Shown here: piece by piece, positions 1-32,000 of the stretch
Layout of the letters: every line of letters starts with the position of its first letter
How positions within the stretch are numbered: position 1 is the first letter of the stretch
NCBI GenBank assembly: GCA_030149205.1
Contig: JASBSB010000006.1
Coordinates: forward strand, 480,001-512,000
Source of the DNA: Candidatus Heimdallarchaeota archaeon
Lineage (GTDB): Archaea > Asgardarchaeota > Heimdallarchaeia > Heimdallarchaeales > Kariarchaeaceae
Direction of reading: 5' to 3'
DNA length: 32,000 nucleotides
Notes under the pieces: generated by a model
Told to the model about the DNA's origin: nothing
What the model saw: only the letters and a program-made list of their open reading frames with translations
Database searches by the model: none
Position numbers and translations under genes: made by a program

Positions 1-66
1 TGCTGCCATGGGAATATTTTGTGAAGTTGCACCATTTCTTGACGTATCAGTATTTTTCATGTTCAT
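1..66 (-). CDS. 5' end of a gene running off the window edge (MNMKNTDTSRNGATSQNIPMAA...), product unknown
   Basis: ATG at 66, 4 nt after the PadR stop; the frame stays open to position 1. Confidence 0.45.
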   Translation of the reverse strand, partial: MNMKNTDTSRNGATSQNIPMAA

Positions 67-70
67 GATA

Positions 71-442
71 TCACCTTAACATTGATTTGAAATCAGATTC
101 AAATGTTGACAATACTTGAACCAGATCATTCTGCATCTGTTTCATTAGATCCCAGCTTGATTCTGAGGGATATATTGTTTTTCTGACTCGATTGTTTTCG
201 ATTTCGTTTTTAATTTTTACAAATCCCTGTTCTTCAAGTCTATTTATCGCAGAATAGATGGTGGGGAGAGGAGGAGTGTACTCTCCCCAATGGTTATGTA
301 ACTGCTTATAAACAAAATAAGCATGTGGTTTTTCAGGTGAGAATGATGCAAGATACAATATTGCAAGCTCCACTAAAGCACCCCTTAGTCTTCCATTCCA
401 AGACGTGAGATAGGATTGCACCTGTTCATCATTCTCACCCAT
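71..442 (-). CDS. PadR-family winged-helix transcriptional regulator
   Basis: LRGALVELAILYL...HAYFVYKQL...PTIYSAINRLEEQGFV...RVRKTIY matches the PadR wHTH pattern. Confidence 0.85.
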   Translation of the reverse strand: MGENDEQVQSYLTSWNGRLRGALVELAILYLASFSPEKPHAYFVYKQLHNHWGEYTPPLPTIYSAINRLEEQGFVKIKNEIENNRVRKTIYPSESSWDLMKQMQNDLVQVLSTFESDFKSMLR

Positions 443-462
443 GAATCAATAATTATATTCAC

Positions 463-517
463 ATATTTAAATATTATATATATCATAATATACAAATGAG
501 CAATATATTATGATATA
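463..517 (-). promoter_or_regulatory. TATA box plus 14-bp inverted repeat (candidate operator) upstream of the PadR gene
   Basis: Palindromic ATATTTAAATAT at 463-474, about 25 nt from the ATG. TATATCATAATATA (479-492) and TATATTATGATATA (504-517) form a perfect inverted repeat with an 11-nt spacer. Confidence 0.5.
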
Positions 518-596
518 GCTAATTACTTTCTCTTTTAATTTATAGACTATTTGGCTAAACAACCTGGGCTGAACGGAGAAAATATCCGTAATTAGA

Positions 597-611
597 CAAA
601 ATATTTAAGTT
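597..611 (+). promoter_or_regulatory. BRE-TATA promoter element of tRNA-Pro
   Basis: CAAAATATTTAAGTT matches CAAAAnnTTTAAGTT, which is also found upstream of tRNA-Glu and tRNA-Val. A second TTTAAG lies at 641-646. Confidence 0.55.
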
Positions 612-703
612 CAAAGAGGATGGAAATGATTTAGCTGTCATTTAAGAATAACAGCAATAAATAACGGACGGGTAGTCTAGCTTGGTATGATGCTGGGTTT
701 GGG

Positions 704-717
704 TAACAAATCAAAAC
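704..717 (+). other. tRNA-Pro canonical 37/38 intron (14 nt)
   Basis: Central helix TTTG(698-701)/CAAA(712-715) with bulges GG^T and AC^A; only about 1 bp of intron-side helix. Confidence 0.88.
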
Positions 718-739
718 ACCCAGTGGTCGGGGGTTCGAA

Positions 740-769
740 ACAAAGAGAACTGGCTTCTTTTTGAGAAAT
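740..769 (+). other. tRNA-Pro non-canonical T-loop 59/60 intron (30 nt)
   Basis: Central helix TTCG/AGAA (3 WC pairs plus a G.A), bulges AA^A and AT^T, 9-bp intron stem CAAAGAGAA/TTCTTTTTG. Confidence 0.85.
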
Positions 770-787
770 TCCCTCTCCGTCCATAAA

Positions 788-798
788 TTTTCTTTTTT
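788..798 (+). terminator. T-rich archaeal terminator after tRNA-Pro
   Basis: TTTTCTTTTTT begins 5 nt after A73. Confidence 0.4.
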
Positions 799-814
799 AA
801 TATACCTTCTGAAT

Positions 815-994
815 TTAATACGATGTTGCTTCTACTTTTTGTTCGCTTGAATTAGGAACCCAAAGTTCATCTTTTAAAAGATCTCGAATTGCTACACGGA
901 TAGCTTCAGATCGTGTTGGATACTTCTGTTGTCTGACAAGTTCGTCAAGACCATAAAGAAATTCATTGGGCAAATACACTGTTACAAGTTTCAT
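815..994 (-). CDS. Ribbon-helix-helix (CopG/MetJ/Arc) regulator, CdrS-like
   Basis: MKLVTVYLP...LDELV...YPTRSEAIRVAIRDLL is a classic RHH. ATG at 994 is preferred over the ORF-track start at 1012. Confidence 0.85.
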   Translation of the reverse strand: MKLVTVYLPNEFLYGLDELVRQQKYPTRSEAIRVAIRDLLKDELWVPNSSEQKVEATSY

Positions 995-1069
995 AAAATA
1001 ACTCCTAAGCACTAAAAGTGGAATTAATTATTAAAGTTGGGGGAATACTAAAGTAATATTATGGTAATT

Positions 1070-1780
1070 TCACACATATTTTTGTACAAACGCAGCAATT
1101 GATTGATCATTATCATCTAAATATGTCCTTAGGATGTTTTTGACCTTTTCTGTATCACTGAAGAGGTTATTGTCTAAGATATATCCTAAGACCTTTACGA
1201 CCTGCATTTGAACTTTATCAACCTGATTTGTTCCCAAAACCTCCAATGTATGAATTGTTTGATCTATCTGATCTGGACTCAGGGCATTCTTGTTCTTAAG
1301 CCAATTCAAGGGATCTTTTCCAAACAGAGCTTCTTGAATGAAAGCAGTTGACCAGGATGCAACCACCCTCTGCTGTAGTTCAGGTGATTTCATTTCTTCA
1401 TCTGAGTAAACCTCCTCTGTAACCTCTTCAAGGCTTTCTGGGGCTTCAGATGGTTTTAAAACCTCAGAGTTTATATCAGTATCTCCTATGGTGTTAATTG
1501 ACCCCTGCTCTTTTCCTTCCTCAAGGAAGTCATCCATCCATACAGGTCGAACTGGGGCTTCAAAATCCACAGCATCACCTACCTGCCTATGAACGGTCGG
1601 AGTCCTGATTTTGACGGATTCATGACATTCCTCACAAAAGAAATAAACCATTGTTTGTCCATGTTCTGTAGTCTCCTTGTGCATCCATTTTACTTGTGGA
1701 GAACCACATTTGTCACAAGAATCAATTTCAACTTCATCCTCAAGTAATCTTCCAAACACATCATCAGACATTGTTTTCAT
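1070..1780 (-). CDS. Hypothetical protein with N-terminal zinc ribbon, acidic linker and helical C-terminal domain
   Basis: CDKC-x23-CEEC motif; 236-aa ORF; family not recognised. Confidence 0.7.
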   Translation of the reverse strand: MKTMSDDVFGRLLEDEVEIDSCDKCGSPQVKWMHKETTEHGQTMVYFFCEECHESVKIRTPTVHRQVGDAVDFEAPVRPVWMDDFLEEGKEQGSINTIGDTDINSEVLKPSEAPESLEEVTEEVYSDEEMKSPELQQRVVASWSTAFIQEALFGKDPLNWLKNKNALSPDQIDQTIHTLEVLGTNQVDKVQMQVVKVLGYILDNNLFSDTEKVKNILRTYLDDNDQSIAAFVQKYV

Positions 1781-1848
1781 AATAGCTGTTGCCTAAATGA
1801 ATAAAAAGGTAACACATTTCTACATCAATTTCGGATAATTTTCTTCCT

Positions 1849-2952
1849 TCATTCAACATTTGAAAAGTGAATCAAAAAGGGATTTAGAAAATACAAAATA
1901 CGGTTAATATACAGCCCTTCATGGTGGGGAGGACGATTGTTTATTTTTTGTAAATTCATGAGACCAACAATTTCAAGTGCCAAATATCTGTATCTAACAT
2001 TTTTCTGGGTCGCGGCTCCTACAATCGATCTTCTTTCGGAAGAGATTTCTGTGAGAGGAAACACCTTATCAATAATTGATTTTGTGAAGTTTCCCAAATT
2101 GTCCTTAGTTGAGAAACTTAACCAATCTAATAGGTAAATATTAGGAAATAAAATCATTAGAGGTTCATCAATTGGCCTTGAACCTCTGATATTTTTTTTG
2201 TAATGACACACCATTGCTGAATTCATGAACCTCTGATAGTATCCCCCAATAAGTCTCAAAAGCATCGATATCCCTCGAATTCCCTCAGATGCAACTATAT
2301 TTTCTTTTTGATCAGGTAAATTTTTTCCAAATGTCTCCTCAAAAAAATTCGAGACGACATTCTCAATATGAGCACCAGTGACCTCAATAAGTATATTATC
2401 GATTTTATAAAACCAAAAACCTAATATGAGAAGATCAGCCGTCCTCGCAACTAGGGAATCAGGGTCTTTCCCATAAAGTGCTTCAAAAATTTGTTCAAAT
2501 GTATCTGGTGATCGTAACTTCGATTTGTTTTCTGCATGAAGTGAAAGAAACTCATCATATCTATTCTCTAACATTTTCACCCTTTTTTGTAAACCTCTAT
2601 AAACACCAGATTTATATGATTCTGGGTTTTTAAACTTTGAAGAAGAGTACTCTTCCCTACGTATGGTCTCTTGAATGATTAAGTTTTTAGCTTCTTGAAT
2701 TGGAAATCTTGATTTTAGCTTCTGTTGGATAACATATCTTAAAAATTTCTCTGGATCATATCGTAAGAATGAATTTACACCCAGCTTGTCTCTTCCTCTT
2801 AAATGAGACTGAATGGATTTTGTGATGAGCGACCTGAAATTTGATTCTGGGGTTGAATCCGACCTATCAAAAAATTTGTACCAAATGTTAGGGTAATTAT
2901 CAAATTCAATTTCCGGAACCTTAAAAAAACTCAAGTCATCCTCATTGTTCAA
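1849..2952 (-). CDS. Hypothetical protein (367 aa, TTG start)
   Basis: Long ORF co-oriented with its neighbours; no motif recognised. Confidence 0.7.
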   Translation of the reverse strand: MNNEDDLSFFKVPEIEFDNYPNIWYKFFDRSDSTPESNFRSLITKSIQSHLRGRDKLGVNSFLRYDPEKFLRYVIQQKLKSRFPIQEAKNLIIQETIRREEYSSSKFKNPESYKSGVYRGLQKRVKMLENRYDEFLSLHAENKSKLRSPDTFEQIFEALYGKDPDSLVARTADLLILGFWFYKIDNILIEVTGAHIENVVSNFFEETFGKNLPDQKENIVASEGIRGISMLLRLIGGYYQRFMNSAMVCHYKKNIRGSRPIDEPLMILFPNIYLLDWLSFSTKDNLGNFTKSIIDKVFPLTEISSERRSIVGAATQKNVRYRYLALEIVGLMNLQKINNRPPHHEGLYINRILYFLNPFLIHFSNVE

Positions 2953-2967
2953 AAATTAAAACTCCCT

Positions 2968-3459
2968 TTAGGAAATATTTTTCATTCTTTCTGCCCGACG
3001 GATCTTTGCTTGATCGAACCGGTTTTTCTCCTCCGGTGTCTCCGGAATCAATGGAGGGACTGCCATAGGTTTGTTTTGTTTATCCAAAGCTACAAAAGTA
3101 AGATAAGCAGACCCAGTCTGATGTTGAGATCCTGTTGTTAAATTTTCCACATCCACTCTAACTCCTACCTCAAGAGATGTCCGACCAGTGTAATTCACGC
3201 TGGATTTTATAATTAGTAATTCACCCACATGAACTGGATTTAAGAAGCTCATTCTATCAATTGAAGCCGTAACAACCTTTGTTCTACAGTGCCTTAATGC
3301 GACTAACCCAGCTACATTGTCAATGAGATTCAAAATTGCACCCCCATTTATCGACCCTAATTCTAATGTTCCATCCTCACTCCAACTTGGGTTGCTTTGA
3401 CCTGGCATCATTAATTGATAGGTTGTAATTGCAGTTTCACTTGGTGTTTTCCCATCCAT
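2968..3459 (-). CDS. Acyl-CoA thioesterase, hotdog fold (YciA/CACH type)
   Basis: P..SN...G.I.GG.IL.LID.VAG.VA..HC...VVTASIDRMSFLNPV.VG; YLTFVALD..KP..VPPL.PET.EE..RF..A..RR. Confidence 0.92.
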   Translation of the reverse strand: MDGKTPSETAITTYQLMMPGQSNPSWSEDGTLELGSINGGAILNLIDNVAGLVALRHCRTKVVTASIDRMSFLNPVHVGELLIIKSSVNYTGRTSLEVGVRVDVENLTTGSQHQTGSAYLTFVALDKQNKPMAVPPLIPETPEEKNRFDQAKIRRAERMKNIS

Positions 3460-3571
3460 ATATTGTGATTTTAGCTCTCGTTAAAGAGTGATTCGATATA
3501 AAATAAGACAAGTAATCAAAAGAATTTTTATTTCTAATAAACTTTAAAATTCGGGCTTAAATCAGTTTATA

Positions 3572-4273
3572 ATGTCTGATCTAAGATCAAACTCAGAAAT
3601 TTTTGATGGGGTCCACTGGATAGGGGGAGGATTTGTGAATGGGTATGTCATAGAACAAAATGATCATTTGATCCTCATTGATACACTTTTCAATAAAGCT
3701 GCAAAACAGGTGATGAAATACATCAAGACAGAGTTATCAGATAAGCCAGTTACAGAGGTCTTTCTGACACATCACCACACTGACCACGTTAATGGTTTAC
3801 ATAAAATCTACGAGCGGTATGATCCAAAAATGTACACCTCCCATGAAGATTCAAAATACATCAATGGTTCAGAAAGGCGACCTCCACCAAACATCAAGGC
3901 TTTGTCATGGTTATTTCGAATCATAGACCCATTTATTACTGGGAAACCAGTCCAAAAACTAGATTTAGTTAAAGATAAAGACGTCATTCATGATATTGAG
4001 GTAAATTCTCTCCCAGGACACACCTTAGGATCTTTAGGGTTTAGAAAATCTCAAGCTTTGTTTTTAGGTGATGCTGCAGCAGTAAATAAGAAAGGTGAGC
4101 TAACTCTTCCTACAAAATTGTTTACTGAATCATTAGAACTCTGTAAGCAGTCATTAACCAAATTGAAAAATACTGAATTTTCAATGGTTCTACCTGGACA
4201 TGGGCCACCAATCCTTGAAGATGCAAAAATGAGGTTATCCGATTTACTTGAAAAGATATATAAGGAAATTTAA
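3572..4273 (+). CDS. Metallo-beta-lactamase-fold hydrolase
   Basis: LIDT, THHHTDH (HxHxDH), PGHT.GS, GDA and PGHG motifs. Confidence 0.9.
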   Translation: MSDLRSNSEIFDGVHWIGGGFVNGYVIEQNDHLILIDTLFNKAAKQVMKYIKTELSDKPVTEVFLTHHHTDHVNGLHKIYERYDPKMYTSHEDSKYINGSERRPPPNIKALSWLFRIIDPFITGKPVQKLDLVKDKDVIHDIEVNSLPGHTLGSLGFRKSQALFLGDAAAVNKKGELTLPTKLFTESLELCKQSLTKLKNTEFSMVLPGHGPPILEDAKMRLSDLLEKIYKEI

Positions 4274-4289
4274 AATGACCTAGCCGGGA

Positions 4290-4310
4290 ATTTCATCTCA
4301 GCATTGAGAA
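4290..4310 (-). other. tRNA-Glu non-canonical T-loop 59/60 intron (21 nt)
   Basis: Perfect BHB: central helix TTCA/TGAA, bulges AA^T and AT^T, intron stem TCTCA/TGAGA. Confidence 0.9.
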
Positions 4311-4331
4311 TTTGAACCCGGGTCGATGAGG

Positions 4332-4357
4332 TTCTCTATGATGTATAAAACACCATA
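4332..4357 (-). other. tRNA-Glu canonical 37/38 intron (26 nt)
   Basis: Central helix CTTT/AGAG, bulges CA^T and AA^C, 7-bp intron stem ATGGTGT/ACATCAT. Confidence 0.9.
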
Positions 4358-4444
4358 TGAAAGCCCATTAGGATTGACCGAACTACCCCACTAGGCCATT
4401 AGTCATTCTATTGAGAATAGACTTAATTTGAGCTTCTCAACAAG

Positions 4445-4555
4445 AACTTAAAGATTTTGAAGTGTTACACGAAATCTGACAAGTGACTTTTTGCTTAGTT
4501 CAAGCTCAGTAGATATTACACGAAGAAAAATGAAACACTTCAAAACGTTTAAGTT
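4445..4555. promoter_or_regulatory. Inverted 22-bp duplicated promoter element serving divergent tRNA-Glu and tRNA-Val
   Basis: Minus copy at 4445-4466 is AACACTTCAAAATCTTTAAGTT; plus copy at 4534-4555 is AACACTTCAAAACGTTTAAGTT (20/22 identical). Each contains a TTTAAG TATA box pointing at a tRNA. Confidence 0.65.
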
Positions 4556-4585
4556 AGTAAACATCTCAAACAAAATTAGCTAACT

Positions 4586-4658
4586 AGGCGAGTGGTCTAG
4601 GGGTTATGACGCCTCGCTTACACCGAGGAGATCGGGAGTTCGATTCTCCCCTCGCCTA
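4586..4658 (+). tRNA. tRNA-Val(UAC), intronless
   Basis: Acceptor stem AGGCGAG/CTCGCCT plus A73; anticodon arm CCTCG-CT-TAC-AC-CGAGG; T-arm GGGAG-TTCGATT-CTCCC. Confidence 0.95.
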
Positions 4659-4700
4659 TTCAAATTACAAAACTTTTTATTAATTTTAATTGACTTTTAA

Positions 4701-4970
4701 TTAATCGAGATCCTCATGGTGGGAATCGTAACTATCCTTATGACCTGATTCGTAATGCCCAGAATCGTGATGACCTGATTCATAATGATCCCCATCATGG
4801 TGGTTTGTGGAGAATGAATTTCCAATTCTATCCACACTAATGTGTGGCGAGAAGTCTGTGTTTTTCTGAATAGTCATCCCAACTGCGGAGATGAGGGACA
4901 GAGAGATTATTATCCCAAGGACATGAACATACTTCGAGTTACTTACCATATTAATGTAAGCTCTAACCAC
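4701..4970 (-). CDS. Small membrane-anchored or secreted His-rich protein
   Basis: Hydrophobic segment VHVLGIIISLSLISAVG followed by a His/Asp/Ser-rich repetitive tail. The start may be the ATG at 4949. Confidence 0.6.
   Translation of the reverse strand: MVRAYINMVSNSKYVHVLGIIISLSLISAVGMTIQKNTDFSPHISVDRIGNSFSTNHHDGDHYESGHHDSGHYESGHKDSYDSHHEDLD
4741..4800. repeat. Two imperfect 30-bp tandem units encoding H-[HYK]-[DE]-S-G type pentads
   Basis: TGACCTGATTCGTAATG at 4741 and TGACCTGATTCATAATG at 4771. Confidence 0.7.
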
Positions 4971-5001
4971 TTATAAAAATGTTACCTTTATCGAGGTAAC
5001 A

Positions 5002-6270
5002 TTATTTTCTTTTAATCAAATTTCTCGTGATAAACAAAAAGATCTCGTATGCAATCATTGATTTAAGCCCTTCCAGCTCTCGGATTTTGCCATCCTTCCG
5101 AATTAAAAGTACATGGTTAGTGTCAGATTCAAATCCAGCTCCTTCGATTGATAAGTCATTGGCAACTGCTAAATCTGCATTCACCTTTTTCATTTTCTCT
5201 TTTGCGCGAGTTATAAGTTCAGTTCGGCTCACACCCCATTCTGCCTTATATACTACTAGGATGGCATCTTCATTAACTTTTTTCACATGATCTGAGATTT
5301 TTTCTGTTGGTTGAAGTTTTAATGAAAGAGATTTATCACTTTTTATCTTTCCCTCTTCTCTTTTTAGTGGAGTGAAATCAGCTACTGCTGCTGATAGAAT
5401 CACTATTGTTTGAGTTGGTGTGGTTATCTGGTCTAGAAGCACATCTAACATCTCCTTTGCACTGACAACTCTCATAGGTTCAAGAATTCTAGGAATTGGA
5501 AGGTTTGTGGGGCCAAGGATTAACGAAACCTTTGCTCCTAGTAACATTGCCTCCAGAGCAAGAGCAACTGCTGTTTTACCGCTTGCTGGGTTTGTGACAA
5601 ACCGAACATTGTCAATGTACTCTCTCGTTGGTCCTCCAGTTATAACCACTTTCTTACCCGAAAGTAACTTGGGCGTTAACAAATTAACCACCTCAAATAC
5701 AACATCATCAATAGGAGGAACCTTTGCTTTACCTTCCTCATAAATTGGGTCGATGATATGAAACCCTCTTGAACGTAGTGTGTCAAGAGAAGTTTGTACT
5801 GCATCTGCATTGACCAGATCTTGATGAGCAACACACATAATTTGAATTGGAACCTTTGCTCCTTGGAGAGAGCTGGCAATTAAGGTCACAGGAGTATCAG
5901 CAATTCCAGAGGCAAGTTTTGCCACAGTGTTAGTTGTGGCTGGAAAAATAAGCATAAGATCAACAGGATTATTCATTACTCCAGAAAATGCTATGTGTTC
6001 CAAAGCACCAGTTATTCGAGTTATTGGCTCAACTCCTGTTGCCCACCACATGAGATCTTTGCCTACCATTGTTAGAGCTGCTTCAGTCATAACCGGAATA
6101 ACCCTAGCACCCCTCCTAATCAATTCTCTTGCTAATGCAGGTGCAAGATAAGAGGCAACACTCCCGGTTATGCCAAATACTATGGTTTTATCTTCCAACC
6201 GATTTGAGATTGAAGAAAGAATCCTTAAGCTTGGATGATTAAAATGGGAGATATAATATTCTCCAGCCAT
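5002..6270 (-). CDS. coaBC: Bifunctional phosphopantothenoylcysteine decarboxylase / phosphopantothenate-cysteine ligase
   Basis: GITGSVASY flavoprotein motif, PATTNTVAKLASGIADT, TGGPTREYIDNVRFVTNPASGKTA, SAAVADF, VAND. Confidence 0.95.
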   Translation of the reverse strand: MAGEYYISHFNHPSLRILSSISNRLEDKTIVFGITGSVASYLAPALARELIRRGARVIPVMTEAALTMVGKDLMWWATGVEPITRITGALEHIAFSGVMNNPVDLMLIFPATTNTVAKLASGIADTPVTLIASSLQGAKVPIQIMCVAHQDLVNADAVQTSLDTLRSRGFHIIDPIYEEGKAKVPPIDDVVFEVVNLLTPKLLSGKKVVITGGPTREYIDNVRFVTNPASGKTAVALALEAMLLGAKVSLILGPTNLPIPRILEPMRVVSAKEMLDVLLDQITTPTQTIVILSAAVADFTPLKREEGKIKSDKSLSLKLQPTEKISDHVKKVNEDAILVVYKAEWGVSRTELITRAKEKMKKVNADLAVANDLSIEGAGFESDTNHVLLIRKDGKIRELEGLKSMIAYEIFLFITRNLIKRK

Positions 6271-6417
6271 AAATTATTATACACTGGCAATTTAAGAATT
6301 TATGGCATTTTTTAGAAGTGAAATTGTAAATTTAATGAAAAATATTTAGATTGTAATTTGAATAGTTAGGATTATTGCAAAAAAGTATTTTTATAAATCA
6401 ATTAAAAATGAAGAATA

Positions 6418-7359
6418 GTGGATTCAGAAAATTCAATTGCTTTCGTAGTCAATCCCAACAGTGGTGGAGGTAGAACTGGAAAGAATTGGGATAAAATGTA
6501 TGCCAGGATTTTGAAACAATTGAGGGCCGATTCAGGATATCAATTAGCAGATGGTATTGGTGCAGGTTATAGAATCACACAGGATCTTATGTTAGAGGGC
6601 TACAATACAATTGTACCAGTTGGGGGAGAAGGAACAGTTAATGAGGTTGTCAATGCAGTAATGAATTATAAAAATTCAAAAGCTACAAAAGTAGGGTTCA
6701 TTGTGGCTGGTACTGTAAATGATTACCAGAGAGTTATGGGATGGCCCAAGACCTTGGAAGATCAAGTAAAGCTAATTGAAGAGGGTACAATCAGGACAAC
6801 ACATTTAACCAAAACAACAGCAGATGAGGTAAGATACGCATTAAATCTTGCGGGGACTGGAATTGGATCGAAAATGGCATACGAGGCCTCAGTGCTGAGG
6901 AAACTGTTATGGTTAAAAGGTTCTCTCCGTTATAATGTGATGGCAGTTAAACATATAATCAAATGGGCTAACTTACCCGTGTCAATCAAAGCAGATGATA
7001 GTCAGATAGAAGGAGATTTATCTCTATTTACTGCGGGTTTCTCAACCCAAGTTGGAGATTTTAAAACTCAACCACATGTTAATCCATTTGGTGATAAAAT
7101 GGGATATTTAATTGCGATGAATTTTTCCAAACTGACAATGATTAAAATGCTTAAAGTCATTAAACAGGGAAAACATCAGGGGTATGATGGGATCAACTTG
7201 GGCTATGCTAAGAAAATACAACTAGAGTTTGAAGAAACACCATATTTTGATGTAGATGGAGAGGTATTTAGCTATAACACGAGAAAAGTCAAAATCGAAC
7301 CAGTCTATGATGCTATTAATATTATCTCATCAAATGGTAAAATTCAGAACACACAATGA
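6418..7359 (+). CDS. Diacylglycerol/lipid kinase family protein (YegS/DgkB-like)
   Basis: VVNPNSGGG, VGGEGTVNEVVN, AGTVND, N.AG.G and DGE motifs; GTG start. Confidence 0.88.
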   Translation: MDSENSIAFVVNPNSGGGRTGKNWDKMYARILKQLRADSGYQLADGIGAGYRITQDLMLEGYNTIVPVGGEGTVNEVVNAVMNYKNSKATKVGFIVAGTVNDYQRVMGWPKTLEDQVKLIEEGTIRTTHLTKTTADEVRYALNLAGTGIGSKMAYEASVLRKLLWLKGSLRYNVMAVKHIIKWANLPVSIKADDSQIEGDLSLFTAGFSTQVGDFKTQPHVNPFGDKMGYLIAMNFSKLTMIKMLKVIKQGKHQGYDGINLGYAKKIQLEFEETPYFDVDGEVFSYNTRKVKIEPVYDAINIISSNGKIQNTQ

Positions 7360-7369
7360 CAAACTAAGT

Positions 7370-8557
7370 TTATGTTGGTTTATACCTTGGAAGATCATGA
7401 GATAATGGTTTGTCATCTCGGTATCCTAGAGCATATCTTGCTTGAATGATTTCTTGAACTTGATCAGTTCCCTCATAAATTCTTGCACCTCTGGCGTTCC
7501 TCCAATATCTTTCGACAGGATATTCTCCAGAATAGCCGTATGATCCATGAATTTGAATTGAGTCATCCGCACACTGTGAGGCAACATTTGTGGCATGCCA
7601 TTTCGCCAACGCTGTTTCTTTTGTGTTTCTTCTTCCAACATTTTTCATCCAACCAGCTTTGTAAACCAATAACTCTGCAGTTTCTATCCCTCTGACCATA
7701 TGGGCAATTAGTCTTTGAACCAACTGATGCTGACCAATCTCAACTCCAAAAGTTTTTCTGGTTTTAGCATAAGCAACTGCAGCATCATAGGAAGCCTTTG
7801 CTAATCCTACACTTCCAGCTGCAACGGTGTATCTTCCATTGTCTAAGCAGCTCATTGCAATTTTGAATCCATCACCTTCTTTACCAACCAGGTTTGCTTT
7901 AGGAACCTCAACTTCGTCATACGTGATGAATCCTGTATTTCCTGCTCTCACACCTAACTTGTTCTTGATACTCCCGGTTGAAACACCTTTAAACTCTCTT
8001 TCAACTATAAACGCAGAAATTCCTCTGTGCCCCTTAGATTTGTCAGTATACCCAAATGTCAAAAATTGATCCGCGGTGTCTGCCAAAGAAATCCACATTT
8101 TGTTCCCAGATAAAATATATGAGTCTCCATCTTTTTTAGCGCTTGTTTCAATTGAAGCAACATCTGAACCAGCATTAGGTTCGGTTAGAGCGTAGGTCGC
8201 AATCCGTTTCCCCTGTGCTTGAGGGACAAGGTACTTCTGTTTTTGCTCTTCAGTACCCCATTGAAGCAAACCTAATGAGTTTAATCCAGTGTGAACTGAC
8301 ATGACCACTCGTAAAGATGTATCCACATACTCGAATTCTTCACTCACCAGGCCTAAGGAAATGTAATCTAAGCCTGCACCGCCATACTGTTCAGGAATAC
8401 ACACACCCAGAAAACCATTTTCACCCATCTCAAGAATTGTTTTTCTGTCATAGGTTTGATTTCTATCCATCTCAGGGATTTGGGGTGCCACACTACTAGC
8501 AAAACTCTTTGCAGATTGTCTGATTGTCTTATGTTCATCAGAAAAATCGAAATCCAT
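7370..8557 (-). CDS. Acyl-CoA dehydrogenase
   Basis: YALTEPNAGSD, LSGNKMWIS, KLGVRA, LDNGR, IQIHGSYGY, IYEGT. Confidence 0.95.
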   Translation of the reverse strand: MDFDFSDEHKTIRQSAKSFASSVAPQIPEMDRNQTYDRKTILEMGENGFLGVCIPEQYGGAGLDYISLGLVSEEFEYVDTSLRVVMSVHTGLNSLGLLQWGTEEQKQKYLVPQAQGKRIATYALTEPNAGSDVASIETSAKKDGDSYILSGNKMWISLADTADQFLTFGYTDKSKGHRGISAFIVEREFKGVSTGSIKNKLGVRAGNTGFITYDEVEVPKANLVGKEGDGFKIAMSCLDNGRYTVAAGSVGLAKASYDAAVAYAKTRKTFGVEIGQHQLVQRLIAHMVRGIETAELLVYKAGWMKNVGRRNTKETALAKWHATNVASQCADDSIQIHGSYGYSGEYPVERYWRNARGARIYEGTDQVQEIIQARYALGYRDDKPLSHDLPRYKPT

Positions 8558-8650
8558 AGTGTATATTACATAAATCAGTTTATCAGTAAATCGATTTGTA
8601 TTTGCTTTTCTAACAATTTTCTAAAAATTGTGTACCAATCTTTACAACTA

Positions 8651-8983
8651 TTAAATTTCAATGTCGATTCCAAGGGCACTTTTCACAAGTTCACGGAGAG
8701 TGCTAGTCTCTCGATCACTGTGTCCTTCTGGACCGGGGATTTCAACAACAACTGGCCATGGTCTCCTAGTTACTCTATTCAATATCATTCTGTTTAGATC
8801 TGCTAATCTTTCAGTGATGATTAAGACTGCAACATTCTCTCTATTTACAAGCTCTATTAGCTTTTCCTGACCATTACCCTCTTTGATTGAATATATTTCT
8901 TTTATCCCAGCGAGATTCAACCCAAGTGCTGTCATTTCATCTGTAATTCCAACAATTTTGGTTCTTGCTTGTCTGCTGCTCAT
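8651..8983 (-). CDS. atpF: A/V-type ATP synthase subunit F
   Basis: I.GITDE.T.LG..LAGI, VAVLIITE and PVVVEIP are characteristic of subunit F. Confidence 0.88.
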   Translation of the reverse strand: MSSRQARTKIVGITDEMTALGLNLAGIKEIYSIKEGNGQEKLIELVNRENVAVLIITERLADLNRMILNRVTRRPWPVVVEIPGPEGHSDRETSTLRELVKSALGIDIEI

Positions 8984-8992
8984 TAGTTACCA

Positions 8993-9304
8993 TCATTCCA
9001 AGACTATCTTCTTGACTGCCTCAATTACTTGAGAACGTTTGCTCTGGCTGGATTTTTGAAGCTCTTCTTTTTTTAGTTCAAATTCTGTTTGAATAGAATT
9101 AATTTGAGACTCACTTTCTTTTTCAACCTTCAGTAATAGTTGCTTCTTTTCCTCTTCTGCTTGTGATTTTGCCTTAGCTATGATCTCATTAGCTTTGGTT
9201 TCTGTTTCAGTTATAAGCTCTTCGACTTGCTTACGGGCTAGGTTTTCTTCCTCATTGATTTTTTTCTCTAAATCAAGAATTTGGTTCAGTATGTCAGAAC
9301 TCAT
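8993..9304 (-). CDS. A/V-type ATP synthase peripheral stalk subunit H(G)
   Basis: Charged all-helical 103-aa protein (ILNQILDLEK...A.EII.KAK.QAEEE) directly upstream of subunit F. Confidence 0.7.
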   Translation of the reverse strand: MSSDILNQILDLEKKINEEENLARKQVEELITETETKANEIIAKAKSQAEEEKKQLLLKVEKESESQINSIQTEFELKKEELQKSSQSKRSQVIEAVKKIVLE

Positions 9305-9381
9305 AGATATTCTCCAAATTCACTTAATCAAGTACCTATTAAAAGAAATTTGTTTGTGTGACAGAGGATTTTGAACTTAAT

Positions 9382-9870
9382 TTACTGCTTATTGTAATGT
9401 TTTACCTTAACTCCAACTCCTTTTTGAAATGAGAGAAGAGCATGCGTCGGATGATTGGAAACTCCAACTGCAAGTAAATCTCCCTGTTGATCAAGCACAA
9501 AAACCTCAGAATTGGGTTGAATCCCCTGAGAGGCTGAGCTTATATGTTTTGTGAATAAACTTTTCCCAGTAGCAACAAACGGGACTGCTTCGTCAACCGC
9601 GACCACAATATGATCTTGTAATCCAAATTTTAAGAGAAGTAGTCCTCCTTGATATGTTGGAATAAAACGCCCATCAGTGGGACGAAAACTGAAAGAGAGA
9701 GAACCATTGATATGAACGTAATTTATCCTTCCTGTCTTTTTAGAATATGATACACTAACATTACACTCTTTTACCAGTCTATTTACATCAACAGAGGGAA
9801 ATTGAAAATGCAGGATAGTGGTAAATCGAAGAATATCCAGACTTGTAGGTTCATTTAATCTCTTCAACAA
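9382..9870 (-). CDS. PUA-domain protein (stand-alone archaeal tRNA-guanine transglycosylase C2-PUA region, COG1370-like)
   Basis: QF...SKKTGRI.Y..RPTDGRF.PT..GG; V.DEAVPFV..GKS.F.KH; EV.V.D..G.LLAVG; G.GVKV. Confidence 0.8.
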   Translation of the reverse strand: MLKRLNEPTSLDILRFTTILHFQFPSVDVNRLVKECNVSVSYSKKTGRINYVHINGSLSFSFRPTDGRFIPTYQGGLLLLKFGLQDHIVVAVDEAVPFVATGKSLFTKHISSASQGIQPNSEVFVLDQQGDLLAVGVSNHPTHALLSFQKGVGVKVKHYNKQ

Positions 9871-9946
9871 TTTTTGATTTCAAGTATGTATATAAAATTT
9901 GGGACTTTTTCTGTGAAGAAGTTAATGTATATGGATAGACCTATTA

Positions 9947-10978
9947 TTATAGTGTGATTTCAGGTGTGGGAAGATGGGTTTGTTCAGAAAGTGAATATGA
10001 ATATGACAAAATAGTTGTTGATAGAATGAGGATTATTGCACCAACGTACTGAACCATAGTTAAAGGTGTGCTATTAAATAGTGGCAATAGGATGAACAAA
10101 GAGAACGGGTAAGCCAATTCAAAAATGGTTGAGACACTTGCCTTAGTTCTTTTCAAACCAAAGTAATAAATCAAAAGGGAAAGAAGTCCAACTACAATTG
10201 ATAAGTATAACAATGACGTTAGAACAGAAACGTCTGTCGATAGTTTCATTAAATTTGGAAATCCCTCTGGATTAACTGAATTAGGTATAGTAACTAACAC
10301 TGTTAAGAAAATAAAAGCAATCAGAAATCGAAAAGTTGTCATCTGCTGAAATTCGAGTTTTTGTTGACTGTGTTCTAAAAGATATCTTCCAAACACTGTT
10401 GATGCACCCCAAAGGACTGCAGCAGTTAAGCCTAATAACGCTGCTGTAACACCTAATGGATTTGAGAAATTCAATGTCACAATTGAAATTACCCCTGAAA
10501 ATGTGTTTGTTTGATTGCTCAATGAAGGGAAATTAATAAGATAGACACCAATTATCGCAACAAGTGATAAAGGAATATAATTTGAAGGAAGTTTCTCCTT
10601 TAATAATAATTTTGCAAGACCAATTGCTATGATTGGTTGGGTTTGTTGGAGCAAAACTATTACTGCAATAAATTCAAATGGTCTTCCCAAATAAAATGCT
10701 GCTGTTAATGCAATGGTAGCTAATGCACTACCACCTATCCCAATAAATAGCAATGCAAACCAATCAAAACCTGAAAATTTGCCTAAACCCCCAATGTACT
10801 TGAAAACAAGAGGAGATATGATAAGTATTATAATTAGGTGATCTACAAATACCAGTTGAATGGGGCTAATTTTCCCATTAAGCGAAGTACGAACAAAGGC
10901 ATCTGTTGTCCATAAAAACGCTGCAAAGGCGATAAATAAAGGGCCAAAGTTAAATGAAAACTTTGATTTTTCTTCCAT
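9947..10978 (-). CDS. EamA/DMT-family transporter
   Basis: About 10 TM helices in two repeats, QP.I...LA..LLKEK, ELAYP. ATG at 10978 is preferred over the ORF-track start at 11041. Confidence 0.88.
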   Translation of the reverse strand: MEEKSKFSFNFGPLFIAFAAFLWTTDAFVRTSLNGKISPIQLVFVDHLIIILIISPLVFKYIGGLGKFSGFDWFALLFIGIGGSALATIALTAAFYLGRPFEFIAVIVLLQQTQPIIAIGLAKLLLKEKLPSNYIPLSLVAIIGVYLINFPSLSNQTNTFSGVISIVTLNFSNPLGVTAALLGLTAAVLWGASTVFGRYLLEHSQQKLEFQQMTTFRFLIAFIFLTVLVTIPNSVNPEGFPNLMKLSTDVSVLTSLLYLSIVVGLLSLLIYYFGLKRTKASVSTIFELAYPFSLFILLPLFNSTPLTMVQYVGAIILILSTTILSYSYSLSEQTHLPTPEITL

Positions 10979-11084
10979 ATTGTCAATGGAGAATATCGGT
11001 ACAAAAACATTCAGATTATTTATCTTGTAAATTTCAAGCAAGTTTTAATGGGAAAAAATCAGTTTGGACACAAATTATATTCTC

Positions 11085-11750
11085 TTAGATGGAATCGAGT
11101 TTCTCTAAAGCTTTTAAGAGTTCTTCATTATCTTTATCGGTAGTTGGAACTTCAGGAAGTTCAGTTTTCTCCGGACTCTTTTGTGTGCTGGTTTCTTTGC
11201 TAGGTACTGTCTGTGGTGATGGGATAGTCCTTGATAGAGGGGGAGAGACAGGTACACTAGCTGTAGGTTTAGGGATACTGCTGCTTTTAGTAGGAGCAGG
11301 GGGTATAGAAGCAGTAATTGGTGCAGGTTTTGGGGCTACTGATTCAGTCTTTCTCTCTGGAACTGGGGTTGAAGGTATTGAATGATGTGAGATTGGAGTA
11401 GGAATATCAGGATTAACTTTTTGCGGGGTTATGGTACGTTCAATGCTAGACTTTGACTGTTGGACAAGGTCTTCAAGCTTTTTCTCTAATATGGAAACTT
11501 TTTCATTCAACCCTTTCAGATCCGTCTGAGTGGATTGTGCTGCACCTTTTTCCATTCTTATAATTTGATCCTTCATCTGTGTTATTTCTTGGTTGAAACT
11601 GTTTAACCTCTCATCAAGTTCTGCAAATTTTAGACTAACTTGTTCTCTTAACTTATCTATATTTTGAACAATAAATTTTAATGTCCTTTTAATCGGACTT
11701 GCTTCATCAGACACTAAATAGTTTAGGTGATTACTGTTATTAAACTTCAC
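11085..11750 (-). CDS. Hypothetical coiled-coil protein with proline-rich linker and short C-terminal amphipathic helix
   Basis: Heptad-like region about aa 20-100, P/S/T-rich region about aa 105-200, ends NEELLKALEKLDSI. GTG start is uncertain. Confidence 0.75.
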   Translation of the reverse strand: MKFNNSNHLNYLVSDEASPIKRTLKFIVQNIDKLREQVSLKFAELDERLNSFNQEITQMKDQIIRMEKGAAQSTQTDLKGLNEKVSILEKKLEDLVQQSKSSIERTITPQKVNPDIPTPISHHSIPSTPVPERKTESVAPKPAPITASIPPAPTKSSSIPKPTASVPVSPPLSRTIPSPQTVPSKETSTQKSPEKTELPEVPTTDKDNEELLKALEKLDSI

Positions 11751-11964
11751 GTTTTATGTGTAGACTAGCTCATTTTAGGTGGTGTTCTCAAATTTTAAAG
11801 TAATTTATGTGGATTAAACTTCATCTCATAATGACAGACTAACTGAATTGGTACTTCCCAAGAAAAAAATACGGTTGAATATGAAGGGCAGAAATATAAA
11901 TTAATTAGGTGAAAAATTTATTGATTATTACGACACCTAGGTAAATAAATTTCAATTAAATCTC

Positions 11965-12372
11965 TCAGGTGGTCAGAGATAATAGAGCATCAGCTAAATC
12001 TCCTTTAGATTTTATTAAAGCTTCACGTGCCTGTTCTGGTGAAACTGATGCTTTATCACTTATAAATTTAACATCTGCATCTGACACTTCAATTTCAACA
12101 ACCTCCTCTTGACTGGTATCTGTATCCAAAGAAGTTTCCCTAACATTACTGGTTGTAATTGTATAGATCTCCTGCCCGCTCATCTTTAAAATTTGTACAG
12201 TTGCATCAGTTAAAATAATTTGTGAGTCTGATTTTTTGATAATGACTTCTTTGACGTCATCAACCTCTTTGACATCCATCTGGTTCATAGCCTGTTTCAT
12301 ACCTTTTTGGGACATTCCGGGAATGTTTTGATTTCTTTTTGCTGCCCTTCTGGCTTTTCTTCTTGCGCTCAT
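11965..12372 (-). CDS. nac: Nascent polypeptide-associated complex protein (NAC domain plus UBA domain)
   Basis: MKQAMNQM.V.E..DV.EVII; C-terminal D.DVKFI..KA.VS.E.AREAL....GDLA.AL..L. Confidence 0.92.
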   Translation of the reverse strand: MSARRKARRAAKRNQNIPGMSQKGMKQAMNQMDVKEVDDVKEVIIKKSDSQIILTDATVQILKMSGQEIYTITTSNVRETSLDTDTSQEEVVEIEVSDADVKFISDKASVSPEQAREALIKSKGDLADALLSLTT

Positions 12373-12426
12373 AATTTAGAATTTTCGTATCATAAATAAA
12401 TTGTTTTGTTTTGTATAATCAAGAGA

Positions 12427-12516
12427 TGCGCAATGCGGGAATTTCGGAGACAATCCTCTATCGAACCCGCTCCCTAAGCTTGGGAAGCTCATGTGCTACC
12501 ACTACACTAATTGCGC
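12427..12516 (-). tRNA. tRNA-Gly(CCC) with a T-loop 59/60 intron
   Basis: Acceptor stem GCGCAAT/ATTGCGC plus A73; TGAGC-TT-CCC-AA-GCTTA; T-stem GCGGG/CCCGC. The mature form is 71 nt. Confidence 0.93.
12441..12459 (-). other. tRNA-Gly non-canonical T-loop 59/60 intron (19 nt)
   Basis: Perfect BHB: central helix TTCG/CGAA, bulges AT^A and AT^T, intron stem GAGG/TCTC. Confidence 0.9.
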
Positions 12517-12565
12517 CTACTAATAGAGTTGTGTGAGCTTATTTATAGATTTTTGTCTGTTTTAT

Positions 12566-14608
12566 TCAATTTTTATAGGTTTTTGGTGTAAGTATTTGCT
12601 TATCTTTTACTTTCGTTTCCTTAGGTGTGTGAACCATGATTTTTTCTCCCTCAAAATCATCTAATATAGAATTCAACGTGGGGGATGATGTGTGTCCACT
12701 AAGCTTTAGGCGATCAATGTCTTGCTTGAAATTTAAACCTGATTTTTTGTTTAATAACGCAAATCCAAGACTTGTAGGGGCTTGATATCCAGTAAATAAT
12801 ATACTGGTGTTTGGATCATCTTTAGTTGCCTCTGCTAAACCTCTGGCTGTACCTGCTTGTAGCATACCATGACCACCTATTACTATAGTTTTCTCTATAA
12901 ATTCATCAGGCCTTACAGTTCTGTTCAAACTTAATTGTTTTTTTAATAATGGAGTTGTTTCAAACTGATAACGCAACTTTTTCATAACTGTCGATCCCAT
13001 ACCTGTAATTTTGATTTTCCAGTCTTTAGGGACCCCAGTTTTTATCAATTGATATAGTACCTCCTGAGTTCGTCCTACTGAAAATGCAGGAATCAGGATC
13101 TTATCATATGATTGAAACTTAGATTTAAGTTTATCAGAGTTGGACACTTCATTTGATTCTGCTTTATTGTAATAAGTTCCATCAAAGATAAGTTTTGTTG
13201 CATTATCCAATGGAACTTTTGCCCCAGGAAAAATTACTGTTCCATCTGCATTAAAATCACCAGTATAAATTATACTTTTGTTTCCAATTTTTATTTCAAA
13301 CATAGATGATCCAAATAAATGGGAGGCATTATGTGGAATAATCTCAACATTTGGAAGGATATTTATGCTCTGACCATATTCTATCTCAATGGTTTGATCT
13401 AGTGTATTAAGAATGTTAGATTTGTTAGTCAAATTCGACAGTGTCTTAGAGTTTTTGACAACCTGTTTAGAATAAACTTTCTTCAAAATATTTGCTGTGT
13501 CATTCCACAACATTTCTGAAATTACCTTGGTTTCCTTTGTCATAAACACTGGTAGATTCTTTTGCTCTAAAAATAATAGAGGTAAGGCACCAGAATGATC
13601 AAGATGTGCATGTGATACAAAAACTGCATCTAATCCTTCCAAGTAAGGTAGCCAGTTTGGAATGCTGTTGTTAACAACGCTCATCCCAAAATCAAACAAT
13701 AGCAATCCTGAATTAGTTTTAATAAGAATTGATGAGTGCCCAATGTGGGAACCACCAGGGAAATATATTTTTATCTGTTCTAAAACTTCAGGTCTTGAAA
13801 AAACAAACTTAGGGATCAGATCCATAGCGATTTTTGGTGGAAAATTACTTGCAATGTCTCCATCTAGTGAAACCTTTGGTAGTTTGGAGAGTTTATCACC
13901 AAACACTCTGAAAGACGGGGGAAAATCTTTTAAGAGTGTATCACTTGAATTAATTTTCTTGTACAATTCCTCCCATGAGGTTGAAGTAGGAAGGGAACTT
14001 ACACTTTCGGTAATCATATGTTTAATCAACTGTGATTTTACTGGTGCATCAACCCAATCAGTCAATTCAGACAGAAATTGTTGAGAATATTCATTGAGAT
14101 GTTCAAAAAATACACTCGGTTTGGTTCTCAGAAGTTTTTGAGACCTCGAAATCTTCTGATAGTGTGATATTGTTTGAGAATCTACCTCTGCATGCGTGTA
14201 CTCTTGCAAGTAATAAATTAATTCCTCTGGATTTGGATATCCTATATTAAGTAAATCTCGTAAACTCAATGCAGATTTCATAAGTTCAGCTACTGTAGTG
14301 ACAGACTCAATAAAATAAAAAATGAATACTGTGTTCACTCCATCCAGAAGACCTTTGGAATATATTTGACGTGTTAAACCAATAAATTCATCATCTGAAA
14401 TTTGATCGGAATATTTTTTGTAGTACATAAATTTAGGAATAAACGAGCTATATTCAATTTCATCATTTTGAACTAACCAAAGTAAGTCATTCATATTTTT
14501 TATAAATTCAATATCAAGCTCATGAGGGATGTGTTCATTGTTTTTTCCATTTGCTATCAAGCTAATTATTGAGTGATACAAAGGATTTTCTATCTCATTT
14601 AAATTCAC
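12566..14608 (-). CDS. Beta-CASP metallo-beta-lactamase ribonuclease (aCPSF/CPSF73-like) with an approximately 275-aa N-terminal extension
   Basis: GG..IG.S.IL, DFG, HAHLDH, SH.FGS, TGDFN, DGTY, PAFSVGRTQE, TGYQ, SGH and VH motifs. Confidence 0.85.
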   Translation of the reverse strand: MNLNEIENPLYHSIISLIANGKNNEHIPHELDIEFIKNMNDLLWLVQNDEIEYSSFIPKFMYYKKYSDQISDDEFIGLTRQIYSKGLLDGVNTVFIFYFIESVTTVAELMKSALSLRDLLNIGYPNPEELIYYLQEYTHAEVDSQTISHYQKISRSQKLLRTKPSVFFEHLNEYSQQFLSELTDWVDAPVKSQLIKHMITESVSSLPTSTSWEELYKKINSSDTLLKDFPPSFRVFGDKLSKLPKVSLDGDIASNFPPKIAMDLIPKFVFSRPEVLEQIKIYFPGGSHIGHSSILIKTNSGLLLFDFGMSVVNNSIPNWLPYLEGLDAVFVSHAHLDHSGALPLLFLEQKNLPVFMTKETKVISEMLWNDTANILKKVYSKQVVKNSKTLSNLTNKSNILNTLDQTIEIEYGQSINILPNVEIIPHNASHLFGSSMFEIKIGNKSIIYTGDFNADGTVIFPGAKVPLDNATKLIFDGTYYNKAESNEVSNSDKLKSKFQSYDKILIPAFSVGRTQEVLYQLIKTGVPKDWKIKITGMGSTVMKKLRYQFETTPLLKKQLSLNRTVRPDEFIEKTIVIGGHGMLQAGTARGLAEATKDDPNTSILFTGYQAPTSLGFALLNKKSGLNFKQDIDRLKLSGHTSSPTLNSILDDFEGEKIMVHTPKETKVKDKQILTPKTYKN

Positions 14609-14679
14609 TTAACAGTTGGTAATTTAATTCAAATACAAAAGTTTCTAACAAATGATTAATAATAGTAAATTTGTGAAAT

Positions 14680-15708
14680 TTATTTAATCCCCATAATCTG
14701 TAATGCCGTATTCCAGTGTTCCTCATCAACTGTCTTTAAATTTGCAACAGCGTCAGCCAAATCAACCGGAATAATTTTTGTTCCTTTAAGTGCAGGCATT
14801 TTTCCAAATTCTCCATCTTTAAGGAGATTAATAGCAGCTAGACCCAATCTTGTACACAACACCCGATCATAAGCACTGGGTGGGCCCCCTCGTTGAATAT
14901 GGCCTAGAGTAATTGCTCTGGTTGGGACATTTAATTCATTCTTTAACTCATCCGCAATTTTTTGACCTATGTTTATTTTCTCCATTCTGATGTGCCCAAA
15001 TTCATCCTTTATAAAATGTTCTTCATGCTCTTCTGTGAACCCATAACCCTCTGACACAGCAATAATACCCCATTCCTTCCCAGATTCATACCTTTTCTTT
15101 ATCAACTCTACAACTGTGTTAAAGGGTAATGGATATTCCGGGATGAGAATCACATGAGCACCACCTGCAATTCCAGAGTACAAAGTCAACCACCCTGCAT
15201 GTCTCCCCATAAGTTCAACCACTATAACCCTATCATGTGACTTAGCTGTAGTTTTTACCTTGTCTAAGGCATCTGTTGCTATCGTAACAGCAGTATTGAA
15301 ACCGAAGGTATAATCAGTTTCATCAAGATCATTATCAATTGTTTTAGGAATTCCAACTATACGAATACCTTCTTGAGTAAGTTTATTTGCAACACCCAAG
15401 GTGTCCTCACCTCCAATTGCGATGATTGAATCTAGTTCAAAATTTTGTATTGTTGATTTTATTTTGTTTATCCCTTCAGGGTCTTTGTAGGGATTAACTC
15501 TTCCAGATTTTAAGATTGTTCCTCCTAGGTTTAATAAATCATCAGGGTCATCAGGCAGTGAAAGGGTCTCACCATCCATCAATCCCTTCCAGCCCCCCTT
15601 AAATCCAAAGAATTCATAACCGAGTAACTTTCCATGAATTAAGATTGCGCGTATTACAGTATTCATCCCAGGGGTATCTCCACCTGAGGTTAATATTCCA
15701 ACCTTCAT
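14680..15708 (-). CDS. pfkA: 6-phosphofructokinase, PfkA family group III, probably PPi-dependent
   Basis: LTSGGD.PG.N, GGTIL.SGR, GGEDT, PKTIDND, ELMGRHAGW, LGHIQRGG. Confidence 0.92.
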   Translation of the reverse strand: MKVGILTSGGDTPGMNTVIRAILIHGKLLGYEFFGFKGGWKGLMDGETLSLPDDPDDLLNLGGTILKSGRVNPYKDPEGINKIKSTIQNFELDSIIAIGGEDTLGVANKLTQEGIRIVGIPKTIDNDLDETDYTFGFNTAVTIATDALDKVKTTAKSHDRVIVVELMGRHAGWLTLYSGIAGGAHVILIPEYPLPFNTVVELIKKRYESGKEWGIIAVSEGYGFTEEHEEHFIKDEFGHIRMEKINIGQKIADELKNELNVPTRAITLGHIQRGGPPSAYDRVLCTRLGLAAINLLKDGEFGKMPALKGTKIIPVDLADAVANLKTVDEEHWNTALQIMGIK

Positions 15709-15836
15709 AATTTACACGATAAAACTTTATTATTAAAACTGAAGCATCAACTCTAAATTTTTTCTTAATTTATTGTTAGTATTAGCTCCAAGGGTAAGAT
15801 ACTTTAAATCTTGTCACTCTAGTGAGGAGTAGACCA

Positions 15837-15900
15837 CCCCGATGATGAAACTTAAGGTTTGCTGAATTATTTTATGAGGAAAATCTGGAGCACTGAGGGG
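15837..15900 (+). ncRNA. Box C/D 2'-O-methylation guide sRNA (64 nt)
   Basis: Terminal stem CCCC/GGGG. C box ATGATGA 15842-15848, D' CTGA 15862-15865, C' ATGAGGA 15874-15880, D CTGA 15893-15896. Guides of 13 and 12 nt. TTTAAA TATA box at 15803-15808. Confidence 0.88.
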
Positions 15901-15984
15901 ATTTCTTCTAATTCTTATTTGTGGTGTTTGGGCAATTTAACAAAAACCATTAATAGATATAAATTAATTTAGATTGAAATTAAC

Positions 15985-16854
15985 TTGGATTCAGAGCACT
16001 TGTATAGTTTTCCCAAATTTAAGAATCTCCCAGTTTTTACTAATAAAATCTTAGGATTACTTCAGTCAAAAATTCAATCTAAAGCTAGTGGAACTGAGAG
16101 TTTTCTTGTCTCAACTGATTTGAATCTGACGTCTAACACATTGGTTAGTTTAGATTTTGAACGTAAAGAAATCACACTGTTAAACCAATCTTTTAAAATT
16201 CCTGCTTCCTTTGACCCAAAAGATAATGTATGTTATTTCTTACAAAATGGTTTTTTGCATAAACTCTCCTTCCATGATGTTACAACAGGATATAGTTACA
16301 CCTTGGCACCCACATCATTCAGACCAATATTGAGAGTTTCTGCAACACAGATGCATAAAAAACCGTTCCTGGATATGTTAGAAAATCAAAATTTTATTGG
16401 AAATGGATTGGATGGTGGCACAGGATTGGGGTACAGTGCAATTATCGCAGCAAATTCATCAAATTCATTAGAAACTGTTGAATGGGACAAAAATGTGATA
16501 GAAATAGCTTCATACAACCCACATTCCAGAGACCTATTTGAAAAAGAAAACATTAAATTCATTCATGCTGATCTAACAAAATATGTCGAAGAGATAGAAA
16601 ATGAGACATTTGATTTTATTATTCAAGATGGAGGTACCCCGAAAAGCTCAGGGTTATTCTTTTCACAGACGCATGCAGATCATCTATTTAGAATATTGAA
16701 AAATAATGGTCAATTATATTTCTATTTACCCAAAAAGGGGATAACAAAGGGAAGAGATTTTGGGTCTGAACAAATCAAACGGATGAAGAAAGCAGGATTC
16801 TCTGTAAAGACTCGAAATAAAATTGGTTCATATACAATATTCAAAAAGAACTAG
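15985..16854 (+). CDS. Archaeal SAM-dependent methyltransferase (COG2521-like)
   Basis: LDGGTGLGYSAI, TVEWD.NVIE.A.YNP.S..L, FD.IIQD, RILK..G.L.FY, R.KKAGF; TTG start. Confidence 0.8.
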   Translation: MDSEHLYSFPKFKNLPVFTNKILGLLQSKIQSKASGTESFLVSTDLNLTSNTLVSLDFERKEITLLNQSFKIPASFDPKDNVCYFLQNGFLHKLSFHDVTTGYSYTLAPTSFRPILRVSATQMHKKPFLDMLENQNFIGNGLDGGTGLGYSAIIAANSSNSLETVEWDKNVIEIASYNPHSRDLFEKENIKFIHADLTKYVEEIENETFDFIIQDGGTPKSSGLFFSQTHADHLFRILKNNGQLYFYLPKKGITKGRDFGSEQIKRMKKAGFSVKTRNKIGSYTIFKKN

Positions 16855-17008
16855 AAAGAGAAAACTATGGTTTTTCTCCACAACATTTAAATAAGTTTGT
16901 GTGCTATTATTTTATAACTGAGTTATTACTCATTTAATTATTAAATTAATAGGCTTTCATGTTATTCTAAAAATCTCGTACCTTAGTTTCGTTTTGTGTT
17001 ATAGCCTT

Positions 17009-17878
17009 TTAATTTATATTGACGACCAATTCACCACTATCATTGACAGATTGAACAATAGTCCCTCTCTCAACTAAACCAGAGATATAACCCTTTATTG
17101 TATGTTGAAGAAGGTAATATTGTGTGATTCCCCTAGATTTTATCGATTCTTTAAGATCTAGTTCCTTAAATATCAGGTCAACTAGATCATACTGCCTTAT
17201 TGACGGTTTGATTAGGCTTTCAATAATTTCAAAGGTTGAGATAAAATGCTCTTTTGTGACCTTCAAAAACTCTTGATCCTCTTCTAATCCTCCATGGGCA
17301 AGTACAAACCTGTTACCCTTTGTTTTCAATAACAAATCAACTGAGTTTATAGCCTCCAGGGGATTAGAAGCAAATAATATTTTATATTTTGAAAGTGTTG
17401 ATTCCTTAAACGCTGCATCACCAACAAATATTATATCTTCATATTTGTAAACTTGATGTCCAAGTGTGTGACCAGGAGTATGAATAACTTCAATTGAATT
17501 TGGTGGTAAGCTTAATCTTGTTTTTAATGAGACTGATTTTGCCATTAGGTGCTTGTTTCGAAGTTTCTTATGAGGGTAAAAACCTGTGATTGAAAGTGGC
17601 TCTAATAGGGTGTTTTCAATAAATGGAATCTCAATTTCATTACAAACAATTTTAACGTTTGAGTCTAAAATCGTCAACTTCGATAATCCACCAATATGGT
17701 CTGCATGATGATGCGTTATTAATGCATATTCAATTTCTCCAGAAAAATCCTTTTTGAGTTTGTTAATACTTGTATTATCTAAACCTGTGTCTACTATATA
17801 GTTTGAAGAATCTAAAATAACACCTAAGTTTACTGCCCCTTCTGTGTATCCTACGTTATCAGAAACCCACTTTATCAC
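17009..17878 (-). CDS. Metallo-beta-lactamase-fold hydrolase with C-terminal helical/wHTH-like region
   Basis: VDTG, THHHADHIGG, TPGHT.G, GDA, HG; GTG start. Confidence 0.88.
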   Translation of the reverse strand: MIKWVSDNVGYTEGAVNLGVILDSSNYIVDTGLDNTSINKLKKDFSGEIEYALITHHHADHIGGLSKLTILDSNVKIVCNEIEIPFIENTLLEPLSITGFYPHKKLRNKHLMAKSVSLKTRLSLPPNSIEVIHTPGHTLGHQVYKYEDIIFVGDAAFKESTLSKYKILFASNPLEAINSVDLLLKTKGNRFVLAHGGLEEDQEFLKVTKEHFISTFEIIESLIKPSIRQYDLVDLIFKELDLKESIKSRGITQYYLLQHTIKGYISGLVERGTIVQSVNDSGELVVNIN

Positions 17879-17928
17879 AGACTATTAAATACAAATATAC
17901 AATAAAGCTTTTGCATTTCTAGGTCGTT

Positions 17929-18579
17929 TTATGAGGTTTTCACAGATTTTTTCCAACCTACAAAGAAAATATCCACTAATCTTTCAATTGTTAGGCTATT
18001 TTCAGTGTTTTGGAGGATGTCCTCTGCTAGGGATATAGAACCATGAGTGAGAGCCCATAAGTGTTGTGAAAGAGTTTTAATTTTATCTTTTGTATATCTT
18101 GATTTAAATGATTTAAATGCAGAGAATACATATCCATTGAATATACTAAATAGTTGTAAAGGTGCAGTGGTACTTATTACGTTTTCATAGGAACTGGGAA
18201 AAATTAACTTGTAGATGAAAGGGTTCTGAACGGCATGATTATAATAAGTAACACATATTGTTTTTAAGGAATCAAACAGGTTTTGAGAAAGTTTGACATC
18301 ACTCAGTACCATTTCTAAACTTTCAAGTTCCTGTTCAACAATGGCTTGGAGAATGGCTTCTTTACTTTCATAATATGAATAAATTGAAGAGGCTGAAGTA
18401 TCTAAAGCCTTGGCAATATCCCTGATTTTTACCTCAGAATAACCCCCTTCTATTAGTAGCATTGTTGCTACACTTAATATGTGTTGTCTCCTCTCCTCCT
18501 TTTCCTTGGGGTTAACAAGCCTTCTTTTGATTCTTGGAAAGATTATTTCATTTTCTTTTACTTCTTTTTCTTCCACCAC
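17929..18579 (-). CDS. TetR/AcrR-family transcriptional regulator
   Basis: IL.VA..L..E.GY..V.IRDIA.AL..S.SSIY.YY.SKEAIL; C-terminal LWA.THG. Confidence 0.92.
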   Translation of the reverse strand: MVEEKEVKENEIIFPRIKRRLVNPKEKEERRQHILSVATMLLIEGGYSEVKIRDIAKALDTSASSIYSYYESKEAILQAIVEQELESLEMVLSDVKLSQNLFDSLKTICVTYYNHAVQNPFIYKLIFPSSYENVISTTAPLQLFSIFNGYVFSAFKSFKSRYTKDKIKTLSQHLWALTHGSISLAEDILQNTENSLTIERLVDIFFVGWKKSVKTS

Positions 18580-18616
18580 GAATCAAATCCACAAGAATAT
18601 TATAACTGTAAAGTAT

Positions 18617-18733
18617 TTATTGGTTACTAATGTCTGCATCTTCCATATTGAAGAAATGATAAGCCAATATTAACCCAACCGTCACTACACCAACAGTCAT
18701 TGAGATGAATTTTACTGCTAAAAAATCGATCAC
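18617..18733 (-). CDS. Putative 38-aa single-pass membrane peptide (not in ORF track)
   Basis: GTG start; (M)IDFLAVKFISMTVGVVTVGLILAYHFFNMEDADISNQ; TTTAAA about 25 nt upstream; co-oriented with both neighbours. Confidence 0.5.
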   Translation of the reverse strand: MIDFLAVKFISMTVGVVTVGLILAYHFFNMEDADISNQ

Positions 18734-18827
18734 AATTTTAAATTTATTCTTAGGCTTTAAAGATTCTTCTTTGTTCTCTTATTGTAAAATAGAAATTTTG
18801 ATTATTTTGAATTATGATTCCACCAAT

Positions 18828-19217
18828 CTATTCTGAAGATTTCCAAATTAACCTTGCTGCATTCTTAACCTCAGGATCAAAGGTTGCAGAAACTTTCATT
18901 TTATATTTTAACTCATTCGCAGGGATGTCAACCAAACCTGTTAACCTTTCCCCGTTTTCAAGCTCTACAATTCCGACAATATATGGGGCCCTATCTTCGT
19001 ATGTTGGTGGACCCACAAAAATTACAGTCCATGTTATTAATTCTCCATTTGGATCAACTTCAACAATTTCAATATCACTTGAACCGCATTTTCTGCAAAT
19101 TGGTCGAGGTGGAACAGCAACATGTTTGCATTCCAAACACTTAGTGCCCACAATTTTGTCTTCATTTATTGCTTTTTCATATGCTTCAACAACATGTTCT
19201 ATCTGTATTTTAGTCAC
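18828..19217 (-). CDS. DUF35-family Zn-ribbon/OB-fold protein (thiolase partner)
   Basis: KCLECK...PPR..C.KC, G.L.TWT.I...P, PY.VGIVEL. GTG at 19217 overlaps the thiolase stop (GTGACTAA). Confidence 0.92.
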   Translation of the reverse strand: MTKIQIEHVVEAYEKAINEDKIVGTKCLECKHVAVPPRPICRKCGSSDIEIVEVDPNGELITWTVIFVGPPTYEDRAPYIVGIVELENGERLTGLVDIPANELKYKMKVSATFDPEVKNAARLIWKSSE

Positions 19218-20373
19218 CTCTCTCCAAAATATGACAGACAATGGTTGACCCACTTCCACCAAGGTTTTGAGTCATACCTATGTTTACATCTGGTACTTGA
19301 CGTGGTCCTGCTCTATCTCTAAGCTGGTTTGTGATTTCCACAACTTGAGCAACACCAGAGGCACCAATAGGGTGACCTTTAGCCTTTAAACCACCTGAGA
19401 CATTTACAGGTATTTGTCCATCTCGAGCTGTGACACCATCAAGTGTTACCTTACCACCTTCTCCCTTCTTAAAGAATCCCATGTCTTCAATCGCCATTAT
19501 TTCAGCTATCGTGAAACAGTCATGTACCTCAACAATATCAATATCTTTTGGTTGAAGTTGAGCTCTTTCAAAGGCATTTCGAGCAGCAATTTGAGTGGTT
19601 TTGAATCCTGTTAGAACAGGTCTGTCATGTAAAGACATTGTATCACTAGCTTGTGCAAATGATCTGACCTTGACGGCAGGGCCTTCGTACTTATGTCGAT
19701 CTTCCCAGGGAACAACTACCACGGCAGCAGCCCCATCAGTAATAGGGGAGCAGTCATAAAGAGTCAAAGGGTCTGCTACCATAATAGAGTTTACTACCTT
19801 CTCAATTGTAATTTCTTTGTGAAATTGAGCGTTGGGGTTATCCATTGCATTCTTGTGATTCTTTACCGCAACTGCTGCACGCATCTCTGGAGTCGTCCCA
19901 TATTCCATCTCATGTGCTCGTGCCATCATTGCAAATGCCCCTGGAAAGGTAACACCTAAAGAAACCTCATATATGTCATCAGCACACATACTTAACGCCT
20001 CAGTAACATGAGCTGTTGGTAAATTTGTCATCTTCTCAGCTCCAGTTGCCAGAACAACATCATAAAAACCTCCAGCTACAGCCATTATAGAATGCATAAC
20101 AGAAAGCCCTCCTGAGGCACATGCTGCCTCAACTCGGGTTGAAGGGGTATTTTCTAACCCAAGATAATCAGGAATTCCAGGTGCTGCATGCATTTGATGC
20201 TCAAATATATCTCCTGATAATTCTCCCAAGTATACTGCGTCTATATCTCCTCTTTCCACTCCAGCGTCATTCATTGCTTCTAAAGCGGCAGAGGTTACTA
20301 ACTCACGTGAGGTTACTCGTCCTAGGTTACCAAATTTGGTCATCCCAGTGCCGATTATGGCCACATCTCTCAT
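19210..20373 (-). CDS. Thiolase, archaeal/SCP2-type acetyl-CoA acetyltransferase
   Basis: EAACASG, EVHDCF, GGLKAKGHPIGASG, QNLGG. ATG at 20373 has an upstream GAGGTG Shine-Dalgarno. Confidence 0.93.
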   Translation of the reverse strand: MRDVAIIGTGMTKFGNLGRVTSRELVTSAALEAMNDAGVERGDIDAVYLGELSGDIFEHQMHAAPGIPDYLGLENTPSTRVEAACASGGLSVMHSIMAVAGGFYDVVLATGAEKMTNLPTAHVTEALSMCADDIYEVSLGVTFPGAFAMMARAHEMEYGTTPEMRAAVAVKNHKNAMDNPNAQFHKEITIEKVVNSIMVADPLTLYDCSPITDGAAAVVVVPWEDRHKYEGPAVKVRSFAQASDTMSLHDRPVLTGFKTTQIAARNAFERAQLQPKDIDIVEVHDCFTIAEIMAIEDMGFFKKGEGGKVTLDGVTARDGQIPVNVSGGLKAKGHPIGASGVAQVVEITNQLRDRAGPRQVPDVNIGMTQNLGGSGSTIVCHILERGD

Positions 20374-20594
20374 TCTAAACCAAAGCACCTCTTCATAACA
20401 ACTAAGTGTTTTATGTGCATATAACTCTGTGGTAAGAGTATTACCTTTATCGCCATTTTTTTGTTACAGAAAATACACGGACAAACTGGTTAATAAACCT
20501 CAACTATTAGAAACAGAAATTGAGGTCTTTTTGAAAGGTTTGTGGGTAAAGGATACTATAAATTAAAATAGTTGGATTAAAACTAAAAGAGTAA

Positions 20595-21053
20595 ATGAAT
20601 CTTTCAGAAATAAGATCGAGACTTGACAGACACAAAGTGGTTAATTTATCTTATCAATATCACTCAGAACCTTATGCATGTGCTGTTTGGTTTGCCTTAT
20701 ATGAGGATAATGAACTGATTTATATCTCAGATCAAAATACTTTTCATTCAAATTGTTTACTAACTGATGGAAGAGTTGCATTTACAGTGAATAAAGATGA
20801 TCAGTCCTGGGAGTCCATTATAGGATTTCAAGGAAAGGGAATTGTTCATTTAATTGATGATAAAAAACAGATAAACTCGGTGAAGAAGGTTTATTTAAAC
20901 AAATTTCAGTATATTAAAAGTTCTAAGGAACTTTTGGAGAGATTAAACAACATTGATTTTTGGTCAGTGAAAATTTCTTGGCTGCGAATTATTGACAACA
21001 GTGTTAGGTTTGGCTGGAAAAAAGAATTTATTGGTAATTTTGAAGAGATTTAA
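20595..21053 (+). CDS. Pyridoxamine 5'-phosphate oxidase-like FMN-binding split-barrel protein (YhbP/UPF0306-like)
   Basis: P.A.AV.FA, S...T.HS.N...D.RVA.TV, W..I.G.Q..G, W.R.IDN..FG.K.E. Confidence 0.8.
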   Translation: MNLSEIRSRLDRHKVVNLSYQYHSEPYACAVWFALYEDNELIYISDQNTFHSNCLLTDGRVAFTVNKDDQSWESIIGFQGKGIVHLIDDKKQINSVKKVYLNKFQYIKSSKELLERLNNIDFWSVKISWLRIIDNSVRFGWKKEFIGNFEEI

Positions 21054-21519
21054 TTCTCTCATGAAGTTTTTTTGTCAATTTAGACTCTACTTTAGACCTT
21101 AAGTCAGTTAATGTGCTCAAATCTGATATTTGTCTAATGGCGTAGGTTCGAACCTGTTCATCTAGTCCTCTATCCATCACAATATGTGAGAGAATATCAC
21201 AACTATAGATATTTGAAACAGCTTCCTTTTGAACCCAAGACTGATCATCATTTTTAACAATGTTTGCTAAGAATTTTTCATCAGATAATTTACTTACTGC
21301 CTCAAATCTCACTTGCCAATAATCATCACTTGTTGCAATCTTTCGAAGTAATTTTTCTTCTGAAATTTTTGAGGTCGCTTCTCTCCTAACCTCCCAAAAT
21401 TCATCCTTAAGTGCAATTTTACGTAGTTGAGACTTATTGTTCAAGTTTTTAACTAGTTCCTTCCTCTCAGAAAGAGATTCAGGCATATCAGTTTTTCCAG
21501 CAGAACTCGTAGTCGCCAT
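21028..21519 (-). CDS. HEAT-like helical repeat protein (four approximately 26-aa repeats)
   Basis: Repeated L..I...D..W.VR.EA..K[IL]SDE; convergent 26-bp overlap with the neighbouring gene. Confidence 0.8.
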   Translation of the reverse strand: MATTSSAGKTDMPESLSERKELVKNLNNKSQLRKIALKDEFWEVRREATSKISEEKLLRKIATSDDYWQVRFEAVSKLSDEKFLANIVKNDDQSWVQKEAVSNIYSCDILSHIVMDRGLDEQVRTYAIRQISDLSTLTDLRSKVESKLTKKLHERIKSLQNYQ

Positions 21520-21657
21520 TTATAATTTACATTATACAGAGTTAATAAAAATTTTTTCATTAAATGATTTATTTATCAAATACACAATTCATATAATACG
21601 ATTAGTAATAAATGTAAATTAATTGCATTTTACCGACATCGTGAAAAACTCAAGATG

Positions 21658-22380
21658 CTATCTACCTAATACTCCAACTAAATATAATGCAACTCCCCAA
21701 GGGATGATTAGATTGTCAAAAAATTTGAGGGAAACAGCCTCAAGTACCATCGCAATAAAACTTGATATAGTAAGATACCAGATAACCTTTGCTGAAATTA
21801 CATCAAAAAAACTAAAAATCAAAACCCCAGAAATGAATGACGCAGTTAAAACTGTCACTGAGCCTTCAATTGTTTTTTTTGTGAATATTCTGTATTGAAT
21901 CTTACCGTATCTTCTCCCAATAAGCTCTGCTAAACCATCACCAAATGCCAAAGCAGCAACAGATGTAAGATAGATAGCTCTAAAATATTGTGGGAAATTT
22001 TGAAGGTAATAGAAAAGACCGACAATAGCCAAAAATGTGGATAGAAAATTGACAAAAGTCTCCATCCAGTTTTCTCCATCCCGTGTAGTCATTTTTGCGG
22101 TGGTAATAATGAAGTTTAAAGGAGTAAAAGAAAGAGCTAAGGCAATAACACCGATTAATAGGGCTACAAAAATTATCGCTTCAATTTTAAACAATAAAAG
22201 AGAATACAAACCAACAGACATGATACCTATCACATGAATGAATTTACGGATAAACCACCTTTCATAATTTTTAGCTTTTAACCAATAAGCAACTGCAAAA
22301 ACAGAATAGGGTAAAATTGACAAAAGAATATAGTAGATAATTTGAACTGTTGTGAATCCAAACCATTCTACCATATGCAT
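21658..22380 (-). CDS. Polyprenol/phytol/dolichol kinase family membrane protein (COG0170)
   Basis: RK.IH, A.GDG.A.LIG.RYGK, KT.EGS, DNL.IP; multi-pass TM. Start could be 22380, 22374 or 22434. Confidence 0.88.
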   Translation of the reverse strand: MHMVEWFGFTTVQIIYYILLSILPYSVFAVAYWLKAKNYERWFIRKFIHVIGIMSVGLYSLLLFKIEAIIFVALLIGVIALALSFTPLNFIITTAKMTTRDGENWMETFVNFLSTFLAIVGLFYYLQNFPQYFRAIYLTSVAALAFGDGLAELIGRRYGKIQYRIFTKKTIEGSVTVLTASFISGVLIFSFFDVISAKVIWYLTISSFIAMVLEAVSLKFFDNLIIPWGVALYLVGVLGR

Positions 22381-22547
22381 AATTTTGTATGTTAAATTAA
22401 AACTCTTCTTGTTTGATGGATTTGAAATTAGCATTGTTTTGTTATAATTTAAAATAAATGGATATTTGGGGATTATTTAAGATAGAATAGCGAAACCACA
22501 CAATCTGAAGAACAAAGAATTTTTATTTTAAATGTTCCAAAATACAC

Positions 22548-22868
22548 ATGGTTCAAGATACGAATCGATTTATCGTTCAAACCATGATGGATTTAATTGA
22601 GGTTGCAGCAAATGATGGTATCATTAGCCAAGATGAGGAAACCCTGTTAAAGGAGATTAATTACTCGTTGGACCTCTTTTCAAAACACTTAGACAATGCT
22701 TTGAGTGATGGTGTTATTACGGATGACGAACGTGAAGAACTCTTAAAACTTAAAGAGGTCTTGGTTAATAATGCGTTATCAATTGCAAGTGATGATCACA
22801 TTATTAGTGATGATGAAATGCAATTACTTATGGGTTTTTTACTCAAATTGAAGATTCCAAAACAATGA
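22548..22868 (+). CDS. Small acidic helical protein with three D-G-x-I-[ST]-x-D-E motifs (TerB-like / half EF-hand)
   Basis: NDGIISQDE, SDGVITDDE, DDHIISDDE. Confidence 0.75.
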   Translation: MVQDTNRFIVQTMMDLIEVAANDGIISQDEETLLKEINYSLDLFSKHLDNALSDGVITDDEREELLKLKEVLVNNALSIASDDHIISDDEMQLLMGFLLKLKIPKQ

Positions 22869-22929
22869 AATTCTGTATTATCGGCAATATTAAAGAACAA
22901 TTAAATAGCTGAATGATCAAGGATAAAGT

Positions 22930-23568
22930 ATGGTTGATGATTCTGTCCTTAGTGAGGAAGCAGGATATATCTATTCAAATTCCACTGGATTTGAACCAGT
23001 TAAAGGGAATTTATTAAGATGGGAAGGGATCCTTTCTGATTCTACTGGAACTTTGGTAAAAGTTTATGTTGACATACCTGATAACTTTCCAGATATTCCT
23101 CCAAGTATAACTATTGACCCATCTTATTCAACTCCAATAACTGACGCACAAGGAAAGCTATACACGAGAAGTATGAGAAGATGGAGACGAGGAATGCATG
23201 TACATCAAATATTAAAGGAGGTTGAGCTCCTGTTAAAACAGGTTAAAACCACAGGAAATGAAGAAACACAAAAATATCAAAATGCAATTCTATCGCATGA
23301 AAATTCACTTCAACGTCAAATAAACCAACTCAAAGAAAGAATTCAAACTAAACAGGTTGAGTTATCTTCTATCAAATCAAATTCACAACCTGTAACTCAG
23401 TTGACATCTGATGTCCTAAAACAATCTATGTCTGAAATTGAGGCAGAACTGTTTAGTTTGGAAGACGAATATGACAAAATCGAAATTTCTGATACTGAGT
23501 TTGCAAGAAAATTCGTAAGGCTCCGTAAAAAATATTACCTAATTGAAAGTGCAGTTACCTCAAGATAG
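22930..23568 (+). CDS. UEV (inactive E2-like) / coiled-coil / steadiness-box protein, TSG101/Vps23-Vps37-like (ESCRT-I)
   Basis: UBC-fold pattern W.G, IP..FP..PP, DAQGKLY, W...H..QIL..V..LL; no Cys in the protein; coiled coil; C-terminal L.DEY....IS..EF..KF..LRKKYY. Confidence 0.72.
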   Translation: MVDDSVLSEEAGYIYSNSTGFEPVKGNLLRWEGILSDSTGTLVKVYVDIPDNFPDIPPSITIDPSYSTPITDAQGKLYTRSMRRWRRGMHVHQILKEVELLLKQVKTTGNEETQKYQNAILSHENSLQRQINQLKERIQTKQVELSSIKSNSQPVTQLTSDVLKQSMSEIEAELFSLEDEYDKIEISDTEFARKFVRLRKKYYLIESAVTSR

Positions 23569-23677
23569 AGACCGAGATTAGAATTCAAAGAAATAAGATT
23601 TGATCTTCATAAGATGTGTCATCTTAGATAATATTAAAAAAACTTAACTTCTTCTCTTCTTATATAGGTCGAAAATT

Positions 23678-24121
23678 ATGGGTAGAAGCAAAAGTCCTAA
23701 TGGTGAATTCGCAGCAAGAAAGCTCATCAGGAAAAGAAAACACTTTCGATGGAAAGATATCTATTACAAAAGAAGAAAACTAGGGTTAAACAAAAAATCA
23801 GATCCATTAGAGGGTGCTCCCCAAGCAAGAGGTATTGTTCTCGACAAGTATGGAATTGGATCCAAACAACCGAACTCCGCTCTCAGAAAATGTGTAAGGG
23901 TTCAACTGATAAAGAATGGTAAACAAGTCGGAGCTTATGTCCCTCACGATGGAGGACTTTTGTACATTAATGTTCATGACCAGGTAACAATTCATAATAT
24001 TGGAGGAGCTCAGAAAGGGGCAAAAGGGGATATTCCAGGTATTAAATATTCTGTTCTCAAAGTAAATGGTGTTGCACTTTCACAGTTGGTAACAGGTAGA
24101 AAAGAAAAAGGTACAAGATAA
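23678..24121 (+). CDS. rps12: 30S ribosomal protein uS12 (archaeal S12 / eukaryotic S23 type)
   Basis: [37 protein letters not shown]. Confidence 0.97.
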
Positions 24122-24260
24122 ATTTTACCCTTGGGTATCACCTAAAATTATTACACTCCTACGTGTTCTTTAACTCAATTTACATGATTTTGGATTCAAA
24201 TTAAAATTCAATAACATGACTTATCCTAGATTTTAGGCAAATTGATTATAATTACATTAC

Positions 24261-24866
24261 GTGATGAAAAAAATTATATTGGATACTATTATGCACACAC
24301 CTATGAATAATCTAAATGAAACTAAAGATCCTTCTGTTATTATTTACAACCTTAAAGTGATGTATTTTGTTTTTTTGGGGAGCTCTCTCCTTTACCCTTT
24401 GTTAATCCTATTAATTCAATTAACAGGTGGATTTGGAACACCCCAGAAACCCTCTACTATTCCAATTCAATTGCTTCTTATCGTTTTCTATGGTGTAAGT
24501 GTTGTTTCGATTGGGGTAATCTATGCGTTTCTTATACCAAAAATTAATGAGCAGGTTAACAACTTGTTATCTTTTACAAATGATTTGTATAAATATCCCG
24601 ATGAGGCTATTGATACAATAACCAAACAAATTTATCAACAGTTTGGTTATTTTGTTATAATTATTGTACTTGCAGAATCGATTGGTATCTATGGTCTTGT
24701 TATTGGTCTTCTTGAAATGATTTATATCAGTGGAACTGTGCAATGGTTGGAAATATCACCCTTTTTTATTGGGTCATTTGTTGTAATCGTTGATGTCTAC
24801 ATGCGGTATTTCAATCCATCATTTGATAAATTAAAATCAAAAGTTAATGAATTTGCTTCTTATTGA
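24261..24866 (+). CDS. Four-TM membrane protein with an ATP-synthase c-subunit-like helix
   Basis: Four hydrophobic segments, including LAESIGIYGLVIGLL. Start uncertain (24261-24303). Confidence 0.7.
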   Translation: MMKKIILDTIMHTPMNNLNETKDPSVIIYNLKVMYFVFLGSSLLYPLLILLIQLTGGFGTPQKPSTIPIQLLLIVFYGVSVVSIGVIYAFLIPKINEQVNNLLSFTNDLYKYPDEAIDTITKQIYQQFGYFVIIIVLAESIGIYGLVIGLLEMIYISGTVQWLEISPFFIGSFVVIVDVYMRYFNPSFDKLKSKVNEFASY

Positions 24867-24943
24867 ATGTAGGATTGTAAATGATACTGAAAACAATTTT
24901 GTAAATTTATAGGATAGTTTCAAGGATGAAAAATTACGTGTTT

Positions 24944-27511
24944 TTATTTTGATTTTTCTGTTACGAATTCCTTATAATTTGGAGAGATGGTTAAATCAAC
25001 GATACCTGTACCAAGGGTGATTTCTTGTCCTACAATAACGTTTTCAATGATACCTACAAGATTATCACGTTCTCCTCTTATCGAAGCATCTAAGAGATGT
25101 TTAACAGTAACTTCAAATGCAGCTCTGGCCAAAACCGAAGTGTTTTCTCCTGAGATCCCATGTCTCCCTATCTGTCGAATATCGCCTGAATAGGTCATTA
25201 AATCTGAAACAAGCATTAAGTGCCTCATGTCAACCTCTAATCCTTGTTTTTCCATAACTTCATTTGATTCACGGATGATTGCATTTCTTGCTGCCTCAAT
25301 GCCAAGAGTTTCTGCAATTTCATGGATATGGTTAGTATAAGATTTTTCTGGATCAACTCCAGGAATTCTTAGTACCTGTATAAAGTTAGAGCCTTCAGAG
25401 ATTATCTCGAATCTTTCTTCCTCTCCTTCCTTTGAGCTCTTCTTCTTGATCATAACTCGACTTACACCTTTTAGCCCCTTTATTGGGATAGCTCTAACTT
25501 TTTCAGATAATTTTTGGAGCTCTTGTAAGGTTGGGCTTTCTGCATTTGGATAAACCACAATTACGTTCCCATCAACTGAAGCTTTATACTTTCTTTTTTG
25601 AATTTTCTCTCTAACCTCTTCAGGTGTGACCCCTTTATCACTGAGAAGTTCTTTGTTTAAGCTGACATTAATGGTTAAATTGATTTGATCCGTCTCTAAC
25701 TTTTCTGCGAGATCATTTACAGTTGTTAATTCAATATTCTGGGCAACTTCCTTTGCCTTCTCCCTATTTGTTTCATATTCTGGTTCCAAAGCAACTGTCA
25801 TACTAGGAGTACTGGGTTTTTTCCTTGCATCAACAATCTCAATTAGACGTGGTAAACCAAGTGTTACATTCATCTCTCTAACACCTGCAAAGTGGAAGGT
25901 TCTTAGAGTATTATGTGTGACAACACCATCGGCCGTAACAAAAGTTTCACTCCCAGGAACCGAAAAATCGTATACATAAGTGGTGGGAGATTTGATTCTC
26001 TTGATGTTGGTTATCCTATCCCAAGTTACGTCACTATAGATTGCATTTTCAAGAATTAAAAGCTCTTCAGTTAATTCTGCTGAGTTCTTATGATTTTTCA
26101 AAGAGTTATAGATCTGTATTAATTCTGTTCTCTGTAGAGATGAAAAATTTTGGAAGCTGGTTTTAAGCTTAATATTTACAATTTCATTTAAATTCTCAAA
26201 GCCTGGAATAACATCAGTCTTTGTGGATTTAATCGAGTTTAATCCCAATACATATTGAAAATCATTTTCATTTACAATAAGAGAATAATTATTTTTATTG
26301 AACCTAGTAATAACTTCAAACATTGAGAACAACAAACCAATCATCTGTAGATTCCAATCAGAATGTACATTGATCCGATAGTCCATTCCCTCTAAAGAGG
26401 TTAATTCGGAGTATAATAAATGTTCAAGAAATTCAGCTCTGAAGTTTTCATCATGTTCCAATATGTCTACAGGAATTTTATAATCTGAGTTTTCCTCCAA
26501 ATTTCTAACTATTGTTAAAATTTCTACAGAAATATCGGTAGTATCAATTGATGCTTTAACTTTTCTCTCTAATTCTCTCAACGCAACTTGGACATTTCCA
26601 GAATTTCCATAGGTTAATTCACTTGAGATCTGTTGAGGAGAATGTTTTGGGAATTTCATCATCACTGGAATGCTATCCCCAATCTTTAGCATATTTCCCT
26701 TTATAGGAATAATAGAGTTTTTAGCTCTGACTACAAATGAATGAGATGGAGTTGCGATTATTGACCTTCCTGAGGCAAAATCAACTTTTATCAAATTTCC
26801 GTTAGGTTTATGCCTGCTTATCTCTGCAACCGGTAACCATTCAACCTTCTCAGTTTGAACCAGTGATGGAACCTGTAAATTAAGTTCAGTGACGTCACCA
26901 ATAAAACTATCATTTTCTTGAATTTTTTTAGATTCAGGTAAAAGATCAATCAGATCATTGACCAACTCCTCAAAAGTTAAAACCTGAATTTTATCTTTAA
27001 ATTGCACAATGATCCTTTCGTTTCCTGATATTGACATTTGTGTCCCAGGTTCTCCAATACTCTGTGCACTTACAACACCTGCTGCTGCACCAGGATCCAT
27101 TTCTGCAAAGGTGTATGATCGAAAGATCTCAAGCATTATGGTTTCAAATTGTTCTTGAGTGACATATGTTGAATTTTTATCTGGTTTAGATTTTGTGGCG
27201 TTGATTTCACTTGCACGCTCTTTTAATTTTGCCCTAAGTTGATTTAAGACATCAAGAGAAACCAAACGATCAGATCTATTCTGATAATCTGCTAATTGAG
27301 TCTCTATATCGTCAAACGAAAGATATCCATTACTTTTACCTGTTGCCTTCTTGGTAGTTTCCTTTTTAGTGGTTGACTTCTTGGTAGTTTCCTTTTTAGT
27401 GGTTGCCTTCTTGGTAGTTTCTTTTTTGGTGGTTGCCTTCTTGGTAGTTGCCTTTTTGGTGGTTGCCTTCTTAGCAGTTTCTTTCTTGGGTACGGTGCTT
27501 TTCTTTGCCAT
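24944..27511 (-). CDS. rpoA2: DNA-directed RNA polymerase subunit A'' (Rpo1C), intein-containing, with a Lys/Thr-rich N-terminal repeat
   Basis: AQSIGEPGTQM|intein|TLRTFHFAGV, TLGLPRLIE, TNHIHEI...LGIEAAR, VD.RHL.LV.D.MT, LARAAFE, ENVIVGQ. Confidence 0.96.
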   Translation of the reverse strand: MAKKSTVPKKETAKKATTKKATTKKATTKKETTKKATTKKETTKKSTTKKETTKKATGKSNGYLSFDDIETQLADYQNRSDRLVSLDVLNQLRAKLKERASEINATKSKPDKNSTYVTQEQFETIMLEIFRSYTFAEMDPGAAAGVVSAQSIGEPGTQMSISGNERIIVQFKDKIQVLTFEELVNDLIDLLPESKKIQENDSFIGDVTELNLQVPSLVQTEKVEWLPVAEISRHKPNGNLIKVDFASGRSIIATPSHSFVVRAKNSIIPIKGNMLKIGDSIPVMMKFPKHSPQQISSELTYGNSGNVQVALRELERKVKASIDTTDISVEILTIVRNLEENSDYKIPVDILEHDENFRAEFLEHLLYSELTSLEGMDYRINVHSDWNLQMIGLLFSMFEVITRFNKNNYSLIVNENDFQYVLGLNSIKSTKTDVIPGFENLNEIVNIKLKTSFQNFSSLQRTELIQIYNSLKNHKNSAELTEELLILENAIYSDVTWDRITNIKRIKSPTTYVYDFSVPGSETFVTADGVVTHNTLRTFHFAGVREMNVTLGLPRLIEIVDARKKPSTPSMTVALEPEYETNREKAKEVAQNIELTTVNDLAEKLETDQINLTINVSLNKELLSDKGVTPEEVREKIQKRKYKASVDGNVIVVYPNAESPTLQELQKLSEKVRAIPIKGLKGVSRVMIKKKSSKEGEEERFEIISEGSNFIQVLRIPGVDPEKSYTNHIHEIAETLGIEAARNAIIRESNEVMEKQGLEVDMRHLMLVSDLMTYSGDIRQIGRHGISGENTSVLARAAFEVTVKHLLDASIRGERDNLVGIIENVIVGQEITLGTGIVDLTISPNYKEFVTEKSK
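25910..27034 (-). mobile_element. Intein (375 aa, residues 160-534 of RpoA'') with degenerate LAGLIDADG homing endonuclease
   Basis: Interrupts GTQM/TLRTF. Starts SISGNE, block B I.ATPSHSF, ends VYDFSVPGSETFV.ADG.VTHN; +1 residue is Thr. Confidence 0.95.
27338..27487 (-). repeat. Tandem 15-bp (30-bp higher-order) repeat encoding 10 x KK[AES]T[TAG]
   Basis: TTGGTAGTTTCCTTTTTAGTGGTTGCCTTC-like 30-mers at 27351, 27381, 27411 and 27441. Confidence 0.95.
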
Positions 27512-30237
27512 TATTCTTCATCCTCACCTAATACTGTTTGTAGGATTACATCGATATTAACAGCTTTTCCATTATCACTTTTTGCTGGATCTATGTTATC
27601 CTCACCAAATTTGAACTGGATAATTTCACCAGTCGAATTTCTTACTGTTTTATCATAATTCGCGGTTAAATCTTGCATTGCATTTACCAATCTTCTTTGC
27701 ATATATCCACTAGAACTTGTACGGACAGCAGTATCTACTAATCCTTCTCTTCCACCACAAGCATGCATGAAAAACTCAATAGGCGTAAGACCTTTCCTAA
27801 AACTGGAATTAACAAATCCGTGAGCATCAGCAGAAAGATCTCCCCGGGTGAAATGAGGTAATGTTCTATCTTCATATCCTCTCATAATCCTGTTTCCACG
27901 GACAGATTGTTGCCCTACACAAGCACTCATCTGTGACAAGTTTAACATATTTCCTCTTGCACCAGTCTTTGCCATAATAACCGCCTCATTCGTCATACCA
28001 AGATATTCTGCGCTAACACTGCCGGCCTCATCACGAGCCTTTGCAAGTTCATCCTGAATCTTTGCTTCGAGAGATTCTCTTAAGGTATTTCCGGGAATAC
28101 GTTCTAATTTTCCAGAGTGAAACTCATCAATTAATTTATCTACATTTTCCTTTCGTTTCCCTATCTCAGAATCTATTCTCTCTCTACCTTCGATTGGAAC
28201 CTCAACTGCATCTACCCCAATTGTAAATCCACGTCTTGTGATATAGGCAGCAAGCATTTTAGTAATACCATCCAAAAATTTTCTTGTGGCATTTGTACCA
28301 AACTCCTTTAAAATTCGATGTAATACAGAATTAGGCACCTCAGCACCAAACCCTTGCTTATCAATTACCCCTGCAATTAGTTTTCCATTTTTAATAATAA
28401 CATAACCATCTGTTGGACATCTCTCCTTTAGACATTTTCCATCTGGTTGAGTCTTATCACAGACACATAGTTTATTCTTCATAGAAAAATTAAGTTCTTT
28501 TGGGAGCAATGTACTAAACAGAGTACGTCCGGACCATAATGGTGTACCATCAATGGTTTTTTTATCAGGTTCAGGCATCTCCCAAACATCAGCAGCCGTG
28601 AGTAGTTCACTCGCAGTTCTCTTTTCAAGATAAGTCCCACTTTTTGTTAAGAAATATGAAGCTGTGATAAAGTCCTGAATTGCTCCTATAATTGGGCCTC
28701 CGTACCTTGGTGTACTGATCTGTTCTTGAACCTTCATAAGTATATTCGCTTCTGCTCTTGCCTCTTCACTCTGAGGGACATGAAGATTCATCTCATCTCC
28801 ATCAAAGTCAGCATTATAAGGCCTACAAACACAAAGATTTAATCTAAAGGTCTTATAAGGCATCACTTTGACTTCATGAGCCATAATTGACATTCGATGC
28901 AGACTTGGTTGACGGTTAAACAGTACAATATCACCATCTCTAAGGTGACGTTCTATAATAAAACCAGGTCTCAGGGATTCAGAAACTATAGATGGATCAC
29001 GAGCAAACCTAAGGTCGATACGTCTCCCATCATCTCTAATAATATAATTTACCCCAGGATCACCCTTTGGTCCCTGCATAACCAACTCTTTCATTTCCTC
29101 TATATTCCATTCTGTCACCCTTTCTGGAACTGTCAGAATTTCTGCGATTTCCTTGGGGACACCCACCTGATTTATTGAGAGTAACGGATCTGGAGAGACA
29201 ACAGTACGGGCTGAAAAATCAACACGCTTACCGCTTAAGTTAGAACGGAATCTACCCTCTTTACCTTTTAATCTTTGAGTCAGAGTTCGTAAAGCTCTCC
29301 CACTCCTATGTCTCGCTGGAGGAATTCCACTAACTTCATTATCTAGATAAGTTGTGACGTGGTATTGGAGAAGCTCCCATAAATCCTCAACAATTAATTG
29401 AGGAGCACCTGATTCTCTATTATCATAAAGTCGTTGGTTTATTCGTATGATGTCAACAAGTTTATGTGTTAAATCATCCTCTGATCTTATCCCTGAATCT
29501 AGTGTGATACTTGGTCTTACGGATACTGGAGGAACAGGTAATACATCTAAAATCATCCATTCAGGTCTTGCATTCTCAGCATCAATTCCAAGAAGTAAGG
29601 CATCGTCATCTGGTATCAGCTTAAGTCTACCTTGAACTTCCAAAGCAGAAATTTTATCAACTACTTTGTTTCCATTAGCGGTTTCAAATTCTTCATTATA
29701 TGTAGTTGGTTTTTCTAATCTAACTTTATGCTGGAACTCCCCACAATGAGGACAGCCGTGACCTTCATCACCACCCTTTGGGTTAATCAGTTGATCACGT
29801 GCCTTTTTAGCCTTCTTCCATATTTGTTCCAAAAGTAACTGATCTAGTGTACCTGTTTCCTCTCGTCCCTGTCTTAGTTTGTTTACATAGAAAGTTACCT
29901 GCCGCTGGGGCAATACAATCCTTGAACATTTTCTACAAACTACTTGGAGGATCTTATATATTGTTTTGTTGAACCCCACGTGCACAATTGGTCTTTGTAA
30001 TTCTATATGACCAAAGTGCCCCGGACAGCCACCGATCCTATTTCCACAGGTAGTACATCTGGTACCAGGGTCTATCGTCCCTAATGCCGAATCCATTAAC
30101 CCATGAGGAATTGGTGTCCCATCCTCGTCAAATGTGTCTGCTGTAATAATACGTTGGACACTCATCTTTCGGATTTCATCTGGTGATAAAAGTCCGAACC
30201 TTATTGCTGCAATAGATTTAGGTAAATTGTAAGCCAT
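27511..30237 (-). CDS. rpoA1: DNA-directed RNA polymerase subunit A' (Rpo1N)
   Basis: C..C...CPGHFGHIEL, GKRVDFSARTV, NRQPSLH, catalytic NADFDGDEMN, DTAVRT.SSGYMQRRL. ATG at 30237 with a GGGTG SD. Stop overlaps the rpoA2 start (TAATG). Confidence 0.97.
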   Translation of the reverse strand: MAYNLPKSIAAIRFGLLSPDEIRKMSVQRIITADTFDEDGTPIPHGLMDSALGTIDPGTRCTTCGNRIGGCPGHFGHIELQRPIVHVGFNKTIYKILQVVCRKCSRIVLPQRQVTFYVNKLRQGREETGTLDQLLLEQIWKKAKKARDQLINPKGGDEGHGCPHCGEFQHKVRLEKPTTYNEEFETANGNKVVDKISALEVQGRLKLIPDDDALLLGIDAENARPEWMILDVLPVPPVSVRPSITLDSGIRSEDDLTHKLVDIIRINQRLYDNRESGAPQLIVEDLWELLQYHVTTYLDNEVSGIPPARHRSGRALRTLTQRLKGKEGRFRSNLSGKRVDFSARTVVSPDPLLSINQVGVPKEIAEILTVPERVTEWNIEEMKELVMQGPKGDPGVNYIIRDDGRRIDLRFARDPSIVSESLRPGFIIERHLRDGDIVLFNRQPSLHRMSIMAHEVKVMPYKTFRLNLCVCRPYNADFDGDEMNLHVPQSEEARAEANILMKVQEQISTPRYGGPIIGAIQDFITASYFLTKSGTYLEKRTASELLTAADVWEMPEPDKKTIDGTPLWSGRTLFSTLLPKELNFSMKNKLCVCDKTQPDGKCLKERCPTDGYVIIKNGKLIAGVIDKQGFGAEVPNSVLHRILKEFGTNATRKFLDGITKMLAAYITRRGFTIGVDAVEVPIEGRERIDSEIGKRKENVDKLIDEFHSGKLERIPGNTLRESLEAKIQDELAKARDEAGSVSAEYLGMTNEAVIMAKTGARGNMLNLSQMSACVGQQSVRGNRIMRGYEDRTLPHFTRGDLSADAHGFVNSSFRKGLTPIEFFMHACGGREGLVDTAVRTSSSGYMQRRLVNAMQDLTANYDKTVRNSTGEIIQFKFGEDNIDPAKSDNGKAVNIDVILQTVLGEDEE

Positions 30238-30423
30238 GTCACACCCACGGAATTGTGATTGAAAAAAAAAAGCTCTTCGAGACAATTTGAAGAACTTTTA
30301 GATATATCTTAACCTATTGGAGAATCAATTTTATTAAAGTATTAAGATGCCTCGCGCATAAAGTTAGGCATAAAAACCCTTTTTTTATGAAAGAAACTTT
30401 TAACCAAATTCAAGAGAAATTTA

Positions 30424-30945
30424 TCATTCTTTTGTCTTAAGTTTCTCCTTTTCTTCTTTTGCCTTTTCTCGTTGAAGAATAAAGCTATGAGTAAACTGAT
30501 AAAGCCACTCCATAATTTCTAACGATACAGATGGCTTGTTCTCAAATACATTCCAACCCCTATCATAAATTCGATTCAAACTCAGAGATTCAATAATTTG
30601 GGAACGGCTTAAAGACCCTATTTGAGTAGTCTCTGGAATTACTATCGCAAGTGGTAAGGCCTTATCCTCGGTTTGCCAAATAAAATCTTTCCAAAAGGAT
30701 TTCCTGATTTCTATCACTAAATCATCATCGACATCAAGATTTAGAACAATAGCATCAACTGAACTATTAGAGAAATTTTTCTTCCATTTGGAAAAGGATT
30801 CGACTTCTTCAACCAACCATTCCGTCTTATCGTCAGAGGATTCATTTAATGAATCAAACAGACTTTTTGGCTTTCCAACCTTAAGATATAGGATTTTAGG
30901 ATGGATGATTGAATACTTATTAAAGGCGAATCGAAGAGTATCCAT
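30424..30945 (-). CDS. Arf/Arl-like small-GTPase-fold protein with degenerate G motifs (putative pseudo-GTPase)
   Basis: WKKNF...VDAIVL.LD, LPLAIV, LS.SQI.ESL.LNRI.DRGWNVF and MEWL echo the Arf/Arl C-terminal half. Start could be ATG 30945 or 31035. Confidence 0.6.
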   Translation of the reverse strand: MDTLRFAFNKYSIIHPKILYLKVGKPKSLFDSLNESSDDKTEWLVEEVESFSKWKKNFSNSSVDAIVLNLDVDDDLVIEIRKSFWKDFIWQTEDKALPLAIVIPETTQIGSLSRSQIIESLSLNRIYDRGWNVFENKPSVSLEIMEWLYQFTHSFILQREKAKEEKEKLKTKE

Positions 30946-31354
30946 AATTGAAATATTAAATAGACTTATAATAACTCTTCTTTTTGAATCCCAATGAAGA
31001 ATTAAAGTATTTTCATTAAAGGTTTTTATTAACATTGCTAAAAAATAAAAAAAAGATTACCCTCTCAATATTTAACATCAAAAAATAAAAAGTCTAAAAT
31101 GTGTTTAAGCGTCAAAATATAAAGAAAAAGAAAGGAATAATTGTAATTTATTACCTTATATGATTTTATTTGAAATGTTATTTTTTAGATTTGATCATTA
31201 ACCATTCTCAAGTAATAAAATTCTTTAGAAAATTTAAATCAAAGAGAACTAGAAAATACTATACTATTCTAAAAGGTTCAAACTCAAATTCAACCCCCAT
31301 AGGTTAACAACATTAATAACAACACATATAAATTCAAGAAAGGAAGGATTTACA

Positions 31355-31993
31355 GTGAATAAGAAAAGAATAACTGTAATTTGTTTCCTTATTATTTTGA
31401 CTTTTTTAATCTCTCATTCACAAGCAACAGCCTATTCTGCAACGAGAGGAGTTGAACTCGGTGATACAATCAGGCTCGCATATAAGGGTGTGTTTAAGAA
31501 TGGAACAATTTTTGACCAAAACCAAAATGCTGTATTCAAGAATCTGCAATACGGAAATTATATTGATGGTTTTGTCACCAATGTGCTTGGAATGAAAATT
31601 GGAGAGTCTAAAACTTTTGAAGTTCCTCCATCTCAGGGGTACACTCAAAAAGGTCACAAATTATATGGACTTACCCTAATTTTCACTGTAAAGATACTTG
31701 GGGTACAGGGTTACACTAGTGCCGCTCCTCAATCGTCTGGTCCTAACATTCTAAGTCAGACATTTACAGTGATCGCGTGGATTGGGGGTATCATTCTTGC
31801 CCCAATAGTTGGTTATAGAGGTTATGAATATTTTAAAAACTCCACAGTTATAAACAAAAAGATTAATGTGTGTTCTGTATGTGGTGATAAGTCAGACGGT
31901 ATCTGTGCAAGTTGTGGTTTTCCATACTGCAGATCAGATTTTAGAAAGGGTTGCCCAAACTGTCATGCAAACACGTTCAAGCCTAAGTCCTAA
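31355..31993 (+). CDS. FKBP-type peptidyl-prolyl isomerase with signal peptide, TM helix and C-terminal Cys-rich zinc cluster
   Basis: GD.I.L.Y.G...NG.IFD, I.GF...VLGMK.GE.KT..VPP..GY, L.G.TL.F.V.I; TM FTVIAWIGGIILAPIVGY; CSVC..CASC..C..CPNC. Confidence 0.85.
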   Translation: MNKKRITVICFLIILTFLISHSQATAYSATRGVELGDTIRLAYKGVFKNGTIFDQNQNAVFKNLQYGNYIDGFVTNVLGMKIGESKTFEVPPSQGYTQKGHKLYGLTLIFTVKILGVQGYTSAAPQSSGPNILSQTFTVIAWIGGIILAPIVGYRGYEYFKNSTVINKKINVCSVCGDKSDGICASCGFPYCRSDFRKGCPNCHANTFKPKS

Positions 31994-32000
31994 AATATAA

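Follow-up and report, generated by a model that had tools for sequence, protein, structure and literature searches.

Non-canonical archaeal BHB tRNA introns, including introns at position 59/60, were reportedly described by Marck and Grosjean in 2003 and by Sugahara in 2008. The 59/60 site is a listed non-canonical tRNA intron position (Yoshihisa 2014 review, PMC4090602), and Asgard tRNA genes with many introns, clustered at 37/38 and in the T-arm, have already been published (PMC11291895; 10.64898/2026.10.13.758758), so novelty, which the first-pass annotation could not confirm, does not hold; the phenomenon is known and no new mechanism is revealed. In our own reading of the published table for Atabeyarchaeia-1, the last intron ends 17 nt before the annotated 3′ end in about 10 of 40 genes and 14 nt before it in 2 of 40. 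An Asgard (alpha-beta)2 EndA with an L1 loop has likewise been published (PMC5829648). Here we describe a genome in which splitting of the T-loop is real and unusually dense. Its Asgard origin, proposed from the sequence, is borne out by the nearest named relatives of its RpoA′, which are 'Ca. Heimdallarchaeota' MAGs (65-67% identity), and by an ESCRT-I-like UEV/Vps37 ORF in the window, the 32,000-nt stretch of DNA analysed here.

Four tRNA genes lie in the window, and no others were found there by ARAGORN, Rfam or a BHB scan followed by splicing. Direct reading of the sequence confirms that three of the four carry inserts (30, 21 and 19 nt) exactly at 59/60. The gene for tRNA-Pro(TGG) (666-783, + strand; hand parse) has two introns, a canonical 14-nt intron at 37/38 (704-717, +), whose BHB has a central helix of 4 bp, an outer helix of 6 bp and an inner helix of 1 bp, and a 30-nt T-loop intron at 59/60 (740-769, +), with a 5-bp T-stem and a 9-bp inner hairpin closed by a 5-nt loop. 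The gene for tRNA-Glu(TTC) (4276-4397, − strand; hand parse) also has two, a canonical 26-nt intron at 37/38 (4332-4357, −), with a 4-bp central helix (one G-U pair), a 5-bp outer helix and an inner stem of 7 bp by scan and 6 bp by hand parse, and a 21-nt T-loop intron at 59/60 (4290-4310, −), which forms a strict hBHBh′ with a 5-bp inner stem, a TTCA/TGAA central helix and the bulges AA|T and AT|T. The gene for tRNA-Gly(CCC) (12427-12516, − strand; hand parse) has a single 19-nt intron at 59/60 (12441-12459, −), again a strict hBHBh′, with a 4-bp inner stem, a TTCG/CGAA central helix and the bulges AT|A and AT|T; its Rfam tRNA match (56.3 bits) leaves a 21-nt unaligned insert in the T-loop. 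An alternative 21-nt cut in this gene, with its junction at 55/56, was rejected; it would leave a T-loop of 5 nt. The fourth gene, tRNA-Val(TAC) (4585-4659, + strand), is uninterrupted and serves as an internal control (ARAGORN; Rfam tRNA, 65 bits).

All three window inserts end in GAAAT and are followed by T60, as first noticed, and their inner stems of 9, 5 and 4 bp in Pro, Glu and Gly are indeed without sequence kinship. Removing the inserts restores T-loops of 7 nt (TTCGAAT, TTCAAAT and TTCGATT in Pro, Glu and Gly), after which ARAGORN calls a cloverleaf in each case; the spliced Pro form is called Pro(tgg), with a mature length of 74 nt, and the spliced Glu form Glu(ttc), with 77 nt. The predicted spliced junctions are GGTTCGAA-TCCCTC for Pro, GGTTCAAA-TCCCGG for Glu and GGTTCGAT-TCCCGC for Gly. 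The claim that T54 to N57 form the central helix of a BHB holds perfectly for Glu and Gly and falls short in Pro, where T54-T55-C56 pair with GAA and the fourth position is a G57.A mismatch.

We now turn to the whole genome, which holds 45 single-copy tRNA genes covering 45 of the 46 usual anticodon classes with normal mature lengths. An intron at 59/60 is present in 24 of the 45 genes (53%), confirming T-loop introns as a genome-wide feature; an intron at 37/38 is present in 26 genes, both kinds in 12 and neither in 7. In total, 38 genes (84%) are interrupted by 50 introns, or 1.1 per gene. Our scan yielded about 243,000 BHB candidates across the genome, every one of which was spliced and passed to ARAGORN, and this combination found no introns outside 37/38 and 59/60, including in the D-arm; apart from 59/60, the other hits were canonical-site introns or spurious long 'introns' only. 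A genome-wide filter for T-loop-like sites left no convincing site uncalled. Every interrupted gene is the sole one for its anticodon in the assembly (about 6% of the genome is unassembled), and must therefore be spliced and functional. The sole-copy genes with 59/60 introns include Trp, Asn, Asp, all Gly, all Glu, all Gln and all Leu, and no intronless duplicate of the 24 split genes is found in the assembly, with the same 6% missing.

The 24 sites provide statistical support for the structure. Placing each cut between the second and third bases of the 3-nt bulges and defining the central helix as 54-57 paired with the four intron bases that precede the last two, we find that 97.7% of cells are paired over the 24 sites, compared to 74.1% in shuffles, with none of 500 shuffles reaching 97.7%. 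Shifting the partner by 1-3 columns lowers pairing to 41-63%. The pairing pattern at 59/60 is far beyond chance. The R57:Y pair covaries (A-U in 15 sites, G-C in 7, unpaired in 2), the outer helix h, which is the 5-bp T-stem, is 100% paired in 24 of 24 sites, and the inner helix h′ spans 2-9 bp, with compensatory changes on both sides of all four modelled inner pairs. A strict BHB is formed at 22 of the 24 sites; in Pro(TGG) and Leu(TAA), a G.A mismatch leaves the central helix with 3 bp. A covariance model built from the T-arm and intron of these sites recovers exactly the same 24 in the genome, and after splicing in silico the T-loops have 7 nt and ARAGORN calls tRNAs of 71-78 nt, with class II tRNAs at 83-88 nt. 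As a counterpoint, thermodynamic folding gives the central helix in one of the three window genes: the MFE structure contains the full BHB for Gly only, the A/U-rich central helix of Pro and Glu stays open, and Pro keeps its T-stem and inner hairpin.

These genes are easily overlooked. In the raw window, ARAGORN detects none of the three interrupted genes and the Rfam tRNA model one of three, with tRNA-Pro(TGG) undetected by both; across the genome, each program detects just 22-23 tRNA genes. The expectation that scanners miss split genes is accordingly correct for the simple ones compared here (ARAGORN, the Rfam model); tRNAscan-SE does look for introns of this type. Since simple scanners pass over half of this genome's tRNA genes, the genome would look translationally incomplete. 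In intron mode, ARAGORN assigned wrong or ambiguous anticodons ('Stop', two 'SeC', 'Phe aaa', and 'Lys ttt' for Gln TTG), and we re-derived its anticodons via the BHB rule. The Trp(CCA) gene was solved in ARAGORN intron mode only, not by our two-step solver.

How did one genome come to hold so many T-loop introns? Of 150 other Asgard genomes sampled, 101 contain matches to the covariance model, mostly 1-8 per genome with a maximum of 13, and the 24 found here are the highest count among the sampled genomes. Among the congeners, G002 has 11 matches, G001 has 1 and G003 has 1, and the remaining genomes of the order have 0-6. The lineage-wide expansion originally proposed therefore stands in part: the site is used phylum-wide, but its density is species-specific. 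With 24 of 45 genes split there, no denser case was seen in a phylum that commonly uses 59/60.

We give an even chance to the explanation that this density is a recent, lineage-specific accumulation through many gains, rather than an inheritance. It agrees with the steep fall in model matches from 24 to 11, 1 and 1 within the genus, which the numbers of Rfam-detectable tRNA genes mirror (22 here, compared to 26, 38 and 36 in the three congeners), and with a 2026 census that infers many terminal-branch gains in Asgard archaea (10.64898/2026.10.13.758758). Comparison by isoacceptor (a synteny search for orthologous loci gave patchy DNA matches of 65-77%) shows that G001 has T-loop-intact copies of at least 15 isoacceptors that are split here, namely Gly GCC/TCC/CCC, Pro TGG, Thr GGT, Ala CGC/GGC, Gln CTG/TTG, Ser GGA/GCT, Leu TAA/TAG, Arg TCT and Val CAC. 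Where an isoacceptor is split in both this genome and G002, the introns differ in sequence and in length (29-30 nt in G002, 19-30 nt here), which also argues for separate gains. However, the single-protein genus tree lacks resolution, with this genome on its longest branch, and consequently does not polarise the change; RpoA′ is just about 85% identical between congeners, so that unconstrained intron sequence would be saturated anyway. The inner parts of the 24 introns are, moreover, no more similar than shuffles (mean score −0.460, compared to −0.469 when shuffled; 129 of 500 shuffles score as high), giving no sign of common ancestry or of a very recent copying burst, and a recent burst from a single source was rejected on this test.

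It is doubtful, by comparison, that the ancestor of the genus or family already carried these T-loop introns and that precise deletion then removed most of them from the congeners. Use of 59/60 extends across the phylum and includes family- and order-level relatives, in isoacceptors that overlap with those split here (Ser GCT, Trp, Pro TGG and Ala CGC in G008; Ala GGC, Thr GGT and Glu CTC in G015), and 5 of the first 6 solved cases in G002 involve an isoacceptor that is also interrupted here, all of which ancestry would explain. Yet G001 and G003 would each have had to lose more than 20 introns precisely, while their close relative G002 keeps 11. The G002 introns are a related family of about 30 nt, pointing to recent spread and not to old retention: 9 of 10 solved T-loop introns are 29-30 nt long and the tenth is 22 nt, they are found in different tRNAs and resemble one another far more closely than shuffled sequences do.

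A possible route for such gains, which we put forward tentatively, is that 59/60 acts as a universal, self-sufficient landing site, and that introns spread between unrelated tRNA genes via conversion tracts templated by the T-arm. Because the exon half of the BHB (T-stem, U54-U55-C56-R57 and A58) is near-universal, any hairpin ending in YGAA-AN would be spliceable anywhere. Three observations may be traces of such spread. In two G002 Leu genes, the T-arm and intron are identical at 51 of 53 positions, with diverged 5′ parts; the ~30-nt family of G002, in at least nine tRNAs, is a second; and in the present genome the introns of Pro(TGG) and Leu(TAA) agree in length, in both ends and in the rare G.A mismatch. 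If true, spread by conversion would lead to species-level bursts, such as 24 compared to 1 inside a single genus, and would show one concrete way for introns to arrive, a question that the 2026 Asgard census did not answer.

Whatever their origin, the inserts are very probably ordinary archaeal protein-spliced BHB tRNA introns at a non-canonical position, removed by EndA and RtcB; that they are instead retained, the genes being pseudogenes or their T-loop expansions being tolerated, is highly improbable, since all 24 genes are the sole ones for their anticodons, compensatory changes maintain the BHB, and a T-loop of 24-37 nt is incompatible with the conserved T-loop/D-loop fold. We infer that cleavage and ligation proceed as follows. 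In the precursor, the T-stem (49-53/61-65) would stack on a 4-bp helix formed by U54-U55-C56-R57 and intron YGAA, flanked by two 3-nt bulges (A58-N59-i1 and A-N-U60), and the variable intron hairpin would close the structure. A two-subunit EndA would cut each bulge between its second and third bases, and RtcB would ligate the halves to give a normal 7-nt T-loop. Because the exon half is nearly identical across tRNAs, a single intron design would fit any tRNA, which plausibly explains the recurrence of the 59/60 site. The G.A mismatch in the central helices of Pro(TGG) and Leu(TAA) would require a tolerant enzyme. The first-pass annotation's remark on T-loop introns and the eukaryotic Pol III B-box is reasonable textbook reasoning.

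The genome encodes RtcB and two EndA paralogues (PF01974 and PF02778 are each found twice). The alpha subunit lies on contig 4 at about 500.3-500.8 kb and the beta subunit on contig 2 at about 623.3-623.8 kb. A protein atlas search with EndA identified its family, and a search of the genome contigs collection with the alpha subunit found no relative. The catalytic paralogue has its best match in the A. pernix alpha subunit (3P1Z_B, E 3e-31), to which it aligns without gaps (query 46-198 to chain 18-170) across the crenarchaeal loop, with the Y/H/K residues retained and K72 of the 216-aa alpha frame aligned with A. pernix K44. K44, in the crenarchaea-specific (L1) loop, is the RNA-recognition lysine of A. 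pernix EndA (PMC3241643). In the second paralogue, a Ser is aligned at the catalytic His of M. jannaschii EndA. The enzyme class suggested for this lineage is thus supported: EndA has two subunits here and carries the specificity loop, lysine included, and homology predicts an (alpha-beta)2 heterotetramer of broad specificity.

Compared to known systems, the introns here share the motif of archaeal non-canonical introns (3-nt bulge, 4-bp helix, 3-nt bulge) and their 59/60 position; the known archaeal cases likewise combine 59/60 with 37/38 in one gene and require the same enzyme type. Cyanidioschyzon merolae (Soma 2013, PMC3728597) and nucleomorph tRNA genes also have multiple non-canonical introns, including in the T-arm, with BHB-like splicing, but these are eukaryotic nuclear genes processed by a eukaryotic endonuclease, and no relation by descent is implied. 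In Thermoproteales, introns are distributed over many positions, whereas here they occupy 37/38 and 59/60 only. The intron 'transposition' among Thermoproteales tRNA genes (Fujishima 2010), as far as the summary in PMC4090602 describes it, resembles G002, with its alike introns in different tRNAs and its Leu pair, and differs from the window's genome, where the inner parts of the 24 introns show no kinship with one another.

The closest comparison is with the Asgard lineages described in 2024 and 2026, although this genome seems to lie in a different group, one labelled Heimdall. In those lineages, as here (84%), most tRNA genes are interrupted and two EndA paralogues are present; gains are repeated, often on terminal branches, and the called introns fall mainly at 37/38 and in the T-arm. 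Each of their genes has about 2.2 intervening sequences on average, spread over many positions and with numerous insertions in the D-arm, in contrast to the 1.1 introns per gene, the lack of D-arm introns and the one non-canonical site found here. A single non-canonical site, 24 introns that look independent and congener counts of 11, 1 and 1 together provide a clean natural series for archaeal tRNA intron gain and loss, in the prokaryotic group closest to eukaryotes. Next to the heavily interrupted Asgard phenotype, with introns in nearly all genes, at least about two per gene and insertions in the D-arm, the pattern here is related in kind, though milder and more stereotyped.

ARAGORN calls a single tRNA gene in the window, tRNA-Val(TAC) at 4585-4659. 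By reading the sequence we found two more, missed by both scanners run (ARAGORN and the Rfam tRNA model): tRNA-Pro(TGG) on the forward strand (666-783), with a 14-nt intron at the canonical anticodon-loop site 37/38 (704-717) and a 30-nt insert at the T-loop site 59/60 (740-769), and tRNA-Glu(TTC) on the reverse strand (4276-4397), with a 26-nt 37/38 intron (4332-4357) and a 21-nt 59/60 insert (4290-4310). The Rfam model detects tRNA-Gly(CCC) on the reverse strand (12427-12516) and leaves a 21-nt block of its T-loop unaligned; sequence reading places a 19-nt 59/60 insert at 12441-12459. Each of the three T-loop inserts separates nucleotides 59 and 60 and has GAAAT as its last bases, with T60 next, and excision regains a 7-nt T-loop. 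Directly upstream of the tRNA-Gly gene, a reverse-strand gene (12566-14608) encodes a 680-aa metallo-beta-lactamase/beta-CASP protein of the aCPSF-like RNA nuclease family.

In an archaeal bulge-helix-bulge (BHB), both 3-nt bulges are cut between their second and third bases. Applied to the inserts, this rule, which agrees with the anticodon-intron pair of canonical introns, yields a central helix between nucleotides 54-57 and the four intron bases preceding the last two: TTCA/TGAA in Glu, TTCG/CGAA in Gly, and TTC/GAA with a G57.A mismatch in Pro. The outer helix is the T-stem in each case, and the inner helices (9, 5 and 4 bp in Pro, Glu and Gly) have no common sequence. The first-pass annotation had described three 59/60 inserts with this fold, correctly in every particular. 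Of the three, only the Gly insert folds into the full BHB by energy minimisation alone; the structures predicted for Pro and Glu contain the T-stem and inner hairpin, with the A/U-rich central helix unpaired.

We searched the entire genome (G000; 3.31 Mb, 12 contigs, 35% G+C, 93.5% complete) for BHB geometry on both strands, spliced each of ~243,000 candidates in silico and submitted the products to ARAGORN. Splicing made 24 tRNA genes recognisable, every one of them joined at 59/60, and left no convincing T-loop site uncalled across the genome. In an alignment of the 24 T-arm-plus-intron segments, standard pairs fill 97.7% of pair cells versus 74.1% when shuffled (0 of 500 shuffles equal it), sliding the partner by 1-3 columns reduces pairing to 41-63%, and the covariation score is 0.571 versus 0.135. 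The partner of R57 covaries (A-U in 15 segments, G-C in seven, G.A in two), and each of the four inner-stem pairs modelled shows changes in both strands of the stem. When this alignment was turned into a covariance model (R1), the model matched exactly these 24 sites in the genome and nothing more.

With anticodons re-derived by the BHB rule, the catalogue contains 45 function-compatible tRNA genes, one for each of 45 of the 46 usual archaeal anticodon classes. Only tRNA-Arg(CCG) was not found in the scan of this 93.5% complete genome; the ~6% left unassembled may contain it, or it may be disrupted in a form that escapes the scan. Introns occupy two sites only, 37/38 in 26 genes and 59/60 in 24 (17-30 nt, median 20.5), with 12 genes interrupted at both and seven at neither. 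Because mature lengths are normal in all 45 genes, no further insertion of at least 10 nt is concealed. No interrupted gene shares its anticodon with another gene, and this holds for Trp, Asn, Asp and all Gly, Glu, Gln and Leu species; intact intronless copies elsewhere, which the first-pass annotation had named as evidence against its reading, are absent from the catalogue. Consequently, with no intact spare copies, the introns must be removed.

The genome encodes RtcB and has two matches each to the EndA domains PF01974 and PF02778. The top match of the contig 4 EndA paralogue is to the catalytic alpha subunit of the heterotetramer from Aeropyrum pernix (3P1Z_B, E 3e-31). The alignment is gap-free across the crenarchaeal-specific loop, Tyr, His and Lys are all conserved, and a lysine occupies the site of A. 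pernix K44, a residue that mutagenesis showed to be required for cleavage at standard and non-standard sites (PMC3241643). The contig 2 paralogue is M. jannaschii- and M. kandleri-like, and its Ser aligned to the catalytic His is as would be expected of a structural beta subunit. An (alpha-beta)2 EndA with the L1 loop has already been published in Asgard archaea (PMC5829648). EndA would cut both bulges and RtcB would ligate. Almost every tRNA appears to supply the exon half of the 59/60 BHB, the T-stem plus UUCR-A, so that an N-hairpin-YGAA-AN intron should be spliceable whichever tRNA it interrupts; a 37/38 intron, by contrast, would need to pair with the anticodon loop of the particular tRNA that carries it. 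We consider this nearly universal exon half a plausible reason for the recurrence of 59/60.

The inner intron sequences of G000 are no more alike than shuffles (mean -0.460 versus -0.469). This is in line with the 'unrelated inner stems' noted earlier, and speaks against a very recent burst of copying. There are two suggestive exceptions. The introns of Pro(TGG) (window 740-769) and Leu(TAA) (contig 4, 455919-455948) are both 30 nt long, start with ACAA, end with TTGAGAAA and are the only two of the 24 with the G57.A mismatch, which suggests a common origin in two unrelated tRNAs; and seven introns share ATC...GATGAAA. In the congener G002, ten solved 59/60 introns from ten different tRNAs (L165-L170, L192-L195; nine of 29-30 nt, one of 22 nt) resemble one another far more than shuffled sequences do (-0.015 versus -0.272, sd 0.022; 0 of 500 shuffles as high). 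Its Leu(CAG) and Leu(TAA) genes are identical at 51 of 53 positions over the T-arm plus intron and diverged over their 5' two-thirds; this segment looks like a conversion tract that copied the intron between tRNA genes, and resembles the intron 'transposition' of Thermoproteales (PMC4090602).

The Asgard lineage proposed in the first-pass annotation holds: the window's RpoA' is 65-67% identical to those of 'Ca. Heimdallarchaeota' MAGs, with Borr-, Thor- and Hodarchaeota lower in the list, and a 212-aa ORF (22930-23568, forward strand) has weak UBC/UEV and Vps37 (Mod_r) profile matches, an ESCRT-I-like pattern and a eukaryotic signature protein type typical of Asgard archaea. The RNA polymerase A'' gene (24944-27511, reverse strand) carries an intein (PF14890, E 6.5e-20) within Rpb1 domain 5, and the A' match of G002 is interrupted by ~1.5 kb inside one 1422-aa open frame, suggesting another intein there.

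R1 was trained on the short introns of G000 and filtered strictly, and its counts in other genomes are therefore lower bounds. It matches in at least 17 of the 46 other genomes of the order: at least 11 times in G002, once each in the congeners G001 and G003, six times each in G008 and G040, and five times each in three further genomes; under these strict filters, most genomes of the order's largest genus score 0. Among 150 other sampled Asgard genomes, at least 101 have one or more matches (typically 1-8, maximum 13, as lower bounds), and the 24 of G000 is the highest count in any genome searched. The number of Rfam-detectable tRNA genes, an independent measure, agrees: 22 in G000, 26 in G002, 38 in G001, 36 in G003, 36 in G008 and 40 in G015. 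Among 32 tRNA genes examined in G001, T-loops are intact in Gly GCC/TCC/CCC, Pro TGG, Thr GGT, Ala CGC/GGC, Gln CTG/TTG, Ser GGA/GCT, Leu TAA/TAG, Arg TCT and Val CAC, and G000 has a 59/60 intron in all of these isoacceptors except Val CAC. G002 has 59/60 introns in Leu CAG/TAA/GAG, Gly CCC/TCC/GCC, Ser GCT, Met, Asp and Arg CCG, unlike those of G000 in matching isoacceptors. RpoA' identity between G000 and each congener is 84-85%, and the one-protein genus tree lacks resolved branching and places G000 on the longest branch, so that either gain in G000 or loss in its congeners may account for the difference. The T-loop introns of the family- and order-level relatives G008, G013 and G015 (L176-L189) vary strikingly little in length (27-36 nt, mostly 31); those of G000 are mostly 17-23 nt, as if shortened.

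The first-pass annotation raised possible novelty, which does not survive comparison with the literature: 59/60 is already listed among non-canonical archaeal intron positions (PMC4090602), and Atabeyarchaeia and Freyarchaeia carry introns, often non-canonical and multiple, in 92-95% of their tRNA genes (Valentin-Alvarado et al. 2024, PMC11291895). In Supplementary Data 4 of the latter, the last intron of Atabeyarchaeia-1 ends 17 nt before the annotated 3' end in ~10 of 40 genes and 14 nt before it in two of 40, which by our reading places these introns in the T-loop region. A 2026 census treats EndA as a permissive background, with the route of intron arrival unknown (bioRxiv 10.64898/2026.10.13.758758). 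G000 differs from the published 'heavily interrupted' Asgard phenotype in having no D-arm insertions and 1.1 introns per gene versus ~2.2. Its T-loop introns are not a new phenomenon, and are an extreme, unusually stereotyped case of an already known intron type.

Follow-up and report, generated by a model that had tools for sequence, protein, structure and literature searches.

The window, a 32,000-nt stretch of an archaeal contig, carries on its minus strand a real and clean example of a two-intron tRNA-Glu(UUC) gene. One intron lies at the canonical position 37/38, and the other lies outside it, in the T-loop at 59/60 (Table 1). By direct reading of the minus strand, 4397 is the 5′ end of the gene and 4276 is the discriminator A. 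Exons and introns were parsed by hand, and each pair was then verified by a script. Exon 1 provides the 5′ strand of the acceptor stem, the D-arm, the 5′ strand of the anticodon stem and the loop as far as A37, including the anticodon UUC (4361..4359). Exon 2 contributes the 3′ strand of the anticodon stem, a variable loop of 4 nt, the 5′ strand of the T-stem and UUCAAA of the T-loop, while U60, the 3′ strands of T-stem and acceptor stem and the discriminator A are located in exon 3.

Table 1. Parts of the tRNA-Glu(UUC) gene and its putative terminator, in window coordinates
Feature	Position	Strand	Length (nt)	Precursor positions	Basis or remark
pre-tRNA-Glu(UUC) coding region	4276..4397	(-)	122		No encoded CCA; read from sequence
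Exon 1, tRNA positions 1-37	4358..4397	(-)	40	1-40	Pairing table; BLAST
Intron 1, canonical, 37/38	4332..4357	(-)	26	41-66	Pair script and BHB scan
Exon 2, tRNA positions 38-59	4311..4331	(-)	21	67-87	Pairing table; BLAST
Intron 2, non-canonical, T-loop, 59/60	4290..4310	(-)	21	88-108	Pair script and BHB scan
Exon 3, tRNA positions 60-73	4276..4289	(-)	14	109-122	Pairing table; BLAST
Four-T run, likely archaeal oligo-T terminator	4272..4275	(-)			Directly after the discriminator base

Removal of both introns in silico yields a tRNA of 75 nt, which ARAGORN calls as tRNA-Glu(ttc). Its acceptor stem has 7 bp, anticodon stem and T-stem have 5 bp each, and the variable loop comprises 4 nt. The D-stem consists of G10-U25, G11-C24 and G12-C23 with a U13/U22 mismatch. 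The anticodon loop reads CUUUCAC around the anticodon UUC, and the T-loop reads UUCAAAU. In a BLAST search with the spliced product, residues 1-40 match exon 1. If the cut in intron 2 is shifted by one base (60/61), the product is identical. An earlier note on this DNA had described a tRNA-Glu(UUC) gene with two introns and a 75-nt product; the pairing table, ARAGORN on the spliced sequence and the scan described below agree with this description.

The T-run behind the gene is likely to act as terminator. It overlaps the stop codon of a convergent ORF of the metallo-beta-lactamase (MBL) fold (3572..4273, plus strand), and T-runs are also found 3′ of most orthologous genes with a called end. 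No clear TATA box was identified upstream of the gene. Synteny is partial: the MBL-fold neighbor is retained in one congener (G003), and four other genomes have a tRNA-Val near the Glu gene, arranged in different ways.

Both introns are enclosed by bulge-helix-bulge (BHB) motifs of strict hBHBh′ geometry, as established with a pair-by-pair script. In the first motif the anticodon stem (5 bp) represents the outer helix. The central helix pairs C32-U35 (CUUU, 4363..4360) with AGAG of the intron (4337..4334) and has 4 bp, one of which is G-U. The bulges are CA/U at 4359..4357 and AA/C at 4333..4331 (slashes mark the predicted cuts), and the intron itself forms a hairpin of 7 bp between 4356..4350 and 4344..4338. 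In the second motif the T-stem (5 bp) is the outer helix, and U54-A57 (UUCA, 4316..4313) forms four Watson-Crick pairs with UGAA of the intron (4295..4292). Here, the bulges are AA/U at 4312..4310 and AU/U at 4291..4289, and the intron hairpin has 5 bp (4309..4305 with 4300..4296). Thus, each intron shows a central helix of 4 bp, two 3-nt bulges on opposite strands and both flanking helices h and h′.

When all BHB-like arrangements in the 122 nt were scanned, these two motifs ranked first, far ahead of all others, with no central mismatch in either (0/0), outer helices of 5/5 bp and inner helices of 7 bp (intron 1) and 5 bp (intron 2). The letters of each intron were also shuffled in place in 200,000 trials; an equal or better motif arose in 1.05e-4 of the shuffles for intron 1 and in 1.75e-4 for intron 2. 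The pair table and the scan confirm the description of both introns as textbook BHB motifs with a 4-bp central helix, 3-nt bulges and intron stems of 5-7 bp. The minimum-free-energy fold of the precursor (-43.5 kcal/mol) differs from the fold that combines the cloverleaf with two BHB motifs (-34.2 kcal/mol); it does preserve the acceptor stem and the hairpins of both introns. Self-splicing introns of group I or II were rejected, since inserts of 26 and 21 nt compare with a ribozyme core of hundreds of nucleotides. No Rfam intron family matched within 4000-4800 at E ≤ 10.

The genome is 3.3 Mb in size, distributed over 12 contigs, with a G+C content of ~35%. Among its gene products are Vps28 and an actin of eukaryote-like type (445 bits), both of which are absent from 14 control genomes. 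Hence, the host is an Asgard archaeon. A Nitrososphaerales-like thaumarchaeon, which the G+C content and the T-loop introns had suggested at first, was discarded in view of the actin and Vps28. A search for profilin gave no match in the genome and was likewise blank for the control. Two proteins contain both domains of the tRNA splicing endonuclease EndA. The best solved relatives of the first are 3P1Z_B (E 3e-31) and also 2CV8 and 2ZYZ_B, catalytic α subunits of crenarchaeal heterotetramers. K44, Y125, H133, R157 and K164 of A. pernix EndA, whose roles have been described (PMC3241643; K44 lies in the specificity loop), correspond to K72, Y153, H161, R185 and K192 in this protein (216-aa frame). 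The alignment with A. pernix EndA (PDB 3P1Z; PMC3241643) is ungapped through the Crenarchaea-specific loop. The Asgard α subunit is ~40% identical to it and is known here from its sequence. The second paralogue aligns best with EndA of M. kandleri and M. jannaschii and has Ser in place of the catalytic His, which fits a putative structural β subunit. At the sequence level, the pair therefore resembles an (αβ)2-type enzyme, with a lysine in the CSL/L1 loop of α and a non-catalytic β. Introns outside 37/38, such as those at 59/60, need an EndA of broad specificity. It agrees with the (αβ)2 EndA with L1 insert reported for Asgard archaea (PMC5829648). The ligase RtcB is encoded as well (555 bits). 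The host thus possesses both an EndA with the catalytic Tyr, His and Lys and an RtcB ligase.

From these elements we infer the following processing, including transcription, cleavage, ligation and the order of intron removal. Transcription of the minus strand would produce a precursor of ~122 nt carrying both introns, and the junction pairs would fold into helix-bulge-helix-bulge-helix motifs. An EndA of the heterotetramer type, composed of catalytic α and structural β subunits, would cut between the second and third nucleotides of each 3-nt bulge and release introns of 26 nt (37/38) and 21 nt (59/60). RtcB would then join the exons of 40, 21 and 14 nt to the 75-nt tRNA, and CCA would be added after exon joining.

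The architecture recurs in the genome. Strict BHB introns of 17-29 nt interrupt the T-loop in at least 17 other tRNA genes, and most of these introns end in YGAAAU. The number of genes is a lower bound from a T-loop-specific scan that required a T-stem of 5 bp, 7/7 acceptor pairing and a strict BHB on UUCR. A census that combined excision at strict BHB motifs with ARAGORN identifies this gene as tRNA-Glu(ttc) and assigns it introns of 26 and 21 nt; it contains 19 models only and misses relaxed motifs such as those of tRNA-Glu(CUC) and tRNA-Pro(UGG). The plain Rfam model finds just 22 tRNA genes genome-wide, most of them over-long.

Two further interrupted tRNA genes lie in the window. tRNA-Pro(UGG) (666-783, plus strand) has an intron in the anticodon loop and a T-loop intron of ~30 nt (UUCGAA/...GAAAU/U), and it is missed by the strict scan, ARAGORN and Rfam. 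tRNA-Gly(CCC) (12427-12516, minus strand) has no intron in the anticodon loop, but a strict BHB intron of 19 nt at 59/60; Rfam reports it as a tRNA of 90 nt.

Could the T-loop insert be part of the mature molecule? If only the 37/38 intron were removed, the 21-nt insert would be kept as an expanded T-loop hairpin. This is very unlikely, because such an insert would break the T-loop of 7 nt, which is required for the contact between D-loop and T-loop. The insert also forms a perfect BHB with U54-A57 as central helix, and close relatives (G001 and G003) as well as other genera have the plain UUCAAAU loop. In its favor, a census of Asgard tRNA genes suggests that some insertions may not be introns (bioRxiv 10.64898/2026.10.13.758758), although insertions in the T-arm are the class that most often coincides with canonical motifs in the same work.

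The possibility of a decaying pseudogene, in which both inserts are junk and a working tRNA is no longer made, gains some appeal from the fact that standard tRNA finders overlook the locus. ARAGORN does not call it on unspliced DNA and reports only the neighboring intron-less tRNA-Val(UAC) (4585-4659), and the Rfam tRNA model does not match it either at the gathering threshold or at E ≤ 10. However, a tRNA pseudogene should be redundant, and its stems should be broken or its identity elements lost. Here, all four stems are intact, and BLAST and nhmmer searches with the exons turned up no further Glu(UUC) gene in the genome, which is 93.5% complete, so that another one could sit in the missing part. 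In long ORFs, GAA accounts for 63% of the Glu codons and for 3.9% of codons overall, and the gene appears indispensable. Furthermore, the spliced product aligns without gaps to the intron-less Glu(UUC) genes of three genomes from the same family (65, 61 and 62 of 75 residues identical), with matching sequences at the junctions. This alignment, like the ARAGORN call, indicates that a canonical cloverleaf results once the introns are cut out at the bulges. Pair 5-68 is U-A here and C-G in the orthologues, and pair 11-24 is G-C here and U-A there. These compensatory differences in the stems indicate that the exons have evolved under tRNA constraints. Together with the placement of both inserts exactly in strict BHB motifs and the same architecture in at least 17 other genes, this makes decay even less probable than retention of the T-loop insert. 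Since the assembly is of metagenome type and consists of 12 contigs, an assembly or chimera artefact was also considered as the origin of the inserts, but it is extremely improbable, because a ~150-kb contig from the run that was probably the source spans the locus without differences, contigs from the independent metagenome of a second study are identical over 4170-4362 (the whole of intron 2 and the larger part of intron 1), and related genomes share the gene layout. Neither DNA set contained variants, joints or intron-less alleles at the locus, the second leaving 4363-4444 uncovered. Among RNA sequencing runs, none that covers 3900-4800 was found.

Consequently, the locus is very probably a functional single-copy gene for tRNA-Glu(UUC), whose precursor would contain two protein-spliced introns. 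We infer the splicing of both introns from sequence features. The earlier note had considered the T-loop insert a true intron rather than a sign of decay, and this stands on the gap-free alignment, the compensatory changes, the single needed copy, the at least 17 similar genes and the matching enzymes. For annotation, the case has a practical side: ARAGORN and the Rfam tRNA model miss the only decoder found in this genome for its commonest Glu codon, and an automated annotation would suggest an incomplete set of tRNAs.

Apart from tRNA-Glu(UUC), a single Glu gene was found in the genome, tRNA-Glu(CUC), located outside the window (C2:143765-143868, plus strand). It has inserts of 13 nt at 37/38 and 17 nt at 59/60. 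The inner helix of its T-loop motif is weak, corresponding to a relaxed BHB.

Comparable genes are known from Crenarchaeota. Multi-intron tRNA genes of this group were described by Marck and Grosjean in 2003 and by Sugahara in 2007/2008, as relayed by a review (PMC4090602). Position 59/60 figures among the non-canonical insertion points on record, and canonical and non-canonical introns can occur in one crenarchaeal gene (PMC4090602). The gene described here shares with Thermoproteales and other Crenarchaeota the short BHB-bounded introns, the position 59/60 and the combination of a canonical with a non-canonical intron, as well as an (αβ)2 EndA with a specificity loop. It differs in that its host is an Asgard archaeon. 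Unlike the intron families of Thermoproteales (PMC4090602), the introns have no near-identical copies in other genes: a search of the genome for other copies of intron 1 or intron 2 found none.

For Asgard archaea, multi-intron tRNA genes with introns at 59/60 are a trait that has already been published. In 2024, their tRNA introns were described as abundant, multiple and non-canonical (PMC11291895). An in-depth analysis by Goswami et al. (2026; bioRxiv 10.64898/2026.10.13.758758) found that called introns concentrate in the T-arm with strong BHB enrichment, described two EndA paralogues, and concluded that Asgard tRNA introns show patchy, recent turnover with repeated, lineage-specific gains. 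The present genome resembles these reports in several respects. Most tRNA genes are interrupted, many by at least two introns, and the introns are concentrated at 37/38 and in the T-arm, those of the T-arm mostly at canonical BHB motifs. Repeated lineage-specific gains and two EndA paralogues are likewise common to both. The reports focus on Atabeyarchaeia, Freyarchaeia and Jordiarchaeia, and the preprint stresses insertions in the D-arm, whereas the T-loop site 59/60 dominates in this genome. The gene raises no new question, but adds one very clean strict-motif case to what has been published on the heavy interruption of tRNA genes in Asgard archaea.

For a comparison across relatives, the Glu genes of the family and the order were retrieved with a pattern that matches their conserved 5′ half. 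Across the order, 22 of the 25 Glu(UUC) genes examined have an intron at 37/38, and 3 of 25 have one in the T-loop. Within the genus, both introns are present in the genome studied here (G000) and in G002, where the introns of 21 nt (37/38) and 31 nt (59/60) have relaxed motifs with one central-helix mismatch each; G001 and G003 possess the 37/38 intron only. The same holds for G005, G010 and G007 of the same family, while the Glu(UUC) genes of G006, G011 and G008 are without introns. In the sister family the 37/38 intron is found in 15 of 15 genes and the 59/60 intron in G015 alone, whose congener G020 is without it. Glu(CUC) genes have T-loop introns in G000, G011 and G040. Versions of one gene with no, one and two introns in a single family provide a natural series for studies of intron gain and loss.

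The patchy presence of the T-loop intron and its absence from the closest relatives mean recent gain or loss. In the RpoA′ tree, G000 is located outside a tight clade of G001, G002 and G003. Consequently, the T-loop introns of G000 and G002 require either two gains or one gain and at least one loss. These two introns have in common a stem closed by TC..GA with one apparent compensatory swap. Homology is not claimed, since many unrelated T-loop introns in the genome end alike. The T-loop introns of Glu genes show no relation in length and hardly any in sequence, and in each case close relatives are without them. It is conceivable, albeit rather unlikely, that within one order position 59/60 of Glu tRNA genes received introns in several independent events. 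Such a history would suggest that, rather than inheritance and loss, a site-directed insertion process for BHB introns is still active in Asgard archaea, for example reverse splicing through EndA and RtcB followed by copying into DNA.

Some minor observations concern the canonical intron. The Glu(UUC) gene of G010 (L011) contains a 31-nt insert in the anticodon loop, and the scan, which allowed up to one mismatch in the central helix, detected no BHB where the junction was expected; the motif may be relaxed or the boundaries may differ. In genus g11 of the sister family, a canonical Glu(UUC) intron of 31 nt is nearly identical in 11 genomes (L049, L053, L054, L056-L060, L062, L063 and L065) and is in part complementary to the anticodon stem-loop. 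In contrast to g11, the orthologous 37/38 intron is highly variable in the family of the window.

The RNA polymerase genes showed further peculiarities. RpoA′ orthologues have one in-frame stop each in G003 (TAG, L030) and G006 (TGA, L034), which may be due to sequencing errors. The A′ gene of G002, which adjoins A″, has an apparent insertion of ~490 aa that is absent from the genome studied here. In the window, the gene for A″ (24944-27511, minus strand) contains an intein, with an Intein_splicing domain at residues ~172-534.

Follow-up and report, generated by a model that had tools for sequence, protein, structure and literature searches.

A free-standing box C/D guide RNA gene in a Heimdallarchaeota genome with predicted specificity for the wobble C34 of intron-bearing tRNA-Trp

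The window, by which we mean the whole 32,000-nt stretch of DNA that was analyzed, comes from an assembly of 12 contigs (3.3 Mb, 35% G+C, 93.5% complete). A small RNA (sRNA) gene lies at positions 15837 to 15900 of the forward strand, in a 276-nt gap between divergent genes. The features of the locus are as follows.

14680-15708, minus strand: phosphofructokinase (PFK) gene flanking the sRNA
15803-15809, plus strand: TATA-like TTTAAAT, putative promoter of the sRNA, approximately 28-34 nt upstream of the terminal stem
15837-15840, plus strand: 5' half of the terminal stem, CCCC, pairing with GGGG at 15897-15900
15841-15848, plus strand: box C, (G)ATGATGA, reading GAUGAUGA; ATGATG is invariant in a 25-sequence alignment
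15849-15861, plus strand: D' guide AACTTAAGGTTTG (RNA AACUUAAGGUUUG), 13 nt; putative remnant of a tRNA-Trp C39 guide, with a conserved GGTTT core
15862-15865, plus strand: box D', CTGA (CUGA), read from the sequence
15866-15873, plus strand: spacer of 8 nt between box D' and box C'
15874-15880, plus strand: box C', (A)TGAGGA (UGAGGA at 15875-15880); homologues align ATGATGA or TGAAGGA here
15881-15892, plus strand: D guide AAATCTGGAGCA (RNA AAAUCUGGAGCA), 12 nt; CTGGAGC is invariant in 25 homologues
15888, plus strand: G at N+5 (fifth base upstream of box D), opposite C34 of tRNA-Trp
15893-15896, plus strand: box D, CTGA (CUGA), invariant in the alignment of 25 homologues
15897-15900, plus strand: 3' half of the terminal stem, GGGG; a T-rich tract, ATTTCTTCT..., comes next
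15985-16854, plus strand: methyltransferase-like open reading frame flanking the sRNA

The element combines boxes C and D near its two ends, able to form a k-turn, internal boxes D' and C', guide spacers of approximately 12 nt, a terminal helix and a guide in N+5 register. The D spacer measures 12 nt and the D' spacer 13 nt, 1 nt above the optimum, and a terminal stem of 4 bp (CCCC/GGGG) closes the C/D motif. A strict C/D pattern (RTGATGA, 11 to 13 nt, CTGA, 2 to 12 nt, TGANGA, 11 to 13 nt, CTGA) matched a single time when both strands of the 3.3-Mb genome were searched, at 15837-15900, with no matches in the reversed genome or in five shuffled versions. An identical contig of 212 nt from an independent vent metagenome spans the sRNA; its sequence, including the odd D' guide, is therefore no assembly error. 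In a genome this rich in A+T, the upstream TTTAAAT is weak evidence of a promoter belonging to the sRNA. In several homologues, A/T-rich TATA-like words precede box C by 36 to 40 nt. Judged by its sequence, 15837-15900 on the plus strand is confirmed as a genuine archaeal box C/D guide RNA with a gene of its own, not annotated before. An earlier note, made from the DNA letters alone, had described complete C, D', C', and D boxes and a free-standing, independently promoted sRNA. All four boxes were found, between 15841 and 15896 and enclosed by the terminal stem, and the free-standing character, with a putative promoter, is borne out.

Scanned with Rfam at gathering thresholds, the window yielded two tRNAs only and no C/D family. 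When the region 15835-15903 was scanned by E value, nearly every match was a C/D box family, the best being sR3 (RF01133) with 32 bits and an E value of 1.3e-6, below the gathering score of 41; in a whole-genome run, the sR3 score was 20 bits, again under the 41-bit threshold. Assignment to sR3 failed on this score and on location, since members of that family lie inside the tRNA-Trp intron. With regard to the dual guide of sR3, the arm for C34 is present, and the arm for position 39, which comprises 7 to 12 bp in relatives, has only 5 + 3 bp here. The likeness to sR3 may be convergent through a common target, because boxes and target together fix most positions. Genes for the proteins of a C/D ribonucleoprotein (RNP) were detected with Pfam, including two of the Ribosomal_L7Ae family, on contigs C7/C8, and the following operon on the same contig as the sRNA.

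Contig C2, approximately 30.3-32.1 kb: Nop5-fibrillarin operon (Fibrillarin, 251 bits; adjacent Nop-domain protein, 172 bits)

The tRNA-Trp gene was found by hand, from a listing of every GCTCCAGAT site in the genome.

Contig C4, approximately 629799-629923, minus strand: tRNA-Trp(CCA) gene of the window's genome (G000, locus L055)

The sRNA (contig C2) and this gene (contig C4) are thus unlinked. The 5' part reads GGGGAUG-UA-GCGU-AGCUCGGC-AGCGC-A-UCUGG-CUCCAG and leads into the intron AUUAGGUUUAAAAUACCUGAGCAGUAAA, after which the gene continues as ACCAGA-AGGUC-GGGGG-UUCAAA, an insertion of approximately 19 nt, and AUUCCCUC-UGUCCCC-A. The first intron, at position 37/38, is 28 nt long, starts with AUUAGG and ends with GUAAA; the second, of approximately 19 nt, interrupts the T-loop. 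It is on account of these two short introns that tRNA finders miss the gene. Calls of tRNA-Trp by ARAGORN, with or without introns, and by Rfam were of low quality and were rejected as false matches in A+T-rich DNA, and our own T-arm and acceptor scans returned the same 21 to 22 or so tRNA genes with no credible tRNA-Trp among them. No C/D boxes occur in the 28-nt intron, which is too short to hold a guide. Two expectations of the earlier note, a tRNA-Trp lacking a C/D intron in this lineage and located outside the window, are thereby borne out. In related genomes, tRNA-Trp genes were recovered from ten members of the window's family (f1), two of its sister family (f4) and three of family f2. 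All carry an intron of 27 to 33 nt at 37/38, and several carry further ones.

Introns are a wider feature of tRNA genes in these organisms. The tRNA-Trp genes of relatives contain up to three or more (G004). Standard tools see only about 22 tRNA genes in the 93.5%-complete genome of the window, many of them with introns of 10 to 13 nt, and the remaining genes are probably hidden by noncanonical or multiple introns. A T-loop intron is also present in tRNA-Leu(UAA) (contig C4, approximately 455.8 kb) and in tRNA-Gly(CCC) (window positions 12427-12516, minus strand), whose intron is 17 nt long; Rfam detects the latter gene and ARAGORN misses it. The rRNA genes are unlinked as well and lie on different contigs, 16S at C2:630352-631803 (minus strand) and 23S at C8:255460-258678 (plus strand). 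At 3219 nt against the 2987 positions of the model, the length of the 23S gene suggests insertions or expansion segments.

With the tRNA-Trp precursor, the D guide forms 10 contiguous Watson-Crick base pairs from G31 to intron position +3, that is, with GCUCCAG and, past the junction, AUU. The outer two guide bases are unpaired, the gene reading GGCUCCAG up to the junction and AUUA beyond it. With the spliced tRNA (..CUCCAGACCAGA..), 8 bp from G31 to A38 are available, and the duplex energies amount to -17.6 kcal/mol for the precursor versus -15.2 kcal/mol for the spliced form. C34 is located at N+5, opposite G15888. This upholds the earlier note, according to which the fifth nucleotide upstream of box D pairs with C34. 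The target string given there holds in part; the bases it counted as U39 to U41 belong to the intron, the mature tRNA having C39, C40, and A41. The same register, C34 at N+5, was obtained for 11 of 11 sRNA/tRNA pairs tested, with duplexes of 10 to 11 bp on the precursor versus 8 to 10 bp on the spliced tRNA. A duplex of 10 bp is modest, at the low end of what is accepted for guides; Lui et al. (PMC6009581) as a rule asked for 9 or more continuous pairs in their survey.

Both guides were also compared, with G-U pairs allowed, with the 16S and 23S rRNAs and 22 tRNAs, and the best sites reached 9 to 10 of 12 to 13 positions with internal mismatches. A whole-genome duplex scan returned, beyond tRNA-Trp, ordinary coding contexts only. 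A longer match in rRNA, which the earlier note had named as a finding that would speak against its prediction, was not seen: the best rRNA sites match the D guide at 9 to 10 of 12 positions, with two or three internal mismatches. The real target could nonetheless be an rRNA or an mRNA, given that the 12-nt complement of the D guide has three further exact matches in the genome. Those three sites lie in A+T-rich, coding-like contexts, are close in number to chance expectation and are not conserved as targets, whereas the part of the guide that is conserved across phyla corresponds exactly to the tRNA-Trp anticodon loop. We regard such a target as extremely improbable. Most likely, the D guide directs 2'-O-methylation of the wobble base C34 (Cm34) in a tRNA-Trp that still bears its intron.

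Homologues were initially found by BLAST and a loose pattern search, and a covariance model was then built from 25 aligned sequences. This model detected the sRNA in all 11 genomes of the window's family and in all 3 of the sister family. Within family f2, some genomes of genera g11 and g12 gave weaker matches with degenerate boxes; g7 and the two complete genomes of g10 gave none. In the alignment, the core CTGGAGC and boxes C and D do not vary. The terminal helix varies in sequence and keeps its pairing (75% of cells versus 42% in shuffles), with a covariation score of 0.82 versus 0.24 for shuffled alignments; none of 500 shuffles scored as high, and slid controls gave 0.18 to 0.32. This record weighs heavily against a chance motif or dead relic that is neither transcribed nor assembled. 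In 11 relatives, the neighboring PFK and methyltransferase genes are absent from approximately 1.5 kb around the sRNA; this lack of conserved synteny would be in keeping with a relic. However, a strict motif found once in the genome and never in the controls, retention in every genome of the family, invariant boxes and CTGGAGC core and a covarying terminal stem make a relic or chance motif very unlikely.

A pattern scan across prokaryotes, with each species represented by one genome, reported 29 matching stretches. By class, 11 were of the Heimdallarchaeota type, 2 came from Undinarchaeota and 5 were bacterial; 13 were from Micrarchaeota or Anstonellales, including one labelled "uncultured archaeon." The five bacterial matches were discarded, being located in G+C-rich, coding-like DNA and about as numerous as expected by chance. 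A search of family f2 for a D-type Trp guide with canonical boxes gave two matches, which lie in coding sequence and lack a C box; they were discarded too. A match in family f3 (L144, G013:C94:642-703) is not a Trp guide: its D guide, AGAUCUUGAGUA, fits C34 of tRNA-Leu(CAA), and it represents a separate C/D sRNA that the covariance model recognizes weakly. A metagenome-assembled genome of the same genus as the window's (G002) holds two guide copies, C248:9066-9123 and C393:7125-7175, one typical of its own family and the other nearly identical to the f4 type; the second copy is either a paralogue or bin contamination. In the Micrarchaeota genomes G083 and G085 (L120-L128), we observed a second tRNA-like gene with GCUCCAG, a short intron and a different 3' stem, ACCGGC, which may be a second CCA-anticodon tRNA or a pseudogene.

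Whether the guide acts before or after splicing can be addressed through the bases past A38. Here the complementarity continues into the intron, so that an unspliced precursor is the most likely substrate. The intron of this genome begins with A, the same base as A38, and only intron positions +2 and +3 therefore discriminate between the two forms. The intron starts with AUU in the window's family, where the guide has AAU, and with ACU in the sister family, where it has AGU; in all, intron starts AUU, ACU, GUU, AUA, and AAU face guide sequences AAU, AGU, AAC, UAU, and AUU. Four tRNA-Trp introns of DPANN archaea begin with GUUC, AUAA, GUUC, and AAUC and are faced by GAAC, UAU, G-A-C, and AUU, respectively. 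For six lineage representatives, 17 of 18 pairings between intron positions +1 to +3 and positions 9 to 11 of the cognate guide were Watson-Crick. Noncognate pairings of guides and introns averaged 1.4 of 3, and the cognate score was reached by 2 of 720 permutations of partners. In the Micrarchaeota genome G083, the guide pairs over 11 bp with the precursor and over only 7 with the spliced tRNA. The base following G37 is an intron G there, and the guide has a C at this position, not the U that A38 would need. This C opposite the intron G constitutes the main argument for the unspliced precursor as the substrate.

One might instead suppose that Cm34 is guided on spliced, mature tRNA-Trp and that the match to the first intron bases is incidental. 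The 8 contiguous pairs from G31 to A38 in this genome, and 9 to 10 in the sister family, would be compatible with that, and published surveys, for example, that of Pyrobaculum sR26 (PMC6009581), scored mature tRNAs. Three observations oppose it: guide positions 10 and 11 never fit C39 and C40 in the family and always fit intron positions +2 and +3, the guide bases covary with the intron across six lineages, and the guide C of G083 faces an intron G and is unable to pair with A38. Action on the mature tRNA is accordingly unlikely in our assessment, and the unspliced precursor is retained as the predicted substrate.

The D' guide has a traceable history. In relatives it has the form (N)cUGGUUU(N) and faces intron positions -2 and -1, A38, C39, C40, A41, G42, and onward, forming 7 to 9 bp in the window's family and 12 bp in the sister family. 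C39 falls at N+5 with a D' spacer of 12 nt and at N+6 with one of 13 nt (the sister family and one of the G002 copies). Positions 41 to 43 covary with the guide (A41-G42 with c-u, G41-A42 with u-c, and A-A-C with g-u-u). In the window's sRNA, the GGUUU core is kept and two central bases are changed (UUAAGG versus CUGG), leaving 5 bp, two mismatches and 3 bp on pre-tRNA-Trp. Even so, no site within pre-tRNA-Trp fits this guide better than that of C39, with 9 of 13 positions. The D' arm of G009 has decayed too. The earlier note had remarked that the complement of this guide contains CUUAAG, like the loop of tRNA-Leu(UAA), without assigning it a target. The tRNA-Leu(UAA) gene, which reads GGGGA-CUUAAGA-UCCUC, shares only the 6 bases CUUAAG and was rejected as a target; the D' guide is better read as a degraded form of the C39 guide that is intact in relatives. 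No other stable-RNA target was found in the assembly (16S, 23S, detectable tRNAs and the genome duplex scan), nor did a second sRNA of the genome supply a replacement C39 guide.

The D' arm is probably decayed and likely weak or inactive in this genome, as its base changes suggest. A competing account is that it has been retargeted, to an RNA missing from the 93.5%-complete assembly or to one that is not a stable RNA. The guide differs from those of all relatives at the two central positions (TTAAGG versus CTGG), it is identical in the independent metagenome, and, with about 22 of the expected archaeal tRNA genes detectable, hidden multi-intron tRNAs do exist. On the other hand, no site of at least 11 bp was found in a tRNA-like or rRNA context, tRNA-Leu(UAA) has just those 6 bases in common with it and the C39 site is still the best in pre-tRNA-Trp. 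The AAACC...AAG complementarity that is kept is what simple decay would leave, and in sRNAs that target tRNAs the second guide is as a rule an orphan (PMC7994747). We consider retargeting to be the less probable account, one that nevertheless deserves some weight, and prefer decay of the C39 guide.

The euryarchaeal tRNA-Trp guide is the textbook example of a functional tRNA intron. Clouet d'Orval et al. are said to have found, in 2001, that both duplexes of the intronic guide cross exon-intron junctions. The tRNA-Trp intron of Archaeoglobus fulgidus contains the box C/D RNA sR3 (PMC4117494). In Haloferax and Pyrococcus, the guide within the intron is responsible for Cm34 and Um39 on the precursor and is able to act in trans (PMC7994747, PMC4090602). 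Cm34 itself has been detected in tRNA-Trp from S. acidocaldarius, H. volcanii, and T. kodakarensis (PMC7668247). The intronic guides (sR3, RF01133; Pyrococcus sR50; Haloferax volcanii) are dual and address positions 34 and 39 of tRNA-Trp, and the sR3 consensus has the layout seen here, with the D' arm directed to position 39 and the D arm to C34. They differ in that the present guide lies outside the intron, on another contig, with a boxless intron of 28 nt; in that position 39 is a C here and not a U; and in that the position-39 arm lacks two central pairs in this genome.

Free-standing guides for tRNA-Trp are known from another phylum. Pyrobaculum sR26 (Thermoproteota) was described by Lui et al. 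in 2018 (PMC6009581) as a free-standing C/D sRNA with C34 of tRNA-Trp at N+5. According to the published description it has a single tRNA target, and targets were predicted on mature tRNAs; the same work calls dual guides on one tRNA rare. The window's sRNA resembles it in having a gene of its own and a guide specific to the anticodon loop of tRNA-Trp, with C34 at N+5. The statement of the earlier note that this lineage uses a trans-acting guide thus holds insofar as an unlinked gene was found, although such an arrangement is not new in archaea, as the published sR26 demonstrates (PMC6009581). The free-standing guides of Micrarchaeota and Undinarchaeota have the same order of boxes and the same cores, GGTTT for D' and CTGGAGC for D. 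As here, the tRNA-Trp introns are short, and the D guide extends across the exon-intron junction. These are distant DPANN archaea with other intron starts, matched by their guides, and, unlike that of the window, their D' guides are intact.

Closer to the window, the Heimdallarchaeota genus g11 (G029, G036) has the same dual guide at the following loci.

L151:178-243: guide of G036
L148 (G029:C28:8712-8777): guide of G029

The D guide cgaCTCTGGAGCa faces GCUCCAG and, past the junction, AG, and the D' guide aatTGGTTTa is directed against AAACCAAUU. The boxes are degenerate, with AAUGAAU for C and AUGA for D and D'. The tRNA-Trp gene precedes the guide on the same strand, at a distance of approximately 68 nt, whereas the two are unlinked in the window's genome; in g11 they may be cotranscribed.

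From the motifs, complementarity, register, conservation, covariation and protein genes described above, we infer transcription, RNP assembly, methylation and its timing as follows. We hold it probable that the locus encodes a free-standing C/D sRNA of approximately 64 nt with its own promoter that directs Cm34 on pre-tRNA-Trp, and whose D' guide descends from a C39 guide. L7Ae, Nop5, and fibrillarin, each encoded in the genome, would join the sRNA in an RNP. Its D guide would pair across the 5' exon-intron junction of the tRNA-Trp(CCA) precursor, with C34 in the fifth pair from box D, and fibrillarin would form Cm34 before the 28-nt intron is removed. The ancestor of the D' guide would be a second guide, which in relatives spans the junction between intron and 3' exon and has C39 at N+5. 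The sRNA would then correspond to the dual guide sR3/sR50 of the euryarchaeal tRNA-Trp intron, encoded in trans at an unlinked locus. What is new is the lineage, Asgard archaea, and the unlinked gene layout of a known guide system; the mechanism is not new.

The guide has been located in the intron (Euryarchaeota), beside the tRNA gene (g11) and unlinked from it (the window's family, Micrarchaeota and Undinarchaeota). As a tentative proposal, which we put forward as possible and no more than that, the C34/C39 guide could be one ancient archaeal module that was repeatedly relocated while its duplexes over both junctions were kept. If so, the short, guideless tRNA-Trp intron would be retained because it belongs to the landing site of the guide. 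The RNP over both splice junctions would mask the bulge-helix-bulge, making methylation before splicing a checkpoint, and the window would show the first step in the loss of the position-39 arm.

Cm34 stops tRNA-Trp from reading UGA. In these Asgard archaea, the guide predicted to place this modification is encoded elsewhere and would still recognize bases of the intron. Intronic, adjacent and unlinked guides form a natural series in which the movement of guide RNA genes can be studied, and the system bears on the retention of the tRNA-Trp intron and on the order of modification versus splicing. The analysis also brings to light many multi-intron tRNA genes that standard finders overlook in these genomes.

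What the first reader, a model, noticed from the sequence alone, without database searches (positions are those of the whole stretch)
27338..27511. RNA polymerase A'' carries a histone-H1-like tandem repeat tail (KKxTT)10
Seen: residues 9-58 are ten pentads KK[A/E/S]T[T/A/G]; the first 59 residues hold 23 Lys and 19 Thr. The DNA has 15/30-bp periodicity, indicating recent slippage expansion. Translation from this ATG is supported by the TAATG overlap and a GGTGAGG SD. Known: typical archaeal RpoA'' has no such tail; the A'/A'' junction maps to the surface foot region of Rpb1; the Pol II CTD is a modifiable repeat on the same subunit, and H1 tails are Lys/Ala/Thr-rich. Inference: a disordered, phosphorylatable or acetylatable polycationic RNAP appendage for nucleic acid/chromatin binding, condensate formation or factor recruitment. 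This would be an analogue, not a homologue, of the CTD.
Basis: partly seen in the sequence, partly recalled or inferred. Interest (0 to 1): 0.76.

Follow-up and report, generated by a model that had tools for sequence, protein, structure and literature searches.

The report
Lysine-repeat tail on RNA polymerase A''
The RNA polymerase subunit A'' of this Heimdall-group Asgard archaeon begins with a real, recently expanded 62-residue lysine/threonine repeat tail that probably gives the enzyme an extra unspecific grip on DNA; its close relatives lack it, but Thorarchaeota carry a similar tail clade-wide and no paper I found describes either.

Summary
rpoA'' (minus strand, 24944-27511) opens with ten KK[A/E/S]T[T/A/G] pentads. 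They are encoded by a 15/30-bp tandem array (27342-27489) inserted between the conserved MAKK start and the conserved YL... helix.

No other start codon lies between the tail and the conserved sequence. A second assembler reproduces the array exactly, and no 31-mer is repeated. The tail is therefore real and almost certainly translated.

All 14 Heimdall-order relatives whose A'' N-terminus I read, and the closest database homologues, lack it.
- Thorarchaeota A'' carry a 33-73-residue tail of the same composition, clade-wide.
- One Heimdall relative carries two helix-hairpin-helix domains on a lysine linker at the same place.
- Lokiarchaeia extend the adjoining A' C-terminus.
- This scan has already noted lysine-rich A'' tails on other DNA (Thermoplasmatota, DPANN).

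The nearest sequence matches to the tail are (KKATT)n tails of bacterial HU and helix-hairpin-helix proteins. The pattern fits the "lysine repeats" shown to bind DNA in Streptomyces topoisomerase I.

Best reading: a young, disordered polycationic DNA tether at the A'/A'' junction. The phosphorylation, acetylation and condensate ideas are untested. Interest is moderate.

The parts
27326..27511 (-). Codons 1-62 of rpoA'': the Lys/Thr-rich tail (MAKK, STVP, ten KKxTx pentads, KSNG). 37% Lys, 31% Thr, net charge +19.
   Evidence: Translation; composition; pentad check; AlphaFold2 single-sequence model shows no secondary structure and pLDDT about 50 for residues 1-60, with helices from residue 66.
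27342..27489 (-). The tandem DNA array that encodes the pentads: a 30-bp unit made of two 15-bp subunits, ATTKK and ETTKK.
   Evidence: TRF gives period 30 x 4.7 copies at 91% and period 15 x 9.9 copies. The longest exact repeat is 29 nt and no 31-mer is repeated. In the eight core units, all variation in the Thr and Lys codons is third-position synonymous.
27509..27528 (-). Translation start region: SD-like GGTGAGG (27528-27522), the A' stop TAA (27513-27511) and the overlapping A'' ATG (27511-27509).
   Evidence: Sequence. 16S 3' end ...GGATCACCTCCT found in the genome. The next in-frame ATG/GTG/TTG is codon 83, inside the conserved N-terminal helix region.
24944..27511 (-). rpoA'' (Rpo1C) coding sequence, 855 aa plus stop.
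   Evidence: Pfam RNA_pol_Rpb1_5 E 9.5e-45. Matches solved archaeal Rpo1C chains. 64-72% identical over the C-terminal 320 residues to contigs named Candidatus Heimdallarchaeota.
25910..27034 (-). Intein of 375 residues (residues 160-534) inserted after GEPGTQM in the trigger-loop region. It starts with Ser and ends with His-Asn, followed by Thr.
   Evidence: Pfam Intein_splicing E 6.5e-20; boundaries. Same-genus homologues of 890-898 aa have an intein at the same site.
27511..30285 (-). rpoA' (Rpo1N) open frame. The likely start is the ATG at about 30237. It ends ...VLGEDEE, with no extension.
   Evidence: Pfam Rpb1 domains 1-5; translation. Residues 802-903 align with yeast Rpb1 777-878, and the frame runs to the end of solved archaeal Rpo1N chains.

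Best explanation
SHOWN. rpoA'' of this Heimdallarchaeia genome carries an in-frame 15/30-bp tandem array at its 5' end. The array turns the ancestral start MAKK(K)-YL... into MAKK + about 58 residues of (KKxTT)n + YL.... It is not an assembly artefact. No alternative start exists, so A'' is made with a 62-residue tail of net charge +19 that is predicted to be disordered.

INFERRED ORIGIN. The Lys codons of the conserved MAKK start are AAG/AAA-rich. Replication slippage or unequal recombination there first produced a 15-bp duplication. The resulting 30-bp unit was then amplified again more recently. The array is young: units are 91% alike, whereas the Thorarchaeota tails have almost no DNA periodicity left.

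INFERRED FUNCTION. The tail emerges at the A'/A'' junction. That junction corresponds to the foot region of Rpb1, next to Rpo5 on the downstream face of the enzyme. The tail would act as a sequence-independent electrostatic tether to nucleic acid, most likely the DNA entering the enzyme. This would raise the polymerase's general DNA affinity and the stability of its complexes with DNA. Lysine repeats do this in Streptomyces topoisomerase I, and the positively charged tail of Rpo13 has been proposed to do the same in Sulfolobus RNAP.

The same solution evolved independently and is retained clade-wide in Thorarchaeota. That is the main argument that such a tail is useful rather than merely tolerated.
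For: Real and translated:
- The ORF and tail are as described.
- Only one start codon lies upstream of the conserved segment.
- Alignment with eight homologues shows a clean insertion between M(AKK) and YL.
- Logan's independent contig of run X1 (149.6 kb, depth 76.6) spans 27000-27900 with 0 differences. No 31-mer is repeated in the array.

Young and lineage-specific:
- I read the A'' N-terminus in 27 fetched loci of same-order genomes, and none has the tail. 14 are annotated with no insertion. A same-genus genome (G003) has a different N-terminal repeat, and 12 others were fetched but not reported individually.
- No A'' among the closest database homologues has it either.
- TRF finds 91% unit identity here, against only a 2.2-copy remnant in a Thorarchaeota tail.

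Constraint:
- In the eight core units, the Thr-Thr-Lys-Lys codons vary only at synonymous third positions. Amino-acid changes are confined to pentad position 3, A/E/S.

Convergence at the same site:
- In a search of 400 Asgard genomes, the tail aligned to A'' in at least 13 genomes of family f31.
- Translations show MSKK-started tails directly after the A' stop.
- 111 of the 120 best database relatives of P0012, several named Thorarchaeota, have tails of 33-73 aa with median 38% Lys and net charge +10 to +27.
- P0007, a Heimdall relative, has two HHH_5 domains (E 2e-14) plus a Lys linker at the A'' N-terminus.
- Lokiarchaeia A' has a C-terminal Lys-rich linker plus a small conserved domain, found in 204 proteins.

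What the repeat is attached to elsewhere:
- Tail-only matches of up to 81% identity fall on (KKATT)n or (KKATA)n tails of HU (Bac_DNA_binding), HhH proteins and NYN/PIN nucleases.

Literature:
- Lysine repeats K1-2(A/T/N)3-5 bind DNA and confer processivity. They also occur in HupS, FtsK, Ku and sigma HrdB (PMC5714199).
- The foot insertion of human RPA1 sits on the downstream face of Rpb5, close to incoming DNA (PMC9438803).
Against: - No expression or protein data exist for this organism.
- The close relatives do without the tail, so it cannot be essential and may be neutral.
- The count of independent mutations behind the synonymous-only pattern is small (about five), and much of the pattern is inherited by duplication.
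- Four of the ten pentads carry Glu, which lowers charge density compared with HU or TopA tails.
- The position of the A'' N-terminus relative to DNA was not measured here. It rests on alignments, on the foot boundaries as I recall them, and on a Pol I paper.
- DNA binding by the tail is an inference from composition and analogy.
Confidence: 0.5

Rival explanations
1. The tail is a neutral by-product. It is a recent microsatellite-like coding expansion at a surface-exposed, unstructured terminus, translated and tolerated but without a selected role in this species.
For: It is absent from all same-order relatives whose A'' N-terminus I read and from the closest database homologues. Unit identity is high, which implies recent origin. 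The Lys codons at the conserved MAKK start are AAG/AAA-rich, a slippage-prone seed, in a 35.5% GC genome. A congener (G003) has a different, equally idiosyncratic repeat expansion in the same N-terminal region, which suggests that the region simply tolerates insertions.
Against: A +19 tail of 62 residues on an abundant DNA-bound enzyme can hardly be inert. The same composition is maintained clade-wide in Thorarchaeota. Variation in the Thr and Lys codons is synonymous only. The frame is kept through at least four rounds of duplication.
Confidence: 0.3
2. The tail is a regulated platform rather than a plain DNA tether. Thr phosphorylation or Lys acetylation would tune charge, factor recruitment or condensate formation, making it an analogue of the Pol II CTD or of histone tails.
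For: 19 Thr and 23 Lys sit in a regular array. Acetylation control of a lysine-repeat protein (HupS) appears in the title and abstract of PMC11229371 as listed; I did not read the paper. The Pol II foot is a known docking site for regulators (PMC9438803).
Against: No kinase, acetylase or reader link was found or sought. There is no conserved motif beyond composition. [quoted passage not shown] The idea rests on residue chemistry alone.
Confidence: 0.1
3. The tail is not part of the protein. Either translation starts elsewhere, or the array is an assembly or binning artefact, or the A-rich stretch works only at the mRNA level to help re-initiation after rpoA'.
For: MAKK/MSKK starts with A-rich codons are common at this junction. 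Repeats are classic sites of assembly errors. There is no proteomic or RNA evidence.
Against: The next possible start would delete about 20 residues that are conserved across relatives. Two assemblers agree, and the array has no repeated 31-mer. About 150 nt of strictly codon-periodic repeat is far more than an unstructured initiation region needs.
Confidence: 0.05

Closest known systems
N-terminal Lys/Thr/Ala/Pro-rich tail of Thorarchaeota RpoA'' (seen here in databases; I found no publication)
   Same: Same subunit and same position, directly after the start and before the first conserved helix. Same length class (33-73 aa against 62), the same Lys share (median 38% against 37%) and similar net charge.
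   Different: It is clade-wide and old, with almost no DNA periodicity left, starts MSKK and is richer in Ala and Pro. The tail here is a strict, young pentad repeat confined to one species-level lineage of another class. Close relatives on both sides lack a tail, so the origins are independent.
'Lysine repeats' K1-2(A/T/N)3-5 of actinobacterial topoisomerase I, HupS/HupB (HU), FtsK, Ku and sigma HrdB (Strzalka et al. 2017, PMC5714199)
   Same: The motif (KK followed by three small residues, many copies), the disordered terminal location on a DNA enzyme, and near-identical peptides: (KKATT)n tails on HU-family proteins match the tail at up to 81% identity. DNA binding and processivity were shown experimentally for TopA.
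   Different: Those are bacterial, mostly C-terminal and Ala-rich, and were linked by the authors to GC-rich genomes. This case is archaeal, N-terminal, Thr-rich with some Glu, and sits in a 35.5% GC genome on the RNA polymerase catalytic subunit.
Rpo13 of Sulfolobales RNA polymerase (Korkhin et al. 2009, PMC2675907)
   Same: An archaeal RNAP component whose highly positively charged, disordered terminus reaches the DNA entry channel. It is a built-in unspecific DNA contact near Rpo5.
   Different: Rpo13 is a separate small helix-turn-helix subunit. [quoted passage not shown] Here the charge is fused to A'' itself.
Lineage-specific insertions in the foot of the largest subunit, e.g. the 'dock II' HMG-like domain of human Pol I RPA1 (PMC9438803)
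   Same: The same region of the largest subunit is used as an insertion point for an extra module, which ends up on the downstream face near Rpb5 and incoming DNA.
   Different: Dock II is a folded domain that does not bind DNA and is proposed to recruit topoisomerase 2a. The tail here is unstructured and polycationic.
Lysine-rich tails and HhH arms on RpoA'' noted earlier in this scan on other DNA (Thermoplasmatota, DPANN; notes e1-1152662, e1-3706335, e1-1230268)
   Same: Same subunit end and the same two solutions: a Lys-rich tail, or an HhH domain on a Lys leash. I found both again independently among Asgard archaea.
   Different: They are in other phyla, and those notes are unchecked AI reports that I did not re-test. 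The present case differs in being a perfect, young tandem repeat restricted to one lineage.
Pol II CTD and histone H1/HC2 tails
   Same: Repetitive, disordered and rich in modifiable residues. H1/HC2 are similar in composition (HC2 E 3e-4).
   Different: There is no heptad, it is not at the C-terminus, and it is not homologous. The HC2 score is below Pfam's cut-off and there is no H1 globular domain.

Membership tests
RNA polymerase subunit A'' (Rpo1C) | Rpb1 domain 5 with the trigger-loop motif; gene directly downstream of rpoA' | tested here: met
   PF04998 E 9.5e-45. GEPGTQM, and after the intein TLRTFHFAG. TAATG overlap with an ORF holding Rpb1 domains 1-5. Matches solved Rpo1C chains.
Lysine repeats sensu Strzalka et al. 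2017 | [quoted passage not shown] | tested here: met
   Ten KK+3 pentads and 37% Lys. Four pentads have Glu in the spacer, so they are not strictly neutral.
Lysine repeats sensu Strzalka et al. 2017 | Ala-rich spacers (at least 27% Ala in their TopA set; at least 10% in their proteome search) | tested here: inconclusive
   11% Ala and 31% Thr. This passes the looser proteome criterion but fails the TopA one. Thr is an allowed spacer residue in their motif.
Lysine repeats sensu Strzalka et al. 2017 | Binds DNA and stabilises the enzyme-DNA complex | not testable with these tools
   Needs EMSA, SPR or single-molecule assays with and without the tail.
Histone H1 / H1-like nucleoprotein HC2 | Pfam HC2 at gathering score, or an H1 globular winged-helix domain | tested here: not met
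   HC2 scores 21.3 bits against a cut-off of 40. No other domain is found in residues 1-62.
Pol II CTD-type repeat | [quoted passage not shown] | tested here: not met
   The repeats are KKxTT pentads at the N-terminus of A''. By alignment this lies inside Rpb1, around residue 900-1000.
Thorarchaeota-type A'' tail (homologous membership) | Common descent of the tail with that of Thorarchaeota | tested here: not met
   All same-order Heimdall relatives whose A'' N-terminus I read lack it. Two Thorarchaeota genera lack it too (L075, L077). The DNA array here is young. Independent origin is the simpler reading.
Intein (for the insertion at residues 160-534) | Nucleophile at residue 1, C-terminal His-Asn, nucleophile at +1, splicing-domain profile | tested here: met
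   Ser160 ... His533-Asn534 / Thr535. PF14890 E 6.5e-20. No LAGLIDADG profile hit at E <= 0.01.

The most novel reading that the evidence does not exclude
Asgard archaea have repeatedly used the A'/A'' junction of their RNA polymerase, the counterpart of the Rpb1 foot, as a socket for nucleic-acid-binding or regulatory appendages. Examples are the Lys-repeat tails here and clade-wide in Thorarchaeota, an HhH arm in another Heimdall lineage, and a Lys linker plus a novel mini-domain on Lokiarchaeia A'. On this reading the tail is a selected, possibly modification-tuned module. It would couple the polymerase to DNA or chromatin ahead of it, and would be a prokaryotic forerunner, in kind, of the enlarged regulatory foot and the tails of eukaryotic polymerases.
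Probability: 0.15. Interest if true: 0.8.

Novelty: new variant of a known kind. Interest (0 to 1): 0.5.

Why it matters
Archaeal RNA polymerase is the model for the ancestry of Pol II, and Heimdallarchaeia are among the closest known relatives of eukaryotes. A polymerase-borne, unspecific DNA-binding tail would change how we picture DNA engagement, processivity and passage through histone-bound DNA in these organisms.

The junction between A' and A'' appears to be a hot spot. Different Asgard classes have added different modules there. This is easy to test, since it needs only recombinant proteins, and as far as I could find it is not in the literature.

This single case also catches such a tail at birth. 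It shows how a conserved Lys-rich start codon context can seed a new disordered domain by slippage.

Tried and rejected
- Expression: no RNA holder was listed for this stretch, so nothing can be said about it.
- Runs X2-X4: they hold only short or divergent pieces and do not bridge the array. X3 has 100%-identical low-depth contigs on both flanks (27000-27084 and 27832-27900) but none across the repeat.
- DNA-level alignment with congeners was too divergent to show insertion boundaries. The protein alignment was used instead.
- The all-against-all representative search with residues 1-160 found no other tail-bearing A'' at E <= 0.001, because the A'' N-terminus is too divergent. It mainly returned unrelated proteins with similar repeats.
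- Pfam found nothing for the Lokiarchaeia A' C-terminal mini-domain, and Foldseek against PDB gave no match with E <= 0.001.
- Literature searches on Asgard / RNA polymerase / lysine-rich / Rpo1 / extension found no paper describing these tails. The library is incomplete, so this is not proof of novelty.
- I could not find a paper stating where the A'' N-terminus sits relative to DNA.
- The antisense ORF 27351-27560 (+) is a mirror product of the repeat and was not pursued.
- Rejected: membership in histone H1/HC2 and homology with the Pol II CTD (see membership tests).
Full report
WHAT IS THERE

The finding lies on the minus strand. ORF 24944-27511 encodes an 855-residue protein with Pfam RNA_pol_Rpb1_5 (E 9.5e-45) and an intein splicing domain. 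Its ATG overlaps the TAA of the upstream ORF, which holds Rpb1 domains 1-5 and is therefore rpoA'. The gene is rpoA''.

Its first 62 residues read MAKK, STVP, ten pentads KK[A/E/S]T[T/A/G], then KSNG. Tandem Repeats Finder gives a 30-bp unit (4.7 copies, 91% matches, score 231) built of two 15-bp subunits. In the whole 3.3-Mb genome only 8 of 9192 long open frames reach 14 Lys in 40 residues.

IS IT REAL AND IS IT TRANSLATED?

Logan's independent assembly of run X1 contains a 149.6-kb contig, depth 76.6, that spans 27000-27900 with no difference. X1 may be the source sample, so it is not independent data. The longest exact repeat inside the array is 29 nt and no 31-mer recurs. A de Bruijn assembler therefore has a unique path through it, and collapse or inflation of copy number is unlikely.

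In the reading frame, the only ATG/GTG/TTG upstream of the conserved part is the MAKK ATG. The next candidate is codon 83. Residues 63-82 (YLSFDDIETQLADYQNRSDR) align with the N-termini of homologues, which begin MAKKKYLTVTELRDQL... or MAAKKKFLT.... The tail is thus a clean insertion between the ancestral MAKK and YL, and a start downstream of it would remove conserved sequence.

An SD-like GGTGAGG sits 10 nt upstream and matches the anti-SD of this genome's 16S rRNA. AlphaFold2 in single-sequence mode, which is a weak test, gives no secondary structure and pLDDT about 50 for residues 1-60, with helices from residue 66. No RNA or protein data are available.

WHO HAS IT?

Contigs most similar to the gene are named Candidatus Heimdallarchaeota.

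- I read the A'' N-terminus in 27 fetched loci from same-order genomes, and none carries the tail; 14 are individually annotated with no insertion. The closest database homologues lack it as well.
- One congener (G003) instead has tandem duplications of the whole ~70-residue N-terminal helical segment.
- A search of 400 Asgard genomes with residues 1-160 aligned the tail in two other families.

In family f31 the translations show A'' starting MSKK directly after the A' stop, followed by 40-73 residues rich in Lys, Thr, Ala, Pro and Ser (28-44% Lys, net +10 to +27), and then the conserved HMEKRF...RRLPP helix. A database search from one such protein (P0012) returned 1432 relatives. Of the 120 best, 111 have such a tail (33-73 aa, median 52, median 38% Lys), and several are named Thorarchaeota, including AB_25. 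Sequences more than 90% identical in the aligned, conserved part of the N-terminal region differ in tail length (48, 64 and 73 aa). The tails therefore change length quickly while keeping their composition. Two Thorarchaeota genera lack the tail (L075, L077). A Thorarchaeota tail shows almost no DNA periodicity, unlike the array here.

In family f20 the Lys-rich stretch belongs to the other side of the junction. RpoA' is 975 aa instead of about 900. After the shared ...VNLDVLLLKA it continues with a helix, a Lys-rich disordered linker and a conserved ~36-residue helix-hairpin-helix-shaped mini-domain, ETGKxAxWRGKxTKxYxEWK. 204 database proteins share this extension, and their names include Lokiarchaeota, though other Asgard labels also occur.

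A Heimdall-type A'' from a Logan assembly (P0007, with a second cluster member, P0015, on a separate 8.1-kb contig) has two HHH_5 helix-hairpin-helix domains (E 2e-14) joined to the same conserved helix by a Lys-rich linker.

The junction between A' and A'' therefore carries lineage-specific, mostly basic appendages in at least three Asgard classes. Earlier notes of this scan report Lys-rich tails and HhH arms on A'' in Thermoplasmatota and DPANN. I did not re-test those.

WHAT IS THE REPEAT LIKE?

Searching 1.84 billion representatives with residues 1-160 returned, besides A'' homologues, many unrelated proteins matching only the tail. Those I scanned carry (KKATT)n or (KKATA)n stretches next to the following domains:
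- HU (Bac_DNA_binding; P0143 at 81% identity, and P0182),
- HhH domains (P0166, P0171),
- NYN or PIN nuclease domains (P0150, P0156).

All of these scanned proteins also hit Pfam HC2. The tail itself hits HC2 only below the cut-off, at 21.3 against 40 bits.

The pattern fits the 'lysine repeat' K1-2(A/T/N)3-5 defined for Streptomyces topoisomerase I. There, removal of the repeats abolished DNA binding by the C-terminal domain and reduced processivity. The same repeats were found enriched in DNA-binding proteins, including HupS, FtsK, Ku and sigma HrdB (PMC5714199).

WHERE DOES IT SIT?

A' residues 802-903 align with yeast Rpb1 777-878, which include the bridge helix, and A' ends about 20 residues later, at the same point as solved archaeal Rpo1N chains. 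A'' residues 117-159 align with RPC1 1006-1048 (human) and 1063-1104 (yeast), and residue 89 aligns with residue 14 of a solved Rpo1C. The junction therefore falls in what the Pol II literature calls the foot. The domain boundaries are from my memory, not tested here.

For human Pol I, an insertion in the foot of RPA1 was seen on the downstream face of Rpb5, close to incoming DNA (PMC9438803). In Sulfolobus, the positively charged end of Rpo13, which docks beside Rpo5, reaches the DNA entry channel (PMC2675907). A 60-residue unfolded chain has a contour length of about 200 Å, comparable to the size of the enzyme. Reaching the downstream duplex is therefore geometrically plausible. This is an inference.

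HOW IT MOST LIKELY WORKS

Shown:
- The tail is an in-frame, young tandem expansion at the conserved Lys-rich start.
- It gives a disordered +19 tail on the catalytic subunit.

Inferred:
- It acts as a sequence-independent electrostatic tether to nucleic acid, most likely the DNA ahead of the enzyme, and increases DNA affinity and complex stability.

The arguments for function are convergence with a clade-wide Thorarchaeota tail, the folded DNA-binding module (HhH) at the same site in a relative, and the fact that within the eight core units the Thr and Lys codons vary only at synonymous sites while amino-acid change is confined to pentad position 3.

The arguments against are that close relatives lack it, that the number of independent mutations is small, and that nothing has been measured. 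I put about 0.85 on 'real and translated' and about 0.5 on the tether function.

NOVELTY AND VERDICT

Lysine-repeat DNA-binding tails are a known kind, and a basic RNAP-borne tail has an archaeal precedent in Rpo13. A Lys-repeat tail on A'' itself, and the wider pattern of appendages at the A'/A'' junction in Asgard archaea, did not turn up in my literature searches. The scan has already met A'' tails on other DNA. This instance is a new variant of a known kind. It is notable mainly as a freshly born example in Heimdallarchaeia and as a pointer to the Thorarchaeota and Lokiarchaeia features. Interest 0.5.

Noticed in passing
window 25910-27034 (minus strand): rpoA'' carries a 375-residue intein in the trigger-loop region, after GEPGTQM (Ser1 ... 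His-Asn / Thr+1). It has no LAGLIDADG Pfam hit, whereas some same-genus homologues (890-898 aa) also hit PF14528. Inteins at this rpoA'' site are known from other archaea (from memory).
   Followed up: partly
L006 (G003:C4:1-2225) and G003:C169:18622-18915: A same-genus genome has at least three tandem copies of the ~70-residue N-terminal helical segment of A'', in place of a Lys tail. The array runs off the contig start, so copy number and assembly are uncertain.
   Followed up: no
L033:624-2423 (protein P0007; cluster member P0015): A Heimdall-type RpoA'' without an intein has two helix-hairpin-helix domains (HHH_5, E 2e-14) and a Lys-rich linker fused to its N-terminus. The two cluster members come from separate Logan contigs of 4.5 and 8.1 kb.
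   Followed up: partly
L084:5170-5562 (G190 RpoA' C-terminus); 204 database proteins: RpoA' with Lokiarchaeota-type names has a ~75-residue C-terminal extension. It consists of a helix, a Lys-rich disordered linker and a conserved mini-domain ETGKxAxWRGKxTKxYxEWK, modelled as helix-hairpin-helix with pLDDT 85-89. There is no Pfam family and no Foldseek match in PDB.
   Followed up: partly
G000:C7:303659-305080 (+), outside the window: This genome's aIF2-gamma has a Lys/Thr/Ser-rich N-terminal tail of about 60 residues before the GTPase domain. It is one of only 8 ORFs in the genome with such Lys density.
   Followed up: no
G000:C4:269345-270439 (-), outside the window: An ORF joins an N-terminal HhH-like segment, a long Lys/Glu/Pro-rich linker and a C-terminal part that looks like ribosomal protein L35Ae. 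This was judged by eye only.
   Followed up: no
P0011, P0013 (1832-1842 aa); G079, G124 (open frames 1844-1916 aa): Some Asgard lineages, named Helarchaeota by NCBI, have A' and A'' fused in one frame, with inteins. In those lineages there is no free junction.
   Followed up: no
L093 (JADZCK010000002.1): A contig labelled Candidatus Nomurabacteria (a bacterium) encodes an archaeal A''-like protein at 43% identity. It is probably a mis-binned archaeal contig.
   Followed up: no

Follow-up and report, generated by a model that had tools for sequence, protein, structure and literature searches.

The locus

The window, meaning the whole stretch of 32,000 nucleotides that was analysed, carries near one end a minus-strand gene for an Arf-like protein, here called AL. 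The gene lies directly upstream of rpoA', which is on the same strand, and is divergent from a membrane FKBP gene. The coordinates are collected in Table 1, together with the other features discussed below. The FKBP gene is the upstream neighbour of AL throughout GTDB family f1, and adjoins it in 10 loci. The sequences nearest to this rpoA' come from Heimdallarchaeota MAGs, at 64-67% identity.

The longest open frame over AL is 30424..31035 on the minus strand, with 203 codons for amino acids. However, in 13 of 14 close homologues the start coincides with Met31 of this frame, so that the coding stretch is likely to be the shorter one of Table 1, as the initial annotation gave it. Residue numbers here refer to the 173-residue protein, except where the 203-residue frame is named. 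When the longer frame was folded without an alignment it gave a pLDDT of 39.7 and no confident N-terminal domain. The 30 additional codons are probably untranslated, and probably carry the gene's own promoter. Within them, TTATTATAA is found at -29 to -21 relative to the ATG of Met31 (30966-30974, minus strand), and immediately upstream of it is a purine-rich run resembling a BRE, AAAAAGAAGAG (30975-30985). A BRE/TATA element at this distance is usual in archaea for leaderless mRNA, and the spacing of the putative AL promoter fits such a transcript.

The spacer between the AL stop codon and rpoA' contains an oligo-T run (GGGTTTTTA), a TATA-like sequence (AAGATATATC) and, immediately ahead of the rpoA' ATG, a GGTG. 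The T-run and the TATA-like box suggest that AL transcripts terminate here and that rpoA' is initiated separately.

Table 1 Features of the AL locus, of the partner genes and of the AL protein. Nucleotide positions are those of the window; residue positions are those of the 173-residue protein.
Feature	Position	Strand	Description
AL, likely coding sequence	30424..30945	-	Arf-like pseudo-GTPase; 173 aa and TGA stop
In-frame upstream extension of AL	30946..31035	-	30 codons; homologues start at the Met31 equivalent
Promoter-like archaeal element of AL (putative)	30966..30985	-	Read from sequence
Spacer, AL stop to rpoA' start	30238..30423	-	186 nt
rpoA' (RNA polymerase subunit A')	27511..30237	-	ORF; Pfam RNA_pol_Rpb1_2 at G000:C2:508729-509232
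Membrane FKBP gene	31355..31993	+	Divergent from AL; Pfam FKBP_C, 3.3e-14
C1		+	514 aa; predicted divergent AAA+ ATPase of the AAA_5/Mg-chelatase/sigma54 group; GPTGEAKT, VVNEIQR, Cys4 insert
C2		+	459 aa; vWA domain with DxSxS MIDAS motif; VWA_2
C4		+	505 aa; no detectable relatives
C3		+	268 aa; PBS-type HEAT-repeat protein
Equivalent of G3 (DIGGQ in ArfR-type GTPases)	L44-V45-E46-E47-V48		hhalign
Equivalent of G4 (NKQD in ArfR-type GTPases)	P104-E105-T106-T107		hhalign
Equivalent of G5 (SAK in ArfR-type GTPases)	K137-P138-S139		hhalign
beta1	17-23		AL model
alpha1	30-36		AL model
beta3-equivalent	42-48		AL model
beta4	65-70		AL model
alpha3	77-92		AL model
beta5	99-103		AL model
alpha4	114-120		AL model
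beta6	131-135		AL model
alpha5 and charged tail	140-172		AL model

Relationship to the Arf family

Arf-family GTPases are central to membrane traffic in eukaryotes. The initial annotation recognised stretches of Arf and Arl proteins in the C-terminal half of AL, and these are indeed the stretches that HMMER aligns. In a phmmer search against the PDB, residues 84-180 of the 203-residue frame align to Arl1 (residues 65-162) and to Arl3, with E about 0.01 in each case. The Pfam Arf model (PF00025) scores 17.0 bits against AL (E 0.0042) and 16.6 bits against the 203-residue frame (E 0.0058), and AL alone thus stays below the Pfam gathering threshold of 22.3 bits. As a single sequence, AL gives an Arf signal that is borderline. 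A word-indexed protein search returned no match besides AL itself, while HMMER, run exhaustively over 1.84 billion representative proteins, returned 19 relatives.

The family profile gives a clear signal. When 18 members of the AL family were scanned against Pfam, Arf was matched by six of them at E up to 1 (best 1.6e-6), and was the sole Pfam family matched by several members. A profile of the 18 members matched 85 PDB chains, of which the best 60 all belong to the Arf family; yeast Arl1 is the top chain (E 8.7e-8), and these best 60 include the structures 8ouk, 8oul, 8oum and 8oun of Asgard ArfR proteins. An alignment of 22 members compared by hhalign with seven Asgard ArfR-type GTPases gave a probability of 97.6% (E 3.6e-12) over 114 columns.

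By profile score, the closest active relatives are ArfR-type proteins in genomes of families f5 and f7, at 36-39 bits. Against the small GTPases of its own genome, including the ArfR-like paralogue L090, the AL profile scored nothing above 6.5 bits. A tree of 42 sequences, which held no eukaryotic or reference ArfR set, recovers the AL family as a long-branched, monophyletic group (SH-aLRT 100), and the clade joins ArfR-type sequences at an unresolved base. AL is an Arf-family-derived protein, probably the descendant of an Asgard small GTPase of the ArfR type.

Predicted structure

An AlphaFold2 model of AL, built from an alignment of 18 sequences, has a pLDDT of 89.1 and a pTM of 0.82. The structure prediction and Foldseek search proposed for this gene yield a G-domain fold closest to Arf, Arl and Sar: all of the 50 Foldseek matches listed are Arf family proteins, with Arl1 (E 8.5e-7), HodArfR1 (E 9.1e-7) and Arl6 at the top. 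The model was also run with VIA-align against 48,161 chains. The best match is Arf6 (Z 13.9, rmsd 2.6, 138 aligned residues), and of the ten best chains nine belong to the Arf family (Z 12.4-13.9); Arl13B is found at 13.3, HodArfR1 at 13.1, Arl8 at 12.9 and Sar1 at 12.7. SR-beta and Rag-like GTPases follow with Z about 11.5, and generic CheY- and flavodoxin-like folds are found at about 10. The matches also include the G-like domain of Fbx4 (Z 10.7) and Irc6p (Z 10.2), as well as Arl2 in the TBC-D complexes 9m1i and 9edr.

In the model, the core is an Arf-type alpha/beta domain, now with a parallel sheet of five strands. A shortened switch region, as had been suspected, is borne out: alpha1 runs directly into the beta3-equivalent, and switch I and beta2 are absent. 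The same short link between alpha1 and beta3 is present in the alignment of members from families f1, f2 and f6. The charged C-terminal helix that had been read from the sequence is also predicted, as the long helix that ends the chain (Table 1).

The N-terminus is modelled with low confidence (pLDDT 49 over residues 1-10), and in family f6 only nine residues precede beta1. An amphipathic N-terminal helix of the Arf kind does not stand out from shuffled sequences in AL, where the best hydrophobic moment over 11 residues is 0.43 and is reached by 26% of shuffles; among 22 members of the family, there is only one in which fewer than 5% of shuffles reach the N-terminal moment.

Loss of the nucleotide-binding motifs

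The loss of G1, G3 and G4, which was central to the initial annotation, was confirmed position by position, both by mapping with hhalign and by a motif scan of 45 family members. The P-loop of G1, GxxxxGK[ST], is present in 0 of 45 members and in 7 of 7 ArfR controls, and the strict G3 motif gives the same counts (0/45 and 7/7). In the homologous alignment columns no member of the family has D..G or [NT]KxD. The residues that occupy the G3, G4 and G5 positions of AL are given in Table 1. The loop after beta1 is short throughout the family and often reads [RK]-[VI]-G-x; in AL itself the sequence is L-K-V-G-K-P-K-S.

Other parts of the Arf sequence have been retained. These are the two tryptophans that flank the former switch II, the 'FWE..IW' of alpha3, in which W85 and W90 are invariant in the family, the 'LSLIRLTDRPW' ahead of beta6, in which L123 and D128 are invariant, and W147 in alpha5.

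Since switch I, beta2 and all of the guanine-nucleotide motifs are gone, AL most likely binds no nucleotide and would not work as a switch. By its modelled fold, its motif loss and its conservation, it would belong with the pseudo-GTPases of the nucleotide-free kind.

Distribution and conservation

With the single AL protein as query, one copy was found in 37 of the 41 genomes of the GTDB order to which the window belongs. Profile searches for AL and for C1 were then made in 301 evenly sampled Asgard genomes. Strong matches to AL (E 1e-33 or better) are present in 10 of 10 genomes of family f1, 28 of 29 of f2, the single genome of f3, and 10 of 11 of f6, a GTDB family in the same class as the window and outside its order. 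Family f4 has a diverged form of 158-170 residues in all three genomes (E 6e-13 to 1.5e-6). In this sample AL is restricted to these five families of Heimdallarchaeia. Matches outside them are all weak (23-38 bits); seven of these were read, and all have the intact motifs of active ArfR-type GTPases.

AL evolves fast, with 37-39% identity within a genus, compared with 74-75% for C1. Between genomes G000 and G001 the identity is 39% for AL and 41% for C3, compared with 75% for C1, 68% for C2 and 64% for C4. The AL frame is open in all 29 loci that were read directly, and the other genome matches are likewise in open frames. The check on conservation thus came out in favour of a conserved, single-copy protein with invariant residues, and this conservation marks AL as a working pseudo-GTPase and not a decaying gene.

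A conserved five-gene operon

For 20 loci from relatives the open reading frames were clustered, and with the window locus these make 21 loci from families f1 and f2. In 16 of them the order AL-C1-C2-C4-C3 is found on one strand, and the same order is present in 6 of 6 loci from f6. This gives 22 loci in all, with AL as the first gene. The gap between AL and C1 ranges from -11 to 96 nt in 23 loci. The genes flanking the block differ, so that the block alone is common to f1, f2 and f6. C1 is confined to the same five families as AL and is present in 0 of the 246 other Asgard genomes sampled; the genomes compared are kin, and such co-occurrence counts represent few independent events. In the genome of the window, the four partner genes are at L139:2866-8126 on the plus strand, tightly packed, and begin 866 nt past the end of the window.

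The partner genes have been further analysed. C1 gives signals for AAA_5, Sigma54_activat and Mg_chelatase, and its sequence looks like that of an AAA+ ATPase of the MoxR/Mg-chelatase type with a zinc ribbon. The model nearest to C2 is that of a cobaltochelatase (TIGR02442, 4.9e-7). Both C1 and C2 are below the curated cut-off of every Pfam and NCBIfam family that they match. No relatives of C4 were found by Pfam-type, PDB profile or Atlas searches, and PDB profile searches with C1, C2 and C4 gave nothing significant.

A likeness of C1, C2 and C4 to PrkA-YeaH-SpoVR is not supported at the level of sequence. The hhalign comparison of C1 with E. coli YeaG has a probability of 2.4%, and that of C2 with YeaH 0.3%; only the Walker A and MIDAS regions align, and both comparisons are at sequence level only. 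The Pfam models SpoVR and DUF444 match nothing in the genome of the window at E up to 10. It is worth adding that a defence system was considered for the operon and rejected: no PADLOC match is better than E 7e-4, and the genes are inherited stably, in their order as in their sequence.

Comparison with known systems

The Asgard ArfR proteins have been described recently, as active GTPases only, and structures are available for HodArfR1 and GerdArfR1 (PDB 8ouk/8oul/8oum/8oun); no family resembling AL is defined in that work (bioRxiv 10.1101/2024.02.28.582541). AL has the fold of these proteins and of Arf and Arl, with comparable Z for HodArfR1 and Arf6 (see above), has detectable sequence homology to ArfR and Arl from beta3 to alpha5, and shares with ArfR its lineage, Heimdallarchaeia. 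It also has signatures of the Arf type, namely the pair of tryptophans, 'L.L..L.DR.W' before beta6 and 'WL' in alpha5. It differs from all of them in having lost G1, G3, G4 and G5, in its longer charged C-terminal helix, in its operon with an AAA+/vWA machine, and in forming its own clade on a long branch. The interswitch toggle would also be lost, because switch I and beta2 are missing.

Nucleotide-free pseudo-GTPases are known in CENP-M and in two domains of p190RhoGAP, which are eukaryotic and not derived from Arf (PMC10211241). AL resembles them in that the G-domain fold is kept, the motifs are lost and the presumed role is that of a structural or scaffold subunit within a larger assembly. 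In contrast to these proteins, which come from Rab/Ras/Rho-like stock, AL comes from the Arf branch and is archaeal, encoded in an operon and, to judge from its sequence, nucleotide-free. In the literature searched, no paper was found that ties such archaeal genes to pseudo-GTPases.

Pairs of a MoxR- or chelatase-type AAA+ ATPase with a vWA protein are familiar from RavA-ViaA, CbbQ-CbbO, NorQ-NorD, ChlI-ChlD and CobS-CobT. C1 and C2 resemble these in combining an ATPase of the AAA_5/Mg_chelatase type with a MIDAS-containing vWA protein, encoded by adjacent genes. We know of no AAA+/vWA pair that has a subunit with the small GTPase fold, and our literature search returned no paper in which MoxR, vWA and Asgard all appear.

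An Arf-family protein can be stably paired with a HEAT-repeat protein in a remodelling assembly, as in Arl2 and TBCD (tubulin cofactor D). The pairing of AL with C3 recalls this as an analogy only: Arl2 is an active GTPase, and C3 is a HEAT protein of the PBS type with no evidence of kinship to TBCD.

Possible function

The reading that we favour, and consider reasonably probable, is that AL acts as a fixed-state adaptor of the AAA+/vWA machine without binding nucleotide. AL would ancestrally have been the first gene of the five-gene operon with C1, C2, C4 and C3, and its product would be an adaptor or scaffold subunit, held in one state, of an ATP-driven remodelling machine. It would dock on one of the partners and offer a binding surface for the target of the machine or for a site in the cell. 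We infer this association from the operon, and the partner proposed here is a guess. Arf and Arl proteins commonly bind helical-repeat effectors; for this reason, and because AL and C3 evolve equally fast, the HEAT protein C3 would be the first candidate. The second would be the MIDAS site of the vWA protein C2, perhaps contacted through the invariant D128. More tentatively, AL could be an integral, nucleotide-independent subunit of an AAA+/vWA/HEAT remodelling complex that has not been described before and is confined to part of Heimdallarchaeia.

It is also conceivable, and in our view rather unlikely, that AL is a nucleotide-free scaffold that stands alone, with partners elsewhere in the cell (for example in a membrane or trafficking-like role), and that its position in the operon is inherited gene order. 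Separation of AL from the operon has occurred on at least three occasions (genus g1, f3 with G013, and f4), and the gene has been retained in each. In two genomes of g1 (G001 and G003), congeners of the genome of the window, AL and the operon are on separate contigs, and the slot of AL in the operon is occupied by a zinc-ribbon protein of 193 residues. It follows from these separations that co-transcription is not needed and that AL could have an independent role. An own promoter is apparent for AL in the genome of the window, and its rate of evolution, far above that of C1, C2 and C4, would also suit such a scaffold. Against this, AL is tightly linked to C1 on the same strand in the 22 loci of f1, f2 and f6 despite their differing flanks, and the phyletic ranges of AL and C1 are identical in the sample of 301 genomes.

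The fixed-state adaptor remains the reading that we prefer, and a regulated switch of the same machine, which would bind a nucleotide in a non-canonical way or a small ligand, seems to us improbable. Many f1 members keep a G-K-[TA] remnant after beta1, which might form a weak non-canonical ligand site in some members of the family, and GTP is bound but not hydrolysed by certain pseudo-GTPases, among them the N-terminal domain of p190RhoGAP (PMC10211241). However, the lysine of the remnant is variable (K, N, R, Q, S or E across the family) and the loop has fewer residues than a P-loop; the G4 motif that confers guanine specificity, and the Asp and Gly of G3, are replaced in all members; and switch I and beta2, which would bear the threonine for Mg and gamma-phosphate, have been deleted.

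The position next to rpoA'

The initial annotation placed AL where rpoB is normally found, which implies a link to RNA polymerase, and named conservation of its linkage to rpoA' as a check. Neither the replacement of rpoB nor the link is supported. In every genome of the order in which the genes can be placed, rpoB is apart from rpoA': in the genome of the window they are on different contigs, as they are on separate contigs in f1; in genus g11 they are about 13 kb apart; and in the two complete genomes, which belong to f2, the distances are 45 kb and 266 kb. Linkage of AL to rpoA' is limited to family f1, where it is mostly on the opposite strand, and it is missing from these two complete genomes, in which AL and rpoA' are 246 kb and 43 kb apart. 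In seven other f1 genomes AL and rpoA' are separated by 3-9 kb and by other genes, and are on opposite strands.

That AL is a transcription-related factor which has replaced rpoB upstream of rpoA' and acts with RNA polymerase is accordingly very improbable: its favourable evidence is the adjacency on the same strand in the genome of the window and the proximity in the seven f1 genomes, to be set against the opposite strands and intervening genes in those seven, the lack of linkage in f2, the separation of rpoB from rpoA' throughout the order regardless of AL, and the spacer with its T-run and TATA-like box. There is hardly any chance that AL is a convergent CheY- or flavodoxin-like domain, as its sheet order of 2-1-3-4-5 after the loss of beta2 and the matches to such chains at Z about 10 might suggest, or a decaying pseudogene, given that the sequence profiles match the Arf family specifically, that this family leads the fold matches by about 3 Z units, and that the frames are open throughout and the motifs invariant.

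The gene order in the genome of the window is rpoA'(-), AL(-), FKBP(+), SerK-like(+), C1(+), and a single inversion of the block SerK-like/FKBP/AL, starting from the order found in G007, yields this arrangement. A small inversion of AL, FKBP and the SerK-like gene would have turned AL away from the operon and placed it next to rpoA', and in this genome AL now appears to be under a putative promoter of its own. rpoA' is no conserved partner of AL; the adjacency is a local rearrangement, and the apparent replacement of rpoB is coincidental. This corrects a reading to which the locus invites, since the position of AL beside rpoA' has no conserved meaning.

Implications

Within the literature searched, AL would be the first archaeal pseudo-GTPase of the Arf type to be described. 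Heimdallarchaeia are the archaeal group closest to eukaryotes. If AL is an integral subunit of such an AAA+/vWA/HEAT complex, the Arf fold would have served as a permanent scaffold, and not only as a switch, before eukaryogenesis, and the arrangement would parallel the eukaryotic modules in which an Arf-like protein is combined with HEAT proteins in chaperones or coats. As the small, soluble product of the first gene of the operon, AL may also offer a handle on what the Heimdall AAA+/vWA machine acts on.

Arrangement of the RNA polymerase genes

The classical archaeal operon has the order rpoH-B-A'-A''. This operon is broken lineage-wide in the order to which the window genome belongs, rpoB never being adjacent to rpoA' in those genomes where both genes could be placed. 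The two genes are separated by about 13 kb on the same contig in genus g11, by 45 kb and 266 kb in the two complete genomes, and lie on separate contigs in f1, the family of the window genome.

The relocated rpoB of the window genome itself has a small GTPase gene just upstream. The encoded protein has intact yet unusual motifs (GPAGAGKT, AVAGQ and LNKTD), and from these it resembles MglA. It follows that a gene of GTPase fold lies upstream of each of the two genes for large polymerase subunits in the window genome, probably by chance, because the genome contains about 27 Arf-Pfam matches.

The intein-like insert in rpoA'' of the window terminates in ...VVTHN, followed by T. The split Rpb1_2 domain in the relative G002 suggests an intein in its rpoA'.

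Locations of the features discussed (L numbers denote fetched loci; G000 is the window genome)
Feature	Location	Strand	Remarks
rpoA''	window 24944-27511	minus	855 aa, with intein-like insert
rpoA' of relative G002	G002:C170:3374-5377		Rpb1_2 domain split inside 1422-aa open frame
Small GTPase, 221 aa	G000 contig C8, L115:1327-1992	minus	divergent, just upstream of relocated rpoB
rpoB of G000	start L115:2180	plus
Diverged pseudo-GTPase, family f4	L157:1871-2383; L158:1923-2411		N-terminus MGSFLDMLLGRL
193-194-aa protein	L148:8623-9207; L149:8510-9091	minus in both	relatives G001 and G003
SerK-like ADP-dependent serine kinase homologue	L139:2057-2788	+	NCBIfam NF053625, 3.6e-31, below cut-off
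Cluster 22 of f1 loci	e.g. L118:50-1405
ArfR-type GTPase with C-terminal extension	L159:854-1822	+	relative G193
UEV/E2-variant and Mod(r)-matching protein	window 22930-23568	+	resembles ESCRT-I Vps23/Vps37

The pseudo-GTPase and its neighbourhood

The N-terminus of the diverged f4 pseudo-GTPase recalls that of eukaryotic Arfs, which begin with Met-Gly and a hydrophobic helix, although myristoylation is not known in archaea. A 1590-residue library protein (P0015) matches residues 131-173 of the 203-residue frame in eight separate stretches. The matched region, which is 101-143 in the 173-residue numbering, corresponds to the beginning of the C-terminal helix, and the match is probably a compositional or coiled-coil similarity.

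In the two congeners G001 and G003, another protein takes the place that the pseudo-GTPase usually has immediately before the AAA+ gene. This protein combines a zinc ribbon (CxxC...CxxC) with a C-terminal half that is helical, and the pseudo-GTPase is on a different contig from the AAA+ gene. The flanks of the five-gene block in f1 are two genes of serine metabolism, encoding the SerK-like homologue and a serine hydroxymethyltransferase; neither is obviously connected with the block.

Other Asgard-type genes

The extended ArfR-type GTPase is recurrent in several Heimdallarchaeia genomes, similar frames of 310-347 residues being found in families f5 and f6. These GTPases are of the active type, with intact motifs, and the extension is about 130 residues long. 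Within the window, the protein resembling ESCRT-I Vps23/Vps37 confirms its Asgard character.
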